Source: Candidatus Micrarchaeota archaeon (lineage in GTDB: Archaea; Micrarchaeota; Micrarchaeia; Norongarragalinales; Norongarragalinaceae). From it: a stretch of 64,000 nt of DNA. The stretch covers positions 116,643-180,642 of the forward strand of contig JACQQD010000001.1 of the NCBI GenBank assembly GCA_016207165.1, read 5' to 3'. Positions within the stretch are counted from its first letter, which is position 1; every line of letters starts with the position of its first letter. Positions 1-64,000 of the stretch are shown here, in pieces. The notes beneath the pieces are model-generated. The model searched no databases and was not told where the DNA came from. It worked only from the letters and a program-made list of their open reading frames with translations. A program made the position numbers and the translations under genes.

Positions 1-665
1 TAGTCTTGCATGAGTTTTTGTGCGGCGTCTTTGGGCACGCCGTCGCGGCGCGCGGCAATGCTTAACCCCATGGCGCCGTAGAATCGCTTGCCTTCCGGCG
101 AACCGGTTAGAATGGATTGGATGCAGCCGAGGTCCAAAAACTTTTTGCCGTAGCTTTTCTTTTTGGGTTGGTCGTCCAATGCGCTGGCTTTGCGTTGGAT
201 GGCGTCCGGCACGTCTTGGGCGGCGGAGTCGGTGAATTTTTCGGCGATGGCTTTGCTCAAAAGGGCGTTGAGTTCCTGGTTGTTGATGGCCACCCGCCCG
301 TCGCGCGCGGTTTGGTGCACGAGGTTCTCGCCGAACCTCAGGTAGTCGGAAAGCGTCAGCGAATAGCGTTCGCCTTCCGCGTGCAGGCTTTCCAGGAAGG
401 CGCGTCCGACGGAGAGCTGTTCGTTCTTGCGGTTGATGCGTTGGACGTACTCTTCGGCTTTTTTCTTGGCGTACTTTTTTTTGACGTAGTCGCTCAAGCA
501 ACTCAAGAGTGCCTTGGAGAGGGCGTACAATTTGACGTGGCGGCCGGTGTTCTCGTAGGTGGATTCCGTGACGGGTTGTTTGAGGAACAAAATCGCGGCG
601 TCGATGTCCGCGTCGTTCAGGCCGGGCTCCAGTTGCGCTTTGGCGTCGGGAAGAAACGGGTACAT
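1..665 (-). CDS. priL: DNA primase large subunit-like protein (partial, runs off window start)
   Basis: Translated by hand (absent from ORF track): MYPFLPDAK N-terminus typical of archaeal PriL, LSDYL...LVHQ...GRV middle, CIQSIL..G..EGKRFYGA C-terminal part. Confidence 0.65.
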   Translation of the reverse strand, partial: MYPFLPDAKAQLEPGLNDADIDAAILFLKQPVTESTYENTGRHVKLYALSKALLSCLSDYVKKKYAKKKAEEYVQRINRKNEQLSVGRAFLESLHAEGERYSLTLSDYLRFGENLVHQTARDGRVAINNQELNALLSKAIAEKFTDSAAQDVPDAIQRKASALDDQPKKKSYGKKFLDLGCIQSILTGSPEGKRFYGAMGLSIAARRDGVPKDAAQKLMQD

Positions 666-767
666 GATGCATGGGCCCTGTGGCGGCCAAACTATAAATG
701 GTCTTGCGGCGCCGCGGCTTGAATCAAAGCCCGGTGTTTAAATCCGGTTTTTCCTACAATCCATGGT

Positions 768-1220
768 ATGAAGTGCCCGTACTGCGACCACGAGCAGACC
801 AAGGTGTTGGATTCGCGGGACGCCGAGGACGTGGAAGTCACGCGCCGGCGGCGCGAGTGCGAGAAATGCCAGAAGCGGTTCACCACGTACGAACGCGTGG
901 AACTCTTGGACTTGCACGTCATCAAGAAAGATGGGCGGAAGGAAAAGTTTTCCCACGACAAACTCCTCCACGGCTTGCAAAAAGCGTGCGTCAAGCTGCC
1001 GGTTACGCACGAGCAACTCGCGGATTTGGTGGACAAAGTCGAGCGGGACTTGCGGCGGAGGGCCTCCAGCGAAATTCCTTCGGCCAAAGTCGGCGAGTTG
1101 GTGCTCAAGCGGCTGAAGAAACTCAACGAAATCGCGTACATCCGTTTTGCTTCGGTGTACCGGAACTTTTCCGACTTGGATTCGTTCGTCGCGGAAGTCA
1201 AGAAACTGCAGAGCGAGTAG
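768..1220 (+). CDS. nrdR: Transcriptional repressor NrdR (Zn ribbon + ATP cone)
   Basis: MKCPYC...DSR...RRRRECEKC..RFTTYE, VIKKDG ATP cone, AYIRFASVY. Confidence 0.95.
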   Translation: MKCPYCDHEQTKVLDSRDAEDVEVTRRRRECEKCQKRFTTYERVELLDLHVIKKDGRKEKFSHDKLLHGLQKACVKLPVTHEQLADLVDKVERDLRRRASSEIPSAKVGELVLKRLKKLNEIAYIRFASVYRNFSDLDSFVAEVKKLQSE

Positions 1221-1222
1221 GC

Positions 1223-2584
1223 ATGCAACGATTTGGCCAAGTGTACCGGCAGGCTGGCAACATGCTTTTGTTTACGTGCAGTCCTTGGATTGTGGCGTTT
1301 GGACGGCCTACTTTCGAGGTGTACGGCAAGGCGGTTTCGCCGTTCGCATATTACTACCAGGGAACGCGGTTCGTCAACGTGTACGAGAAAAGCCGTTTGG
1401 ACGAGGTGGCGTACGCCGCTTTAGAAAAGCTGGGTACGCCCCAACGGTTTGAATCGGTGTACCGCAAATGGTTGGAAATCGCCCGTCGCCTGGATGAACA
1501 GTCCTGGTCGATTTACCAAGGCAACTTGGCTTCTTTTGAGTCCATGTGGCGGGAACTTGTTTCATACTGGGGTCATTCCGTTTTCATCGACTGTTTTGAC
1601 GCGGGCGTGGACTTTTTGGAAATGAGCCGCATTGCGTCGGAGCATGATTTGTCGCGGGAAGACATCCAATTGTTGACGACGCCCACGGAGTTGTCGTACT
1701 TGCAGGATTATGAACGCGAACTTTCCAACGCCGCGATTTCCGGGAACTTTTCCGAGTTTTTGCGGACATTTTACTGGTATCCGACCAACTACGTGGATTT
1801 CGGCTGCATTTCGGAAGAAAAAGCCAATGCCCTGGCCTCCGCGGCAAAACGGGAAGCTCAAAAAACGCTGAGGCTTCTTTCCGCCCAAGTCGTTTCGCTT
1901 GAAGACCGGCAGAGCGCCTTGTTGGACGACAAAGGCCTTTCGGAGAACCCGTTGTGGCTGTACCAAAAGTTGGTGGCGTGGCGGGACTTGCGCAAGCGCC
2001 TGAATTTTACGGCTTTGTTTGGCTTTGACGTTCTATGTCGGCAATGGCTGAAGGAACAGGGCATCGATCCGGAGCTTTTCGGAGCGGTTTGGCCTTTTGA
2101 GGTCTTGGAAGGCCGCGTCTTGGAGAAGACGCTCAAGGCGCGTCGGGTTCATGGCGTACTGGTTTGGGCGGATGTGGATTCGTTTGATTTTCTGGTGGGG
2201 CCGGCAGGCGCCAAAAAATTGGCGGAATTGGATGTCGGCCCGAAATCCGAAAAGCTGGAACTAAGAGGCCAGCCGGCGTGTCTGGGTCGCGTGATCGCGT
2301 CGGTGCGGATCGTGAACGACCCGTCGGAAGACTTTCATGCGGGCGAGATCTTGGTGACGGCCATGACGCGCCCTGAATTCGTGCCGTTGATGAAGAAAGC
2401 GGTAGGCATCATCACGGACGAGGGCGGCATCACCTCGCATGCGGCCGTGGTGTCCCGCGAGTTGAACAAGCCATGCATCGTCGGAACGCAGGTTGCCACG
2501 CGCAAGCTCAGAACCGGTGACGTGGTGGAACTGGACGCGTTTCACGGATTGGTCAGGAGCGCGCAACTGATTCGTTCGCCCTGA
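1223..2584 (+). CDS. Protein with C-terminal PEP-utilising phosphohistidine (mobile) domain
   Basis: ILVTAMTRPEFVPLM...TDEGGITSHAAVVSRE..KPCIVG; ATG 1223 lies just after the nrdR stop. Confidence 0.8.
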   Translation: MQRFGQVYRQAGNMLLFTCSPWIVAFGRPTFEVYGKAVSPFAYYYQGTRFVNVYEKSRLDEVAYAALEKLGTPQRFESVYRKWLEIARRLDEQSWSIYQGNLASFESMWRELVSYWGHSVFIDCFDAGVDFLEMSRIASEHDLSREDIQLLTTPTELSYLQDYERELSNAAISGNFSEFLRTFYWYPTNYVDFGCISEEKANALASAAKREAQKTLRLLSAQVVSLEDRQSALLDDKGLSENPLWLYQKLVAWRDLRKRLNFTALFGFDVLCRQWLKEQGIDPELFGAVWPFEVLEGRVLEKTLKARRVHGVLVWADVDSFDFLVGPAGAKKLAELDVGPKSEKLELRGQPACLGRVIASVRIVNDPSEDFHAGEILVTAMTRPEFVPLMKKAVGIITDEGGITSHAAVVSRELNKPCIVGTQVATRKLRTGDVVELDAFHGLVRSAQLIRSP

Positions 2585-2667
2585 CGCGGTTTCCGCCTCT
2601 TTTTTCCCGGGGTCTGTCTTTTGCCGTTTCCGCGCGTTTTTATTTGCGGGCGCCGTGATGAAGGGTC

Positions 2668-4575
2668 ATGAGCCTGGACGTCAGCCAATTGCCCGTCATT
2701 GCGTTGGGCGTCATTACGTTAGTCGCTCTTCTGGTCGGCGTCTTGTTCACGCGCCTGGGCTTGTCATCGTCGTTGGGCTACATTTTCTCCGGCATTTTTT
2801 TGGGGCCCATGGCCTTGGGCTTCATGGTGCCGGGCGAGCCCATCACGCTTTTGTTTGGCGAGATCGGCGTTTTGATGCTCTTGTTTTACTTGGGCTTGGA
2901 GTTGAGCATCGAGAAATTCAAGAAGAACGGCGTGGTGGCGCTGATTTTGGCGTCCGTGGAAATGGCGACGGCGTTTGTGGCGGGCTTTGCGGTCGCCAAG
3001 TTCTTCGGTTTCGGGGATGTGGAGGCCATCGTGGTCGGTTCGCTTTTGCCGGCCACGTCCACCGTGATCGCGCTGAAATTCATGCTGGAGAAAAAGATTT
3101 TGGACCGCTTCGAATCGCAGATTGCCGTGAGCGCCTTGATCATTGAGGACTTCTTCGCGATTTTGGTCCTGGTTCTTCTGACCAGTTTTTCGGCGGCCAC
3201 GTCGTTTAACTTCCTGGTTTTAAACGGCTTGTTTTTCGTGGTGGCCATGTTCGTCGTGGTGCGGCGCTTCTCCCCGTTGGCGTTATCCTACTTGGCCCAA
3301 ATCGGCCACGAGGACAAGATGGCGTTGTATGCCGTGGGCGTGGGCATCGTGGTGGGCTACTTCGGGCAGCTTTTGGGCCTCTCGCCGGCGTTGGGCGCGT
3401 ATTTTGCCGGGTTTGCGCTGGCGGAGTCCAAGTACGGCGTGCGCATCAAGCGGGAACTGGGCCTGTTTCGCGAATTTTTCATCCTGTTTTTCTTCGTCTC
3501 GTTTGGCGCCACCGTGATCTTTCCGGCGTCCATCACCCTCTACGCGCTTTTGGCGTGCTTGTTGGTCGCCTACTTGGTGGCCAAGATTCTCGCGTACGGC
3601 GTTTTCGGGTCCGCCATTGGGTTGAACACGAAGTCGGCGATCACCACGGGCATGCTCATGCTTTCCATCGGCGAGTTCTCCATCATCATTGCCGCCGCCG
3701 CGGCCCCCCTGGTGTCCAATCCCGCGGACATCACGGCGTTGGCGTTTCTGTTGACGATCACCACTGGCTTTTTGGCGCCGGTGTGCTTTGCGCGCAGCGA
3801 CCGGATCGCGGACGCGTTTCTCCGCGTCTACCCCAAACGCATCCGGAATGCGTTGTCGGTGGTGGGCCAGGAAATGCATGCCGTGGAGGCGTTCTCCAAG
3901 GCGTTTGAAAAGCCGTTCTGGCGATCGGTGCAGAACCTGTTGGCGAATTTTGTTATCGCGTTGGCCGTGGTCTACGTGGCCGCGCTTCTCAATACGTACT
4001 TCATCTTTCCGGCGTTTCCCGATCTTCCTTCTTCCGCCACCCTGGCGGTGTTGGTGTTGCCCTTCATCGTGTGGCCGATTTACCGGTCGCTGCAGGAACT
4101 GAAATTCCTCGTCGAAACCTTGGTGCGGCACCTGGTTCACCCCGTTTTGGTGGAGCGCGCATCGGAGTTGTTTGTCGGAACGTTTTTGGCGCTCTCCAGC
4201 CTCTTCGTAGCCGCGTGGCTGTACTTCCAGAAGACGCCGCCGCTGTTCATCCTGCTTCCCGGCGTCTACTTCGTTCTGGCTTTGGTGTTTCTTTCGCGGG
4301 CCGTGTGGTCGTTTTTCGACCGGTTGGAATCCGTGGCTTCTTTGGCCGGCGGCGCGGACGCGTCCACCCGGCGTTTGGCCAACGCGTTTGACGCGGAAGG
4401 CTTGGCCTTGGACCGGTTGAATGACCTGCGGGTCGTGTCCAAGGACAAGATATCCAGCGCGCTTCGGTCCGGCAAGCCTGGCTTGGCCCGCAAGCGGTTG
4501 TCGGATTTCCAAAAAGACCGGTCCCGGTTGCTCCGACCCGCTTCTTTCCGCCGGAGCCGAAAGCCCCGCCGCTGA
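2668..4575 (+). CDS. CPA2/Kef-family cation:proton antiporter
   Basis: Many TM helices, EIGV.MLLF.LGLE, LIIED, LGAYFAG, IGEFS motifs. Confidence 0.9.
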   Translation: MSLDVSQLPVIALGVITLVALLVGVLFTRLGLSSSLGYIFSGIFLGPMALGFMVPGEPITLLFGEIGVLMLLFYLGLELSIEKFKKNGVVALILASVEMATAFVAGFAVAKFFGFGDVEAIVVGSLLPATSTVIALKFMLEKKILDRFESQIAVSALIIEDFFAILVLVLLTSFSAATSFNFLVLNGLFFVVAMFVVVRRFSPLALSYLAQIGHEDKMALYAVGVGIVVGYFGQLLGLSPALGAYFAGFALAESKYGVRIKRELGLFREFFILFFFVSFGATVIFPASITLYALLACLLVAYLVAKILAYGVFGSAIGLNTKSAITTGMLMLSIGEFSIIIAAAAAPLVSNPADITALAFLLTITTGFLAPVCFARSDRIADAFLRVYPKRIRNALSVVGQEMHAVEAFSKAFEKPFWRSVQNLLANFVIALAVVYVAALLNTYFIFPAFPDLPSSATLAVLVLPFIVWPIYRSLQELKFLVETLVRHLVHPVLVERASELFVGTFLALSSLFVAAWLYFQKTPPLFILLPGVYFVLALVFLSRAVWSFFDRLESVASLAGGADASTRRLANAFDAEGLALDRLNDLRVVSKDKISSALRSGKPGLARKRLSDFQKDRSRLLRPASFRRSRKPRR

Positions 4576-4632
4576 CCCCCGCGTTTCCAACCCGCTTCCG
4601 GATGCCTGGCGAGTTCGTCGTTAGACGTAAAA

Positions 4633-4693
4633 ACACTATGGGTGGTGGTTGACTGTTGTTTTTGATACCATATCTGGGCAATACTTATTTATA
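4633..4693 (+). promoter_or_regulatory. Two tandem NrdR-box-like operators (4633-4648, 4665-4680) followed by a TATA-like box (4688-4693)
   Basis: acaCTATGGGTGGtgg and ataCCATATCTGGgca resemble the consensus acaCwAtATaTwGtg, are 32 bp apart and lie upstream of nrdA. Confidence 0.6.
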
Positions 4694-4781
4694 GGGGTCA
4701 ACCGAAATGAACCGGGGCAGTCCGTTTGGGTAGCGGGTGGCCATGCCCTTTCGGGATCGTTTTCCAGGTGGTGTTTTTTTG

Positions 4782-7637
4782 ATGGAGGCTTCCAAACTTC
4801 TCATTTCCAAGCGCAACGGCGACGTAGTCGCCTTCGATTCGGCGCGCATCGAGAACGCGATTACCAAGGCCGTCATTGCCAGCTCCAGTGACGTGCCCGC
4901 GGCGCAGGTTCAAGAGCTCACGCGCGAGATTGTGGGGGAGGTCCGGGAGCGCTTCGTCGACTTTTTCCCGAACGTGGAAAACATCCAGGACATCGTGGAG
5001 AAGCACCTCGTCAAATCCGGCCTTTACGAGGTCGCCAAGTCGTACATTTTGTACCGGGCCAAGCGCCAGAAAGAGCGTGAGGAAGAACGAAGGAAAAACA
5101 TCGAAAAGACGTTGTTGGGCAAGCTGACCGTCCAGAAGCGGGACGGGCGGCTGGTATTGTTTGATTTCCGCAAGTTCAAGGAGGCCGTGGCGCGTCACGC
5201 GCGGGATCTGGAGGGCGTGGACGTGGACAAGGTCTGCCACGAGGCCATCAAGAACATTTACGATGGCGTGCCCACCCAGGAAATCGAGCGGGCCTTGGTG
5301 TTGGCGTGCATTTCGTTCATCGAGAAGGACCCGGCCTACGATTACCTGTCCGCGCGCGTGTTTTTGCAGAAGCTTTACAAGGAAGTCATTGGCCTGTCGG
5401 TCACCGAAGGCGTGCTGGAGGCCGGTTACCGCGACGCGTTCGTCCGCGGGATCCGGGACGGCGTGTCCCGGGGCCTGTTTGACCCCCGCATGGCGGAATT
5501 TGATTTGAAGAAGATGGCGCAGGGCCTTATCGTCGAGCGCGATGGCCTGTTCAAGTACATGGGCATCCAGACGCTGTACGACCGCTATTTTGCGAAGTGG
5601 GAAAACCAGCGGCGCGAGTTGCCTCAAGCGTTTTGGATGCGCGTGGCCATGGGTTTGGCGTTGGAAGAGGAAAACCGTGAGGAAAAGGCGTTGGGGTTCT
5701 ACGAATTGCTGTCGTCCATGCGCTTCGTCTCGTCCACGCCGACGCTGTTTCACGCCGGTACCCTGCACCCCCAGCTTTCCTCGTGTTACTTGACGACGGT
5801 GGAGGATGATTTGACGCACATTTTCAAGTGCATCGGCGACAACGCCCAACTTTCAAAATGGTCCGGGGGCTTGGGCAACGACTGGACGAACGTCCGCGCC
5901 ACGGGCGCCTGGATCAAGTCCACGGGCGTGGAGAGCCAGGGCGTGGTGCCGTTTCTGAAGATCGCCAACGACGTGACGGTGGCGATCAACCGTTCCGGGA
6001 AACGCCGGGGGGCCACATGCGCGTATTTGGAGACGTGGCACTTGGACATCGAGGACTTCCTGGATTTGCGGAAGAACACCGGAGATGACCGCCGGCGCAC
6101 GCACGACATGAATACGGCGAACTGGATTCCCGATCTTTTCATGCAACGCGTTTTAAGCGATGGGTCCTGGACGCTGTTCACGCCCAACGAGGTGCCGGAA
6201 TTGCATCACGTGTTTGGCGACGCGTTCAAGAAGAAATACGAGGAATGCGAACTGAAAGCGCGCGAGGGAAAAATCCGTAAATTCAAGGTGGTCTCGGCGC
6301 AAAAGCTGTGGCGCCGCATGCTGTCGAGTTTGTTTGAGACGGGTCACCCGTGGGTCACGTTCAAGGATCCCTGCAACATTCGTTCCCCTCAGGACCACGT
6401 GGGCGTCGTGCACTCGTCGAACCTCTGCACGGAAATCACGTTGAACACGTCCTCGGAGGAGACGGCCGTGTGCAACCTGGGTTCCGTCAACTTGGAGCGG
6501 CACGTGATTGACGGGCGACTGGACGAGGACCTTTTAGCGGAGACGGTCCACACGGCGATTCGCATGCTGGACAACGTCATCGACATCAACTTTTATCCCA
6601 CCACCGAGGCCAAAACGTCCAACGTGCGCCACCGGCCCATTGGTTTAGGCATCATGGGCTTTCAGGACGCCTTGTTCAAGTTGGACTTGGCGTTCGAGTC
6701 CAAGGGCGCCTTGGAGTTTTCCGGCCGCAGCATGGAGTTTGTTTCTTTCCATGCGATTTTGGCGTCGTCCCGTCTGGCCCAGGAACGGGGCCCGTATGAG
6801 TCCTACCGGGGTTCCAAGTGGGACCGAGGCCTCATGCCTTTGGACACGTTGGACCTCTTGGAAAAAGAGCGCGGCATGAGGGTGGACGTTTCGCGGCACG
6901 CTTCCATGGATTGGACGCCGGTGCGCGAGCACGTGAAGCGACACGGCATGCGCAACTCCAATACCATGGCCATTGCGCCAACGGCCACGATTTCCAACGT
7001 TTCGGGGTGTTTTCCGTCCATCGAACCGATTTACAAGAACTTGTACGTCAAGGCCAACATTTCCGGCGAGTTCACCGTCGTCAACGCGTACCTGGTGGAG
7101 GACCTCAAGAAACTCGGGCTTTGGGACCAGGAAATGCTGGACCAACTCAAGTACTACGACGGCAGCGTACAAAGCCTTGCGCGCGTGCCGGACCCGCTCA
7201 AGGCCAAGTACAAGGAGGCCTTTGAAGTCGATCCGGAGTTCATGATCAAAATGGCGGCGGAACGCGGCAAGTGGATTGACCAAAGCCAGTCGCTCAACGT
7301 GTTTCTCAAGGGCACGTCCGGAAAGCAGTTGTCCGACGTGTACCTGGCGGCGTGGCGCATGGGTTTGAAGACCACGTATTACTTGCGGACACTGGCCGCC
7401 TCGCAAATCGAGAAGTCGACTCTGGACGCGTCCAAGTTTGGCTTCACCCAGAAGCGCGAGTACGCGGAAGTGCCGGAACAACCAGACGCCAAGGCGTTCA
7501 CTGTCCAAGCCGGGCCGGAGGCAGACCGTGCCGTGGTTCACGCCGTAACGCCGCCTCTGAAGTCCCTGATGCCGGCGTCGGATGCCGCACCCAAGACGTG
7601 TTCGATTCTGGACCCGGATTGCGAGGCCTGCCAGTAA
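4782..7637 (+). CDS. nrdA: Ribonucleotide reductase class I alpha subunit with two N-terminal ATP cones
   Basis: Two KR.G ATP cones, PTLFHAG, QLSSCY, SSNLCTEI, APTATIS, KTTYYLR, C-terminal CEAC. Confidence 0.95.
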   Translation: MEASKLLISKRNGDVVAFDSARIENAITKAVIASSSDVPAAQVQELTREIVGEVRERFVDFFPNVENIQDIVEKHLVKSGLYEVAKSYILYRAKRQKEREEERRKNIEKTLLGKLTVQKRDGRLVLFDFRKFKEAVARHARDLEGVDVDKVCHEAIKNIYDGVPTQEIERALVLACISFIEKDPAYDYLSARVFLQKLYKEVIGLSVTEGVLEAGYRDAFVRGIRDGVSRGLFDPRMAEFDLKKMAQGLIVERDGLFKYMGIQTLYDRYFAKWENQRRELPQAFWMRVAMGLALEEENREEKALGFYELLSSMRFVSSTPTLFHAGTLHPQLSSCYLTTVEDDLTHIFKCIGDNAQLSKWSGGLGNDWTNVRATGAWIKSTGVESQGVVPFLKIANDVTVAINRSGKRRGATCAYLETWHLDIEDFLDLRKNTGDDRRRTHDMNTANWIPDLFMQRVLSDGSWTLFTPNEVPELHHVFGDAFKKKYEECELKAREGKIRKFKVVSAQKLWRRMLSSLFETGHPWVTFKDPCNIRSPQDHVGVVHSSNLCTEITLNTSSEETAVCNLGSVNLERHVIDGRLDEDLLAETVHTAIRMLDNVIDINFYPTTEAKTSNVRHRPIGLGIMGFQDALFKLDLAFESKGALEFSGRSMEFVSFHAILASSRLAQERGPYESYRGSKWDRGLMPLDTLDLLEKERGMRVDVSRHASMDWTPVREHVKRHGMRNSNTMAIAPTATISNVSGCFPSIEPIYKNLYVKANISGEFTVVNAYLVEDLKKLGLWDQEMLDQLKYYDGSVQSLARVPDPLKAKYKEAFEVDPEFMIKMAAERGKWIDQSQSLNVFLKGTSGKQLSDVYLAAWRMGLKTTYYLRTLAASQIEKSTLDASKFGFTQKREYAEVPEQPDAKAFTVQAGPEADRAVVHAVTPPLKSLMPASDAAPKTCSILDPDCEACQ

Positions 7638-7762
7638 GGTGAATTGTCATGAGCATCATCAACAATCCCAGGACCGCGGGAGGCTCCGCCTCCCCCAGTC
7701 CCATGGTCCCCCTGACCCCTCCGACTCAAGGTGAATTGACATGAGCATCATTAACAATCCCA
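7636..7762 (+). repeat. 35-bp direct repeat (7636-7670 / 7728-7762) of the nrdB RBS and start, flanking a 57-bp hairpin element
   Basis: aaggtgaattgtcatgagcatcatcaacaatccca vs aaggtgaattgacatgagcatcattaacaatccca (33/35 identical). Confidence 0.9.
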
Positions 7763-8736
7763 AAACCGATCCGAACAAGATTCTGCCCATGAAGTACTTG
7801 TGGGCGCGCGAGCACTACAAAAGCGGTGTGGCGAACAACTGGGTGCCGGAGGAAGTCTCCATGCAGAAAGACGTGGAGCAGTGGAAGGATCCAAGCGTCT
7901 TGTCGGAAACGGAGCGCCGCATGATTTTGTGGAACCTCGGCTTTTTCTCGACGGCGGAGTCCCTCACGGCCAACAACATCGTTTTGGCGGTGTACAACCA
8001 CGTGACGAACCCCGAATGCCGCCAGTACTTGTTGAGGCAGGCGTACGAGGAGGCCGTGCACACCGACACGTTCATTTACTGCTGTGATACGCTGGGCTTG
8101 GATCCCGAGGAAATCTACAACATGTACAAGACCATTCCGTCCATCAAGAAGAAAGACGACTTCGTCGTTGACCTGACCAAATCGATTTTCGACCCGCACT
8201 TTACCACGGAAGGCACGCAGAACATTCAGGCTTTTTTGCGGGACTTGGTGGGTTTCTACGTCATCATGGAGGGCATCTTCTTTTACGCGGGCTTCGCCAT
8301 GATGTTGGCGCTCAAGCGGCAGAACAAGATGGTGGGCGTGGGCGAGCAGTTCGAGTACATCATGCGGGACGAGAGCCTGCACTTGGCGTTTGGCTGTGAC
8401 TTGATCAACCAGATCAAGGCGGAATTTCCCCAGGCGTGGACGCAGGAGTTCCAGGACGAAATCGTTGACTTGGTCAAAAAATCCGTGGTCTTGGAGCAGA
8501 CGTACGCCGACGACGCGTGTCCGCAAGGGCTTTTGGGCATCAATTCCAAGGAATTCAAGAAATACGTTGAGTACATTGCGGACCGGCGGCTGTTGAGACT
8601 GGACTTGCCGAAGGTCTACAACCGGGAAAACCCGTTTCCCTGGATGAGCACGGCGACCGACTTGAACAAGGAAAAGAATTTCTTCGAGACGCGGGTCACG
8701 GAGTACCAGACCGCCGGATCGCTTGAATGGGATTGA
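7741..8736 (+). CDS. nrdB: Ribonucleotide reductase beta subunit, class Ic (Mn/Fe)-like
   Basis: FFSTAESL, EEAVHTDTF, MEGIFFYAGF, RDESLH, EKNFFETRVTEY. Confidence 0.93.
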   Translation: MSIINNPKTDPNKILPMKYLWAREHYKSGVANNWVPEEVSMQKDVEQWKDPSVLSETERRMILWNLGFFSTAESLTANNIVLAVYNHVTNPECRQYLLRQAYEEAVHTDTFIYCCDTLGLDPEEIYNMYKTIPSIKKKDDFVVDLTKSIFDPHFTTEGTQNIQAFLRDLVGFYVIMEGIFFYAGFAMMLALKRQNKMVGVGEQFEYIMRDESLHLAFGCDLINQIKAEFPQAWTQEFQDEIVDLVKKSVVLEQTYADDACPQGLLGINSKEFKKYVEYIADRRLLRLDLPKVYNRENPFPWMSTATDLNKEKNFFETRVTEYQTAGSLEWD

Positions 8737-8774
8737 CTTTTAGTTTTTTTCTTTTTTCCCAGGCGAAAAGCACT

Positions 8775-9326
8775 CTAGCTTTTTTTCTTCTTTTTCGCAA
8801 GCGCCGGCTGCCTTTCGGTTTTGTGCGTTTTGTCGTGGGAGTCTTCGTGGAAGACGCGTCGGCCGGAGAGCTTGAGGTTGGCCCAATTCAACACCACGAA
8901 CGTGACGAAGTACGACGCCATGGCGTGCACGCTGGTCCAGCCGTTGGCGTACGTCAACAACTTGTAATCCAAGAGCAGGCCTTCAATGCCGACGCCGACC
9001 ATGGCCAGCAACAGCGACGTGGACACGACGTACAAGGCGTCGGCGCGGGGCTGCATGATGAGGTGGTAGGCCATGCCGGCCAGAATCGCGATGAAGACGA
9101 CTTGGATGGGAACCGCCCACAGGAACAGGGGGCTTCCAAAGGAAGTCCAGAGCCCGGCTTGTGCGCCGAAGTTTTCGAACACGAAGTCAGCCAGCGCCAG
9201 AAACAATCCGAGGAGAATCGCTTTTTTCAGGGTTTCCGCATTGGGGCGGAGGTAGGCGATGATTGTGGCGAGGAGGCCGACTCCCAACGCAAAAAGGTAC
9301 GTCCACAACGTGATTTCGACGAGCAT
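8775..9326 (-). CDS. Hypothetical multi-pass membrane protein
   Basis: About 5 hydrophobic segments. Confidence 0.7.
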   Translation of the reverse strand: MLVEITLWTYLFALGVGLLATIIAYLRPNAETLKKAILLGLFLALADFVFENFGAQAGLWTSFGSPLFLWAVPIQVVFIAILAGMAYHLIMQPRADALYVVSTSLLLAMVGVGIEGLLLDYKLLTYANGWTSVHAMASYFVTFVVLNWANLKLSGRRVFHEDSHDKTHKTERQPALAKKKKKS

Positions 9327-9360
9327 GGAAGGCTTACGCGGACTTGGTTTTTAAACCATT

Positions 9361-9888
9361 TCAATTGACGTTGATGGTCAGCGTTCCTTTCAGCACGCCG
9401 GAGGTCGGCCAGTAATTCGAGATTTTGACTTGGCCTTGCGGCGTGAATTCCACTGTCTTGGTCTCGCCCACGGCAAAGCGGACGGTTTCAAATGCGTCGC
9501 TTTTGACGTCGCCTCCGGCAAAGTAGACGTTGGTGTCCCGCATCTTGATGGTCAGCTTCAGTGGCACGCCTTTCTTGACGGTGATTTCTCCGGGGTACCA
9601 CGCGTTGTCGTCGACTTCCACGTACACTCCGGGTTCCGGCGTGGGCGTCTGAGTCGGCGTCAACGTGGCGGTGGCGTTTGGTTCACTTGCCACTTCCGTT
9701 GGTTCGGATGCCGCTTCTGGGCTCGGCGTTTCTGTGGGCGTGGCCGTCACCGTGGGGGTTTGGGTGGGCGTGACGTCTTCGTGAAGCACGTCTTGGATCG
9801 GCGTGGGGGTGGCTTGCGCGCCTCCGGGTGGTTGCACGCAACCGAACAGGAACACGGAGGCCAAAAGCAATGCGGCGAGCAACTTCAT
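9361..9888 (-). CDS. Lipoprotein with Thr/Pro linker and cupredoxin-like C-terminal domain
   Basis: FLFGC lipobox, PT repeats, P.EITVKKG...VEFTP motif. Confidence 0.7.
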   Translation of the reverse strand: MKLLAALLLASVFLFGCVQPPGGAQATPTPIQDVLHEDVTPTQTPTVTATPTETPSPEAASEPTEVASEPNATATLTPTQTPTPEPGVYVEVDDNAWYPGEITVKKGVPLKLTIKMRDTNVYFAGGDVKSDAFETVRFAVGETKTVEFTPQGQVKISNYWPTSGVLKGTLTINVN

Positions 9889-9975
9889 GAATCAATTCAC
9901 TTGTTGGCCCTATGGGGTTTCGTGGTTTAAGTGGGTTTTGTTTTCAGGATCGCGTGGTTGATTCGCCTCGGCACG

Positions 9976-10671
9976 TCACGTTTTCTTGATGATGTTGCCC
10001 CGTCCCTTCTTGATTTTCCGGATGAGGTTTCGGTCCTCCAATTCCGTCAGTTCCATGGAGACTTTTGCCTCGCTCCAGTCGTTCAAGGCTTTGCGCAGTT
10101 CCTTTTGCGCGCAGCGTCCGTTAAAGGAGTCGATGACTCGCAAGACCTTGTTTTGGTCGGTTGTCAGGGGCGTGTCAATGGGTTTAGCGGGCGTCAAGCC
10201 GGGCTGAATTTTGGTTTCCTGGGGCGCACGGGTTTTGTTCCGGTACATCAGGTACGCCGCGGCGGCCAAGGCCAAAAGCGTCGCCAAGGCGTAGGCCCAC
10301 CAAGCCGACGATTCGGTTTGCGTGGATGGATTGGTCGGAACGTCGGATGCGTTAAGGACCTCTTCCAACAGTTCCGTGTCGTCGTCCACGTCGCCCAACA
10401 ATATCAAGTCGATGCGGTAGCTTCCCTCCTGGGCTACGGTCACCATTTTTTCCGCCGAGGCGTTGGCTTGCCGGGCGGACAGAAGGTACGTGCCCGGCCC
10501 GACTTGGAATTCATAGGAGCCGTTGACGGCCACGATTTCCTGCAAAGGCGTCGTGTTCAAAGTCACCAACGCCTGAGTGCTTGGGTTGAGTGACTCGTCG
10601 TAGAGGTTTCCGTACAAGACGGATGCCGAAGCCAATCCGCAGAACGCCAACCAGAAAAACCATTGCTTCAT
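9976..10671 (-). CDS. Membrane-anchored protein with extracellular beta domain and C-terminal winged HTH (membrane-bound regulator)
   Basis: Signal peptide, one TM, C-terminal QKELRKAL..SEAKVS..LTELE..NLI.K.K.GRGN. Confidence 0.75.
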   Translation of the reverse strand: MKQWFFWLAFCGLASASVLYGNLYDESLNPSTQALVTLNTTPLQEIVAVNGSYEFQVGPGTYLLSARQANASAEKMVTVAQEGSYRIDLILLGDVDDDTELLEEVLNASDVPTNPSTQTESSAWWAYALATLLALAAAAYLMYRNKTRAPQETKIQPGLTPAKPIDTPLTTDQNKVLRVIDSFNGRCAQKELRKALNDWSEAKVSMELTELEDRNLIRKIKKGRGNIIKKT

Positions 10672-10882
10672 GCAGAACTTCTTTGGCGCGTGCCGCACTT
10701 TTAATCCGTCCGTTTTTGCCAAAACGCAGGCTTCCTGAAGCTTTGCTTGCTTTTTTGAGACTGGGTAAAGCTTTGCGGACTGGTTTTTTCGAAAGAATGT
10801 TTTTATACGCCGAATTCCGCAGGTGTCCGGTTTTAATGAAATGCGGCGTTGGGTGCCGCGTGAACTTCGAGGTGTTGAAGGT

Positions 10883-12109
10883 ATGAAATGGTTGAACGTG
10901 GGTTTGATGGCGTTGTTGTTGATTGGAATGGTGGGCTTGGTGGCTGCCGAGGACACCGGTGCGTCGGCTGGCGGTTCGGCGGATGCTTCCGTGAACGTCA
11001 AGCCATCCGCCCGGCCGTTGGGCGCCAAGGTGGCGGATCGCGTCAATGACGTCGCAGCCAATGCCCGAGATCGGGTTCAAAACGTCCGGGATAACGTCCA
11101 GGACCGCGTTAAGGATGTCCGTGAGAACGTGAGGGAGCGTCTGAACGAAGCGGATGACCGAAAAGTTCTTGACCGCCAGCAGGCGTTTCGTGATAAGGTG
11201 GTTGACCGACAAAACCGGATTCAAGACGGCCTCCAGGAAAAGTTTGGTGACCGTTTGGAGCAAGTCCGGGAACAGCGCGCCGAGCGCTTGGACGCGGTGA
11301 AAGAGAGAATTGCGGACGCGGAAGGCCGGTTGAAGGAGTTTCGAGCCAAATTGAACTTGACGGATGAAGAAAAAAACGAGTTTAAGGCCAAGGTCGTCGA
11401 ACACTTGCAGGCGGGCTTTGACCAACGCATCGCGTTGGCGGAAAAACTGGAAGCGGAGGGGGCGGACGCCCAGTTGGTGGCGGACTTTATCTTGTTTGCC
11501 CAAGGCCAAAAGGAAGCGTTTGCCGCGGCGGAGACCAACGATGAACGCCGTGACTTGGTCGTGGAATTCAACCAGAAATGGCGTGAGTTCAAGCAGGCCG
11601 TTGCCAAAGGCATGGCGTCGCACCGGATCGAGTTGGCGGTTGCCAAGGCGCGGGAATTGCTGGAGCGCATGTCGGGCGTGATTGACCGGTTGGAAGCGGC
11701 AGGCTTTGACGTCTCCAAATTGGATGCGTTGGAGGACCGCATTGACGAGAAACTGGAATCCGTGCTTCAGCAGGAGACCCTGCGCGAGGCGGTGCACGAG
11801 TTGAAGCAAGCGCACAAGGGCCTGATGCATTTAAAGCGCGCCATTCAGGCCGTCATCAACCACGAATTGGTCGACGAATTCCGGGAAGACCCGGCGCCGT
11901 CGGCGGTGGGCGCTGACGTGGCCGTCGAGTTGACTACGTCGGCTGCGGTGGACGCTGAAGCCGGGGAATCCACGGATTCCGATGACGCGGCACAAGAACC
12001 TTCCGCCACGCCGTCGGCCTCCGAAATTCCGACCGCATCGGCGGACGCGTCCGCTTCTCCGCAAGCCTCCGCCAGTGCCGAGGCTTCGGTGGCCGCTTCC
12101 GCTTCCTGA
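10883..12109 (+). CDS. Secreted coiled-coil protein with 11-residue repeats and Ala/Ser-rich tail
   Basis: Signal peptide, helical charged repeats; RBS gaggtg upstream. Confidence 0.75.
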   Translation: MKWLNVGLMALLLIGMVGLVAAEDTGASAGGSADASVNVKPSARPLGAKVADRVNDVAANARDRVQNVRDNVQDRVKDVRENVRERLNEADDRKVLDRQQAFRDKVVDRQNRIQDGLQEKFGDRLEQVREQRAERLDAVKERIADAEGRLKEFRAKLNLTDEEKNEFKAKVVEHLQAGFDQRIALAEKLEAEGADAQLVADFILFAQGQKEAFAAAETNDERRDLVVEFNQKWREFKQAVAKGMASHRIELAVAKARELLERMSGVIDRLEAAGFDVSKLDALEDRIDEKLESVLQQETLREAVHELKQAHKGLMHLKRAIQAVINHELVDEFREDPAPSAVGADVAVELTTSAAVDAEAGESTDSDDAAQEPSATPSASEIPTASADASASPQASASAEASVAASAS

Positions 12110-12197
12110 CTTTTTTCTTTTTCCCTTTTTTTATCCAAAGGCATAAAAGGCGTGCGTGCCTGTGCTGTCAAAACGTAATTGTTGAGGTGTTTCCGTC

Positions 12198-12437
12198 TTG
12201 AGGTTTGCATTGTTGGGTTTGCTGTTGGTGGCTTCGTTGGTTTTGTTCGGTTGCACGCAGCCAACGTCGCCTTCCGCTACGCCGGGTCCCTCTGCTTCCG
12301 CATCGGTTGTGCCAAGCGTGGATGCGTCGGTGGCGTCTGAAGTCAGCGCCGTGGATACGAGTTTGGGCGACTTGGAGTCGTTGGACGAGTTGACGGCCGG
12401 CGACTTGGACACGTCCGACTTTGACCGGCTGGGCTAG
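12198..12437 (+). CDS. Small acidic lipoprotein
   Basis: LFGC lipobox; RBS gaggtg before TTG. Confidence 0.65.
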   Translation: MRFALLGLLLVASLVLFGCTQPTSPSATPGPSASASVVPSVDASVASEVSAVDTSLGDLESLDELTAGDLDTSDFDRLG

Positions 12438-12438
12438 A

Positions 12439-13917
12439 TTATTTTTCTATTTTTTCCCTTTTTTTGCGGTGGAAGGTCACCGCGAAGCGGTGGACTTCGT
12501 CCCTCATTTTCTGGAGGAGTTTGAGGCCGGCGTGGTTTTTCGGCAATTGGATGGGTTGGCTTCGGCCTTGCACGTGGATTTCCTCGAATTCTTTGGCCAA
12601 CGCGATGGTGGAGATGCGCACCGCGGCGTCATCCATGGCTTTAAGCGAAGCGGATAATTGGCCTTTGCCGCCGTCGATGAGGACGAGGTCGGGAAGTTTC
12701 TTGTTTTCGCGGCGGAGCCGGTCGTAGCGTCGGAAAACCATTTCGCGCATGGCGGCGAAGTCGTCGGGCATCGGGTTTTGGGTGTTTGCCGCTTGGATGT
12801 TGAAGTGGCGGTAGTTTTTTTTGTCGGGTTGGCCGTCTTGGAAACAAACCATGGCGCCCACGGTTTGATTGCCTTGGAGGGTGGATACATCAAATGCTTC
12901 GATGACGTGTGGGGTTTTGCGGAGGTTCAAGGTTTTTTGCAGGTCGAGGATTTCCACGGGAATGGTTTGGTGGAGCATGCGGGCCGCGTTTTCTTCGGCG
13001 AGTTCAAGCAGGTTGGCGGCGACGCCAGTCTTGGGTGTTTTCAGGCGCGTGTCCGGGAAAAGGGCTTGGGGTAAGGGCTGGCGGGTAATGATTTCTTTTG
13101 GAGGACGGCGCGTGGCGTAGTACTGGATGAGGAATTCCTCCACCGGGTTTTCGTTGAGGGACTCGTACGCGTATTTTTGTTGTTCGGATAGAACGCCAAA
13201 TCGGACGCGGAAGACTTGGAAGGCCACGCGTTCTCCGTCTTGGCCAAATCCCAGCACGTCTTGGTGGGCGGAGGTTTTTTGTTCGACGCTTTGTTTTTCT
13301 TCCAGCGCATCCAAGGCGGCCAACCGGTTTTTGTAAAGCAACGCTTTCTCGTATTCCTGGTTGTTGGAGGCGGTTTTCATGCGTTCTTGGAGTTGGTCCT
13401 TCAGGTCGGTTTTTCCTTCCAACACCGTTTCAAAGAGCGCGTAGGCTTCGTCTTGTTCGGCTTTTTCCAGGGGTTTCCCGGTTTTCTGGAAATACAGGGC
13501 GCGCAGGTACTTGATCAATTCGAATCGGTGGCTGCCTTTTCCAAACGGGCCATAGACTTTGCCTTTCGGGAATTTTTGTCCGGGCACTCGGCGCACGGTT
13601 TTGAGGCGAAGCGGATTCTTCTGTAAAACCAGGTACGCGTAGCGGATGCCGTCCTTGAGCATGACGTTGTATTGCGGCTGAAGGGCTTGGATGAGGCGTT
13701 GTTCCAAGAGCAGCGCCTCCGTTTCGGTGTGCGTGACGGTGACGTCCACGGACGTGGCTTCCAGAACCAGGCGTTGGGCTTTTTCGGGCGCGTCGGATGA
13801 AAAGTATGAGGCGACGCGGTGGGAGATGTTTTTGGCTTTGCCGACGTACAATACCTCGTCGCCGTGCTTGAATTGGTAGACGCCGGGGCGGTTGGGTAGG
13901 GCTTCGGGCTTGTTCAT
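12439..13917 (-). CDS. uvrC: Excinuclease ABC subunit C
   Basis: GIY-YIG PGVY...YVGKAKN, IEAFDVS, DDFAAM, PDLVLIDGGKGQL, RDEVHRFA; C-terminal HhH domain absent. Confidence 0.95.
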   Translation of the reverse strand: MNKPEALPNRPGVYQFKHGDEVLYVGKAKNISHRVASYFSSDAPEKAQRLVLEATSVDVTVTHTETEALLLEQRLIQALQPQYNVMLKDGIRYAYLVLQKNPLRLKTVRRVPGQKFPKGKVYGPFGKGSHRFELIKYLRALYFQKTGKPLEKAEQDEAYALFETVLEGKTDLKDQLQERMKTASNNQEYEKALLYKNRLAALDALEEKQSVEQKTSAHQDVLGFGQDGERVAFQVFRVRFGVLSEQQKYAYESLNENPVEEFLIQYYATRRPPKEIITRQPLPQALFPDTRLKTPKTGVAANLLELAEENAARMLHQTIPVEILDLQKTLNLRKTPHVIEAFDVSTLQGNQTVGAMVCFQDGQPDKKNYRHFNIQAANTQNPMPDDFAAMREMVFRRYDRLRRENKKLPDLVLIDGGKGQLSASLKAMDDAAVRISTIALAKEFEEIHVQGRSQPIQLPKNHAGLKLLQKMRDEVHRFAVTFHRKKREKIEK

Positions 13918-14039
13918 TTGGTTTTCTTTTTGTTTTTTTTGAAGACGTTTTCCCATTCTTCATCTTCGGGGTTGTCCCAAAGCTCCGTCATTTTAGGTTT
14001 TTGGGCCTGTTTGAGGAACTCCTTTTCTTCGTTGTTCAT
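13914..14039 (-). CDS. 41-aa small protein (LWDNPEDEEW motif) between uvrA and uvrC
   Basis: ATGA overlaps with both the uvrA stop and the uvrC start. Confidence 0.55.
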   Translation of the reverse strand: MNNEEKEFLKQAQKPKMTELWDNPEDEEWENVFKKNKKKTK

Positions 14040-16858
14040 GGTGATGCCTCTTGGAGGGTTTTCTTCAAATAGGCTCCTGTGAAGCTGTCCTTGTTTTTGG
14101 CGACGTCTTCCGGCGTGCCTTGGGCGACGATGTATCCGCCGGCGTCCCCGCCTTCGGGGCCCAAGTCAATGACCCAGTCGGATGACTTGACCACGTCCAA
14201 GTTGTGTTCGATGACCAAAACAGTGTTGCCAGCGTCCACGAGGCGTTGCAGGACGTTGAGGAGTTTGTCGACGTCGTCGAAATGCAGGCCGGTGGTGGGT
14301 TCATCCAGCAAGTACAGGGTGTTGCCGGTGGCGCGTTTGGAGAGTTCCGCGGCCAGTTTGATGCGCTGCGCTTCGCCGCCGGAAAGGGTTGTAGCGGATT
14401 GGCCGAGTTTGATGTAGCCGAGGCCCACGTCGAAGATGGTTTGGAGTTTTTCCTGGACGCGGGGAATTTTTGAAAAGAATTCCAGGGCTTCCTCGACGCT
14501 CATGTCCAAGACGTCGGAAATGGTTTTGTGTTTGTACGTCACGTCCAACGTCTCTTTCTGGTATCTTCGGCCGAGGCATTGTTCGCAGGACACGTACACG
14601 TCCGGCAAGAATTGCATCTCGATTTTTATGGTGCCGTGGCCCTCGCATTTCTCGCAGCGGCCGGACTTGACGTTGAACGAGAACCGTCCGGCGCTGTATC
14701 CGCGGGCGCGCGCCTCCGGCGTGGCGGCGAAAAGCTGTCGGATGACGTCAAACACGCCGATGTACGTGGCGGGATTGCTTCGGGGCGTGCGGCCGATGGG
14801 GGACTGGTCCACCAAAATGATTTTGTCGACTTCGTTTCGGCCCTCGATTTTCTCGTGTTGGCCCGGTTTTTCCTTGGCGCCAAAGAAGTGTTGGGCGAGG
14901 GCTTTGTAGAGCACGTCGTGGCACAGCGTGCTTTTCCCAGAACCGGACACGCCGGTGACGCACGTGAATGTCTTGAGGGGGATGGACACGTCGATGTGTT
15001 TGAGGTTGTGTTCGCCTGCTTTTTTCACGACCATTTTTTTCTTTCCCGTACGGCGTTTGGGGGGTAGGGCAATGGATTTTTCGCGGCGGAGGTAGGCGCC
15101 GGTGAGGCTGTTTTTGTTGGATTGGATTTGCTTGGGGGTTCCCTGCGCCACCACGTGGCCGCCGTGGATGCCGGCTTTGGGTCCCAAGTCGACGACGAAG
15201 TCCGCGGCGCGGATGGTGTCCTCGTCGTGTTCTACGACGAGAACCGAGTTGCCCAAGTCGCGAAGGCGTTGAAGGGTTTCGATGAGTTTGTGGTTGTCTT
15301 TTTGGTGTAAGCCGATGGAGGGTTCGTCCAATACGTACAGGACGCCGGTGAGGTTGGAGCCGATTTGGGTGGCCAATCGGATGCGTTGGCCTTCGCCTCC
15401 GCTTAAAGTCGCGGCTTTTCTGGATAACGTCAGGTAGTCCAGGCCCACGTTGTGCAGGAACGACAGCCGGGAATTGATTTCCTTGAGGATCATCGACGCG
15501 ATTTGGCGTTGGCGGTTGTCGAGTTTCACGGCTTGGAAGAATTCCCGGAGTTCGTGGATGGGGTAATTGGTTAATTCAATGATGTCTTGGCCTTGGATTT
15601 TGACGGCGAGGCTTTCTTTTTTGAGTCGTTTGCCGTTGCACGCCGTGCAGTCAATGGACCGCATGTATTGCTCGAGTTGTTCCCTTCGGGCGTCGGTTTC
15701 CGCGGACTCGTACTGGCGCAAAAGTTGGGGTATGACGCCTTCAAAGCTTCCGGAGTGTTGCCACTTGGAGTCGCTGGTTTTGGCGTAGAACGTGAATTGG
15801 AAGGTGTCCTCGGACCCAAACAAGAGGGCTTGGCGTTGTTGGGGGGTGTATTGGCGGAGGGGTTGGTTCAAGTCGAATCCCAGGCGTTTGCCGACTTGGG
15901 CGGCGGTCTGCAGGCGGTAGGACTTGAACATGCCGCGCCAGGGCCGAACGGCTCCCTCGTTGAGCGAAAGCTCGGGTTCGGGGATGATCAAGTCGGGGTC
16001 GAACTCTTTTTTTTCGCCGAGCCCGTTGCATTCCGGGCACGCGCCAAACGGCGAGTTGAAGGAGAACATGCGGGGCTCGACTTGCTGGATGCTGGTGCCG
16101 CAGTCCGCGCAGGCGTTGTTTTGGGAGTAGAGCTGGTCCTTTCCGTTCAGGACGGCTATCATTTCGCCTTTTCCGGATTTCAGCGCCGCTTCCACGCTGT
16201 CCGCCAAGCGCGTTCGTTCCAGTTCGCCGGGCGCAAACCGGTCGACGACGGCTTCAATGGAGTGGCGCTCGTATTTGGCGAGTTTGACTTGGTCGGCGTC
16301 ATCCAAATCCAGGGGTTTTCCGTCGACGCGGGCCATGGAGTAACCTTGTTTTTTCAGATCGGAAAACACGTATTCGTAAGTGCCTTTTTTTTCGCGGACG
16401 ACGGGGGACAACACCACGACTTCGCCTTCTTCTTTCAGAAGCGCTTCGGTGATGCGTTGCGCGGACTGGCCTTCAATGGGTTTGCCGCATTTCGGACAAT
16501 GCGCGGTGCCGATGCGGGCGTACAACAACCTCAAGTAGTCGTAGATTTCCGTGACCGTTCCGACGGTGGAGCGGGGGTTCTTGGACACGCTTTTTTGTTC
16601 GATGGCGATCGCCGGACTTAGTCCGTCGATGGAGTCGACGTCGGGTTTTTCCATCAAGCCCAAGAATTGCCGTGCGTAGGCGGAGAGGGATTCGACGTAG
16701 CGGCGTTGGCCTTCGGCGTAAATGGTGTCAAACGCGAGGGTGGATTTTCCGCTTCCGCTTAAACCGGTGATGACGACCAACTGGTTTTTGGGAATGTCCA
16801 GGGAAATGTTTTTGAGGTTGTGTTCGCGGGCTCCTTTGACGGAAATGTAGTTTTTCAT
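14036..16858 (-). CDS. uvrA: Excinuclease ABC subunit A
   Basis: GAREHNLKN, two Walker A motifs, LSGGE, Zn fingers. Confidence 0.98.
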   Translation of the reverse strand: MKNYISVKGAREHNLKNISLDIPKNQLVVITGLSGSGKSTLAFDTIYAEGQRRYVESLSAYARQFLGLMEKPDVDSIDGLSPAIAIEQKSVSKNPRSTVGTVTEIYDYLRLLYARIGTAHCPKCGKPIEGQSAQRITEALLKEEGEVVVLSPVVREKKGTYEYVFSDLKKQGYSMARVDGKPLDLDDADQVKLAKYERHSIEAVVDRFAPGELERTRLADSVEAALKSGKGEMIAVLNGKDQLYSQNNACADCGTSIQQVEPRMFSFNSPFGACPECNGLGEKKEFDPDLIIPEPELSLNEGAVRPWRGMFKSYRLQTAAQVGKRLGFDLNQPLRQYTPQQRQALLFGSEDTFQFTFYAKTSDSKWQHSGSFEGVIPQLLRQYESAETDARREQLEQYMRSIDCTACNGKRLKKESLAVKIQGQDIIELTNYPIHELREFFQAVKLDNRQRQIASMILKEINSRLSFLHNVGLDYLTLSRKAATLSGGEGQRIRLATQIGSNLTGVLYVLDEPSIGLHQKDNHKLIETLQRLRDLGNSVLVVEHDEDTIRAADFVVDLGPKAGIHGGHVVAQGTPKQIQSNKNSLTGAYLRREKSIALPPKRRTGKKKMVVKKAGEHNLKHIDVSIPLKTFTCVTGVSGSGKSTLCHDVLYKALAQHFFGAKEKPGQHEKIEGRNEVDKIILVDQSPIGRTPRSNPATYIGVFDVIRQLFAATPEARARGYSAGRFSFNVKSGRCEKCEGHGTIKIEMQFLPDVYVSCEQCLGRRYQKETLDVTYKHKTISDVLDMSVEEALEFFSKIPRVQEKLQTIFDVGLGYIKLGQSATTLSGGEAQRIKLAAELSKRATGNTLYLLDEPTTGLHFDDVDKLLNVLQRLVDAGNTVLVIEHNLDVVKSSDWVIDLGPEGGDAGGYIVAQGTPEDVAKNKDSFTGAYLKKTLQEASP

Positions 16859-16862
16859 TTTT

Positions 16863-18803
16863 TTAGTTTACCTCGTTGTTTTTTTTCTTTCGCGCGGCCA
16901 CTTGTTTTTGGAGTTGGCGAAGTTGGTTGCGCAAGTCGATGGCTTTCTCGAATTCCAGGTTGGTGGCGGCGTTTTGCATGGACGTTTCCGTGTTGACCAG
17001 TTCCTCACGGAGTTTCTTGTCGGAAAGCACCGTGACGTCCAGGTGTTCGACGGGCTGCTCGAGGATTTTTTTCTGGATGGTTTTAGGGGTGATGCCGTGG
17101 GCGGCGTTGTACGCCAACTGTTTTTCGCGTCGTCGCGCCGTCTCGTCCATGGCGGTTTGCATGGATTTTGTGACGTGGTCGGCGTAGAGGATGACTTGGG
17201 CGTCCGTGTTGCGGCAGGCCCGCCCGATGGTTTGGATCAAGCTTTTTTCGGCGCGCAAGAAGCCTTCCTTGTCGGCGTCCAAAATGGCGACCAGGGCGAC
17301 TTCGGGCAGGTCCAATCCTTCTCGCAGCAAGTTGATTCCCACCAGGCAATCAAATTCGCCGAGGCGCAACTGGCGCAAGAGTTCGGTGCGTTCCAGGGTC
17401 TTGATTTCCGAGTGCAAGTAGCGCACTCGGATTTGTTTTTCGGAGAGGTATTCGGTGAGGTCTTCGGCAAAGCGTTTGGTCAGCACCGTCACCAGGGTTC
17501 GGTGCCCTTTCTTGGCGGTTTCCCGGATTTGTTTTTCCACGTCTTGGATTTGGGTTTTGGCGGGACGGACTTCGACGTGCGGGTCCACGACGCCGGTAGG
17601 CCTAATGAGTTGTTCGACGACGGGGTACTCTAGTTCGAATTCACCGGGGGTGGCGGAGACGAAGATGACGTTTTTCATGTATTTCTGGAATTCGTTGAAT
17701 TTCAGGGGCCGGTTGTCCATGGCCGATGGAAGGCGGAAGCCGTAGTCCACGAGGTTTTTCTTGCGGGTGAAATCGCCGTGGTACATGCCTCGCAGTTGTG
17801 GAAGGGTTACGTGGGACTCGTCGATGATGGTGAGGAAGTCCTCCGGGAAATAGTCCAGCAGGCAGGAAGGCGGCGTGCCGGGGGCTCGTCCGTCGAAATG
17901 CCTGGAATAGTTTTCGATTCCGGAGCAGTACCCCAATTCCTGGATTTGTTCCACGTCGTATTCGGTTCGTTGCTTGAGGCGGTGGCGTTCCAGTTCCGAA
18001 AGCTGGGGCAGGCGGTCGTCCAGTTCGCGTTGAATGCTTTGGATGGCGGAATCCACTTTTTCTTGGGGGGTGACGAAGTGCTTGGCGGGCACGATGAACG
18101 CTTTTTGCATGTCTTGGATTCTTTCTCCGGAAACCCCTCGAATCCGCGTGATTTTCTCGATTTTTTTCCCGAAAAAGCGGATGCGGAACGCGTCGTCGCC
18201 GTATCCCGGAAACACGTCGACGGTGTCGCCTTGGACGCGGAAAGAGCCTTTCTTGGGGTCGGTGGTGCGCTGGTACTGCATGTGGATGAGTTGGCGCAAA
18301 AAGGTTTGGCGGTCAAGTTCCTGGTTTTTCTGGAGGGTGGCGCTTAACGCGGCAAAGTCCTTTGGTGAGCCGAGGCCGTAGATGCAGGACACGGTGGCCA
18401 CCACCACGGTACACGGGTCGGAGAGCAGGGACGCGGTGGCTTGCAACCGCAATTCCTCGATTTTCTCGTTTCGTTTGACGTCTTTTTCGATGTAGAGGTC
18501 CTGGGCGGGCAAGTAGCTTTCGGGTTGGTAGTAGTCGAAATAGGACACGAAGTAGCCGACTTGGTTGTGGGGGAAAAACTCGCGAAATTCCTGGTAGAGT
18601 TGCGCGGCCAGCGTCTTGTTGTGGGAGATGACCAACGCGGGTTTTTGGGTTTGGGCGATGACGTTGGATACGGTGAACGTCTTGCCCGTGCCGGTCGCAC
18701 CCAGAAGCGTCTGCTTGCCGCCTTTTTTGACTCCTTGGACCAATGCTTGGATGGCTTGGGGCTGGTCGCCGGTGGGCGTGAACGGTGCCGCTACGTCATA
18801 CAT
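16863..18803 (-). CDS. uvrB: Excinuclease ABC subunit B
   Basis: PTGDQPQAI, GATGTGKT, YFDYYQPE, DESH, GINLLREGLD. Confidence 0.98.
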   Translation of the reverse strand: MYDVAAPFTPTGDQPQAIQALVQGVKKGGKQTLLGATGTGKTFTVSNVIAQTQKPALVISHNKTLAAQLYQEFREFFPHNQVGYFVSYFDYYQPESYLPAQDLYIEKDVKRNEKIEELRLQATASLLSDPCTVVVATVSCIYGLGSPKDFAALSATLQKNQELDRQTFLRQLIHMQYQRTTDPKKGSFRVQGDTVDVFPGYGDDAFRIRFFGKKIEKITRIRGVSGERIQDMQKAFIVPAKHFVTPQEKVDSAIQSIQRELDDRLPQLSELERHRLKQRTEYDVEQIQELGYCSGIENYSRHFDGRAPGTPPSCLLDYFPEDFLTIIDESHVTLPQLRGMYHGDFTRKKNLVDYGFRLPSAMDNRPLKFNEFQKYMKNVIFVSATPGEFELEYPVVEQLIRPTGVVDPHVEVRPAKTQIQDVEKQIRETAKKGHRTLVTVLTKRFAEDLTEYLSEKQIRVRYLHSEIKTLERTELLRQLRLGEFDCLVGINLLREGLDLPEVALVAILDADKEGFLRAEKSLIQTIGRACRNTDAQVILYADHVTKSMQTAMDETARRREKQLAYNAAHGITPKTIQKKILEQPVEHLDVTVLSDKKLREELVNTETSMQNAATNLEFEKAIDLRNQLRQLQKQVAARKKKNNEVN

Positions 18804-18952
18804 TTTTTTCTTGGCCTTCCCCCGAGAAATCGGTCGTATTTTGATGCCGTTACTGGCTTTTTTGGCTTTGCCCCAGTGGCTGGCCGGTGAACGTCAGTCC
18901 GGTGGGGTGGGGGGCGGGCTTGTTTTGGCCGGATAACGTGCGTTTTGCGCTT

Positions 18953-19189
18953 CTAGGGCACGCGGACGCCCAGGATTTTCAGCACCATCAAAACGACGAG
19001 CACGATTAACGCGGCGATGGCCAAGATGCCGAGGCCTTGCGTGAGCATGGCGGGTCGAATGAGGGAGTTGTAGCTTCGTTCGGATGGTTCTTCCGGGGGT
19101 TTTGGGGGCAGGGCCGTTCTTCGTTCCAGTACGATGTGGCCGTTGAGGTCTTCGGGGCTGAAGGGTACGTGGGGCCGCAGCCTAGCCAC
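18953..19189 (-). CDS. Small protein with C-terminal TM helix
   Basis: Overlaps the lyase gene stop; hydrophobic C-terminus. Confidence 0.5.
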   Translation of the reverse strand: MARLRPHVPFSPEDLNGHIVLERRTALPPKPPEEPSERSYNSLIRPAMLTQGLGILAIAALIVLVVLMVLKILGVRVP

Positions 19190-20588
19190 GGGGTTTTCCC
19201 TCTTCCAGGTTGGGTTGCGTCAGGCGGGTGGGTTCAAGCAGGGCATCCAACTCTTTTTTCGTCAAGAGTTTTTTCTCCAGGACCACGTCCGCGACGCTTT
19301 GGCCTTTCGTCAATGCCTCTTGGACCAGCTTGGAGACTTGGCTGTAGCCCAAGATGGGGTTCAGGGCCGTGGCGACAATGGTGCTTTCCCGGACGTACCG
19401 GTCCAAGGTTTTGGCGTTCGCCGTGATGCCATCCACGCATGAATCCGCGAGCATAGTGCAGGTTTTGGTGTAGAGGTCCATGGTGGACAGCAATTCAAAG
19501 GCGATCAGAGGCGTGTTGGAGTTCAAGTCCAGTTGCGTGTTCTGGCAGGACAGTTCCACGGCGTGCATGGCGCCGATGCCGTGCATGGCCGCCATTTCCG
19601 CGGCTTCCACGATGGAGGGGTTGACTTTGCCGGGCATGATGGAACTTCCGGGCTCGACTTCCGGCAACCGGATTTCGGATAGGCCTGTTTTCGGGCCGCT
19701 AGAAAGCAGTTTGAGGTTGGCGCTGATGCGGACCAGGTCCGTGCCCAACAGCGTGAGGGATTGGGCGGCGTGAAGAAAATCGTTGTGGTTCTGCGTCAGT
19801 TCGATGGGGTCGTCGGTGGGCGAAAGTGGGACGCCGCAGAGCTTGGAAAGTTGTATGCAAACGGTTTTCCGGTACGCGGGCGTGGTGTTGATTCCGGTTC
19901 CCGCCGCGGTCCCGCCTAAATGGATTTCCGAGAGGGCGGCGAAACCGGCCTTCATGCGCGTGCGGCTGCGGTGGACGGCCGAGGCGTACGATTGGAATTG
20001 TTGGCCCAAGGTCATGGGCACGGCGTCCTGCAAATGGGTGCGCGCGGGCTTGACGAGTTTGGAAAACGCGGTGGCTTTTTTGGAGAACGCGTCTTGCAGG
20101 TTCTTGGCGGCGGCCTCCAGTTTCGGCCACGCCATGAGGCACGCGACGCGCGCCGCCGTGGGGATCACGTCGTTGGAGGACTGGCTCATGTTGACGTGGT
20201 TGTTGGGATGGACGGTATACTCGCCTTTTTTTCCGCCTAACAATTCGGTGGCGCGGTTGGCCAGGACTTCGTTGACGTTCATGTTGTAGGGCGTTCCGGC
20301 TCCGGCTTGGAAGGCGTCGAGGGGGAACTGGTCGTCGAATTTTCCGGCGAGTGTCTCGTCGACCGCCCTGGAAATGGCGTCGGCTTTTTCTTTTTCCAAC
20401 CGCCTTTCCTTGGCGTTGGCCTGCGCCGAGGCTTTCTTGACCAGCAAAAGCGCGTTTAACAAGAGCGGCGGGATTTTGTGCGGGGAGAGGTTGAAATTCT
20501 CCAGGGCGCGCACGGTGAACGCGCCAAAGTAGGCGTCTTTCGGCACGCGGACGCTGCCCAGGAAATCGTGTTCCATGCGGTAGGCCAT
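19182..20588 (-). CDS. Class II fumarate hydratase / aspartate ammonia-lyase family
   Basis: GSSIMPGKVNP, RTHLQDAVP, SQSSND; fumC vs aspA cannot be resolved by eye. Confidence 0.9.
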   Translation of the reverse strand: MAYRMEHDFLGSVRVPKDAYFGAFTVRALENFNLSPHKIPPLLLNALLLVKKASAQANAKERRLEKEKADAISRAVDETLAGKFDDQFPLDAFQAGAGTPYNMNVNEVLANRATELLGGKKGEYTVHPNNHVNMSQSSNDVIPTAARVACLMAWPKLEAAAKNLQDAFSKKATAFSKLVKPARTHLQDAVPMTLGQQFQSYASAVHRSRTRMKAGFAALSEIHLGGTAAGTGINTTPAYRKTVCIQLSKLCGVPLSPTDDPIELTQNHNDFLHAAQSLTLLGTDLVRISANLKLLSSGPKTGLSEIRLPEVEPGSSIMPGKVNPSIVEAAEMAAMHGIGAMHAVELSCQNTQLDLNSNTPLIAFELLSTMDLYTKTCTMLADSCVDGITANAKTLDRYVRESTIVATALNPILGYSQVSKLVQEALTKGQSVADVVLEKKLLTKKELDALLEPTRLTQPNLEEGKPRG

Positions 20589-20644
20589 AACGCCTTTATC
20601 GCTGACCGAAGTTTTAAATGGTTGTTCGGTCAGCTTTACCCCCA

Positions 20645-22306
20645 ATGCAGTTTGACGTCGTCATCGTGGGTGCGGGCCTGGCGGGTCTGCGCGCGGCCAT
20701 TGAATTGGAGGGCCGGTGTGCGGTGTTCTCCAAGTTCTACCCCAATTTGTCCCATTCCACCGAAGCCCAGGGTGGCATCAACGCGGTGCTGGATCCCGTG
20801 GACAAGACGGAAAACCACTTTTTCGACACTGTGAAGGGCTCCGACTGGCTGGGGGACCAGGATAAAATCGATATTCTGGTGCAAGACGCGCCCCGCGTCA
20901 TTTCGGAGATGCAGGAATGGAACGTGTCTTTTTCCCAAACCAACCAAGGCCAGGTGGCCCAGCGGCCGTTTGGAGGCCAGAACTTCAACCGGACTTGTTT
21001 TGTGGCGGACAAGACCGGTCACGCGTTGCTGTCGGGAACTCTCGCCAAGGCCAGGGAAAAGGACATCCAAATTTTTTCCGAGTGGTTCGTCACGAAAATC
21101 GTCGTTCAAGACGGCAAAGCGGTGGGCGTCGTGGCGTTGGAGCTTTCCTCCGGAAAATTCCACTCCGTCGCTTGCAAGGCCGTGCTGTTGGCTACCGGAG
21201 GCGCGGGACGCGTGTACGGCAGGACGACGAACGAAAAGAACACCGGCGACGGCATTTTTTTGGCGTTTGAGGCCGGCGCGCCCATCATGGACTTGGAATT
21301 CGTTCAATTCCATCCCACCACGCTTTTCGGCTCCAACAAGTTGATGAGCGAGGGCGCGCGCGGGGAAGGCGGCTATTTGCGGAACAAAAACGGCGAGCGT
21401 TTCATGAAGAATTACGCGCCGGACAAGATGGAGCTGGCGCCCCGCGACGTGGTGGCCCGCGCCATCACGCGCGAAATTTTGGCGGGCCGGGCGTTTGAGG
21501 ACGAGTACGTGCACTTGGACTTGACGCATTTAGGCAAAGAACACGTCTTGGAAAAGTTGCCGCAGATCCGCGAAATCGCGTTGCAGCGGACGGGCAAGGA
21601 CATGATTTCCGAACCCATTCCCGTGCAGCCGGGCCAGCATTACACCATGGGCGGCGTGGCCACGGACGCCGACGGGAAAACGGGGGTGCCCGCCGGCCTT
21701 TTTGCCGCCGGCGAGTGCGCGTGCGTGTCGGTTCACGGAGCCAACCGTTTGGGCGGCAACTCCCTTTTGGAAACCTTGGTCTTCGGACGCCGGGCGGGCC
21801 GGGCCATCCGCGATTACGTGGAAGGCCAGTCCTTTGTTGGCTTGCCGGCGGACGCGGCCAACGCGGACGCGTCGTTCCGTGACGCGTTGTTTAAACGCTA
21901 TGAAGGCGAGAAAGTCGCGGACGTGCGCCGGGAAATGGGGGCCGTCATGGACCGGTACGTCGGCGTGTTGCGCACTGAAAAGAGCTTGATGGAGGCCCGC
22001 GCCCGGTTGGCGGAAATTCGGAAGCGCTTTCAAAACGTGTTCATTTACGACCACAGCCACGCGTTCAACAACGACTTGGTGGCCGCGTTTGAGTTGAAGG
22101 GCATGCTGAAACTCGCGGAAATCATGGTGGAGGGCGCCCTGATGCGAAAGGAAAGCCGGGGAAGCCATTTTCGGGAAGACGTTCCCGGAAGAGACGACGA
22201 AAAATGGTTGAAGCACACGTTGGCGTTCAAGGACGACGACGGAATCCGGTTGGACTACAAACCAGTGACCGTCACGACGCTGCCGCCGCAAAAGCGGGAG
22301 TATTAG
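20645..22306 (+). CDS. sdhA: Succinate dehydrogenase/fumarate reductase flavoprotein subunit
   Basis: [15 protein letters not shown] (covalent FAD His), [36 protein letters not shown]. Confidence 0.92.
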
Positions 22307-22319
22307 TAGTGATGTTTCA

Positions 22320-23813
22320 ATGACTTTTTCTATGGTTTTCAACACTGAGCAAGTTTTCAAAACTGAAGGCGTTCCAGATTATACCTTTGTTAAGCCATCG
22401 AATTACACCGATATTTTCATTGATTTTCGTAATCCGAAAAAGCCGGTAATTCTTGAAGGCCAATCTGGTACGGGTAAAACTACTGTTGCTTTGAAAATAC
22501 TAAGTGAGCTTTACACTGGAAACGAGCCAAAGGTTTACAGCGGCCGCAATCGAGACGACGTTACTGCCTTAAGGAGTGCACTTTTGAGTAGAACCAGTCC
22601 GGTAATAATTATAGATGATTTTCATAGGCTTTCTGATGACCTAAAGGAGGAAATTGGCGAAAGCATAAAGATTTTTGCCGAGAAAGATTCAACCCCCGTT
22701 CCCAAAGTAATCATTATTGGGATTAACAAAATTGGCACAAGTTTAGTTCAGTTTACTCCGGACTCAGCAAAACGACTTGGAATACATAAAATTGCCAAGG
22801 GTTCCAGATCCCAAATCTTCGAACTTATTTCTAAAGGCGAAGCCACGTTGAATCTGGCATTTTCGGACGAAGATAAAGAAAAAATTCTAAATGAAGCTGA
22901 AGGTGACTATTGGCTCACTCAATTAATCTGTCAGAAGATTTGTATCCAGCACGACATTCTTTCTACTCAGTCATCCACCGTCACTTTACCTTTCGATGTT
23001 AATAGTGTTAGACTTGCATTGGTTGATAAGTTTGATGAACGTTACAAGCCTTTTGTTTTAGAATTTGTTAAGGGGACTCGATTTAGACAATCGAACCGAG
23101 GTTACTTTAGACTTCTCCATGCGGTTTCCGAATCAGGTAAGGCCACGGTTAGTTTTGACGAATTATCTGGAGAAAATCCGAAGATTAAGCCTACGCTTGA
23201 CCAGATTAAGAAAAAGCGTCTGGCCCAATTAATTCAGAAAAAGAATTTAGAAAATTTCTTTTACTTTGATTCAAAACTCTATACGTTTTCAATTGAGGAT
23301 CCTGCTGTGGCGTATTATGTTCGATATCTAACCTGGGAGAACCTACGGAAGGATGCTGGTTTTTCTAAAGAAGTATCTGAGTTTAAGTATGATGTTGCGT
23401 TTTCATTCGCTGGGTCTAGCAGAGATTTAGTCGAATTGGTTAAGACCGAACTCGAGGAACAAGACGTCACCTGCTTCTATGATCGGGATTATGAGCACAA
23501 ATTGTTGGGTTCGGATTTAGAAGCGGAGTTCGAGGCAGTCTACTCTAAAGATTCTCATCTAGTTGTAGCATTTATTGACGAAGAATACAAGACTCGAATC
23601 TGGCCCAAATTTGAACGAAGCTGTTATAATTCGAGAGTTGGATCCGGTCAAGTAATTCCTGTGCGGCTAGACGACACGATTATACATGAAATCTCCGACA
23701 GTATCGGTAGAATCGACTTTTCTCTATCCTCGGGTTGGGAGTCAAAAACTAAATCTCTTTTAACAGATAAAATATTTGAACGATTGAAGGAATTAGATTC
23801 TAGCGTTTCGTGA
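22320..23813 (+). CDS. P-loop ATPase fused to C-terminal TIR domain (putative antiviral defence protein)
   Basis: GQSGTGKT, IIIDD; YDVAFSFAG...FYD...WPKFE TIR motifs; markedly AT-rich compared with flanks. Confidence 0.85.
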   Translation: MTFSMVFNTEQVFKTEGVPDYTFVKPSNYTDIFIDFRNPKKPVILEGQSGTGKTTVALKILSELYTGNEPKVYSGRNRDDVTALRSALLSRTSPVIIIDDFHRLSDDLKEEIGESIKIFAEKDSTPVPKVIIIGINKIGTSLVQFTPDSAKRLGIHKIAKGSRSQIFELISKGEATLNLAFSDEDKEKILNEAEGDYWLTQLICQKICIQHDILSTQSSTVTLPFDVNSVRLALVDKFDERYKPFVLEFVKGTRFRQSNRGYFRLLHAVSESGKATVSFDELSGENPKIKPTLDQIKKKRLAQLIQKKNLENFFYFDSKLYTFSIEDPAVAYYVRYLTWENLRKDAGFSKEVSEFKYDVAFSFAGSSRDLVELVKTELEEQDVTCFYDRDYEHKLLGSDLEAEFEAVYSKDSHLVVAFIDEEYKTRIWPKFERSCYNSRVGSGQVIPVRLDDTIIHEISDSIGRIDFSLSSGWESKTKSLLTDKIFERLKELDSSVS

Positions 23814-23819
23814 TTTTCA

Positions 23820-25457
23820 ATGAATGCCGCGGATTTGTTCGTCCAATGCTTGGAAGTGGAAGGCGTCCAATACGTTTTCGGCATTCCGGGCGAGGAAACG
23901 CTGGAGATCAACGAGGCGTTGGACCAGTCCAAGCAAATCCAGTTCATCGCTTTTCGCCACGAGCAGGGCGCCGCGTTTGCGGCGGACGTGTACGGCCGGC
24001 TGACCGGCAGACCCGGGGTTTGTTTGGCCACGTTGGGCCCTGGGGCCACCAACCTCATTACCGGAGTGGCGGATGCGAACCTGGACCGGGCTCCGCTTGT
24101 AGCCATCACTGGCCAAAAGGCGTTGCGGTCGGCGCACAAGGAGTTCCACCAGTACATTGACGTGCCGCAGGTGTTTAAAGCGGTGACGAAGTGGACGCAA
24201 CGCATCTTGACGCCGGACACGGTTCCGGAAGTGGTGCGCAAGGCGTTCCGCATCGCGATTTTGGAAAAGCCCGGGGCCACGCACGTGGAACTCTCGGAAG
24301 ACGTGGCTTCCGCGCCCGTGATTGGAAAGCCCTTGCGTCCGGCGCCCAAACTCATGTTTCGCGCGTCGGACAAAGAGCGCCGGGAGGCGTTGGCCATTCT
24401 GGATAACGCCGCGCGTCCGTTGATTTTGGCTGGAAACGGGGTGATTCGTTCGCGCGCCACCCCGGAACTCGTTGCTTTCGCCGAAAAGACGAACATTCCC
24501 GTGGCCAACACCTTCATGGCCAAGGGCGCGTTTCCCTCCGATCACCCGTTGCACGTGTCCACCCTGGGTCTTCAGTCCAAGGATTACTTGACGTGCGGGT
24601 TTGACCGGGCGGACTTGGTCATTGCCATCGGCTACGATTTGGTCGAATACGCGCCCGCGTTTTGGAACCCCAACAAGGACAAGAAGATTTTGTGCATCGA
24701 CTTGGTTCCCAGCGAAGTGGACGCCCACTACAACTTCGACTTGGAGCTGGTCGGCAACATTTCCTACGTGCTCAAGAAGCTCACCGAGGAAACCACGTAC
24801 CGCAACGGGGACGATTACTCGTTGGGTTTGAAGCGGTTGATGGCCGAAGAGAAAAAACAGGTGGGTTCCGACTCCGATTTTCCCGTCAAACCGCAACGCA
24901 TCATTGCCGACTTGCGCGCCGCTTTGGGAAGGTCCGACATCCTCATTTCCGACGTGGGCGCGCACAAGCTGTGGATTGGACGGCTGTATTCGGCGTACGA
25001 GCCGAACACGTGCATCATTTCCAATGGTTTTGCTTCCATGGGCATCGCTTTACCGGGAGCCATTGGCGCCAAGCTGGCGTTTCCCGAAAAGAAAGTCGTG
25101 GCCGCCATGGGGGATGGATGCTTTTTGATGAATTCCCAGGAGCTGGAGACGGCGGTTCGGCTGGGCCTGGATTTCGTGGTCGTGATTTGGAGCGACCGGG
25201 AATTCGGCGCCATTTCCTGGCACCAGAAAAAGCGTGGTTTCAAGCCCGCCGGCATTTCGTTTACCAATCCGGACTTCGTCAAGTACGCGGAAAGCTTCGG
25301 GTGCCGGGGCGTTCGCGTTTCCAGGGCCTCGGAGTTTTTGCCGGCATTGCAGAAGGCCCTGGATTTTAAGGGCATCACCGTGATTGACGTGCCGGTGGAC
25401 TACTCGGAGAATATGACGCTGACGCAGAAGTTGGGCCAGAACATTTGCCCTGTTTAA
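23820..25457 (+). CDS. ThDP-dependent acetolactate-synthase-like enzyme, probable 2-oxoglutarate decarboxylase
   Basis: FGIPGEE, RHEQGAAF.ADVYGRLTG, HQYID, DVGAHKLW, GDG motif, PVDYSEN; adjacent to SSADH. Confidence 0.8.
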   Translation: MNAADLFVQCLEVEGVQYVFGIPGEETLEINEALDQSKQIQFIAFRHEQGAAFAADVYGRLTGRPGVCLATLGPGATNLITGVADANLDRAPLVAITGQKALRSAHKEFHQYIDVPQVFKAVTKWTQRILTPDTVPEVVRKAFRIAILEKPGATHVELSEDVASAPVIGKPLRPAPKLMFRASDKERREALAILDNAARPLILAGNGVIRSRATPELVAFAEKTNIPVANTFMAKGAFPSDHPLHVSTLGLQSKDYLTCGFDRADLVIAIGYDLVEYAPAFWNPNKDKKILCIDLVPSEVDAHYNFDLELVGNISYVLKKLTEETTYRNGDDYSLGLKRLMAEEKKQVGSDSDFPVKPQRIIADLRAALGRSDILISDVGAHKLWIGRLYSAYEPNTCIISNGFASMGIALPGAIGAKLAFPEKKVVAAMGDGCFLMNSQELETAVRLGLDFVVVIWSDREFGAISWHQKKRGFKPAGISFTNPDFVKYAESFGCRGVRVSRASEFLPALQKALDFKGITVIDVPVDYSENMTLTQKLGQNICPV

Positions 25458-26824
25458 TAGATGTTGTAGGCTTTGACGTTGCAGAATTCCTTCAAGCCGA
25501 ATTCTCCCAATTCCCGTCCGATCCCCGATTTCTTGATGCCGCCAAACGGCATGCGGGGGTCGCTTTGGGTGACGTGGTTGACGAACACCGCTCCGGCCTG
25601 GATTTGTCGGGCCACGTTTTCCCCGCGTTTGACGTCTTTCGTCCACACGGAGCCGCCCAGTCCCAGTTCCGAGTCGTTGGCCAACGCCACGGCTTCTTCA
25701 TCCGATGAAACGATCATGATGGGGGCGGCTGGGCCGAAGACTTCCTCGCTCCACACCCGCATGTCTTTGGCCACTTGGCTTAAGACGGTGGGCGCGTAGA
25801 ACGCTCCCTTCGGAAAACCCGCCGGAATTTTTCCGCCGCAAAGCACTTTCGCGCCTTTGGCCACTGAATCGTCGACTTGGTTTTTGACTTCGTCGCGTTG
25901 CTTGGCCGATGAAAGGGGGCCGATTTGCGTGTCGGAGTCCATGGGGTCCCCGACTTTCAACGACGCCATCTTTTGTACGAATCCCTTCGTGAACGCGTCC
26001 GCGATTTTTTCGTGGACGATGAAGCGCTTGGCGGCGATGCAGCTTTGCCCGTTGTTCTGGACTCGTCCGTGGACGGCGGCGGCCACGGTTTTCTCCAAGT
26101 CCGCATCCTCCAACACGATGAACGGATCGGATCCCCCCAACTCCAACACGAGTTTCTTGAGGTTTTCGGAGGCTTGCGCGCCAACGATTTTTCCGGCTTT
26201 CTCGCTGCCCGTCAAGGAAACGCCTTGGATGTACGGGGACTGGACCATGGCTTCCACGGCGTCATGCCCCGTGATGACGACGTTGAAAACGTTTTCAGGA
26301 AAACCCGCTTCCCGGAACGCCTCGCCTAAGGCGTTGGCGCACAAAGGCACGTTGTTGGAGTGCCGCAAGACCAGGGTGTTGCCCGCCAGCATGGTGGGAA
26401 TGGCCACGCGAAGCAACTGCCAGAACGGAAAATTCCACGGCATGACGGCCAGCACCGTGCCCAGCGGCTCAAATCGGACGACGTGCTTGCGGCCATCGGC
26501 ATGCACTTCGTGGTCTTTGAGCCATTCCGACGCGTTTTCCGCGTAGACTTCCGCCGTCCACGCGCTTTTCTCGACTTCCGCTTCGGCTTGGCGGATGGGT
26601 TTGCCCATTTCCCGGACCATGGTCTCCGCGTACTCTTTTTTCTTTGCGCGGAGTGCCCGCGCCAGTTTTTTTAGGCAGGCCCCCCGTTTTTCCAGGGCAA
26701 CGTTTTTCCACCCCGCAAACGCGTCATGGGTTTTCCGGCAGGCGTCCACGGCTTGCGCCGCGGTCATGGCCTCCAAGGTGGCGTTGATGGTTCCGTCAAA
26801 CGGGTTGATGGATTGAATCGGCAT
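25454..26824 (-). CDS. NAD(P)-dependent succinate-semialdehyde dehydrogenase
   Basis: VMPWNFPFWQ, LELGGSDP, NNGQSCIAAKR, EEVFGP, PFGGIKKSG. Confidence 0.9.
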   Translation of the reverse strand: MPIQSINPFDGTINATLEAMTAAQAVDACRKTHDAFAGWKNVALEKRGACLKKLARALRAKKKEYAETMVREMGKPIRQAEAEVEKSAWTAEVYAENASEWLKDHEVHADGRKHVVRFEPLGTVLAVMPWNFPFWQLLRVAIPTMLAGNTLVLRHSNNVPLCANALGEAFREAGFPENVFNVVITGHDAVEAMVQSPYIQGVSLTGSEKAGKIVGAQASENLKKLVLELGGSDPFIVLEDADLEKTVAAAVHGRVQNNGQSCIAAKRFIVHEKIADAFTKGFVQKMASLKVGDPMDSDTQIGPLSSAKQRDEVKNQVDDSVAKGAKVLCGGKIPAGFPKGAFYAPTVLSQVAKDMRVWSEEVFGPAAPIMIVSSDEEAVALANDSELGLGGSVWTKDVKRGENVARQIQAGAVFVNHVTQSDPRMPFGGIKKSGIGRELGEFGLKEFCNVKAYNIY

Positions 26825-26865
26825 GGTTGCCTGTCACCCTCTGTAAACCTGGTGTTGGCCCTTGA

Positions 26866-27549
26866 TTAATTTTTGTGCGGTGGGCGTTTGCCTTCCAGCT
26901 TCAAAAACCATTTCTTGAAGGCGTCAAACCCATCGGCTTGCGCATGCACGCTGCGCGTCCCAAGCACCACGGCGTCCACGCCGAGTTGAGCGAGTTTCCG
27001 GATGTCGGCTTGGGTCGTCACGCCGAAGCCTGCGACGACCGGAATTTTTTTCGTGGCGCGGATGCGGTCCACCGTTTTTTTGATGGCGTCGCTTCGGTAC
27101 ATGGTTTGGCCGCGGCCGGGCGCGCATTGCAGGTAGACGAATGCTTGGGAGGCGGAAACTCGTGCTTCCAGGTTTTTTTGTCCCGGCTGCACTTTCGCGG
27201 CAAAGCGCGTGCCTTTGACGGCGTTGAGGCGATGGAGGGTAGAGGGGGACGCGGGAAAAAGCGTGACGTCAAAGGTTTCGCGGATTTGTTGGAGGGTGCA
27301 GGCGTCGGGCTTTTTGGAAAGCATTAAAAAATTGGGGTGGATGTTTTGGAACGCTTCAAAGACGTCCGATGTCATGACGCCGTTTTCACGGGCGGCGCGG
27401 TGCACTTGCCTGACGATGCCTTTGGCGTGGGACGGGTTTTTGGGCAGAGTCGTTTCCACCATGGCGCCCCGCGTTTTGAGAAACGCTAGCACAGAAAGCG
27501 AGTCTTCAAGCGTGGGATAACCCAGCATGACGAACGGCACGCGCTTCAT
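26866..27549 (-). CDS. Divergent tryptophan synthase alpha-like TIM barrel
   Basis: PFVMLGYP, FVYL, PVVAGFGV, DAVVLGT; ADG motif is lost. Confidence 0.7.
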   Translation of the reverse strand: MKRVPFVMLGYPTLEDSLSVLAFLKTRGAMVETTLPKNPSHAKGIVRQVHRAARENGVMTSDVFEAFQNIHPNFLMLSKKPDACTLQQIRETFDVTLFPASPSTLHRLNAVKGTRFAAKVQPGQKNLEARVSASQAFVYLQCAPGRGQTMYRSDAIKKTVDRIRATKKIPVVAGFGVTTQADIRKLAQLGVDAVVLGTRSVHAQADGFDAFKKWFLKLEGKRPPHKN

Positions 27550-27556
27550 GCGGTAC

Positions 27557-28468
27557 TCAGGGTCCGGGGGCTTTTATGGCTGGCGCCGTTTTCGGGACCG
27601 CGATCCAATACAATCCCGACAACACCAGGGCCATGCCGGCGAGGAAAAAGGCGGACAGTTGCTCGCCGAGAAACAAGGCCGAGTACGCGACGGCGAAAAC
27701 CGGCAAGAGCAGCTTGAAACTGGAGGCCGTGACCACGCCCAACTGCTTGATGCCTTCAAACAAGAGGCTCCAACACACGCCGCTCACGACGAAGCCAATC
27801 CAAAAAAGCCCCGCCCAGTTGGCAATGGAAATGCCGGCGGCGTGTCGCCATTCACCCAACGCCAGCCACGTGATGAAAAAACCGGCCAAGGCCGGCAGGA
27901 TGCCCCAGAACTGGCCTTGCACGGCCCTGTATTTTTTCGCCAACGGCACGATGGCAATGGCCGCGATGGCGATGCAGAATGCCCCTGCCAACAAGAGGAG
28001 GTTGCCGGCGAAGTACGCGGGGTCGGCGGCCCACGCCAGTTCGCCGTTGGTGACGACCAAAACGATGCCGAAAAACGCGAGGCTTAAGCCTGCGAGAGTG
28101 CGGGGCGTGAGGCGTTCGCGGAGGATGGCGGCGGCCAAAAGCGCGACGAACAGGGGGTTGGCGTTGACCAGCACCGCCGACGCGGAGGCGGTGGACAACT
28201 GCAACCCCGTGTTGTTCAGCCATACCGCGAGAAAGGCGCCAAACGCGGCGTTGATGAAAACGTACTTCCAGTCCTTTTTTTCGGGCCACGCGATTTGCTT
28301 TTGGTACGCCAAATAGGGCACGAAGAAGAAAAGCGCGAAAAACAAGCGGAAAAACGAGAGCGTCAGCGGTGAGACGTCGTTCAGGACGAGTTTGGCGATG
28401 GGGTGAAAGCTCGCCCAAACGGCCATGGCGATAAACAGGATGACCATCCAGCGGGTGCGGGAATCCAT
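27557..28468 (-). CDS. EamA/DMT family transporter
   Basis: About 10 TM helices, two EamA repeats, P.F.ALLA..IL.ER. Confidence 0.9.
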   Translation of the reverse strand: MDSRTRWMVILFIAMAVWASFHPIAKLVLNDVSPLTLSFFRLFFALFFFVPYLAYQKQIAWPEKKDWKYVFINAAFGAFLAVWLNNTGLQLSTASASAVLVNANPLFVALLAAAILRERLTPRTLAGLSLAFFGIVLVVTNGELAWAADPAYFAGNLLLLAGAFCIAIAAIAIVPLAKKYRAVQGQFWGILPALAGFFITWLALGEWRHAAGISIANWAGLFWIGFVVSGVCWSLLFEGIKQLGVVTASSFKLLLPVFAVAYSALFLGEQLSAFFLAGMALVLSGLYWIAVPKTAPAIKAPGP

Positions 28469-28578
28469 GTCTGCGATTAGACGCTTGGCCGTCTTATCGC
28501 TTTGGGCTGCGTCGAATGATTTTTTTCCAACCACTGCTTTTTATTAATTCTCAATGCACTGGAACTGTTGGTGATACG

Positions 28579-28857
28579 ATGTCTTATCGTCAGTTGGTCG
28601 GGATGATTCGGCGGCTTGAAACGGGTGAACACAAGTTGACCCCTAATGAGCGCAGGGCACTTGACAATGCCCTTTCTGGCACATCATGTCAAATGAATAC
28701 GTTGAACATGGGTGGCGGCATTGTGCGTGCTGTGGAACTACTTTTGGATCTCGCTGAGAGGTCCCGCTCGGAACCGAAGATAAAATTGAGTTTTAATCCG
28801 GATCATTTGGATTCTGCGTATTCAAAACTCTTGGCGGCTCATGAAAAGAGCAAGTAA
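28579..28857 (+). CDS. Hypothetical protein
   Basis: RBS ggtga before ATG; lower GC. Confidence 0.5.
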   Translation: MSYRQLVGMIRRLETGEHKLTPNERRALDNALSGTSCQMNTLNMGGGIVRAVELLLDLAERSRSEPKIKLSFNPDHLDSAYSKLLAAHEKSK

Positions 28858-28878
28858 CGTTGGCGGTTTGGTTTCCGC

Positions 28879-29625
28879 TTACTCGTTTTCGACGCGGGGC
28901 GCCAGGTAGTACGTGAGTTGGGCGTCGCCGATGGGGTACGTGATTTTGATCGGTGCGTCGCTTTTGAGGTGGACGTTGACAGCCGCGTCGTCGGGGCAGC
29001 CTTTGGTGATGTTGTTCAAATAGTCAAACGGGTACATGGAGCGACTGGGCTTTTTCACGTCCAGCGCCGCCAACGAATCGGAGTCCTTCATGGTCTCCGT
29101 CTTGACGTCGCCGGCGTCGCCTTTGGCCTCCAAATTGAACTGGTGCTCGGACACATCGAAAATCACGTGGCTGGACAAAAGTCCGGCGTCCTGGAGCATG
29201 GATTTGAGTGCTCCCCCTTGGATTTTGACTTGCGCGTCAAAAGGCACGTTGGGCTCCTTGGGCATGGCCGTGGAGGAATCCAGCAGCGGCATTTTGAACA
29301 CTCTTTTTGATGATCCGGTGAACGTCAACTGTAGTTTGGCGTCTTTTTCGTCCAAGACAATTTCCAGGCTTTCGCCGGCCCGGCTGCGCGAGAGGATTTT
29401 CGAAAAATCCACGAGGTTCAACGTGGCCGAAGATTTTTCGTCCACGTCCAGTTTGTCCAACGCCGTGGCGGGAAGCCGAAAGTCCACCATCGCGATCTGC
29501 GAGGGGTCCATGGTGCGCAGGTGCAATCCTTCCTTGGTGGCGACAAAGCTTCCTTCATCCACCAAGCTTACGATGGCGTCCACGCAGGACTTGAAGAATT
29601 TGGCGTCCTTGACGGAAAAGCGCAT
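28879..29625 (-). CDS. pcn: DNA polymerase sliding clamp PCNA
   Basis: MDPSQIAMV, YYLAPRVE, 248 aa. Confidence 0.95.
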   Translation of the reverse strand: MRFSVKDAKFFKSCVDAIVSLVDEGSFVATKEGLHLRTMDPSQIAMVDFRLPATALDKLDVDEKSSATLNLVDFSKILSRSRAGESLEIVLDEKDAKLQLTFTGSSKRVFKMPLLDSSTAMPKEPNVPFDAQVKIQGGALKSMLQDAGLLSSHVIFDVSEHQFNLEAKGDAGDVKTETMKDSDSLAALDVKKPSRSMYPFDYLNNITKGCPDDAAVNVHLKSDAPIKITYPIGDAQLTYYLAPRVENE

Positions 29626-29683
29626 AGGCTCTCTTGTGTGAGTCGTCAAGCATATTAAGGTTTTTGTGGAATTGGCGGGGTTT

Positions 29684-30619
29684 TCACGCGGGCGGATGCA
29701 AAAACGAGTCGCAGCCCGCCGGCGTCTCGATCTGCAGAAACAAGAGCAGTTTGACGTAGCCGATGTACGGAATTTTGAATAAGACGTTTCCTTTTACAGG
29801 CACCTGGCTTTCGGACTGCCAGACGAATCCATTCTTCCAAGAAAGAATGCCCAGCAGGGGTAGGTTCAAAAGCACGCGGTCAGCCGTCTTGGCGGGGATG
29901 AGTTTGAACCCGCTTTGCTGGTCCAAAAACGGATTGTTGTCGCCTTTCGTCAAATAGTATGTTCCGTCCGTGGCCTCCAGCACGGCAAAGAGGCGGTGGA
30001 CGATGAGGCCCGCCGATGTGTTCGAGTCAAACACCGAAATGGAGCTGGATTCAAGCACGGAAATTTTTTGGCCTTGAAGCGTGACGCCGGAAAGGCAAAC
30101 CGTGGTGCGGTTGCCGTCCGCGCTTTGCCTCTGGCACGTGGAAATGACGGGTTCAAAGAGGGGTTGCCCGTTGACGTGGGGCTGAAGCACGCGGGCCACG
30201 GTTTGGCCTTGGAGTTGGATTTCGGCGGGCGCGTATTGCGTCTCGTCTAGGGCAAAGGGCACCGAGACGTTGGGGGCGTCGGGTTTTCCGCCGTAAAGGA
30301 AAATCAAGTCGCCGCGCTCGTACCCCGGCAGCATGCTGCACGACGTAATGATGTTGATGGGGCTGGCGGTGTTCAATAGGAAACTCAACAAAAGCCACGC
30401 GCTCAGCGCGATGCCGGCGCTGGCCGCCAATTCCTTCCAGTTCTGCGTGTACTGGAACTCCACGTAAAGAACTCCGGCAAGAAACGCCAACGCCACCAGC
30501 GCCAAGACGGGGTGCTGGGTGAGGGCGAACAGGACGACCGAGAGAAGGAGTCCGAATAACAGGAGGTACTGCGCATTTTTGGAGAGTTTAGGCTTTGCGG
30601 AGGGCTTCTTCGAAGGCAT
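29684..30619 (-). CDS. Archaeal signal peptidase I (S26) with insertion
   Basis: TSCSM.P...RGDL, IVHR, TKGDNN, IPYIGY. Confidence 0.85.
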   Translation of the reverse strand: MPSKKPSAKPKLSKNAQYLLLFGLLLSVVLFALTQHPVLALVALAFLAGVLYVEFQYTQNWKELAASAGIALSAWLLLSFLLNTASPINIITSCSMLPGYERGDLIFLYGGKPDAPNVSVPFALDETQYAPAEIQLQGQTVARVLQPHVNGQPLFEPVISTCQRQSADGNRTTVCLSGVTLQGQKISVLESSSISVFDSNTSAGLIVHRLFAVLEATDGTYYLTKGDNNPFLDQQSGFKLIPAKTADRVLLNLPLLGILSWKNGFVWQSESQVPVKGNVLFKIPYIGYVKLLLFLQIETPAGCDSFLHPPA

Positions 30620-30845
30620 GGCCTTCCTCCTTGACGGCTTTCACGGCGTTAGCGACTTCCTTCTTGAGGTTCTTGCCCTTGACGTGCAGGATGGGGTTTC
30701 GTTTGGTGGGGTGGTCGTACACGGCCGAGGCAAACGTCACATCCTTGTTTTCCAATAGTTTTTCCGCCAGGGCTTGGGCCACGCCCATGTCGACGCCTTC
30801 CAGCAACAGTTTGAGGCTTCCTCGGTCTTCTTCCAAGATTTTCAT
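30588..30845 (-). CDS. rpoL: RNA polymerase subunit L (Rpo11)
   Basis: V.FASA..DHP motif, size, csl4-rpoL synteny. Confidence 0.8.
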   Translation of the reverse strand: MKILEEDRGSLKLLLEGVDMGVAQALAEKLLENKDVTFASAVYDHPTKRNPILHVKGKNLKKEVANAVKAVKEEGHAFEEALRKA

Positions 30846-30854
30846 GTGGTTTGC

Positions 30855-31391
30855 TTACCTCGAATTGGTTTTTAGAGCGATTTTGCGTTGTTGGCGTCGG
30901 CCGCAGTTCTTGCACGTCAGGTCGCGTTTGGTTACCGGCAATTCGTGGCGGCACGAGGCGCAGAACGCTCGGACGACGCCCAAGTCGGCGTCGGCCATGG
31001 TCAAATAGATGCCCAAGGGCTTCACTTCGTGCACGCGGGCACGGACAAAATCGCCGATGCGGAACACGTCGCGGAAGTGCTCGGTGAATCCGCGCTGGAC
31101 ATGCGCGATGCGCATGTACGCGTACGTGTTGGTGGCGGCCCGGTAGGGCACGGACTGGAATTCAAGCAGGGCCACTTGGTCGTAGACGTTCCGCACGATG
31201 GAGTACACCAAGTCGCCGCGGGCCAACGCCCGAACGGCTTTTTGGTTTTCGACTTTCGCCACCGCGTTCTCCATTTTGGCGGTTCCCGGAATGCTGGCGT
31301 AGACGATGCCTTCTTCCTCGAAAGCGCCAAAACCCGGCTGGAATTCCTCGACGATGGCCAACTGGTCTCCTGGAATGCTCAAGTCAATCAC
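30855..31391 (-). CDS. csl4: Exosome subunit Csl4
   Basis: PGD.L...EEF.PG.G, S1 domain, LGVVRAFC..C...C..CG...RK. Confidence 0.9.
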   Translation of the reverse strand: MIDLSIPGDQLAIVEEFQPGFGAFEEEGIVYASIPGTAKMENAVAKVENQKAVRALARGDLVYSIVRNVYDQVALLEFQSVPYRAATNTYAYMRIAHVQRGFTEHFRDVFRIGDFVRARVHEVKPLGIYLTMADADLGVVRAFCASCRHELPVTKRDLTCKNCGRRQQRKIALKTNSR

Positions 31392-31753
31392 TGGTTCTGC
31401 AGGGCCATGAGGTTCTTCATGAGCGCGTCCGCGGTTTCCACGTTCTTTTTCACGGCCGAAGCGGCCTGGTCCGGTTTTTTTTCGACGGCCTGCACCGTGG
31501 CCTGGGTTTGCTTTTGGAATTTTTCGTTTTGTTCCGCGATTTTGTCGGCGTGCTCTTCCGACAATTCGCCGTGCACGTCTTGCACGATGGAATGCGTTTC
31601 GCGGGCGATGTGCTCCACGATGCTTTTCGTGATGTCCGCGTGGTCGGCTTTTTGGTCTTTGACGGCGTCTTTGAGTACGGCGACCAACTCGTTTAAACCC
31701 ATTAGGCGGCCTTCGATATACGCCTCTTTAGGGGTCGTGGATTTGGGTTCCAT
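31388..31753 (-). CDS. Hypothetical helical protein
   Basis: ORF coupled to csl4. Confidence 0.65.
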   Translation of the reverse strand: MEPKSTTPKEAYIEGRLMGLNELVAVLKDAVKDQKADHADITKSIVEHIARETHSIVQDVHGELSEEHADKIAEQNEKFQKQTQATVQAVEKKPDQAASAVKKNVETADALMKNLMALQNQ

Positions 31754-31794
31754 GGATGTAACGTTTGGGTTTTCAACGGTATAAAAAGCTTGTA

Positions 31795-32754
31795 CTAGGC
31801 CGCGTTGGCGTCGTCCTTGTAGGCTTTGACCAATTCCTTGGCCAGCTTCTTTTCGTCCACGCCCCGGTTTTTCAGGCTCCGGGTGATGCCTTGGGCCAAG
31901 TCCGAGAGCTCCACGGGCAGAATGATTTTGGAGCTTCGGCCGTCCGCCACGCGCTTGAGCGTGTCCAAATAAAGGTAGGCAATGGTTTTTTCGTCCATGT
32001 CCTGCGTGGCTTCGTTCAGGATGCGCACGGCTTCGCGGCGGGCCGCGGCCTCGATTTCGATTTTCTCCTTGTATTGCTTGGCTTCTTCCCGGCGGCGAAA
32101 CGCATCTTCCAGTCCTTGCGGCAATTCAATGTCGGTAATTTCCACGTTGATGGCCTTGATGCCCCAGTCGTCTTCCACCTGCTTGAGGGCCAGATAGAGT
32201 TTCGCGTTGAGTTCATCCATGTTCTCCAAGACATCCTGCATGGGCAAGCGGCCGATTTGCGACCGCAATTCGCCGTGCAAAAGATGGGAAACGGCGTTCG
32301 TGATGTCTTTGACTTCAATGACGGCCTTTTTGGCGTCGACGATGCGGATGTACGCAATGGCGTCGATGCGAAGCCGAATGTCTTCCTTGGTAATGACGTC
32401 CTGGGGATCCACGTCCAGCGTCTGGGTGCGCATGTCCACGACTTCCACGGTCTGAAATGCCGGGAACAAGACGTGCCATCCGGGCTGGGCCACGTACTGG
32501 AACCGGCCAAGCCTAAAAATCACGCCCCGCTCGTACTCCTTGAATTCGTAAAGCCGGGGTGCCAACGCGGCTAAAAGAGCGATGAGGGCCAAGGCAAAGA
32601 CGGCCAGTGCGGGCGGGAGGTTGAAGACGAAAATCATGCCCAGCGGAATGGCCAGGGCCGCGGCCAAAAGCAAGACGAAGATGACCGGCTCACGCTTGGG
32701 CACGTCCTGCCCATGGCCCTTGGTTCCGCCTCCTCCGCGACCGTGATCCGCCAT
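31795..32754 (-). CDS. SPFH/stomatin (band 7) protein
   Basis: EYERGVIFRLGR, VDMRTQTLDV.PQDVITK. Confidence 0.92.
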   Translation of the reverse strand: MADHGRGGGGTKGHGQDVPKREPVIFVLLLAAALAIPLGMIFVFNLPPALAVFALALIALLAALAPRLYEFKEYERGVIFRLGRFQYVAQPGWHVLFPAFQTVEVVDMRTQTLDVDPQDVITKEDIRLRIDAIAYIRIVDAKKAVIEVKDITNAVSHLLHGELRSQIGRLPMQDVLENMDELNAKLYLALKQVEDDWGIKAINVEITDIELPQGLEDAFRRREEAKQYKEKIEIEAAARREAVRILNEATQDMDEKTIAYLYLDTLKRVADGRSSKIILPVELSDLAQGITRSLKNRGVDEKKLAKELVKAYKDDANAA

Positions 32755-32893
32755 ATGTTATTACTACTCTTAAGTAGCATCTTTAAAAGCTTTGGGTTTT
32801 GGCTTTCAAAGCCTTTTTATTGGCCCGTGCGCCTAGTTCGTTTCCGAATGCCTTTGGAGCTAAACGCCACCGAAGGCCATGCGTGATTTAAAC

Positions 32894-34039
32894 ATGCGAG
32901 CAATCATTTTGGCGGGCGGGTATGGAAAACGCTTGGCCCCATTGACGTTGCGCTTGCCCAAGGCCTTGGTGGCGGTAGCTGGGGAACCCATCATTTCCCA
33001 TTTGTTGCACCTGATTTCCGAGGCTCATATCACCCGGGCCGTCATTTCCTTGAACAAGAACCAAAAACAAATCGAGGAATTCTTTGGAGACGGCTCGGAT
33101 TTCGGCGTTTCCGTGGAGTACCACTACGAGCACTCGGAAAGCGATTTGGACAAGCCCGGCGCCGTGGGGGCGCTCTCGGAACTGGTTTCCGAATTGGGGC
33201 CGGAGGAGAGCTTCGTCATCGGCGGCGACAACATCGTCTACGGATTGGACTTGGACAAGATGCTGGCGTTTCACAAGTCCAGCCGCGCCGCGGCCACGTT
33301 GGCGCTGTACGAATTGTCCAACCCGCGCCTGGTGGAATTGTACGGCGTGTGCAAGACGGAGCCGGACGGCCGCATCGCCGCCTTCCAGGAAAAGCCTTCG
33401 GCCAAAGACGCCGTTTCCAGGCTGGCGTCCACCGCCGTGTACGTCATGGGCGAATCGTTTCTGCGCGAGAAGCTGCCGGCCTACGTCCAGGAAAAAAAAG
33501 GCGAGGCCGACCGTATCGGGGATTTGTGGCTCCATTACTTGGATTCCGAGGACTTGTACGGTTTTGCGTTTTCCGGGGTTTGGGGCGACGCGAACTCGCC
33601 GGAAAGCTATTTGGAAACCCATCAGCGCGTCATGCAATACCAAGGCGAACGCGTGGATGTCGACGAATCCGCTTCCGTGTCACCGGACGCGCAACTGGTC
33701 TCGCCGGTGGTCATCGGGCCGGATTGCGTCGTTGAAGCCGGGGCGGTGGTCGGTCCGTTCACGACGCTGGGAGCCCGCGTCTGTCTTGGCAAAGGGGCCA
33801 TCGTCGCCAAAAGCATTCTCTACGACGGCGTGTCGTTGGGCCAAAAAACCCATGTGGACGCGTCGGTTTTGGATCAAGGCGTGCGATTGGAGGACGAGGC
33901 CCGCGTGGAAAAGCATGCGGTGCTGGGTGAACGGGTGCGTTTGGAGAAAGCCGCGCGCGTCCTGATGGGCTCGCGCATTTGGCCGAAAATGAATTTGGAT
34001 GCCCAATCGGTGGTCCGCGGATGCCTGTCGTACGACTGA
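32894..34039 (+). CDS. Sugar-phosphate nucleotidyltransferase (GDP-mannose pyrophosphorylase-like) with hexapeptide repeats
   Basis: ILAGGYGKRL.PLT...PK, FQEKP, left-handed beta-helix tail. Confidence 0.9.
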   Translation: MRAIILAGGYGKRLAPLTLRLPKALVAVAGEPIISHLLHLISEAHITRAVISLNKNQKQIEEFFGDGSDFGVSVEYHYEHSESDLDKPGAVGALSELVSELGPEESFVIGGDNIVYGLDLDKMLAFHKSSRAAATLALYELSNPRLVELYGVCKTEPDGRIAAFQEKPSAKDAVSRLASTAVYVMGESFLREKLPAYVQEKKGEADRIGDLWLHYLDSEDLYGFAFSGVWGDANSPESYLETHQRVMQYQGERVDVDESASVSPDAQLVSPVVIGPDCVVEAGAVVGPFTTLGARVCLGKGAIVAKSILYDGVSLGQKTHVDASVLDQGVRLEDEARVEKHAVLGERVRLEKAARVLMGSRIWPKMNLDAQSVVRGCLSYD

Positions 34040-35394
34040 ACCCGGACATGTTCCGCGCGTACGACATCCGAGGCATCGTCGGAGAGGACCTCAACGACGC
34101 CGTCTTTGAACGCCTGGGCCAGGCCTTCGGGCAATACCTGCGCGAACGCTCTGGAAACAAGCCGTCGTGTGCCGTCGGCGGCGACAACCGCGAATCGTCG
34201 GCTTCCTATTTGAGCGCCTTCACCACGGGCTTGCTTTCCGTGGGCTGCGACGTGATGCACGTCGGCGAGATCACGACTCCCGGCCTTTACTTTGCCAATT
34301 CCTTTTTGAAAACCACCGGCGCGGCCGCGGTGACGGCGTCGCACAACCCGCCGAAGTACAACGGCGTGAAGTTCATTTTCCAAGGAAAAAGCGCGGGCGG
34401 AGCCGAGGTCCAGCGCGTGCGCGAACTGGCCGAGAAAAACTCGTTTTCAAAAGGGCAAGCCACCCTCTCCAAAAAGGACGTCACGCCGGCTTATTTGGAG
34501 GCCTTGTCGGAAAATGCCGAGCCCCTCAAACTCAAGGTGGTGGCGGACTGCGGCAACGGCGTGGCCTCCGATTTCGCTGTTTCCTACTTGAAGTCGCTGG
34601 GTTGCGACGTGGTGCCGCTTCACTGCGATTCCTCCAAGCCTTTTTCCGTGCACGTGCCGGACCCCGTGGACCCCGACAACTACGTGGATTTGGCGGCCGC
34701 CGTCCGCAAGCACGAGGCCGACGTGGGCTTGTTGTTTGACGGCGACGGCGACCGCGTGGGCGCCGTGGACGAGTTCGGTGGCATCGTGTCACCCGACAAG
34801 ATGTTGATCTTGTTCGCGCGCAAGTTCCTCAAGGAAAACCCCGGCGAAAAAGTCGTCATTGAAATCAAGTGTTCGCAGGCCGTTCAGGACGAAGTCGAGA
34901 AGCTCGGCGGAACGGCGGTGTGGGCGCCCACAGGCAGAACGGTGATTGAAGACGTTTTGTTCAAGGAACACGCGAAGCTGGCTGGGGAAATGTCGGGCCA
35001 CTTTTTCTTTTTGAACGGCCGGGCGTGGCTTTCCGAATCGCTGTACGCGGCACGGCAGTTGCTTGAAATCATCGCTGAAAACGGTTCGCTTTCCAAGCAG
35101 GTCGCTTCCATGCCGAAGTACGTGTCGTCCCGCGAGTACCGAGTGGACGTCACTGACGGGGAAAAATTCCGAATCGTTTCGAAACTGTCCAGCCAATTCA
35201 AGAAGACGCACCGCGTTTTGGAACTGGATGGCGCCAAGGTGTTGTTTGACGATGGTTGGGGCTTGGTTCGAGCGTCCAATTCCGAAGCCAAGGTGTCCCT
35301 CCGGTTTGAATCCAAAACGCGGAAGGGCTTGGCGGCGATTGAGTCCGCTTTCAAGGAAAAACTCTTGGCCGCAGGCGTGTCCGTGCCGTTTTAG
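34021..35394 (+). CDS. Phosphomannomutase/phosphoglucomutase
   Basis: FRAYDIRG, TASHNP, FDGDGDR, GEMSGH. Confidence 0.95.
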   Translation: MPVVRLNPDMFRAYDIRGIVGEDLNDAVFERLGQAFGQYLRERSGNKPSCAVGGDNRESSASYLSAFTTGLLSVGCDVMHVGEITTPGLYFANSFLKTTGAAAVTASHNPPKYNGVKFIFQGKSAGGAEVQRVRELAEKNSFSKGQATLSKKDVTPAYLEALSENAEPLKLKVVADCGNGVASDFAVSYLKSLGCDVVPLHCDSSKPFSVHVPDPVDPDNYVDLAAAVRKHEADVGLLFDGDGDRVGAVDEFGGIVSPDKMLILFARKFLKENPGEKVVIEIKCSQAVQDEVEKLGGTAVWAPTGRTVIEDVLFKEHAKLAGEMSGHFFFLNGRAWLSESLYAARQLLEIIAENGSLSKQVASMPKYVSSREYRVDVTDGEKFRIVSKLSSQFKKTHRVLELDGAKVLFDDGWGLVRASNSEAKVSLRFESKTRKGLAAIESAFKEKLLAAGVSVPF

Positions 35395-35783
35395 AGTCTC
35401 AATTCTTCCGGACGAATGATTTGGATTCCGCGAAATTCCTTGAGTTTCAGCAAGTGCCGATCGTACGTGAGGATATGGGTCGCATGGCCGTCTACCGCAC
35501 ACGCCAGTACCTTGTCGTCTTCGGGGTCATCTTTCACGGCGTGTATGACCGTCGTTACTGCAACTATGTTTGTCAGCGCGGTGACTCTTGACGTGGCGTC
35601 TTGCACTTCTCTGGTCTGGTACTCGAAGTCCCTATGCAAGACGGATTGAAGTTCTTCAAGGATTTCTTTTGAAACCAACAGGGTTGCATGTGTCTTGTGC
35701 AACGCGCGGATTTTTTTGTCCGCCTCGCTACCGTCCCACTGGGTGGCAGAAACTAAAATGTTCGTATCCAGCACCACCCGCAT
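35391..35783 (-). CDS. PIN-domain toxin
   Basis: VVLDTNILVSA, DPEDDKVL, ILTYD.HLL. Confidence 0.9.
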   Translation of the reverse strand: MRVVLDTNILVSATQWDGSEADKKIRALHKTHATLLVSKEILEELQSVLHRDFEYQTREVQDATSRVTALTNIVAVTTVIHAVKDDPEDDKVLACAVDGHATHILTYDRHLLKLKEFRGIQIIRPEELRL

Positions 35784-35786
35784 GTT

Positions 35787-36062
35787 TCAGAAACGCCTTT
35801 TCCGATGCTTTTCAATGAGGTCCGGAATATCCCTTTCAGTCAATCCCTTCTTTTGTAGCCGTTTCTTGCCTTCTTTTCCCATGGTTTCCCAATCCTTCCA
35901 AAACTGTTCTTCCGTCGGCGGAAGCATGCGTTTAAGTACAATCGTGTCGCCGCGGACCGCCAAGGCAAACGCCGTGCCCTCTTCAATGCCCATTTCGTCC
36001 CGCGTTTCTTTAGGAATCACGAGCTGTCCCTTGCTGGATACTTTTACGATTTCAACGTGCAT
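35787..36062 (-). CDS. AbrB/MazE-type antitoxin
   Basis: VSSKGQLVIPKE.R..MGIEEG; directly upstream of the PIN gene. Confidence 0.9.
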   Translation of the reverse strand: MHVEIVKVSSKGQLVIPKETRDEMGIEEGTAFALAVRGDTIVLKRMLPPTEEQFWKDWETMGKEGKKRLQKKGLTERDIPDLIEKHRKRRF

Positions 36063-36241
36063 GGCCTTCTCCTCCACGGTCCAAAAATCCATAAATCTTA
36101 CTTTTGGATTCGGCCTATTAATGCTTTTCGGAATTCGCGGCAAACCTGACCCGCACTTGAAACCCCTTAAAAACGTCTTTGGACACAAGAATTTTCCTGA
36201 TTCGCCCAGTTTCTGTTTATTCAGTTACTGGCAATCAAGAC

Positions 36242-36371
36242 GCCGAGGTAGCTCAGCCTGGCTAGAGCGCTAGACTCATATGCCCGTTTCCTTGTTTAGG
36301 GAGCGGTGGAATTCTATGCCGGTGGTTGCTGGGCCATCTAGAAGTCGAGGGTTCAAATCCCTCCCTCGGCA
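36242..36371 (+). tRNA. tRNA-Met(CAT) with 55-nt intron at 37/38 (36281-36335)
   Basis: GCCGAGG/CCTCGGC acceptor stem, CTAGA-CTCATA..ATCTAG anticodon arm, GAGGG-TTCAAAT-CCCTC T arm. Confidence 0.92.
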
Positions 36372-37471
36372 TGACCCGGAAAGTTCATGTGCCGCACTCC
36401 ATCAAGATTCAAACGAGCGTACTGTTTGAGCAAATCCATTTTGCCTTCGTCAAAGATTTTCCTGACGATTTGACGCATCAAGTCCTTGTCCTTCCGGATC
36501 AATTCGACGACTTCATCCGAAAAGCCTTCCAGGAATTCCTCGGGAGACGTGGCCCCCATTTTCTGCAATTCACCCATGAGCGCCTGCTCTCCGGAGTGAT
36601 CGTACACTGAAAGCATGTTGGACTTCTTGGACCACCGCGCAAACGTGCGCGTCGCCGAATCACTAGCGCCGTTGGCCCGCAACTGCGTGATCTTGGAGTG
36701 CCGGAACCAATGCGGGTTGATCCGCTTCTTGACGCCGGCACGCTGGCCGAGGCCACGCAAGAACTTGGCCAAGTTCGCCGGCTCCAACGCATCACCATGA
36801 AAATTCAGCCAAAGCGGGGCCTCCGAATCCGATTTCTTCGGGTGTTCACGCAAGTACGCCCGGAACAAGTCGACGGCGTGACGATTGATCACCGGCACGC
36901 GGCCGTTCCGGTACGGCGTCTTGGTACCATGAAAGTGAAAGATCAAAAACGGCGGCCGATCCGTGACGTCGCCCACCTTCAAATCCGTGAACTCCTTGGC
37001 GGCGCCCCCGGATTCAAACAAGCACCGCACCACAACTTGCTCCCGCACGCTGCGACACGCCGCCTCCAAGCGCGTGATGTCCTCATCGGTGAGAACCTCG
37101 TTCTCCGGAATCAATTTGTCCGCCGGCCGAACCACGCGCACCCGGCCCGCCCGCTTGGCGTCACCATCCAAGAACCGGTAAAACTTTTTGAGAGCCACCT
37201 GGTAGTCGTGCTTGGTCCACGCCCGCCACTTGCTCGTGTTAATGGCCACTAGGACGGCATCCAAGTCTTCGTCCTGGAGATCCACCAACGCCTTGGAAGT
37301 CAAGCGCTTGATGGACGTAAAATTGCTGATGTACTTGCTCAACCGCAACTCGCCCACGCCCTGGGCCTGCAAGTTGTTCAAGAACCGCGTGATGGCCTCC
37401 TTGTCCCGCGCCGAAAAAGTAGACCTAGCCAACGACAGCTGGCGTTGCGCGTACAAAGCCACTCCATCCAT
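36353..37471 (-). CDS. Tyrosine recombinase/integrase; C-terminus reads through attL
   Basis: GTKT, HWFRH, W.KKSNM...Y.H; first catalytic Arg appears replaced (ESGGAAKE). Confidence 0.9.
   Translation of the reverse strand: MDGVALYAQRQLSLARSTFSARDKEAITRFLNNLQAQGVGELRLSKYISNFTSIKRLTSKALVDLQDEDLDAVLVAINTSKWRAWTKHDYQVALKKFYRFLDGDAKRAGRVRVVRPADKLIPENEVLTDEDITRLEAACRSVREQVVVRCLFESGGAAKEFTDLKVGDVTDRPPFLIFHFHGTKTPYRNGRVPVINRHAVDLFRAYLREHPKKSDSEAPLWLNFHGDALEPANLAKFLRGLGQRAGVKKRINPHWFRHSKITQLRANGASDSATRTFARWSKKSNMLSVYDHSGEQALMGELQKMGATSPEEFLEGFSDEVVELIRKDKDLMRQIVRKIFDEGKMDLLKQYARLNLDGVRHMNFPGHAEGGI
36359..36373 (+). repeat. attL core CCCTCCCTCGGCATG
   Basis: tRNA 3' end; identical to 48040-48054. 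Confidence 0.9.
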
Positions 37472-37637
37472 TACAGGTACCCTTCCTCTCGCGCTACTTT
37501 AAGCAAATCCAATAAAAAACGCATTCTCGACCGCGACACTCAAACCACCAAGAAAACCCGGTCGCCCACGCGCTCAACCACGCCGTGCGGAAACAAGCTT
37601 AACGCTTCCACCGGCACCCTTGAAATATCCCAACGCC

Positions 37638-37772
37638 TCACGCCGACCCCTCCGCATACTTCTGCAAAACGCACGACCGGATCAACTCACTGCGAGACAA
37701 GCCGATACGCTCCGACTCCTTGTCCAACAACTTGACAATTTTCTCCGGCAACGAAATTGAAACAAGTTCCAT
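37638..37772 (-). CDS. Ribbon-helix-helix (CopG-like) protein, 44 aa
   Basis: Translated by hand: MELVSISLPEKIVKLLDKESERIGLSRSELIRSCVLQKYAEGSA. Confidence 0.8.
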   Translation of the reverse strand: MELVSISLPEKIVKLLDKESERIGLSRSELIRSCVLQKYAEGSA

Positions 37773-37854
37773 ACGAAGGCCTATCGGTTAACACTTAATC
37801 TATTCTTAAAGGTTTCGTTGCTTGCCAGTAGTTTAAGTACAAATCATATACGCT
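37773..37854. promoter_or_regulatory. Divergent promoter region of the provirus
   Basis: AT-rich; TTTAAG boxes on both strands (37831 +, ~37810 -); GCAACGAAA/TTTCGTTGC inverted repeat at 37748-37756 / 37813-37821. Confidence 0.5.
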
Positions 37855-38202
37855 ATGCGTATGGCGGACGAGCCGACTATTGAAGAAATGGTCCAACTCC
37901 TAAAGAAACGGCGTTTCCTGCCGTTTGGCCACTCGTCTTACTTGGCAATCTTCATCGCAATGCTGGAAAAACCGCTCTCCAAGGCCGAAATGCAGGAAAT
38001 CGCAGGGCCCACTCCGCAAGGCGCGTTCATTCGAATTTTTGCAGCCCCGGGCGTCGGCTTCATGAACCGCGTCTTCGGCAAAAGCAAGCAAGGTAGCGAC
38101 ATCGTCAAGTACGAGTTGACGGAGAACGGACGCCAATTCGTCCTGGATCAACTGGACCTACTCAAAACGTTTTATAAGGCCACAGAACCAAAAAAAGAGT
38201 GA
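37855..38202 (+). CDS. Winged-helix DNA-binding protein (putative repressor)
   Basis: PLSKAEM.EI...YELTENGR wing motif. Confidence 0.65.
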   Translation: MRMADEPTIEEMVQLLKKRRFLPFGHSSYLAIFIAMLEKPLSKAEMQEIAGPTPQGAFIRIFAAPGVGFMNRVFGKSKQGSDIVKYELTENGRQFVLDQLDLLKTFYKATEPKKE

Positions 38203-38209
38203 ACAGCCA

Positions 38210-38518
38210 ATGGACAACTTCGAAGCGCAAGTAATTTCAATAACCCCCGTTCACTGGCCGGATGGCACTCTTGCCGTTAGCGTCGTCTTCGGTAACCCCG
38301 TTGCCGTTCAACAAAAAACACCAGATCAAAAAAACGTCGTACACGTTCAATTGCCAGGCCAACTACAAAACCAAGCGGTTCCACTCGCAAATCGCGTTAT
38401 ACTTCTTTTAACCCAAAAAGAATGGGACCAACTTCAACACAAGCCGACATACGGGGAAGCTTTCACATTCGCATCAACGAAAAACGGTTTCAAATTTGAA
38501 CGGGCTGCAAAAAATTAA
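38210..38518 (+). CDS. Small beta-rich hypothetical protein
   Basis: ORF in operon with wHTH and hicBA. Confidence 0.6.
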   Translation: MDNFEAQVISITPVHWPDGTLAVSVVFGNPVAVQQKTPDQKNVVHVQLPGQLQNQAVPLANRVILLLTQKEWDQLQHKPTYGEAFTFASTKNGFKFERAAKN

Positions 38519-38519
38519 C

Positions 38520-38840
38520 ATGTTTTGTTTTGACCTCCGGTTCAACACAAAAAAAGACGGAAAATTTTGGTTTATCGAGTGCCCAGACTATCCCGTGTTC
38601 ACGCAAGGCCGAACCAAAAAAGAAGCCAAAGAAAACCTCAAAGAAGCATTTTTGCTTTACGCCTCCGATTCAGATGCACAAGCCAAGCATCCCGAGCTAA
38701 AGCAATTATTCGCCCAGCAGCCAACCCAAGTCAAGTCCCTTACCGTTACGTTCGCGGTACCCGTCGATTCTTTCCTCTCAGCCATTTATGCCCCGCTTGC
38801 CGATTCTGTCAGGAAAACAACTGGCGAAAATCCTCTGTAA
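38520..38840 (+). CDS. hicB: HicB-family antitoxin
   Basis: IECPDYPVFTQGRTKKEAKENLKEA..LY. Confidence 0.85.
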   Translation: MFCFDLRFNTKKDGKFWFIECPDYPVFTQGRTKKEAKENLKEAFLLYASDSDAQAKHPELKQLFAQQPTQVKSLTVTFAVPVDSFLSAIYAPLADSVRKTTGENPL

Positions 38841-39018
38841 ACACTTCGGCTTCACGGAATCCCGAATAGCTGGAAGCCACCTCATCCTGAAAGGCGCCCG
38901 AAACGGCCAAGCCAAGACCATTCCAATTCCACTGCACCCGGAAATCGGGCGGCACTTGTTGAGCAGGATACTAAAAGAAGCCGAAATTTCACGAGAAGAA
39001 TTCGAAAACGCGTTATAG
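38788..39018 (+). CDS. hicA: HicA-family toxin
   Basis: LP.LSGK.L..IL...GF...R..GSH.IL...IP.H.EI....L..IL.EA. Confidence 0.9.
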   Translation: MPRLPILSGKQLAKILCKHFGFTESRIAGSHLILKGARNGQAKTIPIPLHPEIGRHLLSRILKEAEISREEFENAL

Positions 39019-39225
39019 GCCGCGCAAATCTGAGAAGATTACGTTCAAGCCAAGCAACGCCTTGCTTTTCTCCTCCGGCGACAACTCCGGCTTGTCCACC
39101 AACCTCATGACCATGGCGTGGTACTTGCGTTGTTCTTCCAGCGTAATCCAGTGGCGTTCCACGGCCCGCGCCAAATCCGATTCAATCTGCTCAAGGTACC
39201 GAGCGTAGGCCTTCCCCATCACCAA
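39013..39225 (-). CDS. Hypothetical protein
   Basis: ORF with TTTAAA-like box upstream. Confidence 0.5.
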   Translation of the reverse strand: MVMGKAYARYLEQIESDLARAVERHWITLEEQRKYHAMVMRLVDKPELSPEEKSKALLGLNVIFSDLRGL

Positions 39226-39334
39226 AGACTCGCGGGAACCCTTTAAAACCCTGGAGGCAGCAGCTGGCCGGTGAAATTTCAGCCTTTCTTGCGGCGTTTT
39301 TCTTCTAGTTTAACCAGAATCTCTAGGTGATTTT

Positions 39335-39676
39335 ATGACCAAAAAAACCCAAAGCCAAATTCTCGCGGAACTCCAGAACGGCTTGCACGACTCAAGCATC
39401 AAAGCAATGGACGGCTACCTGAAATACCTCCAGGAATTAAAGGTGCATTCAGACGAACTAGAAAAGCTCGAATTTACCTCTGCTTACGGCACAACGGCGC
39501 TTTTGCAAATGAGCGCTGTCACGTCAACTCTTGGTAAACAAATTTTTGAATTGGAGAGCTCCTTGAACCGTTTTTCCGAAACGACGACGAAACTGACCCA
39601 CGTCCTGATAGTTCTTGCAGGACTCCAAATCGTTTTAGTCGTCCTGCAGGTTGGCCGGATGTTCAATTTCTTTTGA
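39335..39676 (+). CDS. Coiled-coil protein with C-terminal TM
   Basis: RBS aggtga; C-terminal hydrophobic helix. Confidence 0.6.
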   Translation: MTKKTQSQILAELQNGLHDSSIKAMDGYLKYLQELKVHSDELEKLEFTSAYGTTALLQMSAVTSTLGKQIFELESSLNRFSETTTKLTHVLIVLAGLQIVLVVLQVGRMFNFF

Positions 39677-39687
39677 TGTCGACTTCA

Positions 39688-39867
39688 TCACTTTCCGCGG
39701 CGGATGAGTTCTTCCCGAAGCGCATCAATGGCGTCAATCAACCGTTCGTGGGACGCCTGGAGCTTTCGGAACACGGTTTCATGGATGTACACCATGTACG
39801 CAAGCCATAGCGCGACGATGCCGTTGTTCGCCAGCGCGTCCAAAATGATTGCGGAGAAATCAGTCAC
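39688..39867 (-). CDS. Small membrane protein, holin-like architecture
   Basis: GTG start overlapping the upstream stop; one TM plus coiled coil; last gene of the structural operon. Confidence 0.55.
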   Translation of the reverse strand: MTDFSAIILDALANNGIVALWLAYMVYIHETVFRKLQASHERLIDAIDALREELIRRGK

Positions 39868-40073
39868 ACGCCAAACCCCATTTTCCGCAGGCGCTCCGCC
39901 AAAGCGTTTGCGTCCATGTATGAAGACTTTACGGTGACTTCCACGTCCACCGTGCCATCCGGATTCGTCGCCACGACCTCCCACTTGACGGCGTTGGCCA
40001 ACTCCAAGGCCTCCGGCGACAACGACCCCAAAACCCCTTGCGGTTTCAACGGAATGTTTTTGAGCCTCATCAA
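39864..40073 (-). CDS. Small viral protein
   Basis: Coupled to the spike gene. Confidence 0.55.
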   Translation of the reverse strand: MMRLKNIPLKPQGVLGSLSPEALELANAVKWEVVATNPDGTVDVEVTVKSSYMDANALAERLRKMGFGV

Positions 40074-41119
40074 ACCACCCCGTCAACCAGCAACGGCGTT
40101 CCCAAGTCGATGTTGATAGTCCTGTCAACGAAACCCGCGCAGTACAACCCGAATCCGGCAACGCTTGCCGGGCCGGTGTTCGTCGTCGTCAGCGTGGGTC
40201 CACCCGTGGCTGCGTGCGCGGGCAAATTCTGCCAGTACGAAAACTCGACTCCAGCCTTCCAATAGACTTCAAAGGTGTTGAATGCGGTTCCAACGGCTGC
40301 ACCGGTGGCGTGGTTCGTCGCCGCGCCCGCCGCACTCGTCGTCTGCAAACGGAAACCCGCGCTTGCAATGTTGATGCCGAAAGCACTTTTCGGGTATGCG
40401 CCGGTAATGTCCGCCGTCGCGCTTTCCGTGAAATAGATTCCCGCTTCCATGTTGGCGTCCACCACGGACGCGCGAATGGAAAACTTCGCCCAAAGTTCGG
40501 TCACGGACGCGCCGATGGGCCAAATCAATTGCGTCTTGTTGTTCGCCCCGGACCGCGTGCTGGCCATTCGCGCGTAGGCCACGGCTTGCGATTGCACGTT
40601 CGTGCTTCCTGCTCCCTGGTTGTCCGTGCTGGGAGCGCTACCTAGAACTGTGCCGTCCACGTGGGCGATTCGTGCCGCGGGAGCAACCATGCGCATGTTC
40701 ACGCGGTACTTGAGGGCGTTGGCGACGTTGGGCAAACCAAGGCCGCCGACTTGGGCTGCTGTTGGCGAGGAAATCGCGCACAACACTTCGTTGACAAAAC
40801 CGTTTCCAAACTTTCCGCGCCCCGTTGCATCCGCAGTAAACACTCCAACCGGCAACTTTGACAAGAGAACTTGGTTGTCGCCCAGCAATCCCGAGTCCAC
40901 GAAAGAACTGGCGAATTTGCCGCGTCCCGTCGCATCCGCCGTGAACAAGCCGGTGGGCACGTGGCCCAAAGCCATGGCCGCCCACGCTGCCAAGCTGGAT
41001 CCATTCGTCGCAAGCAACTGGTTTGCGGTGCCGCCCTTGACGCGACTGGACCCGCCGGCAGTGGTCTCCAGCGTGACGTTGTCGGGAGTAAAAACGCTTC
41101 CACCAGGAAGAAAACCCAT
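40070..41119 (-). CDS. Putative spike/receptor-binding protein
   Basis: G/A/T/S-rich, duplicated FTADATGRGKF repeat, beta-rich C-terminal domain. Confidence 0.6.
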   Translation of the reverse strand: MGFLPGGSVFTPDNVTLETTAGGSSRVKGGTANQLLATNGSSLAAWAAMALGHVPTGLFTADATGRGKFASSFVDSGLLGDNQVLLSKLPVGVFTADATGRGKFGNGFVNEVLCAISSPTAAQVGGLGLPNVANALKYRVNMRMVAPAARIAHVDGTVLGSAPSTDNQGAGSTNVQSQAVAYARMASTRSGANNKTQLIWPIGASVTELWAKFSIRASVVDANMEAGIYFTESATADITGAYPKSAFGINIASAGFRLQTTSAAGAATNHATGAAVGTAFNTFEVYWKAGVEFSYWQNLPAHAATGGPTLTTTNTGPASVAGFGLYCAGFVDRTINIDLGTPLLVDGVV

Positions 41120-41122
41120 TCG

Positions 41123-42265
41123 TCAAATCAACCCGGCTTTGCGCATGCCTTCCCGAATCACGCCCGTGTCAAAGCCAAGGCCCGACTGGGAAAGCACGGT
41201 CAAGAAACTTTCTCCGGAGGTCGACGGCGACACCGTCAGCAAGAAAGCCAGCTGGCGTTCAAGCGTCGATCGAAGGCCGGCGTCGACGAATCCGCTTTCT
41301 CCAGCCAACGATCGGCGGATGGCGTCTTCGGCGACTTGCCGCGCCGTCATGCCCGGAGACGCAAAGTCTCCAGACAAGAGGCGCAACTGCGCGGGGGGAG
41401 CCGGCAGTGGAACAGGAGAATAATTCGGGATGACTTGCGCAGGCGATGGTTGCGGGGGCAAAGTAACCTGGACTTGCAGCGGGTAACCGCCAGTAGGCTC
41501 GGCGGTGCCGACTTCGCCAAAGTAAAGCCTCACCGCTTCCAAACCCGCATTCAACGAGTCTTTGGCCGTCCAACCAAACGCCCAAAACACGGGAGCGCCG
41601 ATGCCCAAGTCTACGCGCTTGATGAACACGTCACCGCTTTGCGTAACTGCCTCTTGGGCATCCGGGGACAAACGCAGCAACAACGAGCCGAGGCCCGTTT
41701 CAAAGCCCGGCGTCAGCCAACCCCCAAGCACCAAGTAATTGACTTTGCGAGCGGAAACGCCCAGGCTTCTAGCCACGGTAGCCGTGACGGTAAACGCGGA
41801 CGCGTCCATGGTTTCCACGGACAAGCCCACCGCCTGAATCGCGCCCTTGACTGTCGGCAGAATCGTTTGGCTGCCAGCATCTTTTCCGGTCACGATGACG
41901 ACGATGCCGCTTGTTTCCGCCGGCTTTTGAGCAGCCGCTTGCTCCCGGACGCCGCCTAAGACGAAGTCGTAGATGCCAGCCGGGATTCCGAACAACGGGT
42001 TAGTGGCCGTCAAGGCTTGCGCGGCCGGCGACGTGGCCAATTGCTGCGACGTTTCAGCCAAGGCTGGCAACACGGGTTGAAAAGAGACTTCCGGAGCGCG
42101 AGGAAACACGGGTTCCGGGGCCTTGGGTTCCTCGATGACGAACGCGTTGCGTGGCAACGGCACGTTCTTAAACTCCTTGGGCTTGGCTTCGTCTTTCACC
42201 GACAGCCAGTAGCCTAACGCCAGGAGGCCAGCCGCGGCCAAAACCAACGTGCCCTGGTTCGCCAT
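41123..42265 (-). CDS. N-terminally membrane-anchored virion protein with S-layer-like alpha/beta domain
   Basis: N-terminal TM; IVVIVTG..A, NYLVLGG, VFWAFGWTAKDS. Confidence 0.55.
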   Translation of the reverse strand: MANQGTLVLAAAGLLALGYWLSVKDEAKPKEFKNVPLPRNAFVIEEPKAPEPVFPRAPEVSFQPVLPALAETSQQLATSPAAQALTATNPLFGIPAGIYDFVLGGVREQAAAQKPAETSGIVVIVTGKDAGSQTILPTVKGAIQAVGLSVETMDASAFTVTATVARSLGVSARKVNYLVLGGWLTPGFETGLGSLLLRLSPDAQEAVTQSGDVFIKRVDLGIGAPVFWAFGWTAKDSLNAGLEAVRLYFGEVGTAEPTGGYPLQVQVTLPPQPSPAQVIPNYSPVPLPAPPAQLRLLSGDFASPGMTARQVAEDAIRRSLAGESGFVDAGLRSTLERQLAFLLTVSPSTSGESFLTVLSQSGLGFDTGVIREGMRKAGLI

Positions 42266-42266
42266 T

Positions 42267-42506
42267 TCATTTCCTCAACAGCAGAAACGCTGCGATCGCC
42301 AGTCCTCCAAGCAAAATCAAGGGGCTAATAGAGAATCCCGAAGACGTGGCTTGAACGGCCGGCGCTGGCTGCGTGATCGGCTTGACGATTTCCTCTCCAA
42401 CCACGAATGCAGTCACTGCGATAGCGCCCAACGCCAAAACCGTGGGCAAGGCAGGCAACGCGGCAACAGCAATCAAAGGCAAAACCATTTTTTTCAACAC
42501 CTTCAA
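42267..42506 (-). CDS. Small hydrophobic virion membrane protein
   Basis: Two hydrophobic segments. Confidence 0.6.
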   Translation of the reverse strand: MKVLKKMVLPLIAVAALPALPTVLALGAIAVTAFVVGEEIVKPITQPAPAVQATSSGFSISPLILLGGLAIAAFLLLRK

Positions 42507-42865
42507 GCTGGGATCAAGTCCCCTTGGATCATCAACTGGACGACGCCCGAGCTGGAGGCAACCAAGGCCAACAATTCGATGGTTTCGTTTTGGTCCAGGA
42601 CAAGAGGTTTTCCGCTTCGGTTCACAGTGAACGCTTGCGTCAAGCGGCGTGAAGACGTCGTGGTCAACAACGGCTTACCTTTGATCCGTAAATCAATTTG
42701 ACCGGCCACCGCCGACCCCGTGAAATTCGAGTCCGCCGTAATGCTGATCTCGAGGATCTCCGCCTTTTTTCCAGCGGGAACCGTGAACGTGACCTGACTG
42801 GTCAAAGCCGTCTGGTTGACAGTGATCGCGTCCGAGAGGAACACGAAGGGATCCGACGCCGGCAT
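42503..42865 (-). CDS. Beta-rich 120-aa protein (penton/minor capsid candidate)
   Basis: FTVPAGKKA.I.EI.I motif; directly after the MCP candidate. Confidence 0.5.
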   Translation of the reverse strand: MPASDPFVFLSDAITVNQTALTSQVTFTVPAGKKAEILEISITADSNFTGSAVAGQIDLRIKGKPLLTTTSSRRLTQAFTVNRSGKPLVLDQNETIELLALVASSSGVVQLMIQGDLIPA

Positions 42866-42872
42866 GGCGCCA

Positions 42873-43712
42873 TCACTCCCTGATGCCCAGGTACCAGTTG
42901 ATCGTGTCCGAGCCGGCGCCCGTCACGTCCAACTGCATCTGGCTGGAGGGAATGAAGGGCGTCACCGGCACGCGGAAGCGACCGGTGATGTGTCCGGACA
43001 CGAAGCGGTCCTGGTCAAGCGCAATCAAGTCCGCCGGCGTGAGAGCTGACAATTCCAGCGATCCATCCCGCGAAAGCGTGAAGTCCGTAACGTTGGCCTC
43101 CGTGCCGACCGTGAACCCCACGAGTTCAATGCGGCGGCCTTGCGGCAGGTTCGGCCCAAAACGGTTTGCTCCGGACACGATGGACTGCGACAAGCGCATG
43201 TACCGTTGCGTGAAACCCGAATCCACGTTGGAGTAAAGACCCACGACAGTCAACGTCACCGTGCCACCCGTGGCGCCGGACGTAGCCATGTCACTGAACG
43301 GAGCAATGGTGACTTGCAGCCGCGCGTCCATGTCTTTTTGCGCAATCGCGTTCGGCAAGTAGTACCGACGCGTTTGGGACGAGGAAGACGTGGTGGCCAC
43401 CGCAGTGTTGATGCCCATCGGGCTAAACAACTGCTCAATGATGGCCAAGTCGCGGCCGCGGACGTTCTGCCAAATGGCGTTGCCACCCTTGTCAGAAATC
43501 TTGACGTCCTGGATCGCGTAATCCAGCGTGTTCGCGCCCGTCAGCGTGCCCGTGGTCGACTGCGTCAAGTGGAACTCCAATGCCACCAAAGCGCCCACGT
43601 TGGGAATGACGACTTCCGACTGCGTGGCCGCCGACGCGGCCATGGCCACGCTGGAAAGCGACTGGATCGTCAAGCGCTTGACGCGCTGTTCAAGTTGACT
43701 TTGGTGTTGCAT
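42873..43712 (-). CDS. Probable double jelly-roll major capsid protein
   Basis: 279 aa, beta-rich two-half pattern; IP.VG.LV.L...IQDV.I...G..I..V.G.DL resembles PM2/STIV-type MCP; downstream of the ATPase. Confidence 0.65.
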   Translation of the reverse strand: MQHQSQLEQRVKRLTIQSLSSVAMAASAATQSEVVIPNVGALVALEFHLTQSTTGTLTGANTLDYAIQDVKISDKGGNAIWQNVRGRDLAIIEQLFSPMGINTAVATTSSSSQTRRYYLPNAIAQKDMDARLQVTIAPFSDMATSGATGGTVTLTVVGLYSNVDSGFTQRYMRLSQSIVSGANRFGPNLPQGRRIELVGFTVGTEANVTDFTLSRDGSLELSALTPADLIALDQDRFVSGHITGRFRVPVTPFIPSSQMQLDVTGAGSDTINWYLGIRE

Positions 43713-43724
43713 GATTCCAACACC

Positions 43725-44021
43725 TCACGCGCGAGCAAACACGCCGGAAAGCGTGTTTGCCACGGGTTGAAGAAACGGAACCACGATGGGTGAGACGGCG
43801 ATGACGAAGCCGGCTGCCATGGCGCCCTTGGCTGCAAAGCCAACCACACCAGACTTGCCCACGAAGGCGTACAACGCGTAACCGGCTGCCACCATGAGTG
43901 CTCCGAGAATCATCGGGCTGCCGCCGGAGAACGCGCCCAGCAAGGGCTGCAAGACGCCGGACGAAAAGACTTGCGCAATGCCCAGCGAAGCCGCCGACAT
44001 CAAAACTTCCATCAAAACCAT
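43725..44021 (-). CDS. Small multi-TM virion membrane protein
   Basis: Hydrophobic; strong RBS aaggtga. Confidence 0.65.
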   Translation of the reverse strand: MVLMEVLMSAASLGIAQVFSSGVLQPLLGAFSGGSPMILGALMVAAGYALYAFVGKSGVVGFAAKGAMAAGFVIAVSPIVVPFLQPVANTLSGVFARA

Positions 44022-44080
44022 GACAAAATCACCTTGAACACGGCTTTGCCCTGGAGTCGTTCAAAAAGACCCCAGTTTTT

Positions 44081-44118
44081 TTAACCGGGGTTATACGCTG
44101 GAGTATAACCCGCGTTAA
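44081..44118. promoter_or_regulatory. Palindrome upstream of the structural operon
   Basis: TTAACCGGGGTTATAC-6nt-GTATAACCCGCGTTAA (14/16 arms). Confidence 0.55.
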
Positions 44119-44300
44119 ATCCGGTTCGCGTGGTGCAGGCGTTGCCAGTGCGCGTCGACTTCTTTCTTGAGGACGAAGCGCAGGAACTCGGACAAGTGAA
44201 GGTAGCCGTTGGATCCCGCGATTTTTCGGACCTTCCAGGCTTTGGGCACGCGTACAGCAATGAATTCGTACTCGTTTTCCTCAAATTTTTTCGTGTTCAA
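44115..44300 (-). CDS. RHH-like small DNA-binding protein
   Basis: FIAVRVPK...LSEFLRFVLKKEV. Confidence 0.55.
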   Translation of the reverse strand: MNTKKFEENEYEFIAVRVPKAWKVRKIAGSNGYLHLSEFLRFVLKKEVDAHWQRLHHANRI

Positions 44301-44862
44301 CCACGTGGCCCCCGTCAAAATGCAAGAACCGAAAGCCGCTTAGATCCTTGGCTTTGAAAGCGTCGTCGCCAATGAATCCCCGGAGGTACTCCAAATCCTG
44401 CGGCATAATTGTCCTGAAAACGAACAAGTGGTTGACTTGCGCGACGGGCGCCTTGTCCAAGTCGGCGATGCGGCGCGTGACGCAGAACATGCCAACGTTG
44501 CGGTGTCGGCCCAAGTCAATGAACTCCTTTGCGCGTGGCCCGATTTTTCGGGACGGCATGACTTGGTCGGCTTCATCCACAAACAAAAAGAAGCCGCCTG
44601 CCTTGTACACCAGCGCGGCCACGTCCTCGAATTCCTCTTGGCTTCGGGTGCGGCCCTGGAAAACGATTTTCTGGTTCAACCGCATGGCCACCCGCAGCTG
44701 GTCCAGCGACTCGACTTTCATGCCGAGGCTGCCGTGTTCGCGCATGGGGTCCCACAACACGTAACGCGGCGTGTTTTTGACGACAGACCTCATGAAATGG
44801 CTTTTTCCAGAGCCCCGCATGCCGCAGCAAACCACGACGTCCGTTCCCTTCATGCGAATCAT
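44281..44862 (-). CDS. A32/FtsK-HerA family genome packaging ATPase
   Basis: GMRGSGKS Walker A, FLFVDEAD Walker B, GRHRN and VTRR motifs; ~190 aa. Confidence 0.85.
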   Translation of the reverse strand: MIRMKGTDVVVCCGMRGSGKSHFMRSVVKNTPRYVLWDPMREHGSLGMKVESLDQLRVAMRLNQKIVFQGRTRSQEEFEDVAALVYKAGGFFLFVDEADQVMPSRKIGPRAKEFIDLGRHRNVGMFCVTRRIADLDKAPVAQVNHLFVFRTIMPQDLEYLRGFIGDDAFKAKDLSGFRFLHFDGGHVVEHEKI

Positions 44863-45161
44863 GTCTTCGGCCCCGTGAGTTTCTCAAAACCCTCCTGAAT
44901 TTTTTTCTGCTCTTGGACCAATGCGGCTTGGAGTTCCTCCGGCGACTGCGCAGGCATCCGGGCTTCGACTTTGTGCTTGTGCAGCCACTCGTGAAAGTAG
45001 ACGAGCACGTCGTCTTCGATTTTTCCCCTGTTAGCCAAGATCGTGGCTTTGAAGCCGGATCGGCTGGCGCGGAGCAGGCCCCGCATTTGAGGCGGTACGA
45101 ACTGCACGAGCTGCATGAAAAAGTCCGTCAATTCCTCGCAGGCCTGATCCGACAACACCAC
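44859..45161 (-). CDS. Hypothetical viral protein
   Basis: Coupled to the ATPase. Confidence 0.6.
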   Translation of the reverse strand: MVLSDQACEELTDFFMQLVQFVPPQMRGLLRASRSGFKATILANRGKIEDDVLVYFHEWLHKHKVEARMPAQSPEELQAALVQEQKKIQEGFEKLTGPKT

Positions 45162-45165
45162 CCGT

Positions 45166-45321
45166 TCAACCCTCGAAAAACTCGTCTTTTTCTTCGGCTT
45201 CCTTTTCCTTACTCAAGGCGTCCAGCCTCTCTTTCAAGTCGGCGACTTCACGCTTGAGGGCCTCGTTTTCTCGCACCAGTTCTTCCAGCCGCTGATAGCC
45301 CGGCTTTTTTTCTTCCGTCAT
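45166..45321 (-). CDS. 51-aa coiled-coil protein
   Basis: Translated by hand: MTEEKKPGYQRLEELVRENEALKREVADLKERLDAL...; RBS ggtga. Confidence 0.6.
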   Translation of the reverse strand: MTEEKKPGYQRLEELVRENEALKREVADLKERLDALSKEKEAEEKDEFFEG

Positions 45322-45417
45322 TGTCGTTCACCGTCCTGGACCGGAGAGGCCCCCGCAGTGAGTGCGGGGACATCCGGTTTTTGGGTGGGTTTCTTCGTTT
45401 TCTGAGCGTTTTGCCCT

Positions 45418-46089
45418 TCAAGGCGTGACACTCGGGCTTCCAGTTCCTGGATTTCCTGCTGTAGATCCGCTTCCGACATTCTCGTTCCCTCCTTTCTTGG
45501 CCATTTCCGCAGCCAATTGAGCTTTGTTAACCAGAGTCGTGACTAGGACGGCGCCCAAAACCGCCAGCTCCATGTGTTCCTTCAAGAGATCCGGCGCGTA
45601 CTTTTCGACCACCGGCTTTGAGACTTCCGCCAAGTTGTCGGCTTCGTCTTTCTCTAACTTCCAGGCCTCGTTTTTCTGGGCGCCGGCCAAGACGTTGAAT
45701 CCAGCCTTCCAAATACCGGCCAACATTTCCACCCGGATTTGAAAGTCCTTGACTTGCGCGGTTTTCTTTCCGAATTCAGCCACGTCTTCTTCCGTAACCG
45801 GTTCCGACACTTCCGGCAGCTTCTTTTCCGGTTGTTCCACGACGACGGAAAGCCCTTTTTTAGACCCATCCGGCCCGGAATCTTTGGCCTCAGCATCCGG
45901 CGTCCCATCCGGCGCTTTGACCTGGATTTGTTGTTCGGCAGCCGCCAATTCCGACTTGGTGGCCACTCCAATGTGTCGATCGCAGTTTGGGCACCGCTTC
46001 GATAACGGGCTGCCTTGCCAGTCGTGCCTGCAAAAAGGACAATGCCGCTTGATTTTCGGGCCTTTCTTGCGCCCGGGCTTATTGGCCAT
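45418..46089 (-). CDS. Zn-ribbon protein with C-terminal membrane segment
   Basis: CPFC...CPNC; W.L...EA..LA....PV.EKY followed by a hydrophobic helix. Confidence 0.7.
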   Translation of the reverse strand: MANKPGRKKGPKIKRHCPFCRHDWQGSPLSKRCPNCDRHIGVATKSELAAAEQQIQVKAPDGTPDAEAKDSGPDGSKKGLSVVVEQPEKKLPEVSEPVTEEDVAEFGKKTAQVKDFQIRVEMLAGIWKAGFNVLAGAQKNEAWKLEKDEADNLAEVSKPVVEKYAPDLLKEHMELAVLGAVLVTTLVNKAQLAAEMAKKGGNENVGSGSTAGNPGTGSPSVTP

Positions 46090-46285
46090 TCAAATCACCT
46101 TTGTCTTGATGCGAGAATTGCTCGATTTTTTCCGCAAGTAATCCTGCCAAGACGATCAGCACGACGTTGTTCAGGTGCTCTTTCACCAGCTGCGGTTCGC
46201 CTTGTCCCTTTGATTTTGAAAGGCGGCCGGCAATGAGTGCCACGTCGGTTTGGATTTTTCTCGCGGTTTCGCAATTTTCGCACAT
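46079..46285 (-). CDS. Small CxxC protein
   Basis: MCENCE; coupled ORF. Confidence 0.55.
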   Translation of the reverse strand: MCENCETARKIQTDVALIAGRLSKSKGQGEPQLVKEHLNNVVLIVLAGLLAEKIEQFSHQDKGDLNGQ

Positions 46286-46288
46286 TTT

Positions 46289-46951
46289 TCATCCCCCTTG
46301 TAACACTGTCTCTAAACCCTGTGGTTTTGGTACGGTTTTGTCCGTTTCCGTGCTTGAATTTGAAACGTTGCTTAACTGGCCAGTTTTGATTCGACGCCAA
46401 ACGGTTGGGGCGGACACTCCGAGTTCTTTGGCAATTTTCCGAACGCCAAAGCCTTGCTGACGCAGTGCGTCGATGGCCTTAAGGCTGATGTCGCGTGGTT
46501 TGCGGCCGACTTTTACTCCGCTTTCGCGAATCTTGGCCCGGCCTCTTTCGTTTCTTTCTTGGATCAAAAGCCACTCGATGTCGGCAGCAAGCGCAAGGCC
46601 TCCAATTAGGGCCCTTCCTTCCATGGCGTTGTAATCTAACGTTGTTTCAGAATTCACCAGGACAATTTTGATACCGAGCTTGGAAAGAGTCTCGACTGTG
46701 TGGTGAATGAAGCCAATTGAACGGCCGAGTCTGGAAAGCTCCACGATGCCCACCAATTCGAATTCTTTGAGGTTAGCCGCTTCAAGCAATGCATTGATGC
46801 CTGCACGCGAATCCTGACGCCCGGAAACAGCAAAATCCTCGAACAAAAAGAAGTCGTAGCCTTTACGGGTGGCCCAGGCTTTCAATTGCTGGGCCTGCCC
46901 ATCCAAATCCTGCTTGCGGGTTGAACACCGAGCATACAAGGCCACCCTCAT
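46289..46951 (-). CDS. Serine recombinase (resolvase/invertase) with C-terminal HTH
   Basis: YARCST..QD...Q, VSG...R, LSRLGRS, ER..RG, GRK, IAKELGVS..TV. Confidence 0.92.
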   Translation of the reverse strand: MRVALYARCSTRKQDLDGQAQQLKAWATRKGYDFFLFEDFAVSGRQDSRAGINALLEAANLKEFELVGIVELSRLGRSIGFIHHTVETLSKLGIKIVLVNSETTLDYNAMEGRALIGGLALAADIEWLLIQERNERGRAKIRESGVKVGRKPRDISLKAIDALRQQGFGVRKIAKELGVSAPTVWRRIKTGQLSNVSNSSTETDKTVPKPQGLETVLQGG

Positions 46952-47051
46952 GCTCTTGCACCCCACCACCGCAACGGCGCAAAACCCAACCGACAAAATC
47001 GGCACACATAATGTCCGAAGTCCGGAGGATTCCTGTGACAATGGCGGCACT

Positions 47052-47942
47052 TCAAGGCTGCATTCCTCCAAAGCGTTTCAAGAAGTCCTCCTGGACTTCG
47101 CTCCGTTTTTGCACGTTGGCCACAGCTTGCGTGAGCTTGAACAACGTTTCCCGGAGTTCTTCCGGATCAATAGCGCCTCGTCCCACCAAGTCCAGGAACT
47201 TGGCGATGCGGTGCATGTCTTCCACCGCGTACTGCTTGTCAATCGTCTCGACTTCAGCAACCCCCGTGGAAAAATCGATGACAAGACGGTTGGTGCCGTA
47301 GTGAAAACCAGAAGGGACCCAGCGCGTAATACCGCCCAGCATGGCAATGTGGTGCCGGCACAAGTCGAAGGATCCCTCAAGCAGAAGCCCAGGAAAGCGC
47401 CGCTCCATTTTCTTGGAAATCTGAAAGCCCAGTTCCAGGAGCTGCTCGGCGGCCTCGTACACGCTGCCGGCGTACACTTCCTTGGGGTAAATCAGCATGC
47501 TGGACTTGTTGAAAAAAATCTTGTTCCCATCGTGGTGAATCTGGTAGCCGTCCATGAAGCCCCGAGCCGTGGCCATGCCGCCCACATCCACCAAGCGCTT
47601 GACTAAGTCCTCCGGAACTTCCACAATGCTGAATTTGAGGATTGCCGCATGTGGCCTAAACCGAATCTTGATTTCCGTCCGGAGCAGCTCGTCGATGTTG
47701 CGGTTCCCGAACACCCTTCTTAGGACTTTTAGTTCATGCTTGCCTGCGGTGGTCAGCGTCCAGTACTTGGTTTTGGCTCCAGGCTTCAAATCTGCGAGAA
47801 CTCGTTTAACGAGGCCCAGACGCTCCAGAACGGCCAATCTTCGGTAAGCGTTGGATCGGTCGATCTTCAAAAGCTTGCCCAAATGGGTCGCGGATCCGGA
47901 TTCGTCAGCAGCCAGCAGGGCGATATATGTTGCGCCTGCCAT
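47052..47942 (-). CDS. wHTH-containing protein, candidate replication initiator
   Basis: N-terminal MarR-like wHTH (SNAYRRL..LE..GLVKR...W.LT..G); C-terminal domain with R.H...KF.I motif. Confidence 0.6.
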   Translation of the reverse strand: MAGATYIALLAADESGSATHLGKLLKIDRSNAYRRLAVLERLGLVKRVLADLKPGAKTKYWTLTTAGKHELKVLRRVFGNRNIDELLRTEIKIRFRPHAAILKFSIVEVPEDLVKRLVDVGGMATARGFMDGYQIHHDGNKIFFNKSSMLIYPKEVYAGSVYEAAEQLLELGFQISKKMERRFPGLLLEGSFDLCRHHIAMLGGITRWVPSGFHYGTNRLVIDFSTGVAEVETIDKQYAVEDMHRIAKFLDLVGRGAIDPEELRETLFKLTQAVANVQKRSEVQEDFLKRFGGMQP

Positions 47943-48039
47943 GTTGCGGTTTTTAGGGCGACTCAAAAAAACCGCCACCCCGTTTTTTTGGAGTGCGGCT
48001 TTTCGCTATTTTTGCGGCTCTTGAACTTTCCTTACGTTG

Positions 48040-48054
48040 CCCTCCCTCGGCATG
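48040..48054 (+). repeat. attR core CCCTCCCTCGGCATG
   Basis: Exact copy of the tRNA-Met 3' end. Confidence 0.9.
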
Positions 48055-48201
48055 GTCGCCCCGGGGGACACCTGCGCTTCGGCTCCGGTTTCCCCCTGGC
48101 ACGCCCTACGCCTCGCCCCCTTCCTTTTCGATTCGCAGCGCTAAAGTGAGGGAGGGTCAGGAAGAACGTGAAACTGGGGAGGGACGCGTCCTCCGCGGTT
48201 C
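48055..48201. repeat. GC-rich hairpin (REP-like) elements
   Basis: Reverse complement of 48147-48201 resembles 7671-7727. Confidence 0.6.
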
Positions 48202-48260
48202 AGGCATTATACCGTGGGCTCAGATTACTCCCGAAAGTTTGTCAGAATCTACGATCTCAC

Positions 48261-50624
48261 TCAATGTTCATGATTGTATTCTCCCGACAAAATGGATTCC
48301 CGCGCTTCGCGAGCGTTGCGCGCCGGTCCAGAATCAACCGCATCTCCACGATAAACCACGTTGCCGGTTATGCTTAGGGAAATATACCCGTTTTTGTTCG
48401 TGATGCCTCGAAACAAGCCGCGCCCGCACGTGCAGGCATAAAATTTTTCAAAATTAGAAGAGGCACCCAAGCAGTATGCATAATTGTGAATGCCGCCAGG
48501 CACCATTTCATTTGCCCCGGCTTTTTTCCACGTTGCCCCGCCATCCGTTGTTTCCACCACGTTTTCCCCGTGATGGCCAACCACCAGGTGGTCGGGGTTT
48601 TTCGGATCAATAAGGATGTTTTCATAGTTTGGCAGGTGGCCAAAATTGTACAGCCAGCCCAAAAAATCTTCCTCCCGTTCCCCGCCCTCATAGTTGCGGA
48701 TTCCTTTGGTGATCTCTTTCCACGTAGCGCCGCCATCGCGGCTCTGGAATATTCCCCCGTATTTTCCTGATATTTGTTCCTCTGAGGAAAGCTGTCCAAA
48801 AAAGGTGTTGGAAGACGCAATGATGACGTCCGGGTCTGTGGGCGACATCGCCAACCGGTACGTGTATTTCAATTGTTCGTCCACTCCGAGCGGAGTAAAC
48901 CGACGCCCCCCGTCAACGCTCTTGAAAACCCCGCCTCCCAACGCAGACGCATACACGCGTTGGGGATTATGTGGGTTAAAGATAATCGAATAGACTGCAA
49001 AATTGCCAATCCCTTCTGACCTTGTCCAGCTTTCGCCCCCGTCGTTTGATTCCCAAACTCCTTCGCCGGGAGGAGTTTCAGCCACTTCGGCCCCAACACC
49101 GGTCAGGATATGGTTCGAGTTGCTCGGATCTATTGCGATGGCTTCGATGAACGTCGTGGCGCTTCCCGGTTTGTTTTTTTGAGTGAATTGGCTTCTTGCG
49201 TTTGTGGATACCGTGCCCACGAAAAAGCCTTCGCCGCCAAGATACACGCGTGAAAAATCGTGCGGATCAGGCGTTAGTGCCAGAACAAAATGGTCCGTCG
49301 CCACACGTCGATATCCCTCGCCGCCATTTTTTGACCAATAAAACCCAAGCCGATCCCATGTCCCAACATAAATTTCATTCCCGTCGTCCGGATTGACGTG
49401 CACTTCGCGTGTAGCTATTGAAACAATGCCTCGGTTCAATTCCTCGAACGTGTTGCCATTATCCGGAGAGACATAAACGCCATTGCCACCTGCGCCGACA
49501 TATATTTTTCCATCCAGCGGCACGATTTCCCCGATCCAGTCGCGAGGCAATCCTTTGGATTCTGCCCTCTGGAATGAGGTGCCATCGGTTGAAGCCCAGA
49601 GCGTAGGGTCGGGGTCCCATGTTCCAATAAAAAGGGTTGTGCCATCCGTTCCAAGACCGGTGACCTCGTGAAACACCTCTTGAAGTTCAGGAACTTTCTC
49701 CCACGATAGGCCATCGTTTGCCAGGCGGTACAGGCTTCCCCCCGTGCGGGTGTTGTACTGCAGTCGCGCGCCAAGCAAGTACAACCGATTCTTGAAAACC
49801 AAAAAACGCCCCGTAGCTAAACTCTCAAGCCCGTCATTGAACGCGACCCAGCTTTTTCCTTTGTCAGAAGAAACGAAAACGCCATCGTCCACCGTGCCGA
49901 GGTACATTTTCGAATCGAAAAACAAAACGTGATTAAAGTCGTAATGCTTGTCAAAAACGAAGCGTTTTTCCCAATGTTCTCCTCCATCATTTGAAACGAC
50001 AAGCATGCTGGTCTGGTCATGTGTGTGGCCGGGTAGATACACTATTTGATGGTCATCGGGGTCAACCGCTAGCGTATGGGAATTAAAATTGTCAGCCTGA
50101 ATGTCCCTCATAATTTGTCTGCAAAGGCCTTCCCAATTCCCCCCGTTATTCGTCGTTCGTGCGGCGCATGCGATCATTTCAGGAACATACACGATGCGCG
50201 TGTCGCTTGGATCTTCAACGATATCAAACGCCCTGTTCTCCGGGATGCCGCGCCCAATCGCGATCTGTTTCCACCATCCCTCTTTTTTTTGAAGTTCGTA
50301 GATGCCGCCGGAATACAGCGACGCCCATACCGTTCCATGGTGGGGAATCATGCGAATCACGGTCCCGCCCAGAGGTCCTGCCGTCTGTGTCCAACCGGGT
50401 TTATCTTGATTCGGGGGAAGCGTGAACGCCGAGTCATCGGTTTGCTCCGGGCTTCCTTCATCGGTTTCAGGCAACGCCGTTTGGCCGGATTCACTAGAAT
50501 CTTCAAATCCACCCGAATCTTTTTGAGGAAGCGTCTTTTGCTCTTGAATGCACCCCGAAAGAAGGAGAGAACTGATGAGAATGACGACGGCAAACGTAAT
50601 TGTCACATTCTTTTTTTTGTTCAT
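48261..50624 (-). CDS. Lipoprotein with BNR/Asp-box repeats (VPS10/GH74-like beta-propeller)
   Basis: LLSGC lipobox; many S.DGG..W repeats. Confidence 0.85.
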   Translation of the reverse strand: MNKKKNVTITFAVVILISSLLLSGCIQEQKTLPQKDSGGFEDSSESGQTALPETDEGSPEQTDDSAFTLPPNQDKPGWTQTAGPLGGTVIRMIPHHGTVWASLYSGGIYELQKKEGWWKQIAIGRGIPENRAFDIVEDPSDTRIVYVPEMIACAARTTNNGGNWEGLCRQIMRDIQADNFNSHTLAVDPDDHQIVYLPGHTHDQTSMLVVSNDGGEHWEKRFVFDKHYDFNHVLFFDSKMYLGTVDDGVFVSSDKGKSWVAFNDGLESLATGRFLVFKNRLYLLGARLQYNTRTGGSLYRLANDGLSWEKVPELQEVFHEVTGLGTDGTTLFIGTWDPDPTLWASTDGTSFQRAESKGLPRDWIGEIVPLDGKIYVGAGGNGVYVSPDNGNTFEELNRGIVSIATREVHVNPDDGNEIYVGTWDRLGFYWSKNGGEGYRRVATDHFVLALTPDPHDFSRVYLGGEGFFVGTVSTNARSQFTQKNKPGSATTFIEAIAIDPSNSNHILTGVGAEVAETPPGEGVWESNDGGESWTRSEGIGNFAVYSIIFNPHNPQRVYASALGGGVFKSVDGGRRFTPLGVDEQLKYTYRLAMSPTDPDVIIASSNTFFGQLSSEEQISGKYGGIFQSRDGGATWKEITKGIRNYEGGEREEDFLGWLYNFGHLPNYENILIDPKNPDHLVVGHHGENVVETTDGGATWKKAGANEMVPGGIHNYAYCLGASSNFEKFYACTCGRGLFRGITNKNGYISLSITGNVVYRGDAVDSGPARNAREARESILSGEYNHEH

Positions 50625-50725
50625 ATCAGGTACGAAGAGGGTTGTGTGCGTTTTCCGCTTTTAAGGTGTCCTCTAGTTTACACGTGATAGGCTTTGCTTC
50701 TTCCCGTTGGTTTTGGTTTTTCCAC

Positions 50726-51238
50726 TCAGCCCTGATCCCACTGGTCGCGCAGGAAGTCTTGTGGGGGGCGCCTTGGGGCGGAGTCACGGCCTTCTTGCGC
50801 GGCCCGCATTTGTTCTTTCAGCCGTTGGGCTTCTTCTTTCCGTTTTCCTGCTTTTTTTTCCCGCATTTTTCTGATTTCTTCCGCCAAGGTGGGGTTGGCT
50901 TTTGCCCAGTGCGGGTCGACGTAGAAAACCAAGTGATGCTTTCGATTTGACGGGGTTGGATTGTATATGATGCCGACGCCGCTTTCTTCGTTTTCGTAGC
51001 GGTGCGTGCCGTCGGGCAGGGTTTGGTGTACGAACTTTTCTTTGAACTCCCAGAACTTCAGTGCGGCTTCAATTCTGCCCAAGGTTTCTTGCGTGGGATT
51101 GTCCAGCCGGTAATAGAATGCTTGTTGCGGCCGTCTAAACGGGCTTTTGATGCGTTTGAGGGGTTCCGTGTCGGTCAGTTGCAGGCCGTACATTTTTCCA
51201 TTGGGTTGGTGAATGGCGTCTACGACTTCGTCCAGCAT
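50726..51238 (-). CDS. Hypothetical protein
   Basis: 170-aa ORF. Confidence 0.55.
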   Translation of the reverse strand: MLDEVVDAIHQPNGKMYGLQLTDTEPLKRIKSPFRRPQQAFYYRLDNPTQETLGRIEAALKFWEFKEKFVHQTLPDGTHRYENEESGVGIIYNPTPSNRKHHLVFYVDPHWAKANPTLAEEIRKMREKKAGKRKEEAQRLKEQMRAAQEGRDSAPRRPPQDFLRDQWDQG

Positions 51239-51285
51239 GGTTGTCTTTGCGTCGCTTTTGAGTTAAAACTCTTCTTGTCTGTTAT

Positions 51286-51987
51286 TTACGTGTCCAGGTC
51301 CCACAACACGATTTCGCCGGTTCCCTCCAAAACCAGTTGGTCTTGGCTGGCCATGCGGACGGCGTCGCCGGTTTGCAGTTTCTCTTCGTTGGCGGTGATG
51401 GTTCCTTCGACGACAAACAGAAAGCCGAGGCGGTGGGGTTGGAATTCGTGTTCGAGTTTGTTGTGGTTCAGTTGGGCGATGTAGAGCGAGGCGTCTTGGT
51501 GGATTTGGACGGGTGCCAGCGTACCAGGCTGGCCGGAGGCGGTTAAGAGCCACTTGTTTTTCCGGTCTTTTTCCTTGAAGTTTTTCTGGCCATAGTTTGG
51601 TTTCAAGCCGTTGCGTTGGGGCAAGACCCACATCTGCACGAGGTGCACGGGTTGGTTTGAGTCGTTGTATTCGGCGTGTACCACGCCCGTGCCCGCGGTC
51701 ATGTATTGGATGCCGCCTTTGGAGACGGCGCCTTTGTTTCCCATAGAGTCGCGGTGGGTTAGTTTTCCGTCTAATACGTACGTGATGATTTCCATGTTTT
51801 GGTGGGGGTGTTCGTCAAAGCCTCTTCCCGGGGACATGACGTCGTCGTTGAACACGCGGAGCGGACCCCAGTTCATGTATTTGGGGTCGTGGTAGTTTGC
51901 AAAGGAAAACGAGTAGTGCGTGTCGAGCCACCCCAAGTTGGCGTGGTGGCGGTTTCCGCTTTTCTGGATGGCGAAGATTTTTTCGAT
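51286..51987 (-). CDS. Pirin family protein (start codon uncertain)
   Basis: GWL...SFSFA.Y, GF..HPH.NMEI.TYV, H.DSMG, MTAGTGV.H.E. Confidence 0.9.
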   Translation of the reverse strand: MEKIFAIQKSGNRHHANLGWLDTHYSFSFANYHDPKYMNWGPLRVFNDDVMSPGRGFDEHPHQNMEIITYVLDGKLTHRDSMGNKGAVSKGGIQYMTAGTGVVHAEYNDSNQPVHLVQMWVLPQRNGLKPNYGQKNFKEKDRKNKWLLTASGQPGTLAPVQIHQDASLYIAQLNHNKLEHEFQPHRLGFLFVVEGTITANEEKLQTGDAVRMASQDQLVLEGTGEIVLWDLDT

Positions 51988-52079
51988 GGTTTTGTTCGGG
52001 CTTGCTTGCTATTTATCTTCGCGGCATTTCCGGGTTTTTTCAGATTCGTTTATTTATGCGGCGCGCGTTCTGGGTTTGC

Positions 52080-52808
52080 ATGGCGAAAAACGGCCGGTAC
52101 TTCGACTTGGAGGGACACCTCAAAAAGGAGCACGGGGGACTTGCGGCATCGCTGAGGGAATTCATTTTGGGCTGGCAGGACGGCCTCGTGAACGTGTTGG
52201 GCATTGTCTTGGGCGTGGCCGCGGCGACCCATGACGGCCGCATCGTCGTCATCGCGGGGTTGGCGGCCACGTTCGCGGAGAGCGTGTCCATGGCGGCGGT
52301 GGCGTACACGTCGACCAAGGCGGAGAGCGATTACTACCAGAGCCAGTTGGAAAAAGAGCGGGAGTGGATTGAACGCCGGCCGAAGGACGAGAGGGCGGAG
52401 GTGCGGGAAGTGTATTACCGCAAGGGCTTCCGCGGCAAACTGCTGGACCAAATCGTGGGGAAAATCACGTCCGACAAGAACGTTTGGCTGGATTTCATGA
52501 TGACGGAAGAGCTGCGTTTGGAGCCGGTGCCGGCGGGCAAACCGGTGCGGGACGCTGGGGTGGTTGGCGTGTCCGCCGTCATCGGTTCGCTCATTCCGTT
52601 GGCGGCGTTTTTTGTTTGGCCGGTGGCTTCCGCCGTTCCGGCGTCCGTAGCGGTTTCGCTTTTGTCCTTGTTCGTGGTGGGCGCGTTCAAGGCGAAAAAG
52701 ACGGTGGGAAGCCCCGTGCGGGAGGGGTTGGAGATGATGGTGGTGGGCGGTTTGGCCGCGGTGGTCGGCTACGCGGTGGGCGCCGCCGCGGGCGTCGTGT
52801 TGTCGTAA
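52080..52808 (+). CDS. VIT1/CCC1 Fe/Mn transporter
   Basis: LREFILG.QDGLV, SMAA..Y.S, MM.EEL, IPL. Confidence 0.9.
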   Translation: MAKNGRYFDLEGHLKKEHGGLAASLREFILGWQDGLVNVLGIVLGVAAATHDGRIVVIAGLAATFAESVSMAAVAYTSTKAESDYYQSQLEKEREWIERRPKDERAEVREVYYRKGFRGKLLDQIVGKITSDKNVWLDFMMTEELRLEPVPAGKPVRDAGVVGVSAVIGSLIPLAAFFVWPVASAVPASVAVSLLSLFVVGAFKAKKTVGSPVREGLEMMVVGGLAAVVGYAVGAAAGVVLS

Positions 52809-52853
52809 GGCTTTTAATAGATTCAGCGGCTTGATTTCTTTGGGTGTAAGGAC

Positions 52854-53069
52854 ATGAAGGCGGAGTTAAGCAAACACAAGGCGTTCTCGATTCTCGACAC
52901 GGTTCTCGCGGTGTTGGCCCTGGTTTTGGGTGTGGCGTTCGTGTTGAGCGGCTTGGGGTTGGATTTCGCGCGGGCGATCATCGGTCCGTTGACGTCCGGA
53001 GGTTTGGGCTTGGTCGTCGGCGTCGTGTTTTTGGTTTACGCGTTGCGGTTCTTCAACGTGATGCGTTGA
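52854..53069 (+). CDS. Small two-TM protein
   Basis: Hydrophobic ORF. Confidence 0.55.
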   Translation: MKAELSKHKAFSILDTVLAVLALVLGVAFVLSGLGLDFARAIIGPLTSGGLGLVVGVVFLVYALRFFNVMR

Positions 53070-53070
53070 A

Positions 53071-53478
53071 TCACTTGACCACGAGCACGCTGGAAGGCGC
53101 GCGGTTGACGAGTTTTTCCGAGACGCTGCCCAGAACCATTTTTTCAAGTCCTCCCACGCCCCGGTGGCCGACGACAAGCAGGTCGTAGTTTTTGGCTTCT
53201 TCGAGGATGGCGTCGGCGGGGTTGCGGGCGGCCAAAACCAGGGTGTCGTATTTCACGTCTTGGGTTTGGGCTTTGGCTTCAAGGGTTTCAAATACGGTTT
53301 CGGCTTTTTTTTGCTTGAGGGCGTCGACGTGCTGGGAAGACAGCGGGTGGGGTGCCTTGATGGTGATGACGTGCACGAAGGTCACGTGCGCCCCGGTTTT
53401 GGCGGCCAGGGCAATGCCGGTTTTGGCGGCTTTTTCGGCGGGGGCGGAGCCGTCGGAGGCAATCAGTATTTTCTCCAT
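53071..53478 (-). CDS. Universal stress protein
   Basis: KILIASDGS, DLLVVGHRG, LGSVSEK. Confidence 0.92.
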   Translation of the reverse strand: MEKILIASDGSAPAEKAAKTGIALAAKTGAHVTFVHVITIKAPHPLSSQHVDALKQKKAETVFETLEAKAQTQDVKYDTLVLAARNPADAILEEAKNYDLLVVGHRGVGGLEKMVLGSVSEKLVNRAPSSVLVVK

Positions 53479-53504
53479 GAATGCTTTGGCGGGGGCGTTG
53501 GCTA

Positions 53505-54866
53505 TTAATGGTAATGCACGTGGTCGTTTTCCTCGCGCAACGGCGTAAACGCAATGCCTTGGTCCTGAGAGCCGAAGCGCAAGAATTCCACCCATTGCAG
53601 GCGGAGGCTTTGCAGGAACACCAAGAGGGCGCCGAATACCAGAAGCAGGGTGCCGAGGATGAGAAACGCCACGGCCGCAATGACGAGGCCTAAGGGTTGT
53701 CGGGCCGCGGTTTTGAGGGATTCAGCCAGGATTTGCGCGATGAGCAGGTGCACAATCGCCAGGGCGCCCAGGCGCAAGTAGGACGCGAGGCTGGAGGCCA
53801 ACGCCAATATTTCCTTGAAGAAAAACCACTTCTTGGCGTACGCCAGTCCAAGCACTCCCAGTGCGCTTAACGCCAGGCTTTCCGGCATCCAGGAATACGC
53901 CGCCAATCCCCCGATGACGGCCATCACGCTTGACCCGTAGAGTTTTTGTTTGCCGAAGAGTTGGCTTAACCCGGAGAGGAACAGGTGCGCCAGGCCGGCG
54001 GCGACGGACACGTACAAGAGTTGCGTGAGGTTGTGGACGGCGGCGTTTTCGCTGTTCACGGAGAATCCGAAGAATTCCCCGAAGTACAACCCAAATGCGA
54101 TGGTGGATAACGCCGCGTAGATGAGGATGGCGTTGAGCGATTTTTGCGCGGGGTTGTTTTTGGTGGTCAATGCATAACCGGCCCCGGCCAACAGCAAAAG
54201 CGCCAACCCGTAGCCCGCGTCGGCGAACATGAACCCGAAAAAAAGCGTGAAGCTCAATGCGATGGCGGGCGTGGGGTCGACTTCGTCATGCGCCGGCACG
54301 CGAAAATTGGTGGTCAGGACTTCAAAGGGTTTCAGCCAAGCCGGGTTGTCAAGTCGCGTGGGCGGCTGGTCTTTTTCGTCGGCGTCCTGTTCGTACGCGT
54401 CGTATTTGCGTTTGATCCAATCCAGATCGTCTGTTTTTGGGTCAAACCAAAACCCCAACACCAGGGTCTTCTGGGTTTTCCCTCCCAGCGATTTGGTTTT
54501 CTCCACAGCCCGTGCGTCTTGGAGTTGTTCGCGAAGCGCCGTGGCGGCAAAACCCGTGGGCTTTTTTTCGGCTTGTTTCAGGAGCGCGTCCGCGAATTGG
54601 CGTTTTACGAATTGGATGCGGTGGCTTTTCGGTCCCAAGAGTCCTTCCGAGAGCATGTCTTGGGCTTTGGGTGTAGGGAGTCTGGATAGGGCGTCTTGGA
54701 CTTGTTTTTCTTTTGTTTCGACGGGTTCAAGTTCCGGGAGCTTGAAGGGGTCCTTCACGTCGAAAAAATGCGCGAAGCCTTTCGCTTGCATTTCCTGAAG
54801 GAATTCGTCCACGTCTTCAAGCGGCAAGTGCACGTAGGCTTTCTTCAGGCGGGCGGGAAGGAACAT
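53505..54866 (-). CDS. Short, stand-alone A/V-type ATPase subunit I-like protein
   Basis: PPT.L.NP, EVDPT, FGFMFADAGYG, SYLRL.AL, LRLQWVEF. Confidence 0.85.
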   Translation of the reverse strand: MFLPARLKKAYVHLPLEDVDEFLQEMQAKGFAHFFDVKDPFKLPELEPVETKEKQVQDALSRLPTPKAQDMLSEGLLGPKSHRIQFVKRQFADALLKQAEKKPTGFAATALREQLQDARAVEKTKSLGGKTQKTLVLGFWFDPKTDDLDWIKRKYDAYEQDADEKDQPPTRLDNPAWLKPFEVLTTNFRVPAHDEVDPTPAIALSFTLFFGFMFADAGYGLALLLLAGAGYALTTKNNPAQKSLNAILIYAALSTIAFGLYFGEFFGFSVNSENAAVHNLTQLLYVSVAAGLAHLFLSGLSQLFGKQKLYGSSVMAVIGGLAAYSWMPESLALSALGVLGLAYAKKWFFFKEILALASSLASYLRLGALAIVHLLIAQILAESLKTAARQPLGLVIAAVAFLILGTLLLVFGALLVFLQSLRLQWVEFLRFGSQDQGIAFTPLREENDHVHYH

Positions 54867-55003
54867 GATTATGAGGATGTGAGTTTCGCGGTTAAACCAT
54901 GGCGGATTCACCGGCCAGGAGGCCTCCCGACGTTTAAATGCGGGTTCTGGCTGGAGACACTAGAGGAAAACCGTTAAAAGCAATCTTGTTTATCAAGTTT
55001 ATC

Positions 55004-55288
55004 ATGGTGGATGTGTTGATTCGAAACGTGGACCCGGATATGTATGCGCGTTTCAAAAGCGATGCGGCGGCAAGAAAGCTGACGTTGGCTGAGGAGCTCA
55101 AGCTGGCCTTTGAGAGTTTGGCCGTGAAAAAGGGTTTGGGCAAGGACTTGCTGGATTTGCCGGTATACCGCGGGCCTCTTCGCGTCAAAAATCCCAGCGA
55201 GCGCGTGGATGAACTTTTTGCCAAGGCTGCTTACGATGATTATCTTAGACTCCAGCGTGGTCATCGCGCTCGCACTCGAAAGCGATAG
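55004..55288 (+). CDS. Antitoxin (FitA/VapB-like)
   Basis: LIRNVD...Y.RFK..A; SE.VDE.F; overlaps the PIN gene. Confidence 0.75.
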   Translation: MVDVLIRNVDPDMYARFKSDAAARKLTLAEELKLAFESLAVKKGLGKDLLDLPVYRGPLRVKNPSERVDELFAKAAYDDYLRLQRGHRARTRKR

Positions 55289-55616
55289 GCAGCATCAGCG
55301 CGCCAAGGCGCTGGTTTCAGGGCTTTTGGAGCCAGTGGGCGTACCCAACGCAGTTTTGGTCGAGTCGTTGGGCGTTCTTTGGCCGCTGCTTCGGGACTCG
55401 CGGTTTCTTTCCGAGTGGTGCAACGCGCTTTCAAAGCGATTTGACGTGGTGGCTGAACCTGCGGAAGTGGTTCAAAACGCGCTGAACCGATACGCTGACG
55501 AGCACAAGCGTTTCAGTCTGGTGGACTGCGAACTCATTGAATGGAAGAAAACCACGGGTTTCGACGTGCTGACGTTTGACGGGGGGCTGGAGAAGGAATT
55601 GTTGCAAATCAAGTAA
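55236..55616 (+). CDS. vapC: VapC PIN-domain toxin
   Basis: IILDSSV.IA...D.QH, SLVDC, LTFD. Confidence 0.88.
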   Translation: MIILDSSVVIALALESDRQHQRAKALVSGLLEPVGVPNAVLVESLGVLWPLLRDSRFLSEWCNALSKRFDVVAEPAEVVQNALNRYADEHKRFSLVDCELIEWKKTTGFDVLTFDGGLEKELLQIK

Positions 55617-55811
55617 CCCGGTTTACTTTTTTTCCTTGATTTTTTCTGATTTTCTCGTATGCGACGACAATCATGCCCGCCACGACGCCGGACACGATGC
55701 CGATTATTGTTTGATTTTTACAATCATCTGCAAGTGGAGAAACTAAAACGAGTACCAGCGCAAGTAACGTTAACGTCGCAATTAGGATTGCGTCTCTGAT
55801 TGGTGAAAGTT

Positions 55812-56513
55812 CTAGTCTTTGAGTGCTTCCCACAGAATTTCTTCCTTGGAGTTGATTTGGAGGCCGTTGTCGTTGATTTCCACGGGGTGGACTCTTTTGT
55901 CGTGGTTGGTGCCCCGCATCTTGCGAATGAACATGGAGCGGTGCGGCGGGATGTACAACAGTTGAACGACGCCGTCGACGAGGAATTCCTCGACGCCGAA
56001 GCGCGACACCTGGCTTTTGCGTCCGTCGGTTTCGCACGTCAAAATCGTGGTGCAGTCGATTTTGCGGAGTTCTTCGACCAAAATGTAGATGGCGTAGCGG
56101 ATTTTCGACAAGTCGTCGATCCAAAAACTGAAAGCGGTGATAGAGTCGATGACCATGCGTTTGGCGTTCATGGCCTTGGCCTTGTCCACGATGCGCCGCA
56201 CCTGGTTTTCAACGTCGTTTTTCATGTCAAGGGAAGGTTCAAACTTGTAGATCTTGAGTTTGTTGGCTTTCTCTAAAGGTAAAAGGTCCCAGTGGAAGCG
56301 TTGCATGTTCCACCACAAGTTGTGCGGCCCTTCCTCCATGGTGATGTAGACGCCGGGTTCGTCGTGGATTTTCGCGCCGTTGTAGAGGTATTCCAAGCAG
56401 AAGATGCTTTTGCCTGTGCCCGCGCCGCCGGAAACCAGGATGGACGAGGTTTCGGGAAAACCGCCTTCAATGAGTTCGTCCAACCCCGCAATGCCGGTGG
56501 GTATGCGCTTCAT
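55812..56513 (-). CDS. Single-domain KaiC/RAD55-family ATPase
   Basis: PTGIAGLD, GGAGTGKS, VIDS, EEFLVDGV, KMRGT.H. Confidence 0.92.
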   Translation of the reverse strand: MKRIPTGIAGLDELIEGGFPETSSILVSGGAGTGKSIFCLEYLYNGAKIHDEPGVYITMEEGPHNLWWNMQRFHWDLLPLEKANKLKIYKFEPSLDMKNDVENQVRRIVDKAKAMNAKRMVIDSITAFSFWIDDLSKIRYAIYILVEELRKIDCTTILTCETDGRKSQVSRFGVEEFLVDGVVQLLYIPPHRSMFIRKMRGTNHDKRVHPVEINDNGLQINSKEEILWEALKD

Positions 56514-56570
56514 GAAGAAAGCAGGCGCCTGCCGCTATAAAGGGATTTTGTTAACTGCGTTTACTTGGCG

Positions 56571-58169
56571 TCAGGCTTGCGGTGGTGATGCGCGGGGCTT
56601 GGTTTGGCTTTCGCGGTACAAGAAGTAAAGCAGGATCAACGCCAGTAAAATGGCGGTGGCAAACGCCAGTACGGGCGTGGAGAACGTCAAGAATCCTGTA
56701 GTCGGTGCGTCTTGTGGGTTGGACAAGTCTACGGGCGTCTCGTACGTGCCGCGTTCGGTTTGCGCCTGCAAAAGCAATGCCGTGGCGTTCTGTGGAACGA
56801 AGAGGGTGAAGGTGGTCGTCTGGTTGGCGCCGACAAGCACTTCTTGGGGGCCTTGGGTGGCGGGGTTGGAGGCCAACGCCAGGTTGGTTTGGTTGCCGGC
56901 ATTTTTCACCACGAAGTCGACGCGCACGCCGTTTTGGGCTTTGAGCACCGTGGCGTTAAACGTGAGGGTGGGTCGAGTCACTTCCACGGACGTGGGAACG
57001 ATCTGCGTTCCGATGCGGAGGCTGCCGTTGGCCTGGCCCAAAATCCGGCCGCGAAGCACCAGCGTCTTGAACGCATGCGTTTCGCCGGCCTCAAGTCGGG
57101 GCACGGGCTCCAACTGATCGGTGATGGTGGATTCGAAGGTGACGTTTCCGGTGACGGGCGTTCCGGTGTTGTCGATTTCAAAAAGGACGGGCCGCGTCAC
57201 GCCTTGCTCCAACGGAATGGATTGGGGTTTAATCGTTACGTGGGGGCGGCTGGGTTGGACGGTGATGCGGAACGTGTGGCTGTACGAATTGCCTTCGTCG
57301 CTGGGTTTGCCAAACACCGTGCACGAGTACGTGCCGTGGGGCGGGTTGCGCAATTCGATGGGCACCGACGCCGTCGCGGAGCCGTTCAGGTTTGTCGTCA
57401 CGGGGGGCGCGTAAACGAAGGCCGGACAGAAGATTTGCACGTCGATGGTGCGGGCTTTGCCGAGGTTTTGGAACTGGATTTGCACGGTTTGGTTTTGGCC
57501 TTCAAAGGCCGTGACGTTGATGGGTGCGAGGTACCGAATGCCTTGACAGGCCGACACGTCGACGATGGCGGTTTGGCTTTCCAGGAAGTTTTCCGAGCGG
57601 GCAAATACTTTGAAGGGCAGGCGTTGGGGCGGCGTGTTGGTGTTGACGCTTAGAATCACGGTTTTCTTCTGCCGGTTTTCCAAGTGGACGTTTTGCGCCA
57701 GGCTGTACGTGCCCACGTTGAGGTCCGTGCCCAAGTCTACGTCCCGGGGCGTGGTGCCCAGGTTCTCGATTTCCACGGCAAAGTCGGCGTGCTGGTTCTG
57801 GCAAACCGCTTGCGCGGACGTCACCCGCAAGGCGATGCCTTCGCAGGCTTTGACCGTCAGGTACCCCGTCTTGCCGGTGGGCGGCAATTCGATGGCGTAC
57901 TTTCCCAAATCCAAGTCGCAGGCCGCGTAGGCGTTAAACAAGTAGGACTTGGTCTGGAGTCCCTCTACGCGCACGTCGAGTTTGGCGGGGGTGACGGGCA
58001 GAACGCTCCGGGTCTGGATGACGGTAGTGAATTGGTTTTCCTGGAGGTTTTCCACGTCCAGTTCAAAGGCGGCGAATTGGCAGGCGCACGTGCTTTCGTT
58101 GTCAATGGAGAATCGGGCGGCAGCTGTCAATGCCGCGATGAAAAGCAGGAACAAGAACAGGCGGCGCAC
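56571..58169 (-). CDS. Secreted multi-Ig-like surface protein with C-terminal TM
   Basis: Signal peptide, repeated .N.G beta modules, TGF.TF + TM. Confidence 0.75.
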   Translation of the reverse strand: MRRLFLFLLFIAALTAAARFSIDNESTCACQFAAFELDVENLQENQFTTVIQTRSVLPVTPAKLDVRVEGLQTKSYLFNAYAACDLDLGKYAIELPPTGKTGYLTVKACEGIALRVTSAQAVCQNQHADFAVEIENLGTTPRDVDLGTDLNVGTYSLAQNVHLENRQKKTVILSVNTNTPPQRLPFKVFARSENFLESQTAIVDVSACQGIRYLAPINVTAFEGQNQTVQIQFQNLGKARTIDVQIFCPAFVYAPPVTTNLNGSATASVPIELRNPPHGTYSCTVFGKPSDEGNSYSHTFRITVQPSRPHVTIKPQSIPLEQGVTRPVLFEIDNTGTPVTGNVTFESTITDQLEPVPRLEAGETHAFKTLVLRGRILGQANGSLRIGTQIVPTSVEVTRPTLTFNATVLKAQNGVRVDFVVKNAGNQTNLALASNPATQGPQEVLVGANQTTTFTLFVPQNATALLLQAQTERGTYETPVDLSNPQDAPTTGFLTFSTPVLAFATAILLALILLYFLYRESQTKPRASPPQA

Positions 58170-58174
58170 GGGGT

Positions 58175-61100
58175 TCAGCCTCCGCGCGAGCCGAAGCGGT
58201 TTCCGGCGGCCAGCAAGAACAGGGCCGCGGCCAACAGCAAGAGCAGGAGGACTAGCAACAGCAGGCTGACGGTGAAGTCGCCGAAGGAAATCTCGCCGAA
58301 CGTGACCAATCCGCCCAGGATGGACCCGCCTTGGTCGGAGAGTTCCAGGGGAACGTCCTTGACGCGTCCATCCGAGGCCCGGATGCGCAGCGTCGCCGGA
58401 TACTTTTTGCCGGGTTCCAGGGCCGTGGGCGTGATTTGGCCTTGGATTTGGCCTTGGCCTTGGGGGGCGAGGCTGATGACTTGAGGTTGGAATGCGTAGG
58501 CCCAGTTCTCGTCCATGACGATGCTGGGCGTCAGCGATAGCGCCACCGGCTCCAGGTTGGTGATGGTGGCGTCAATGACGAATCGCGAGGCGTTGGATTC
58601 GACTTTTAGGTTGATTTGGGTTGCTTGCACGTCGATGTTGAGTTGCTGGGCGGCGGACGCCAGCACCGTGACGGGCACTTTTTGTTTCGCCGCCAGCGTG
58701 CTTGGGCTTTCCGCGATGATGTCCAACACGTACGTGCCCGTGGGGGTGGCTGGCGTGGCTTCCAGTTGCAAGGTGACGGTGCGTTCCTGTCCTGGCGCCA
58801 AGCTGAAGCGGTTGGCTGGTTTGGCGATCATGCCTTGCGGCACCGAGTCGGCGTAGACGAGGATGTTCTCGACGGTGAAGTAGTTGTCGTTGCGCACGCG
58901 CACCGGCAGGTTCAGCGACGTTCCGGGGAACACTTGTTGGGGTGGCACGGGGGACAGGGTCAACTCGGCGCTAGTCAGGGTGATGGTGTTGGAGGTGTCC
59001 AACACGTTGACCAGCAGGTTGTCGCTGTCGACGAACACGGGTACCGAGAGGCTGGAGCTGGTGGTGCCGGTGACGGGCAGGTTGAAGTAGCGCACGTGGA
59101 CGGTGGCGGATTCGCCCGTCAGAACCGTGTTGGGCGAACTGGAGAGTTTGCAGGCCACGTCCGAGGGGTTGCTGACCGCGACGCGCGCCGGACGGCAGGT
59201 GGTGCCGCCTTGCGAGGCGGTGACGGCGTAGTCGCCAATGCTTGGATAATCGCAGGTGGCGCTGCAGGATCCCGTGGCGCCGTTGCAGTTCTGGGCGGTC
59301 ACGGTTCGACCGTTGCCGCAATCCATTTGGAGGGTGCCGTTCAGCGTTGTGGCCAAGGTGTTGTAGCTGGCTGTGACGGTGACGGCGGATCCTTGGTTGA
59401 CGTTGTTCGGCGAGGCGTGCAGCACGCAGGTGTTGGTTCTGCTTGGAATGACTTCCACCGTCGCGGACGTCGTGGTGCACGTGCGCCCCGCAACGGTGGC
59501 GGAGGGAGTAAAGAATCCGGTGGCAGTGCCGTACGTGCACGTGGCCGTGCACGAGCCGGTGCCCGCCGGACAGGTGATGGTTTTCTTGCCGCCGTCGCCG
59601 CAGTTGACTTCCACGCTGTACGTCTCGTCGGCCGTGGTCAAGGTGGTTTTGGCAGAGACTTTGATGGGCACGCTGTACGTTTTTTGGGTGAGGGTTTCCG
59701 CGGCCGTGACTTGCACGCTGACGACTTGCTCTTCGGCTGGAGACAGTACAAATCGGTCGGGTTCCAGACGCACGGTCAGAGGCGTGTTGTCGGCGGCGAG
59801 GATGTATTCCGCCTTCAAGGAACCCAGGTTGCGCACGCTCAAGAACGCCGAGCGCGTCTGGCCTTTCGGCACGTCCAACGGGTTTGGCGACAGTACGGCT
59901 TGGGCTACGGAGGTGCCGCGGACTTCGAAGCAGAGCTGGTCCTGGAACACGGTTTGGCCTTGTTCTTTGAGGAAGACGTCGAAGAAGTGGCGGCCGGCGC
60001 GGGCGCCGCGCGGTTCCAGCGTCAAAGTCACCGGGCGGGTCTCGCCTTGCTGGAATTGTTGGAGGACGTATTGGTCCTGCGCGGTCACGTCGTTGTCCTG
60101 GACTTCCAAAACGAAGTCGCCGTCCTGGCCACTGTTTTGCACGTTCAAGTTGTAGTGCGTCACGCGGTCGGCGTCAATGATGGGACAACCGGCGAAGTCC
60201 GTGGAGTAGAACGTCTGGCCGCGCGTGTCGATGACGACCGTGTCATTGGCTTGCCCGAACGCCGAATCCGCGCGGACTTCCAGCGTCGTGGCGCCGGACG
60301 TGCCGGTGGACGGCGTCGAACAAAGCTCGATGTTTTTGACTTGAAGCGCCGTCAACATGAACGTCTGCGGCGAGAGCGTGAATCGGAATGAAGGCGTGCT
60401 TGGGTTTCCACTGAGTACCACGCGGACGTTCTCAAGGGCGCGGTTCTTGACTAAGACGGTGCTGCACACGCTTTTTCCGGGCACGGTGCTCACGCGTTCT
60501 TCGGCGGCTTGCACCGTAATTTCCTGGGCGATGCATAGGGGTAGGGTGAAGGACTGCGTGCAGGCGTCCGGTCCCCGGACGTTGACGATGCCCAGGGTCT
60601 GTCCGGACACCGCGGGGCTGGCCATTTTGGCTTTGAGGTTCACGACGGTGCTTTCCTGGGGTCCCAGGGGCACGACGCTTGGGCCCTGGATTTCGTTGGT
60701 GGAGTACGAAAGCGTCACGTTCTTGGTTTGGTTTACCGTGTTGCGGATGCGGAGTTGGTATTGGTCGCTGTTGTATTGGCAGGTCGGCGCCGAAACCATT
60801 TCGACGGCGAAATCGCAGGTGCGAGGCTCCAAGCAAATGGATTGCGTCGTGGTTTCCGCTTGGAGGATCGTAAATGTAGCGCGGGTGAGGTTGAAGCCGT
60901 CCTTGAACACGTCGACGGTGTACGTGCCTGGAGTCAGCGAAGCGGTGACTTGGCCGAATTCGTTGGTAAAGAAGTTCGTCTGGCTAAACGGCGTTCCGGA
61001 CGTCAGGGAGCGCACTTCCAGTTGGGCCGTGGTTCCGCCGAACACGTTTTCCAATTCGGCTGTAGCCTGGGAAATGGCGACGGTGCTTTGGTTGTTCACC

Positions 61101-62851
61101 GTGTTTTGTTGGATGAGCTGGCCTTGGGCGTTCAGGAAGCTGATGGTGGCGGAGGCGGCCTGCACGGAATCGACGCGGACGATGAATCCGTTGTTCAATC
61201 GCACGGTTTGCCCGGCGGTCATGACGTTTACGCCGTCGCCGGTGAAGTTGGTCGGCACCATGAATTGGGGTTGGCTTACGCGGAGTTCCGCGTTGGAAAT
61301 GAGGCGGCCGTCCGTGCACGCGCTGATTCGCCCCACAAACGTGCCGGTGTCCGGCAGGGGTTCAACGACTTGAACGGAGGCCGAGGAACACGTTTGCCCA
61401 TCCACGCTTGCCGTCGCGGTGTGCGTGCGGGGGTAGGGTTTTTCGGCGGCGTAATTGCAGGTGGCCGTGCAGGTGCCTTGCGTTGGCGTGCCGGTGCACG
61501 TGGCGGCGGCGGTTTGTCCATTGCCACAGGAGACCACCAGGTTGGACGGCACTTGGCGGGCGTCGTTGTAGTTTACTGTAATGGTGCTGGAGGTTCCGCC
61601 GCGAAGGGTGGAAGGAGATGCCGTGACGCGGCACAAGGTGCTGTATTGGCGTTCCAGTTGGAGCGTGAGTTCCGTGGTTTCCTCGGACAAAACTTCGGCG
61701 TTGGCCTGGGCACTGCCGTGGTTGGGTTTGGAGGCTTTCGCCAGGTACGTGCCGGCTTTCAAGGTAAACGACGTTTGGCCGGAGGCGTTCGTCATTTGCG
61801 TCTTGCCGTTGGCCGTGACTGTGGCGCTGGAAATGGGGTCGGAAGTCTGGTTGATGACGGTGACCAACAATCGTCCCGGTTCGTTGGATTTCTGGAGGGT
61901 GACGCCGCCGCTGGCGCATGTCACGCCATCCAAGTTGGATTGGACGACGTAGTGGGCCGGCAGGCGCGCGGGTTGGCTGTACGTGCACGAGGCTGTGCAC
62001 GACCCGGAGTTTGTTCCGGAACAGGACGTGGAGACGACTTGGCCGTCCCCGCAGACCACGTTGCCGCTGGGCGTGCCCTGGAAGTTTTTGTAGGTGACGG
62101 TCACCGTGCTGGTGCCGTTTCTAATCAAGGAAGACGGGTTGTTGGAGACGGAGCACGTGGGAGAGGGCGGCCGAGGAGTTGGAGCCGGAGGTTGAACGGT
62201 TACGACCGGCGGCGTGGTCGTTGGATAAGGTGGATACGTATTGAAGAGCCCGCAGTCAAAGCCACAGGTGTACTGGTTTTCGTACGGGTACTCGCAGATG
62301 AAGTTGCCGCAGAAGGAAATCGGGAGCGGCGGCCAGGGAACGTAAAGTCCGCAGTCCATGGGGCAGTTGAACAAGTCTTCGCCGTACTCGCAAATTGAGT
62401 TGCCGCACCAGGGGTATTGGTAGTTGTAGGTTTGAACCGGCGTGTATCCGGTCGTGCTGGGAGGGGTGTACGTTGAAGCCGGTTGGGTTGGGGCCGTGTA
62501 GCCACAGCGCGGGTCGTTTCGATAAATGGTGGCTTGGCAGAAGTCGCCGTTGTGCGTGCACGTGTTCGGCCCGGTTTTGACGATGTTCAGGTACGCGTAC
62601 GAGCCGCTAAAATCATAGTAATCGTATCCGATGCAACCGTTTTGGTACTTGCTGGGATAGCCGTTGCAGTTGTACGTCAACGGGCCTTCCCGGCAACCGT
62701 ACAAGTAGCCGGGATCGGTGGCAAACACGCAGTCGCCGCCCGAGGCAATGCCGTTGGACGAGCAGATGCCGGCCTGCGCGCTGGGCGCCAAACTGAGAAT
62801 AACGACCAGACTGGACAGGGCCAAGAGGAGTTTAGACCAACCCTTCAACAT
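58175..62851 (-). CDS. 1558-aa Cys-rich surface protein (Ig/PKD-like repeats, C-terminal TM)
   Basis: Signal peptide, CGN.ICE..E....C..DC x2, CG.G...C.G..GSC.A.C.Y x4. Confidence 0.8.
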   Translation of the reverse strand: MLKGWSKLLLALSSLVVILSLAPSAQAGICSSNGIASGGDCVFATDPGYLYGCREGPLTYNCNGYPSKYQNGCIGYDYYDFSGSYAYLNIVKTGPNTCTHNGDFCQATIYRNDPRCGYTAPTQPASTYTPPSTTGYTPVQTYNYQYPWCGNSICEYGEDLFNCPMDCGLYVPWPPLPISFCGNFICEYPYENQYTCGFDCGLFNTYPPYPTTTPPVVTVQPPAPTPRPPSPTCSVSNNPSSLIRNGTSTVTVTYKNFQGTPSGNVVCGDGQVVSTSCSGTNSGSCTASCTYSQPARLPAHYVVQSNLDGVTCASGGVTLQKSNEPGRLLVTVINQTSDPISSATVTANGKTQMTNASGQTSFTLKAGTYLAKASKPNHGSAQANAEVLSEETTELTLQLERQYSTLCRVTASPSTLRGGTSSTITVNYNDARQVPSNLVVSCGNGQTAAATCTGTPTQGTCTATCNYAAEKPYPRTHTATASVDGQTCSSASVQVVEPLPDTGTFVGRISACTDGRLISNAELRVSQPQFMVPTNFTGDGVNVMTAGQTVRLNNGFIVRVDSVQAASATISFLNAQGQLIQQNTVNNQSTVAISQATAELENVFGGTTAQLEVRSLTSGTPFSQTNFFTNEFGQVTASLTPGTYTVDVFKDGFNLTRATFTILQAETTTQSICLEPRTCDFAVEMVSAPTCQYNSDQYQLRIRNTVNQTKNVTLSYSTNEIQGPSVVPLGPQESTVVNLKAKMASPAVSGQTLGIVNVRGPDACTQSFTLPLCIAQEITVQAAEERVSTVPGKSVCSTVLVKNRALENVRVVLSGNPSTPSFRFTLSPQTFMLTALQVKNIELCSTPSTGTSGATTLEVRADSAFGQANDTVVIDTRGQTFYSTDFAGCPIIDADRVTHYNLNVQNSGQDGDFVLEVQDNDVTAQDQYVLQQFQQGETRPVTLTLEPRGARAGRHFFDVFLKEQGQTVFQDQLCFEVRGTSVAQAVLSPNPLDVPKGQTRSAFLSVRNLGSLKAEYILAADNTPLTVRLEPDRFVLSPAEEQVVSVQVTAAETLTQKTYSVPIKVSAKTTLTTADETYSVEVNCGDGGKKTITCPAGTGSCTATCTYGTATGFFTPSATVAGRTCTTTSATVEVIPSRTNTCVLHASPNNVNQGSAVTVTASYNTLATTLNGTLQMDCGNGRTVTAQNCNGATGSCSATCDYPSIGDYAVTASQGGTTCRPARVAVSNPSDVACKLSSSPNTVLTGESATVHVRYFNLPVTGTTSSSLSVPVFVDSDNLLVNVLDTSNTITLTSAELTLSPVPPQQVFPGTSLNLPVRVRNDNYFTVENILVYADSVPQGMIAKPANRFSLAPGQERTVTLQLEATPATPTGTYVLDIIAESPSTLAAKQKVPVTVLASAAQQLNIDVQATQINLKVESNASRFVIDATITNLEPVALSLTPSIVMDENWAYAFQPQVISLAPQGQGQIQGQITPTALEPGKKYPATLRIRASDGRVKDVPLELSDQGGSILGGLVTFGEISFGDFTVSLLLLVLLLLLLAAALFLLAAGNRFGSRGG

Positions 62852-62949
62852 GGTGTTACTACCCTGCAGTCATTTCTTTTTAAAGCTTGCTGTTTTGTTG
62901 CCACTGAAGGATGGTACTTAATATGTTGTCGTGGGCGGCTGGTTTCAGT

Positions 62950-63120
62950 GCGGGTTTGGGGGGATTTGGAACGGTCGCCCGGGTGAACCCAGGTTCGCAC
63001 AATCCGCTTCGCGGCTGTGGAACCCGCAAGTCCGGAGGACTTGCTACGGTTCCACTGGCGCACAACGGTTGGAAGCGATGTTGCCCGTGACAACATCGTA
63101 AGGCTCAATCGCCTCGCCCC
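62950..63120 (+). ncRNA. Candidate structured ncRNA of unknown family (strand uncertain)
   Basis: Four hairpins, possible closing stem, TTAATAT upstream, T-rich tract downstream. Confidence 0.4.
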
Positions 63121-63154
63121 TTTCTTTTCCAATTTGATTCACGAGGCAAGTATA

Positions 63155-63200
63155 GGGGGTGGGTCGACCAGTGAGGGGGACGCAGTCCCCCTGGGTGGTC
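63155..63200 (-). repeat. GC hairpin element downstream of tRNA-Trp
   Basis: GACC..AGGGGGAC-TGC-GTCCCCCT..GGTC-GACCCACCCCC. Confidence 0.55.
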
Positions 63201-63202
63201 AG

Positions 63203-63420
63203 TGGGGTCGGGGGGATTCGAACCCCCATTCCCAGGTGTCTTCGAAGGCCGGTCATTGCGGCAAGCCGCGTCGGCGCTCCAATCGTTTAATTCATTGCTT
63301 GGAAAAAACTCCAAGCTCGGCACACCTGTTTTCTCCCAACAGGTTCCATTTTCCGTTTTTCCCGTTTGACCGGGTAAAACCACTGGAGCCTAGTGTTCTG
63401 CCAGGTTATACTACGACCCC
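63203..63420 (-). tRNA. tRNA-Trp(CCA) with 145-nt intron (63238-63382)
   Basis: GGGGTCG/CGACCCC acceptor stem, CTAGG-CTCCAG..ACCTGG, GGGGG-TTCGAAT-CCCCC. Confidence 0.92.
63238..63382 (-). ncRNA. Intron-encoded box C/D guide RNA
   Basis: TTGGAGCG-CCGA and CAGGTGTG-CCGA guides place the +5 position on C34 and C39 of the pre-tRNA. Confidence 0.7.
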
Positions 63421-63503
63421 ATTTGAGTAACGCGCGTTGACGAGGTCAACCGCAAAACCCAAAGGTAACCTTAATTGCCTCAAATCCTTTTAATAACGTG
63501 GAC

Positions 63504-64000
63504 ATGGCGCTTGTGGCAGGTATGGATGAAGCGGGGCGCGGCCCAGTCATCGGCCCCCTGGTCGTGTGCGCGTTTGCCGCCGAAGAAGAAAGGCAAAGCG
63601 ACTTGACTGCGTTGGGGGTCAAGGATTCCAAAATGCTTTCCGCACAAAAACGCGGCGCCCTTTTTGCCGTGTTGCCTTCACTTGGCGAGTTTGCGTTGGT
63701 GGAGCTTTCGCCCAAAACTCTCAACGAGCGCATGAAAAAGCGTGAGTCGCTCAACGACATTGAGGCCGACGCCATGGCCGAGGCGTTGACGTCGCTGGAA
63801 AAAAAAACAGGTTTTGAAAAGGCGTTCGTGGACTGCCCGGACCCCGTTCTTTCCACGTACCAAAAACGTCTGCGGAAGTTTTACAAAGGAACGGCGGACC
63901 TGGTGTGCGCGCACAAGGCCGATCAATTGTACCCCGTGGTTTCGGCGGCATCCATTTTAGCGAAAGTCACCCGCGACGAAAAGCTGCAAGAAATCAAGGA
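63504..64000 (+). CDS. rnhB: Ribonuclease HII (partial)
   Basis: GMDEAGRGPVIGP, GVKDSK.L, HKAD..YPVVSAASILAKV.RD. Confidence 0.95.
   Translation, partial: MALVAGMDEAGRGPVIGPLVVCAFAAEEERQSDLTALGVKDSKMLSAQKRGALFAVLPSLGEFALVELSPKTLNERMKKRESLNDIEADAMAEALTSLEKKTGFEKAFVDCPDPVLSTYQKRLRKFYKGTADLVCAHKADQLYPVVSAASILAKVTRDEKLQEIK

Follow-up and report, generated by a model that had tools for sequence, protein, structure and literature searches.

A putative archaeal provirus whose attachment site lies in the codons for the predicted disordered tail of its own integrase

The integrase gene of an element inserted at an archaeal tRNA gene was found to hold the core of the attachment site in codons 367-371 of 372, downstream of the catalytic Tyr290 and of every helix in the protein model, as expected from the original prediction that the att site lies in the 3' end of the gene and that integration swaps the C-terminus. 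The reading that best accounts for the locus is that a tailless-icosahedral-type provirus of 11.7 kb occupies the 3' end of a tRNA-CAU gene, and that its whole attP would be carried within codons of the disordered C-terminal tail of its own integrase. Recombination within the core would part the last 28 codons, which encode a basic tail of low complexity, from int, leaving a provirus gene that ends one codon past the core, at the TGA of the tRNA T-loop. The effect of this swap would most likely be quantitative, such as weakened DNA binding or synapsis once the basic tail is missing, and loss of the tail would favour stable lysogeny by analogy with IntP and IntX of the phage Mx8. The gene array led by a wHTH gene probably uses its own leaderless-type promoter inside the element, independent of read-through from int. 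We place high confidence in the anatomy of the locus and regard the explanation as a whole (attP in disordered-tail codons, a modulatory swap and a wHTH promoter of its own) as moderately probable, with the effect of the tail and the use of the promoter being what we infer.

Exactly two copies of the 15-mer CCCTCCCTCGGCATG were present when both strands of the window (the whole 64-kb stretch of DNA analysed) were searched with up to one mismatch, one at either end of the element (Table 1). The chance expectation for this repeat is 0.01, and two matches were obtained in 0 of 100 shuffles; in the flanks of the two copies, no identity extends beyond the 15 bp. The left copy spans the 3' half of the T-stem, the 3' strand of the acceptor, the discriminator, and 2 nt past the tRNA. 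As read by hand, the target tRNA has the anticodon CAT at 36277-36279, which corresponds to Met or Ile2, and a 55-nt intron at 36281-36335 in the canonical 37/38 position; ARAGORN, run in bacterial mode, misreads this intron-bearing gene. A second tRNA, called by Rfam at 63203-63420 on the minus strand (36.1 bits) and missed by ARAGORN, is 218 nt long, which implies one or more long introns. The target tRNA is adjoined on the minus strand by a host PIN-domain (VapC-like) gene and a MazE/AbrB-type antitoxin gene (35391-36062).

Table 1. Features of the integrated element and its junctions, in window coordinates
Feature	Position	Strand	Basis or remark
Host tRNA gene, integration target	36242-36371	+	Rfam RF00005, 59.1 bits
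Tyrosine integrase, XerA-like, provirus form, 372 aa	36353-37471	-	Pfam PF00589, PDB profile matches, AF2
att core, left copy (tRNA/int-side junction)	36359-36373	+	Repeat search of window
Integrated element body	36374-48039	.	11.7 kb between core copies
Inverted-repeat arm GGAAAGTTCA	36378-36387	+	4 nt from core; codes part of M-N-F-P in int
CopG-type RHH gene, upstream of int	37638-37772	-	Pfam RHH_1, E 6e-9
FtsK/HerA-type packaging ATPase	44281-44862	-	phrog_2666, E 6e-26
Small serine recombinase (resolvase/invertase + HTH)	46289-47050	-	Pfam Resolvase E 7e-27; phrog_125
wHTH protein, 296 aa, first gene after junction	47052-47942	-	Pfam wHTH families only
Detached int 3' end, 28 basic-tail codons + stop	47953-48039	-	Translation; similar homologue tails
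GC-rich hairpin + U7, candidate terminator and/or TATA-like element	47965-48002	-	Terminator-like scan, fold, spacing
Inverted-repeat arm TGAACTTTCC	48022-48031	+	8 nt from core; partner of 36378-36387
att core, right copy (element/host junction)	48040-48054	+	Repeat search of window

The two core copies are continued by different int endings. The provirus ORF terminates in NFPGHAEGGI followed by a stop, with HAEGG read from the core and the final isoleucine and the TGA stop contributed by the tRNA T-loop. Across the right copy, the minus strand (48054-47956) translates to HAEGGQRKESSRAAKIAKSRTPKKRGGGFFESP, in which HAEGG is followed by the 28 basic-tail residues QRKESSRAAKIAKSRTPKKRGGGFFESP, and then reaches a TAA at 47955-47953, leaving a gap of 10 nt to the wHTH ATG (47942). 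These readings agree with the original prediction, which had the integrated Int finishing HAEGGI inside the tRNA and the joined attR and attL giving HAEGG plus a basic 28-aa tail, with its stop 10 nt ahead of that ATG. Since it takes the joining of the two core copies to connect them, the detached tail is contiguous with int only in the predicted circular form. An open run of at least 28 codons occurs at 58% of arbitrary window positions, so an extension that stays open for 28 codons has no significance of its own; the other two frames of the tail close after 7 and 16 codons. Two further features were observed around the right junction. A GTG-started 49-codon ORF (47953-48102, minus strand) begins in host DNA and crosses the core into the detached basic tail, and the core's first nine bases, CCCTCCCTC, are repeated at 48148-48156 on the minus strand, ~100 nt outside the junction, where they could be a chance match or a remnant.

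The integrase has the hallmarks of a canonical tyrosine recombinase. Pfam places PF00589 at residues 126-294 (E 3e-13) and otherwise returns only a weak SAM_6 match, and the protein carries the residues R149...H254xxR257...Y290 in its catalytic domain together with the beta-hairpin lysine, K184. Alignment A2 shows no variation at K184, H254, R257, W280 or Y290, and R149 is present in the window protein. The best PDB profile matches were to archaeal XerA (4a8e and 5hxy), while the best annotated viral relatives were pleomorphic-virus integrases at 25-26% identity. The AF2 model, built on 25 sequences, has a mean pLDDT of 89; it places four further helices past the catalytic tyrosine, up to residue 356, and residues 356-372 fall below a pLDDT of 50. 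Since the core-encoded residues 367-371 lie in this disordered C-terminus, the 28-residue tail that follows them in the circular form is predicted to be disordered likewise. According to the model, integration spares every folded part of the integrase, and because the folded parts and the R..HxxR..Y residues are intact, the provirus integrase is probably still active; it is predicted to retain activity, unlike the SSV-type 'suicidal' integrases. Measured over the last 25 residues, the net charge is +5 for the detached tail of the window protein and +1 for the provirus end.

In the SSV-type, pTN3 and pT26-2 integrases, which make up the 'suicidal' class (Type I), int is divided between Int(N) and a catalytic Int(C) and loses its activity, as described in a review of archaeal integrases (PMC8371274). 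The locus described here has in common with these systems, as they are presented in that source, an archaeal host, a tRNA target, an att site within int and a compact all-in-one module (PMC8371274). Type I integrases belong to Phage_integr_3 (PF16795) and have R..KxxR..Y, with K replacing the first H, whereas this integrase matches PF00589 and has R..HxxR..Y with H254 present. Its att site also does not separate Int(N) from a catalytic Int(C), as the core lies past Tyr290. The difference from SSV-type N-terminal partitioning that had been proposed from the sequence is therefore borne out, with the core at codons 367-371 and the catalytic domain undivided. The classical integrases (Type II: pNOB8, SNJ2 and XerA-like) have their att outside int, and the gene is unaltered by integration (PMC5861418, PMC8371274). 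They have the same canonical tyrosine-recombinase fold, but in our locus the exchange involves 28 codons, and the provirus and the predicted circle use different stop codons. Judged by the features that define the two archaeal types, the locus belongs to neither Type I nor Type II.

The Myxococcus phage Mx8 has a tRNA gene as its integration target. Its attP lies within int, and integration makes a recombinant gene with a new 3' end that encodes an active but altered enzyme (PMC6070905). As with IntP and IntX of Mx8, the predicted attP is located here inside the 3' coding region of int and integration would give the protein a new C-terminus, making Mx8 by analogy the closest precedent for this locus. 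The likeness is one of layout. Mx8 is a bacterial tailed phage, whereas here an archaeal XerA-like integrase belongs to a putative tailless-virus provirus, and the exchange is limited to a disordered tail that comes after a helical extension of ~65 residues. In mycobacteriophage BPs, attP lies in the 3' coding region of the repressor gene, the viral and prophage proteins have different C-termini, and integration acts as the switch (PMC3694055). The BPs repressor loses a degradation tag upon integration (PMC3694055), whereas in our element it is int that is interrupted and loses a basic tail, with no evident link to immunity, and the RHH and wHTH genes are uninterrupted.

The four possible junction combinations (attP, attB, attL and attR) were modelled by coordinates. 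Only the predicted circular junction, attP, contained a perfect 10-bp inverted repeat (made up of TGAACTTTCC and GGAAAGTTCA), while the longest inverted repeats in the arms of attB, attL and attR were 4, 4 and 3 bp, respectively. When 20,000 random pairs of 45-nt arms were drawn from this window, a fraction of 0.00225 reached 10 bp. The dyad of the two arms falls on the sixth base of the core, and the arms and core together form a putative attP of 47 bp that lies wholly within the int reading frame of the circular form. A dyad inside the core would be the arrangement expected for strand exchange in an overlap of ~7 bp within the identity block, and we infer both circularisation at the core and the position of the exchange.

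The repeat could instead be a coincidence or a dead remnant, such that int contains no functional attP. It is only 15 bp long, neither a circular form nor an empty site was seen, and among 185,579 reference genomes no relative was detected bar one distant bacterial locus: the integrase-profile scan gave 119 pattern matches and 1 confirmed locus, in a bacterial Bellilinea MAG with 25% identity. We nevertheless consider this explanation extremely improbable given the low chance expectation of the repeat, the position of one copy exactly at the 3' end of a tRNA and adjoining an integrase, the 10-bp inverted repeat that emerges only from the joined ends, and the fact that every ORF of the element, int included, is intact.

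The close subfamily of the integrase comprises 16 members including the window protein, i.e. 15 homologues. Six of these, at 41-60% identity, came from 8 matches among 4798 candidates (the other two being the window protein and one distant match), and at least nine further representatives (E <=9e-69) were among the 150 best of 34,267 matches at E <=0.001. Basic low-complexity ends were found in P0003, P0004, P0006, P0007, P0009, P0011 and P0013, whose last 25 residues carry a net charge of +4 to +8, and the end of P0015 is rich in K/R yet has a net charge of just +2. The tails are modestly enriched in K/R (5-8 of 25 residues versus ~4 expected), an excess that could come partly from A-rich regulatory DNA read in frame. 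A second kind of end was seen in P0010 and P0012, which terminate 3-4 residues past GLEP or GFEP, and in P0014, which reads AGIRTRV; at the peptide level, these endings are the ones predicted for a T-arm (GG-TTCGA-CC) read in reverse complement. P0005, P0016 and P0017 fit neither class clearly.

P0007 and P0010 are 57% identical overall, and their C-terminal extensions are poorly conserved and barely alignable. Both nevertheless contain TPRAGLEP, after which P0010 continues with PAAA and a stop, while P0007 continues with a basic tail of 22 residues. In our own codon reading, which back-translation partly reproduced, the P0010 continuation is compatible with completing the T-stem and that of P0007 is not, so that judging from their peptides this pair would mirror the two int ends of the window. 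A general back-translation test for T-arm peptides proved too permissive, with 5 of 960 tail positions and 23 of 5242 body positions matching in the subfamily, and gave no discrimination. In 158 proteins, the motif G[FLIVM]EP occurred 4 times in the last 80 residues (12,640 positions) and 4 times elsewhere (49,704 positions), with three of the four tail matches belonging to the close subfamily. The assignment of homologues to a putative 'integrated' or 'free' form is made at the peptide level. Conservation of the att-in-int layout was one of the points on which the original prediction was to be judged; with basic tails in some homologues and T-arm-like ends in others, the peptides support it, and the layout appears to be family-wide.

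Several homologues also have a conserved N-[FYV]-P shortly before the core-encoded residues (columns ~390-400 of alignment A4), which in the window (36378-36390, minus strand) coincides with one arm of the 10-bp inverted repeat. Because of this coincidence, the conservation could be at the DNA level, with N-[FYV]-P being kept as a putative Int binding site, rather than at the protein level. In the next-closest and far larger family (P0018-P0030 and others, ~400 aa), the C-terminal extension contains a CxxC...CxxC zinc ribbon, which stands where the close subfamily has its helical extension and basic tail.

These comparisons also bear on whether the tail exchange does anything at all, since the layout could be a neutral by-product of compaction in which attP overlaps a dispensable, disordered end of int and the exchange of tails is functionless. 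Disorder is predicted for the swapped segment, which is located beyond every folded element, the tails are unconserved except in composition, the A-rich DNA of this region gives Lys codons, and, as noted above, the open frame of the tail carries no significance by itself. Basic tails of ~15-40 residues with a charge of +4 to +8 are, however, found in 7 of 15 homologues (39-59% identity to the window protein, alignment A4), and such recurrence would be difficult to sustain unless the reading frame were under selection. The equivalent change in Mx8 also alters the behaviour of the integrase (PMC6070905). We regard a functionless exchange as unlikely, although it deserves real weight beside a possible modulatory effect of the tail.

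The element contains int and the CopG-type RHH gene, a plus-strand block that includes HicB/HicA and a long minus-strand array that leads from the wHTH gene through the small serine recombinase and several small ORFs. It also encodes the packaging ATPase and ORFs lacking family matches that may be structural. When searched by tblastn, the ATPase matched STIV2, Vibrio NO16-like phages, and Bacillus, Methanosarcina and Thermus virus records (23 records). An FtsK/HerA-type packaging ATPase is characteristic of tailless icosahedral (PRD1/STIV-like) viruses, and judging from these matches the element is most likely the provirus of a tailless icosahedral virus that contains a membrane. In the search for a jelly-roll major capsid protein, the ORFs in 40070-43712 gave no Pfam, PHROG or tblastn match; among phage records, the capsid candidate ORF at 42873-43712 had no tblastn match either. 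The HicB-like antitoxin gene (a weak PHD_like match) and the HicA toxin gene (PF07927, E 2e-11) overlap by ~50 nt at 38520-39018 on the plus strand and may form an addiction or defence module. The element has a serine recombinase beside its tyrosine integrase, for which dimer resolution and inversion are possibilities. The host can be recognised as an archaeon from several features of the window: archaeal GlmM and signal peptidase, V-type ATPase subunit I, intron-bearing tRNAs and TATA-type upstream elements.

The first gene of the array had been taken for a replication gene, but this label finds no support past the wHTH domain. The C-terminal domain of the protein is unassigned. Pfam matched the protein to wHTH families and, below threshold, to Replic_Relax (E 0.003; 18 bits versus a cut-off of 25), and no Rep, primase or helicase domain was recognisable in Pfam or PHROGs. 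The homologue search returned one relative at 33% identity, the PDB sequence search nothing below E 0.46, and the Atlas comparison scores of <=0.80 and no assignment; the AF2 model, with a pLDDT of 50.6, was unusable. An identity as Rep was accordingly set aside, since Pfam, PHROGs, the homologue search, Atlas, AF2 and PDB all gave no assignment.

Placement of an AT-rich octamer at 20-26 nt from the start codon corresponds to leaderless transcription in archaea. We analysed upstream regions for such an octamer and for a Shine-Dalgarno-like pentamer, with 25 host genes as the reference. An AT-rich octamer ending 20-26 nt upstream was present in 7 of the 25 host genes, 5 of which had no Shine-Dalgarno-like pentamer. 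Within the element, the wHTH gene has no Shine-Dalgarno sequence and is preceded by TTTTTTTG, a TATA-like T7G at 47964-47971 that ends 21 nt before its ATG. A TATA-like TTAAAGTA ends 23 nt upstream of the int start, and a BRE/TATA-like cgaaacCTTTAAGAATA ends 28-30 nt upstream of the RHH gene. The octamer was found at 20-26 nt in none of the five Shine-Dalgarno-led internal genes (resolvase, Zn-finger ORF, orf98, orf279 and orf380). Since the T-run lies inside the element, the predicted wHTH promoter would stay with its gene in the provirus.

The U7 that follows the GC-rich hairpin (U7 at 47971-47965) precedes the wHTH ATG by 23-29 nt and falls inside the tail codons, and from its sequence the hairpin with its U7 looks like a terminator. 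The terminator-like scan, which uses sigma-70 promoter and intrinsic-terminator patterns unsuited to archaea, gave 4 sites versus 2.2 expected, which is not significant; folding of the whole region as RNA gave a z of -1.49, with 15 of 200 shuffles folding equally well, and a further T7 is present inside the wHTH coding sequence. A host BNR/sortilin-repeat gene (48261-50624, minus strand) is located upstream of the wHTH array of the provirus and is co-directional with it. Host read-through from this gene into the provirus is possible, and the hairpin and U7 might insulate against it.

The original prediction held that RHH, int, the wHTH gene, the resolvase and the ATPase form one transcription unit in the circle, and that integration cuts the downstream genes off from their promoter, with recombination itself acting as the lysogeny switch. 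The co-directional array stands: the genes are co-directional and contiguous in the predicted circle, the restored int stop is 10 nt from the wHTH ATG, and the genes from wHTH to ATPase abut or overlap. Integration-dependent switches are also known from bacteria, in Mx8 (PMC6070905) and BPs (PMC3694055). A single transcription unit driven from the RHH or int promoter fares less well, given that one TATA-like element precedes int and another precedes RHH, the two genes being separated by 166 nt with a T6 run. The wHTH gene itself has the T7G at a spacing seen in 7 of 25 host genes, and it has no Shine-Dalgarno, whereas five internal genes of the array have one and no octamer. A separate promoter between the tail stop and the core (47955-48040), which the prediction had named as the observation that would contradict it, is predicted in the form of TTTTTTTG; this candidate lies inside the element, where integration would not sever it from the downstream genes. 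The hairpin and U7 fall within the final 30 nt of the tail codons, and in the provirus the co-directional host gene at 48261-50624 could feed transcription into the array. The one homologue found for the wHTH protein, moreover, is on a 3652-nt contig, a size that none of the contigs carrying the int homologues has, so that no synteny with int is visible. Taken together, the balance of evidence, in which the promoters are predicted ones, is against integration cutting genes off from a promoter; we consider the operon-splitting switch improbable, and recombination as the lysogeny switch is speculation.

One bolder and rather doubtful extension of the modulatory reading is that this small archaeal XerA-like family has overprinted all of attP on codons for a disordered basic tail, and that integration and excision reversibly toggle between an integration-proficient enzyme with the tail and an excision-restrained one that lacks it. 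If true, this would be a 'semi-suicidal' state between the classical and SSV-type integrases, in which the product of recombination sets directionality without a separate excisionase.

A 2021 review of archaeal integrases (PMC8371274) recognises only the suicidal and classical types and contains no mention of Mx8. No archaeal attP at the 3' end of int was found in the open-access literature searched, and the attP-in-int layout, known from bacterial phage, has apparently not been described in archaea. The concept is thus already known from bacteria, and the regulatory significance of the tail swap here is hypothetical and unproven. With two kinds recognised in that review (PMC8371274), this locus and its relatives would constitute a third archaeal layout, one that swaps nothing but a disordered tail. 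In protein databases, integrated copies could be told from free ones by how the peptide ends, with a tRNA-T-arm-like sequence in the former and a basic tail in the latter. Should the tail influence activity, the family would offer a simple, testable case of recombination products regulating their recombinase, and the exchange of a disordered tail is also a plausible evolutionary step towards suicidal integrases.

Follow-up and report, generated by a model that had tools for sequence, protein, structure and literature searches.

A probable tailless double-jelly-roll provirus integrated at a tRNA-Met gene of a Micrarchaeota archaeon

Analysis of a 64-kb window (i.e., the whole stretch of DNA studied, 64,000 nucleotides) revealed an 11,681-bp element that we read, with a probability of about 0.85, as an integrated temperate, tailless, icosahedral double-jelly-roll dsDNA virus (Varidnaviria), probably with an internal membrane and with a Micrarchaeota (DPANN) host. 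A capsid protein and a packaging motor of this kind are characteristic of tailless icosahedral viruses that contain a membrane, PRD1 and STIV among them. To our knowledge, such viruses have scarcely been recorded from these archaea. The element is probably new within Varidnaviria, at the family level. An earlier note on this DNA had proposed a new virus family; its Varidnaviria-type capsid and ATPase were borne out, while the rank of family is plausible though unproven.

Integration at a host tRNA gene

The 15-mer repeat CCCTCCCTCGGCATG occurred exactly twice in the window with up to one mismatch allowed, and none of 100 dinucleotide-preserving shuffles contained two or more matches to it. Both copies were exact, and their start-to-start distance, in which one core is counted, reproduced the 11,681-bp unit described before. 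The tRNA gene at the left core (Table 1) matched the full Rfam model RF00005 (positions 1-71; 59.1 bits, E 6.3e-11) and was called by ARAGORN, with introns allowed, as tRNA-Met (cat) i(41,55) at C1:152884-153013. The sequence to the right of attR was compared with the trailer found directly 3' of tRNA-Leu(CAG) elsewhere in this genome (contig C6), to which it was identical in 83 of 120 aligned columns, vs. 61 of 131 for the control made of attL and the element side. Judged by this similarity, it is a trailer that was pushed away from its tRNA by the insertion. Independent Logan contigs bridged attL in X1 and X2 and attR in X1, X2, and X3.

The tyrosine integrase was recognized by PF00589 (E 3.3e-13) and phrog_1 (E 2.9e-17). 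Its ORF is intact and would encode 399 aa if read in the excised 11,681-bp circle. The integrase may recombine the 3' end of the tRNA with the viral attP, a site that would itself overlap the integrase gene at its 3' end, and insertion would regenerate the tRNA.

Table 1. Features of the element and its integration site, in window coordinates.
Feature	Position	Strand	Basis or remark
tRNA-Met(CAU) gene, host, integration target	36242..36371	+	55-nt intron
Tyrosine integrase, 372 aa	36353..37471	-	last 6 codons and stop span attL and tRNA 3' end
attL core, 15 bp (left copy)	36359..36373	.	final 13 nt of tRNA-Met(CAU) plus 2 nt
Two small ORFs, 115 and 102 aa, start of rightward block	37855..38518	+	ORF list
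Antitoxin-like ORF, 114 aa, upstream of HicA	38496-38840	+	weak PF12910, E 1.9e-4, below cut-off
HicA toxin	38788-39018	+	PF07927 HicA_toxin, E 1.9e-11
70-aa ORF	39013-39225	-	ORF list
113-aa ORF	39335-39676	+	C-terminal hydrophobic helix, hydropathy segment 89-107
Putative "holin-like" gene of the earlier note	39688-40161 frame, within 39688..40073	-	hydrophobic C-terminal part
69-aa ORF, end of leftward run	39864-40073	-	ORF list
349-aa protein	40070..41119	-	N-terminal 115 residues kept in G001 element
380-aa protein, N-terminal membrane anchor	41123..42265	-	hydropathy segment 5-23
79-aa membrane protein	42267..42506	-	2-3 hydrophobic segments
Candidate penton (vertex) protein, 120 aa, single jelly roll	42503..42865	-	predicted structure
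Major capsid protein (MCP), 279 aa, double jelly roll	42873..43712	-	predicted structure
98-aa polytopic membrane protein, directly upstream of capsid gene	43725..44021	-	several hydrophobic segments
67-aa ORF between ATPase and 98-aa membrane protein	44115..44318	-	kept in G001 element
Genome-packaging ATPase, 193 aa, class of STIV B204 / PRD1 P9	44281..44862	-	sequence match
Three small ORFs, 100, 51, and 53 aa	44859..45479	-	ORF list
223-aa protein, N-terminal Cys-rich (Zn-ribbon-like) motif	45418..46089	-	CxxC...CxxC in translation
68-aa ORF	46079..46285	-	ORF list; no Pfam match
Serine recombinase (resolvase and HTH)	46289..47071	-	PF00239, E 7.6e-27 from residue 43; HTH_23, E 3.1e-6
308-aa protein, N-terminal winged helix and orphan C-terminal domain	47052..47978	-	PF01978 TrmB, E 4.5e-6
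attR core, 15 bp (right copy)	48040..48054	.	other of just two copies in window
Displaced host tRNA trailer, right of attR	48055..48150	+	hairpin and T-rich motif

Capsid proteins and packaging ATPase

The AF2 model of the 279-aa protein, built from 25 sequences (pLDDT 89.0, pTM 0.84), contained two sets of about eight strands within one chain. Foldseek returned 157 matches in pdb at E ≤ 0.001, including PRD1 P3 (E 4e-12) and the STIV MCP (E 2.6e-11), and the top match in BFVD was AMDV5_4 (E 2.8e-15, TM 0.76/0.74). VIA-align yielded Z scores of 21.0 with P3 of PRD1/PR772 (rmsd 3.7, 272 residues aligned), 20.5 with the STIV MCP (rmsd 2.8, 254 residues aligned), and 18.2 with PM2 P2. The lack of a jelly roll, which the earlier note had named as fatal to its reading, was not what AF2, Foldseek, and VIA-align returned: in the comparison with PM2 P2 and the STIV capsid protein that it had suggested, as in the others, the 279-aa protein is predicted with high confidence to fold as a double jelly roll. 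No MCP homologue was confirmed in IMG/VR (0 of 354 pattern matches) or found among 50,697 phage or virus records, and the MCP family is thus without an anchoring isolated or catalogued virus.

The model of the neighboring 120-aa protein (8 sequences; pLDDT 73.4, moderate confidence) aligned with the coat protein of satellite panicum mosaic virus (Z 9.4), STIV 4ind (Z 8.6), SPV1 (Z 7.6), a chain of HHIV-2 (Z 7.3), and chain O of PR772 (Z 7.1), all of which are matches to generic jelly rolls in a range (Z 7-9.6) that is common according to the alignment tool. The predicted single jelly roll is compatible with, though not proof of, a vertex (penton) role.

The 193-aa ATPase matched STIV B204 (4kfr) over residues 6-184 by phmmer (E 3.8e-9) and phrog_2666 (E 6.4e-26). 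All of the 23 virus records that it matched by tblastn belonged to tailless membrane-containing viruses (i.e., STIV2, NO16-like vibriophages, AP50, Wip1, phiG2, Thermus phiKo, and Methanosarcina spherical virus). On these sequence matches, it groups with the packaging ATPases of such viruses and not with the conjugative or pleolipoviral NTPases that the earlier note had held against its own reading. It should be noted that phrog_2666 is labeled "terminase large subunit." This is the sole terminase label in the element and it falls on the small ATPase; the packaging ATPases of STIV2, AP50, and MetSV receive it automatically as well. The previous claim that terminase, portal, tail, and polymerase are all missing needs this qualification for the terminase; for portal, tail, and polymerase, neither Pfam (20 of 24 candidate ORFs) nor PHROGs (16 ORFs) returned any family.

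Related elements, activity, and alternative readings

The genome carrying the window (1.27 Mb, 90% complete) was placed in the same genus as the Micrarchaeota bin G001, in agreement with the DPANN host proposed earlier. The host is described as a tiny groundwater archaeon. An element in G001 has 11 genes in common with the one described here, in identical order, and the genes of the morphogenetic module are uninterrupted ORFs with 37-74% protein identity to the G001 copy. Counterparts were identified in the G001 element for the 380-aa (E 3.8e-83), 223-aa (E 1.9e-32), 79-aa (E 4.6e-19), 100-aa (E 1e-17), 67-aa (E 7e-17), 98-aa (E 2.7e-9), and 51-aa (E 2.3e-6) proteins, and for the N-terminal 115 residues of the 349-aa protein (40% identity; tblastn E 4e-22, phmmer E 6.4e-32).

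The trio of ATPase, capsid, and 120-aa genes was found in Micrarchaeota and Aenigmatarchaeota bins, a metagenome contig, and a 9.4-kb terminally redundant contig. The three occur together in L001 (G001), L002 (Aenigmatarchaeota bin), and L005, and non-adjacently in L004 (9,465 bp with a 22-nt terminal direct repeat), where the ATPase matches phrog_2666 and the 120-aa homologue lies 1.9 kb downstream of the capsid gene; this terminally redundant contig is probably a free circle. MCP and 120-aa homologue were also found in L006, L029, and L003 (Woesearchaeota bin), the Woesearchaeota fragment containing the capsid and 120-aa genes only. Overall, 10 related loci matched the MCP in full; 7 of these had a 120-aa homologue, which in 6 lay directly downstream of the capsid gene. 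Sampling 401 genomes of the phylum turned up the MCP in 7, and the longest contig measured 8.7-12.9 kb in 11 of 24 other MCP clusters. At the position of the 98-aa membrane protein, L002 and L003 have an ORF of 125 aa, part of which looks hydrophobic to the eye, and L002 also has, upstream of its ATPase gene, a 230-aa ORF similar to the 223-aa Cys-rich protein. Neither att repeats nor an integrase were detected for the L001 and L002 elements.

Neither an excised circle (attP) nor a clean empty site (attB) was found in the contigs of four runs. Because assembled contigs lose rare variants, the absence of the attP junction weighs little; as no excision junction was found, activity is unproven. 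The sole long skipping joint ran from 36365 to 48088, with 21-nt sides and 29 foreign letters that resemble a tRNA-Leu-like locus and whose exact letters are absent from G000. In X1, the depth of the element contig was 20.5, vs. 24.2-25.5 for the flanks, i.e., no excess by contig depths, which are a weak measure. The description of the provirus as complete is plausible in that all ORFs look intact and the att cores are exact, although no excised form turned up.

The missing attP and attB junctions and the absence of a depth excess would also fit a cryptic or defective provirus, i.e., a former double-jelly-roll virus that is now chromosome-locked or kept for its cargo (the HicA toxin system and recombinases) and no longer makes particles, as would the lack of a recognizable replication protein in the element and of a detectable integrase or att repeats in the related G001 element. 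We consider this unlikely, given the exact att cores, the intact integrase ORF, the morphogenetic ORFs that remain uninterrupted at 37-74% identity to the G001 copy, and the small weight of a junction missing from contigs.

A non-viral mobile element, such as an integrative plasmid, is far less probable; in this reading, the 279-aa protein would be a cellular DUF2961/GH172-like double jelly roll and no capsid protein. No virion has been observed, and cellular matches do exist (4kq7 at Z 11.9; 7v1v, 8ic8, and 8ah3 at Z 11.7), but the scores with viral capsid proteins are much higher (Z 16-21 for PRD1, STIV, PM2, FLiP, and phiCjT23). Moreover, the MCP is linked to a B204-type ATPase and a small jelly roll in the loci named above, and Pfam detected no conjugation or plasmid replication family in the 20 of 24 candidate ORFs that it covered. 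We give hardly any credence to a Singelaviria-type (sphaerolipovirus-like) virus, in which the 279-aa and 120-aa proteins would each be a single jelly roll and would build the capsid jointly. Two neighboring beta-rich genes downstream of the ATPase gene, phiKo among the ATPase matches, and the HHIV-2 alignment would suit it, but the 279-aa model aligns along its whole length (254-272 residues) with the two jelly rolls of PRD1 P3 and of the STIV MCP, and it has both strand sets in a single chain.

Proposed virion and remaining genes

For an integrated tailless double-jelly-roll virus, MCP trimers would assemble into pseudo-hexameric capsomers that surround a lipid vesicle, in which the 98-aa and 79-aa membrane proteins and the N-terminal anchor of the 380-aa protein would sit. 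The vertices would be closed by pentamers of the 120-aa single jelly roll, and the spike or receptor binder might be the 349-aa protein. The ATPase would pump the circular genome inward through a vertex. HicA and its putative antitoxin may, together with the serine recombinase and the orphan winged-helix protein, provide for maintenance, multimer resolution, and regulation or initiation of replication, while DNA synthesis would be left to the host replisome.

The leftward run, from 47978 down to about 39700, has the gene order listed in the earlier note (winged-helix protein, recombinase, 223-aa protein, ATPase, 98-aa protein, 279-aa protein, 120-aa protein, membrane proteins, and 380-/349-aa proteins); that list lacked the tRNA-Met gene, the tyrosine integrase, and the rightward HicA block (37855-39676). 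Within this block, the 115- and 102-aa ORFs gave nothing above the Pfam cut-off and no PHROG match, and the 113-aa ORF had no family match in either collection. The same holds for the 100-aa ORF, the 380-aa protein, and the 157-aa frame of the "holin-like" gene. The 380-aa protein is a candidate virion membrane or minor structural protein, and the 349-aa protein a candidate spike or receptor-binding protein; by Atlas features, the latter scored 0.92 against viral clusters, in one of which 15% of the members have Mtd_N, and this is a lead only.

The 308-aa protein, a candidate regulator or replication initiator, matched only itself when 5.8 billion proteins were searched at near lengths, and its best Atlas score was at an uninformative level (0.82). 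For the serine recombinase, the true start is probably not the listed TTG but an ATG that lies 40 codons further downstream. Of the "Zn-ribbon TM protein" described previously, the Zn-ribbon-like part held up in the 223-aa protein (CxxC...CxxC, with a weak PF10571 match, E 0.007), whereas no segment exceeded the hydropathy threshold for the transmembrane part. To the eye, the 51- and 53-aa ORFs look charged and coiled-coil-like.

Integration into a tRNA gene

We read the 11,681-bp element as the integrated genome of a double-jelly-roll virus, to which we assign a probability of about 0.85. [quoted passage not shown] The coordinates of the features are collected in the table below.

Features of the window, and of related loci where a locus or contig is named
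Feature	Position	Strand	Evidence or remark
Low-GC segment	22001-24000		GC 0.43-0.44 vs. 0.54-0.62 around
497-aa ORF	22320-23813		covers the low-GC segment
Phosphoglucomutase	33979-35394		ordinary host gene, left flank
PIN-domain protein	35391-35783		ordinary host gene, left flank; toxin-type
tRNA-Met(CAU)	36242-36371		Rfam tRNA model, 59.1 bits, E 6.3e-11
Tyrosine recombinase, 372 aa	36353-37471	-	PF00589 E 3.3e-13; phrog_1 "integrase" E 2.9e-17
attL core	36359-36373		15 bp
Rightward block	37855-39676		includes HicA, PF07927 E 1.9e-11
HicA with antitoxin-like ORF	38496-39018		toxin-type
120-aa protein	42503-42865	-	
MCP, 279 aa	42873-43712	-	
ATPase, 193 aa	44281-44862	-	
308-aa winged-helix protein and serine recombinase	46289-47978		TrmB E 4.5e-6 and PF00239 E 7.6e-27, respectively
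attR core	48040-48054		15 bp
Hairpin and T-rich motif	48055 to about 48150		right of attR
Hairpin-plus-T-rich sequence	48055-48205		
Other copies, same genome	C6:21008-21049, C6:92236-92280, C12:63344-63381, C3:109311-109368		
787-aa BNR/sortilin-repeat protein	48261-50624		ordinary host gene, right flank
Three unrelated ~300-aa proteins, same-genus element	L001 4167-7799		no Pfam family
N6/N4 DNA methylase, Aenigmatarchaeota locus	L002 13340-14329		PF01555 E 1.5e-49
33-nt DNA repeats, 9,465-bp contig	L004 3742-4078		Gly/Ala-rich repeat protein

The 15-bp att repeats that the earlier note had placed around this unit withstood closer analysis. The 15-mer CCCTCCCTCGGCATG occurs exactly twice in the window with up to one mismatch allowed, its copies lying 11,681 bp apart from start to start, and none of 100 dinucleotide-preserving shuffles of the window contained two matches to it. 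The attL core comprises the final 13 nt of a tRNA gene and the 2 nt past its end. When ARAGORN was run with introns allowed, this gene was identified as tRNA-Met(CAU) with a 55-nt intron; it was mis-called as an undetermined tRNA when ARAGORN was run without the intron mode. With introns allowed, 21 of the 35 tRNA calls in the window's own genome (G000) had predicted introns, of which some (235, 656 and 2,014 nt) are too long to be plausible and probably represent artefacts.

The tyrosine recombinase gene lies directly inside attL, and its terminal codons pass through the att core into the tRNA. No other single feature points as strongly to site-specific integration as this integrase abutting attL, which was omitted from the gene list of the earlier note. 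The integrase ORF encodes 372 aa in the integrated state and is predicted to encode 399 aa in the closed 11,681-bp circle. Given this difference and the position of the att core inside the last codons, the C-terminal tail of the integrase is swapped on integration. In archaeal integrases of the SSV type, attP lies inside the integrase gene, and the overlap between integrase and att core found here (36353-36373) resembles a mild version of that arrangement. The direct repeats, one of which covers the 3' end of a tRNA gene, and the adjacent integrase gene are the features of a tRNA-integrating tyrosine-recombinase element.

The hairpin and T-rich motif found right of attR recurs near tRNA genes in G000 and its relatives. 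Directly 3' of tRNA-Leu(CAG) on contig C6 of G000 is a homologous trailer; when attR plus 96 nt was compared with the end of this tRNA and its trailer, 83 of 120 columns were identical, versus 61 of 131 for the control (i.e., attL plus 96 nt of element DNA). The trailer homology right of attR thus indicates that exactly the 11.7-kb unit separates tRNA-Met from the trailer belonging to it. The longer hairpin-plus-T-rich sequence (about 90-150 nt) is found at several places in G000 and at loci L008-L014 in related genomes, with identities of 80-92% over 30-90 nt, and its copies are often less than 100 nt from tRNA genes. It matched no Rfam family at E≤0.01 and could be a tRNA trailer, a terminator or a processing signal specific to the lineage.

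Logan contigs from three groundwater sequencing runs of one study bridged the junctions of the integrated state, which were attL and attR in X1 (possibly the source sample) as well as in X2, and attR in X3. No attP joint (i.e., the kind that goes back) was found in the contigs of four runs, and contigs drop rare forms. The contigs contained one long skip, from 36365 to 48088, with 29 foreign letters and sides of 21 nt. It was rejected as an empty attB, because its letters resemble the end of tRNA-Leu and its trailer rather than tRNA-Met and because the exact string is absent from G000; it is probably the tRNA locus of another, related organism. The contig depth in X1 was 20.5 for the element versus 24.2-25.5 for the flanks, with contig depths and joints being weak tests. 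In the search for an empty site, the 787-aa BNR/sortilin-repeat gene of the right flank was not found in genomes G001, G002, G009 and G004, and the 13-kb regions around the phosphoglucomutase orthologues of G001 and G002, which belong to the same genus as G000, had no tRNA and no shared neighbours. The same-genus genomes show no conserved synteny at the integration locus.

Gene content and the capsid module

Twenty-four candidate ORFs were considered, with Pfam scans of 20 and PHROG scans of 16, and membrane segments were assigned from a hydrophobic-segment scan. Read from right to left, the leftward run begins with a 308-aa protein with an N-terminal winged helix and a serine recombinase, whose start is probably a downstream ATG, as the PF00239 domain begins only at residue 43. 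They are followed by a 68-aa ORF, a 223-aa Cys-rich protein, three small ORFs and the 193-aa P-loop ATPase, then by a 67-aa ORF, a 98-aa polytopic membrane protein, the 279-aa MCP and the 120-aa protein, and finally by a 79-aa membrane protein, a 380-aa protein with an N-terminal anchor, a 349-aa protein and one or two small ORFs. Small hydrophobic proteins flank the MCP gene. Between this run and the integrase is a rightward block that was absent from the earlier note and in which a weakly antitoxin-like ORF is upstream of a gene for a HicA toxin. Two toxin-type genes, the PIN-domain gene of the host and the hicA of the provirus, are thus found within 4 kb.

The statement that portal, tail and polymerase genes are lacking also held: no portal, tail, HK97 capsid or polymerase families were found among the 20 ORFs scanned with Pfam or the 16 scanned with PHROGs, and no Rep or primase families among those scanned with Pfam. 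The sole "terminase large subunit" label, phrog_2666, falls on the small ATPase (E 6.4e-26), and automatic annotation also assigns this label to the ATPases with which STIV2, AP50 and Methanosarcina spherical virus package their genomes. The 308-aa winged-helix protein is an orphan without relatives at near lengths, and its best Atlas score (0.82) is uninformative. The 349-aa protein has a conserved N-terminus and a variable remainder; its Atlas features score 0.92 to viral clusters, one of which has Mtd_N in 15% of its members, which is a lead only.

The MCP belongs to no Pfam or PHROG family, and no PHROG family was found for 10 distant members of its own family. A profile of 25 members matched nothing better than E 0.64 among all PDB sequences, that of the STIV MCP included, and no match at E≤0.01 was obtained when the MCP was compared by tblastn with 50,697 phage and virus records, including STIV2. 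A relative of the MCP was encoded in none of 354 pattern matches in IMG/VR. The family is hidden from Pfam, PHROGs and sequence comparison with solved structures, and its identity was revealed by the predicted fold only. The AF2 model built from 25 sequences (pLDDT 89.0, pTM 0.84) contains two successive sets of about eight strands in one chain, i.e., the two vertical jelly rolls in a single chain that are a hallmark of Varidnaviria/Bamfordvirae. Its Foldseek matches in the PDB were P3 of PRD1/PR772 (E 4e-12, TM 0.68) and the STIV MCP (E 2.6e-11, TM 0.70), followed by the capsid proteins of PBCV-1 and iridoviruses. Upon re-alignment (VIA), the Z scores were 21.0 for PR772 P3 (rmsd 3.7, 272 residues), 20.6 for PRD1 P3, 20.5 for the STIV MCP (2bbd; rmsd 2.8, 254 residues), 18.2 for PM2 P2, 16.8 for FLiP and 16.2 for phiCjT23, versus just 11.7-11.9 for the cellular double-jelly-roll proteins (DUF2961, GH172). 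The best match in a library of predicted viral structures was AMDV5_4 (E 2.8e-15, TM 0.76/0.74, rmsd 3.4, 18% identity). A homotrimer prediction with three copies and the alignment of 25 family sequences scored 0.01 against a mark of 0.42, which counts neither for nor against a trimer.

The ATPase gene is 570 bp from the MCP gene, and the proximity of an FtsK/HerA-superfamily (A32-like) packaging ATPase to the MCP is a further hallmark of Varidnaviria that is found here. By sequence, the closest solved relative of the ATPase is the genome-packaging NTPase B204 of STIV (E 3.8e-9, residues 6-184), and its identity to the STIV2 protein is 27%. Among the 50,697 phage and archaeal virus records, the ATPase matched 23, which were those of NO16-like vibriophages (11), the Bacillus phages AP50 and Wip1 (4), Methanosarcina spherical virus (4), STIV2 (2), Lysinibacillus phiG2 (1) and Thermus phiKo (1). 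Given that all 23 are records of tailless membrane-containing viruses, the alternative that this protein is a conjugative or pleolipoviral NTPase does not apply. Both hallmarks of the PRD1/STIV lineage that can be tested by sequence or structure are thus present in the element, and the jelly-roll capsid protein and the A32-like ATPase proposed in the earlier note were both confirmed, the former by the AlphaFold/Foldseek comparison that it had suggested.

The model of the 120-aa protein (8 sequences) has a moderate pLDDT of 73.4 and forms a single jelly-roll sandwich with generic matches at Z scores from 9.6 to 6.7. They include a BcsB domain (9.6), a phage cement protein (9.5), the coat protein of satellite panicum mosaic virus (9.4), STIV (4ind, 8.6), SPV1 (7.6), a 124-residue chain of PR772 (6q5u_O, 7.1) and PRD1 P5 (6.8). 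According to the tool, Z scores of 7-8 are common, so that the fold fits a penton protein without establishing one. The 120-aa protein is a candidate penton (vertex) protein, for which its conserved position beside the MCP is the better argument.

By analogy with PRD1, PM2 and STIV, the icosahedral shell would consist of MCP trimers and enclose an internal lipid vesicle with the small hydrophobic proteins, and the 120-aa protein would form the pentons. The 349-aa protein, with its conserved N-terminus and variable rest, would be the spike, and the ATPase would package the genome through a vertex.

Relatives and conserved gene order

A pattern scan of species-representative genomes identified four loci encoding the MCP, which were in a Micrarchaeota bin (G001; 68% identity), an Aenigmatarchaeota bin (L002), a Woesearchaeota bin (L003) and a 9,465-bp contig binned as Chloroflexus (L004). 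Two further loci were found in metagenomes. In the phylum of the window, the MCP was found in 7 of 401 sampled genomes, counting G000 itself and one weak match, and this patchy occurrence is the pattern expected of a mobile element. A profile search of 1.84 billion representatives placed 136 clusters at 50% identity in the MCP family at E≤0.001, of which 95 remained at E≤1e-10 and 55 at E≤1e-30. In a collection of 5.8 billion proteins, the MCP was found in 24 other clusters at 90% identity, whose longest contigs were 8.7-12.9 kb for 11 clusters, >190 kb for two and <8 kb for 11. With a profile of this family, virus-mining pipelines would be able to recover such viruses.

The element of G001 shares eleven genes in common order with that of the window, a stretch that starts with the Cys-rich protein and reaches into the N-terminus of the 349-aa protein. 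The ATPase, the MCP and the 120-aa homologue are all present in L002 and in the further locus L005, and the MCP followed by the 120-aa homologue in L003, L006 and L029. Overall, the 120-aa homologue was detectable in 7 of the 10 loci with full MCP matches; it was not found at E≤1e-3 in L030, L031 and L032, which are short. All four of the relatives' ATPases tested matched phrog_2666.

In the G001 element, three unrelated proteins of about 300 aa replace the winged-helix protein and serine recombinase of the window, and no integrase was detected in its region. The non-structural module is thus wholly replaced between two elements of the same genus, which suggests that a conserved morphogenetic module is accompanied by a fast-evolving one for replication and regulation. 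The search for att repeats at this locus yielded just two chance-level 14-mers. The start of the element in L002 adjoins a tRNA-Gly; no att repeats were found for L002, where no segment of ≥11 nt from the tRNA-Gly 3' region recurs exactly. A DNA methylase gene is located downstream of the structural genes of L002 and has no counterpart in the window element.

A circular molecule that has been assembled as linear is usually recognized by the same sequence at both ends of its contig. The 9,465-bp contig has an identical 22 nt at both ends and carries the MCP, the 120-aa homologue and a phrog_2666 ATPase. Its placement in a bacterial MAG (Chloroflexus sp.) is probably a binning error, and the contig itself probably a free viral circle of about 9.44 kb. 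This contig also encodes a Gly/Ala-rich repeat protein with 33-nt DNA repeats.

Relation to known viruses and host

The element resembles Turriviridae (i.e., STIV and STIV2) in its archaeal host, its double-jelly-roll MCP, its B204-type ATPase, the genes for membrane proteins beside those for the capsid and its small genome, of which the circularity is presumed. It differs from them in that its MCP has 279 rather than 345 aa, its length is 11.7 kb, compared to 16,622 bp for STIV2 and about 16-18 kb for STIV, and its host is a mesophilic groundwater DPANN archaeon rather than a hyperthermophilic crenarchaeon. In addition, it is integrated via a tyrosine integrase, and the Pfam and PHROG scans of its ORFs revealed no relatives of the STIV turret proteins. 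Only the ATPase is related by sequence; as neither the PDB profile comparison nor the virus records revealed a sequence relationship of the MCP, membership in Turriviridae was rejected. Tectiviridae (PRD1/PR772) and Corticoviridae (PM2) provided the best structural matches of the MCP (Z 21.0, 20.6 and 18.2) and have genomes of about 10-15 kb; moreover, the ATPase matched those of AP50, Wip1 and phiG2, and the PR772 chain 6q5u_O is close in size to the 120-aa protein. Their hosts are, however, bacteria, and the MCP identity in the structural alignments is just 10-13%. The genomes of tectiviruses are linear, end in terminal inverted repeats and encode a protein-primed family B DNA polymerase, whereas the direct att repeats bounding the element and its integrase imply a circular form. 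Given this att-bounded, circular-type organization and that no polymerase family was found in the 20 scanned ORFs, the element is not a member of Tectiviridae. PM2 has a circular genome of about 10 kb and a rolling-circle Rep. The 11,681-bp length, the circularity and the Z score to PM2 P2 fit Corticoviridae; no Rep family and no sequence similarity were found, and PRD1 and STIV scored higher.

Integrated double-jelly-roll proviruses are known from other archaea, such as TKV4 in Thermococcus, MVV in Methanococcus and thaumarchaeal and Asgard examples, so that an element of this kind is not in itself new. They share with the element a module of MCP and A32-like ATPase in an integrated archaeal setting; in contrast, their hosts belong to other phyla, and no sequence link between the MCP found here and catalogued virus proteins was detectable. 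The element is probably new at the family level within the known PRD1/STIV lineage. AMDV5, whose AMDV5_4 (289 aa) is similar in length to the MCP, is an uncultured archaeal virus from acid mine drainage known from metagenomes only. AMDV5 is linked to I-plasma, an archaeon of the Thermoplasmatales group and not of DPANN (PMC2745766). The nanohaloarchaeal tailless viruses ("Nanicoviridae"), described in 2025, were likewise assigned to DPANN hosts, from metagenomes; unlike the element, they are not of the double-jelly-roll lineage, being assigned to Singelaviria with single jelly-roll pairs (bioRxiv 10.1101/2025.02.15.638363).

An archaeal provirus survey of 2026 reported that 1,356 Micrarchaeota genomes contained no provirus and that just 3 of 655 archaeal provirus vOTUs belonged to Varidnaviria (PMC13573593). 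No paper in the literature searched ties a double-jelly-roll virus to Micrarchaeota. None of six terms related to DPANN occurs in the main text of Yutin 2018 (PMC5894146) or Woo 2021 (PMC8328091), nor any of six Varidnaviria or Micrarchaeota terms in PMC12960796. Seven DPANN virus families were named by Wu, Liu and Ni (2024; Nat Microbiol 9:3362), as cited in the provirus survey (PMC13573593). The lineage of the element may be among these seven, whose viruses were assigned to DPANN hosts from metagenomes. The abstract of the 2024 work reportedly mentions tailless icosahedral DPANN viruses. We put at slightly under even odds the broader proposal that the provirus and its relatives form a previously undescribed, DPANN-specific family of double-jelly-roll viruses that spans at least Micrarchaeota, Aenigmatarchaeota and Woesearchaeota and has integrated as well as free circular genomes of about 9-13 kb. 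If so, this would be the first provirus documented for Micrarchaeota and would point to a long history of PRD1/STIV-type viruses with ultra-small symbiotic archaea. Few viruses are known from DPANN archaea, although these are abundant in groundwater and other anoxic habitats. The element extends a known virus lineage to another deep archaeal branch, which bears on the age of that lineage, and reveals no new principle.

The host is a Micrarchaeota (DPANN) archaeon from groundwater. Consistent with the DPANN host suspected in the earlier note, G000 (1.27 Mb in 12 contigs, estimated to be 90% complete) and the Micrarchaeota bin G001 are placed in the same genus, and the sequencing runs are labelled groundwater. 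Host assignment of uncultured viruses usually rests on CRISPR spacers. G000 contains no CRISPR-like array, and a search of its remainder for spacer-like matches to the element gave none, the best alignment being 24 nt at 96% identity (E 0.012). The element is cleanly bounded and apparently intact and has an unambiguous host, which is rare among uncultured viruses. Elsewhere in the window, the low-GC segment covered by the 497-aa ORF could represent an island of foreign DNA or a gene of unusual composition.
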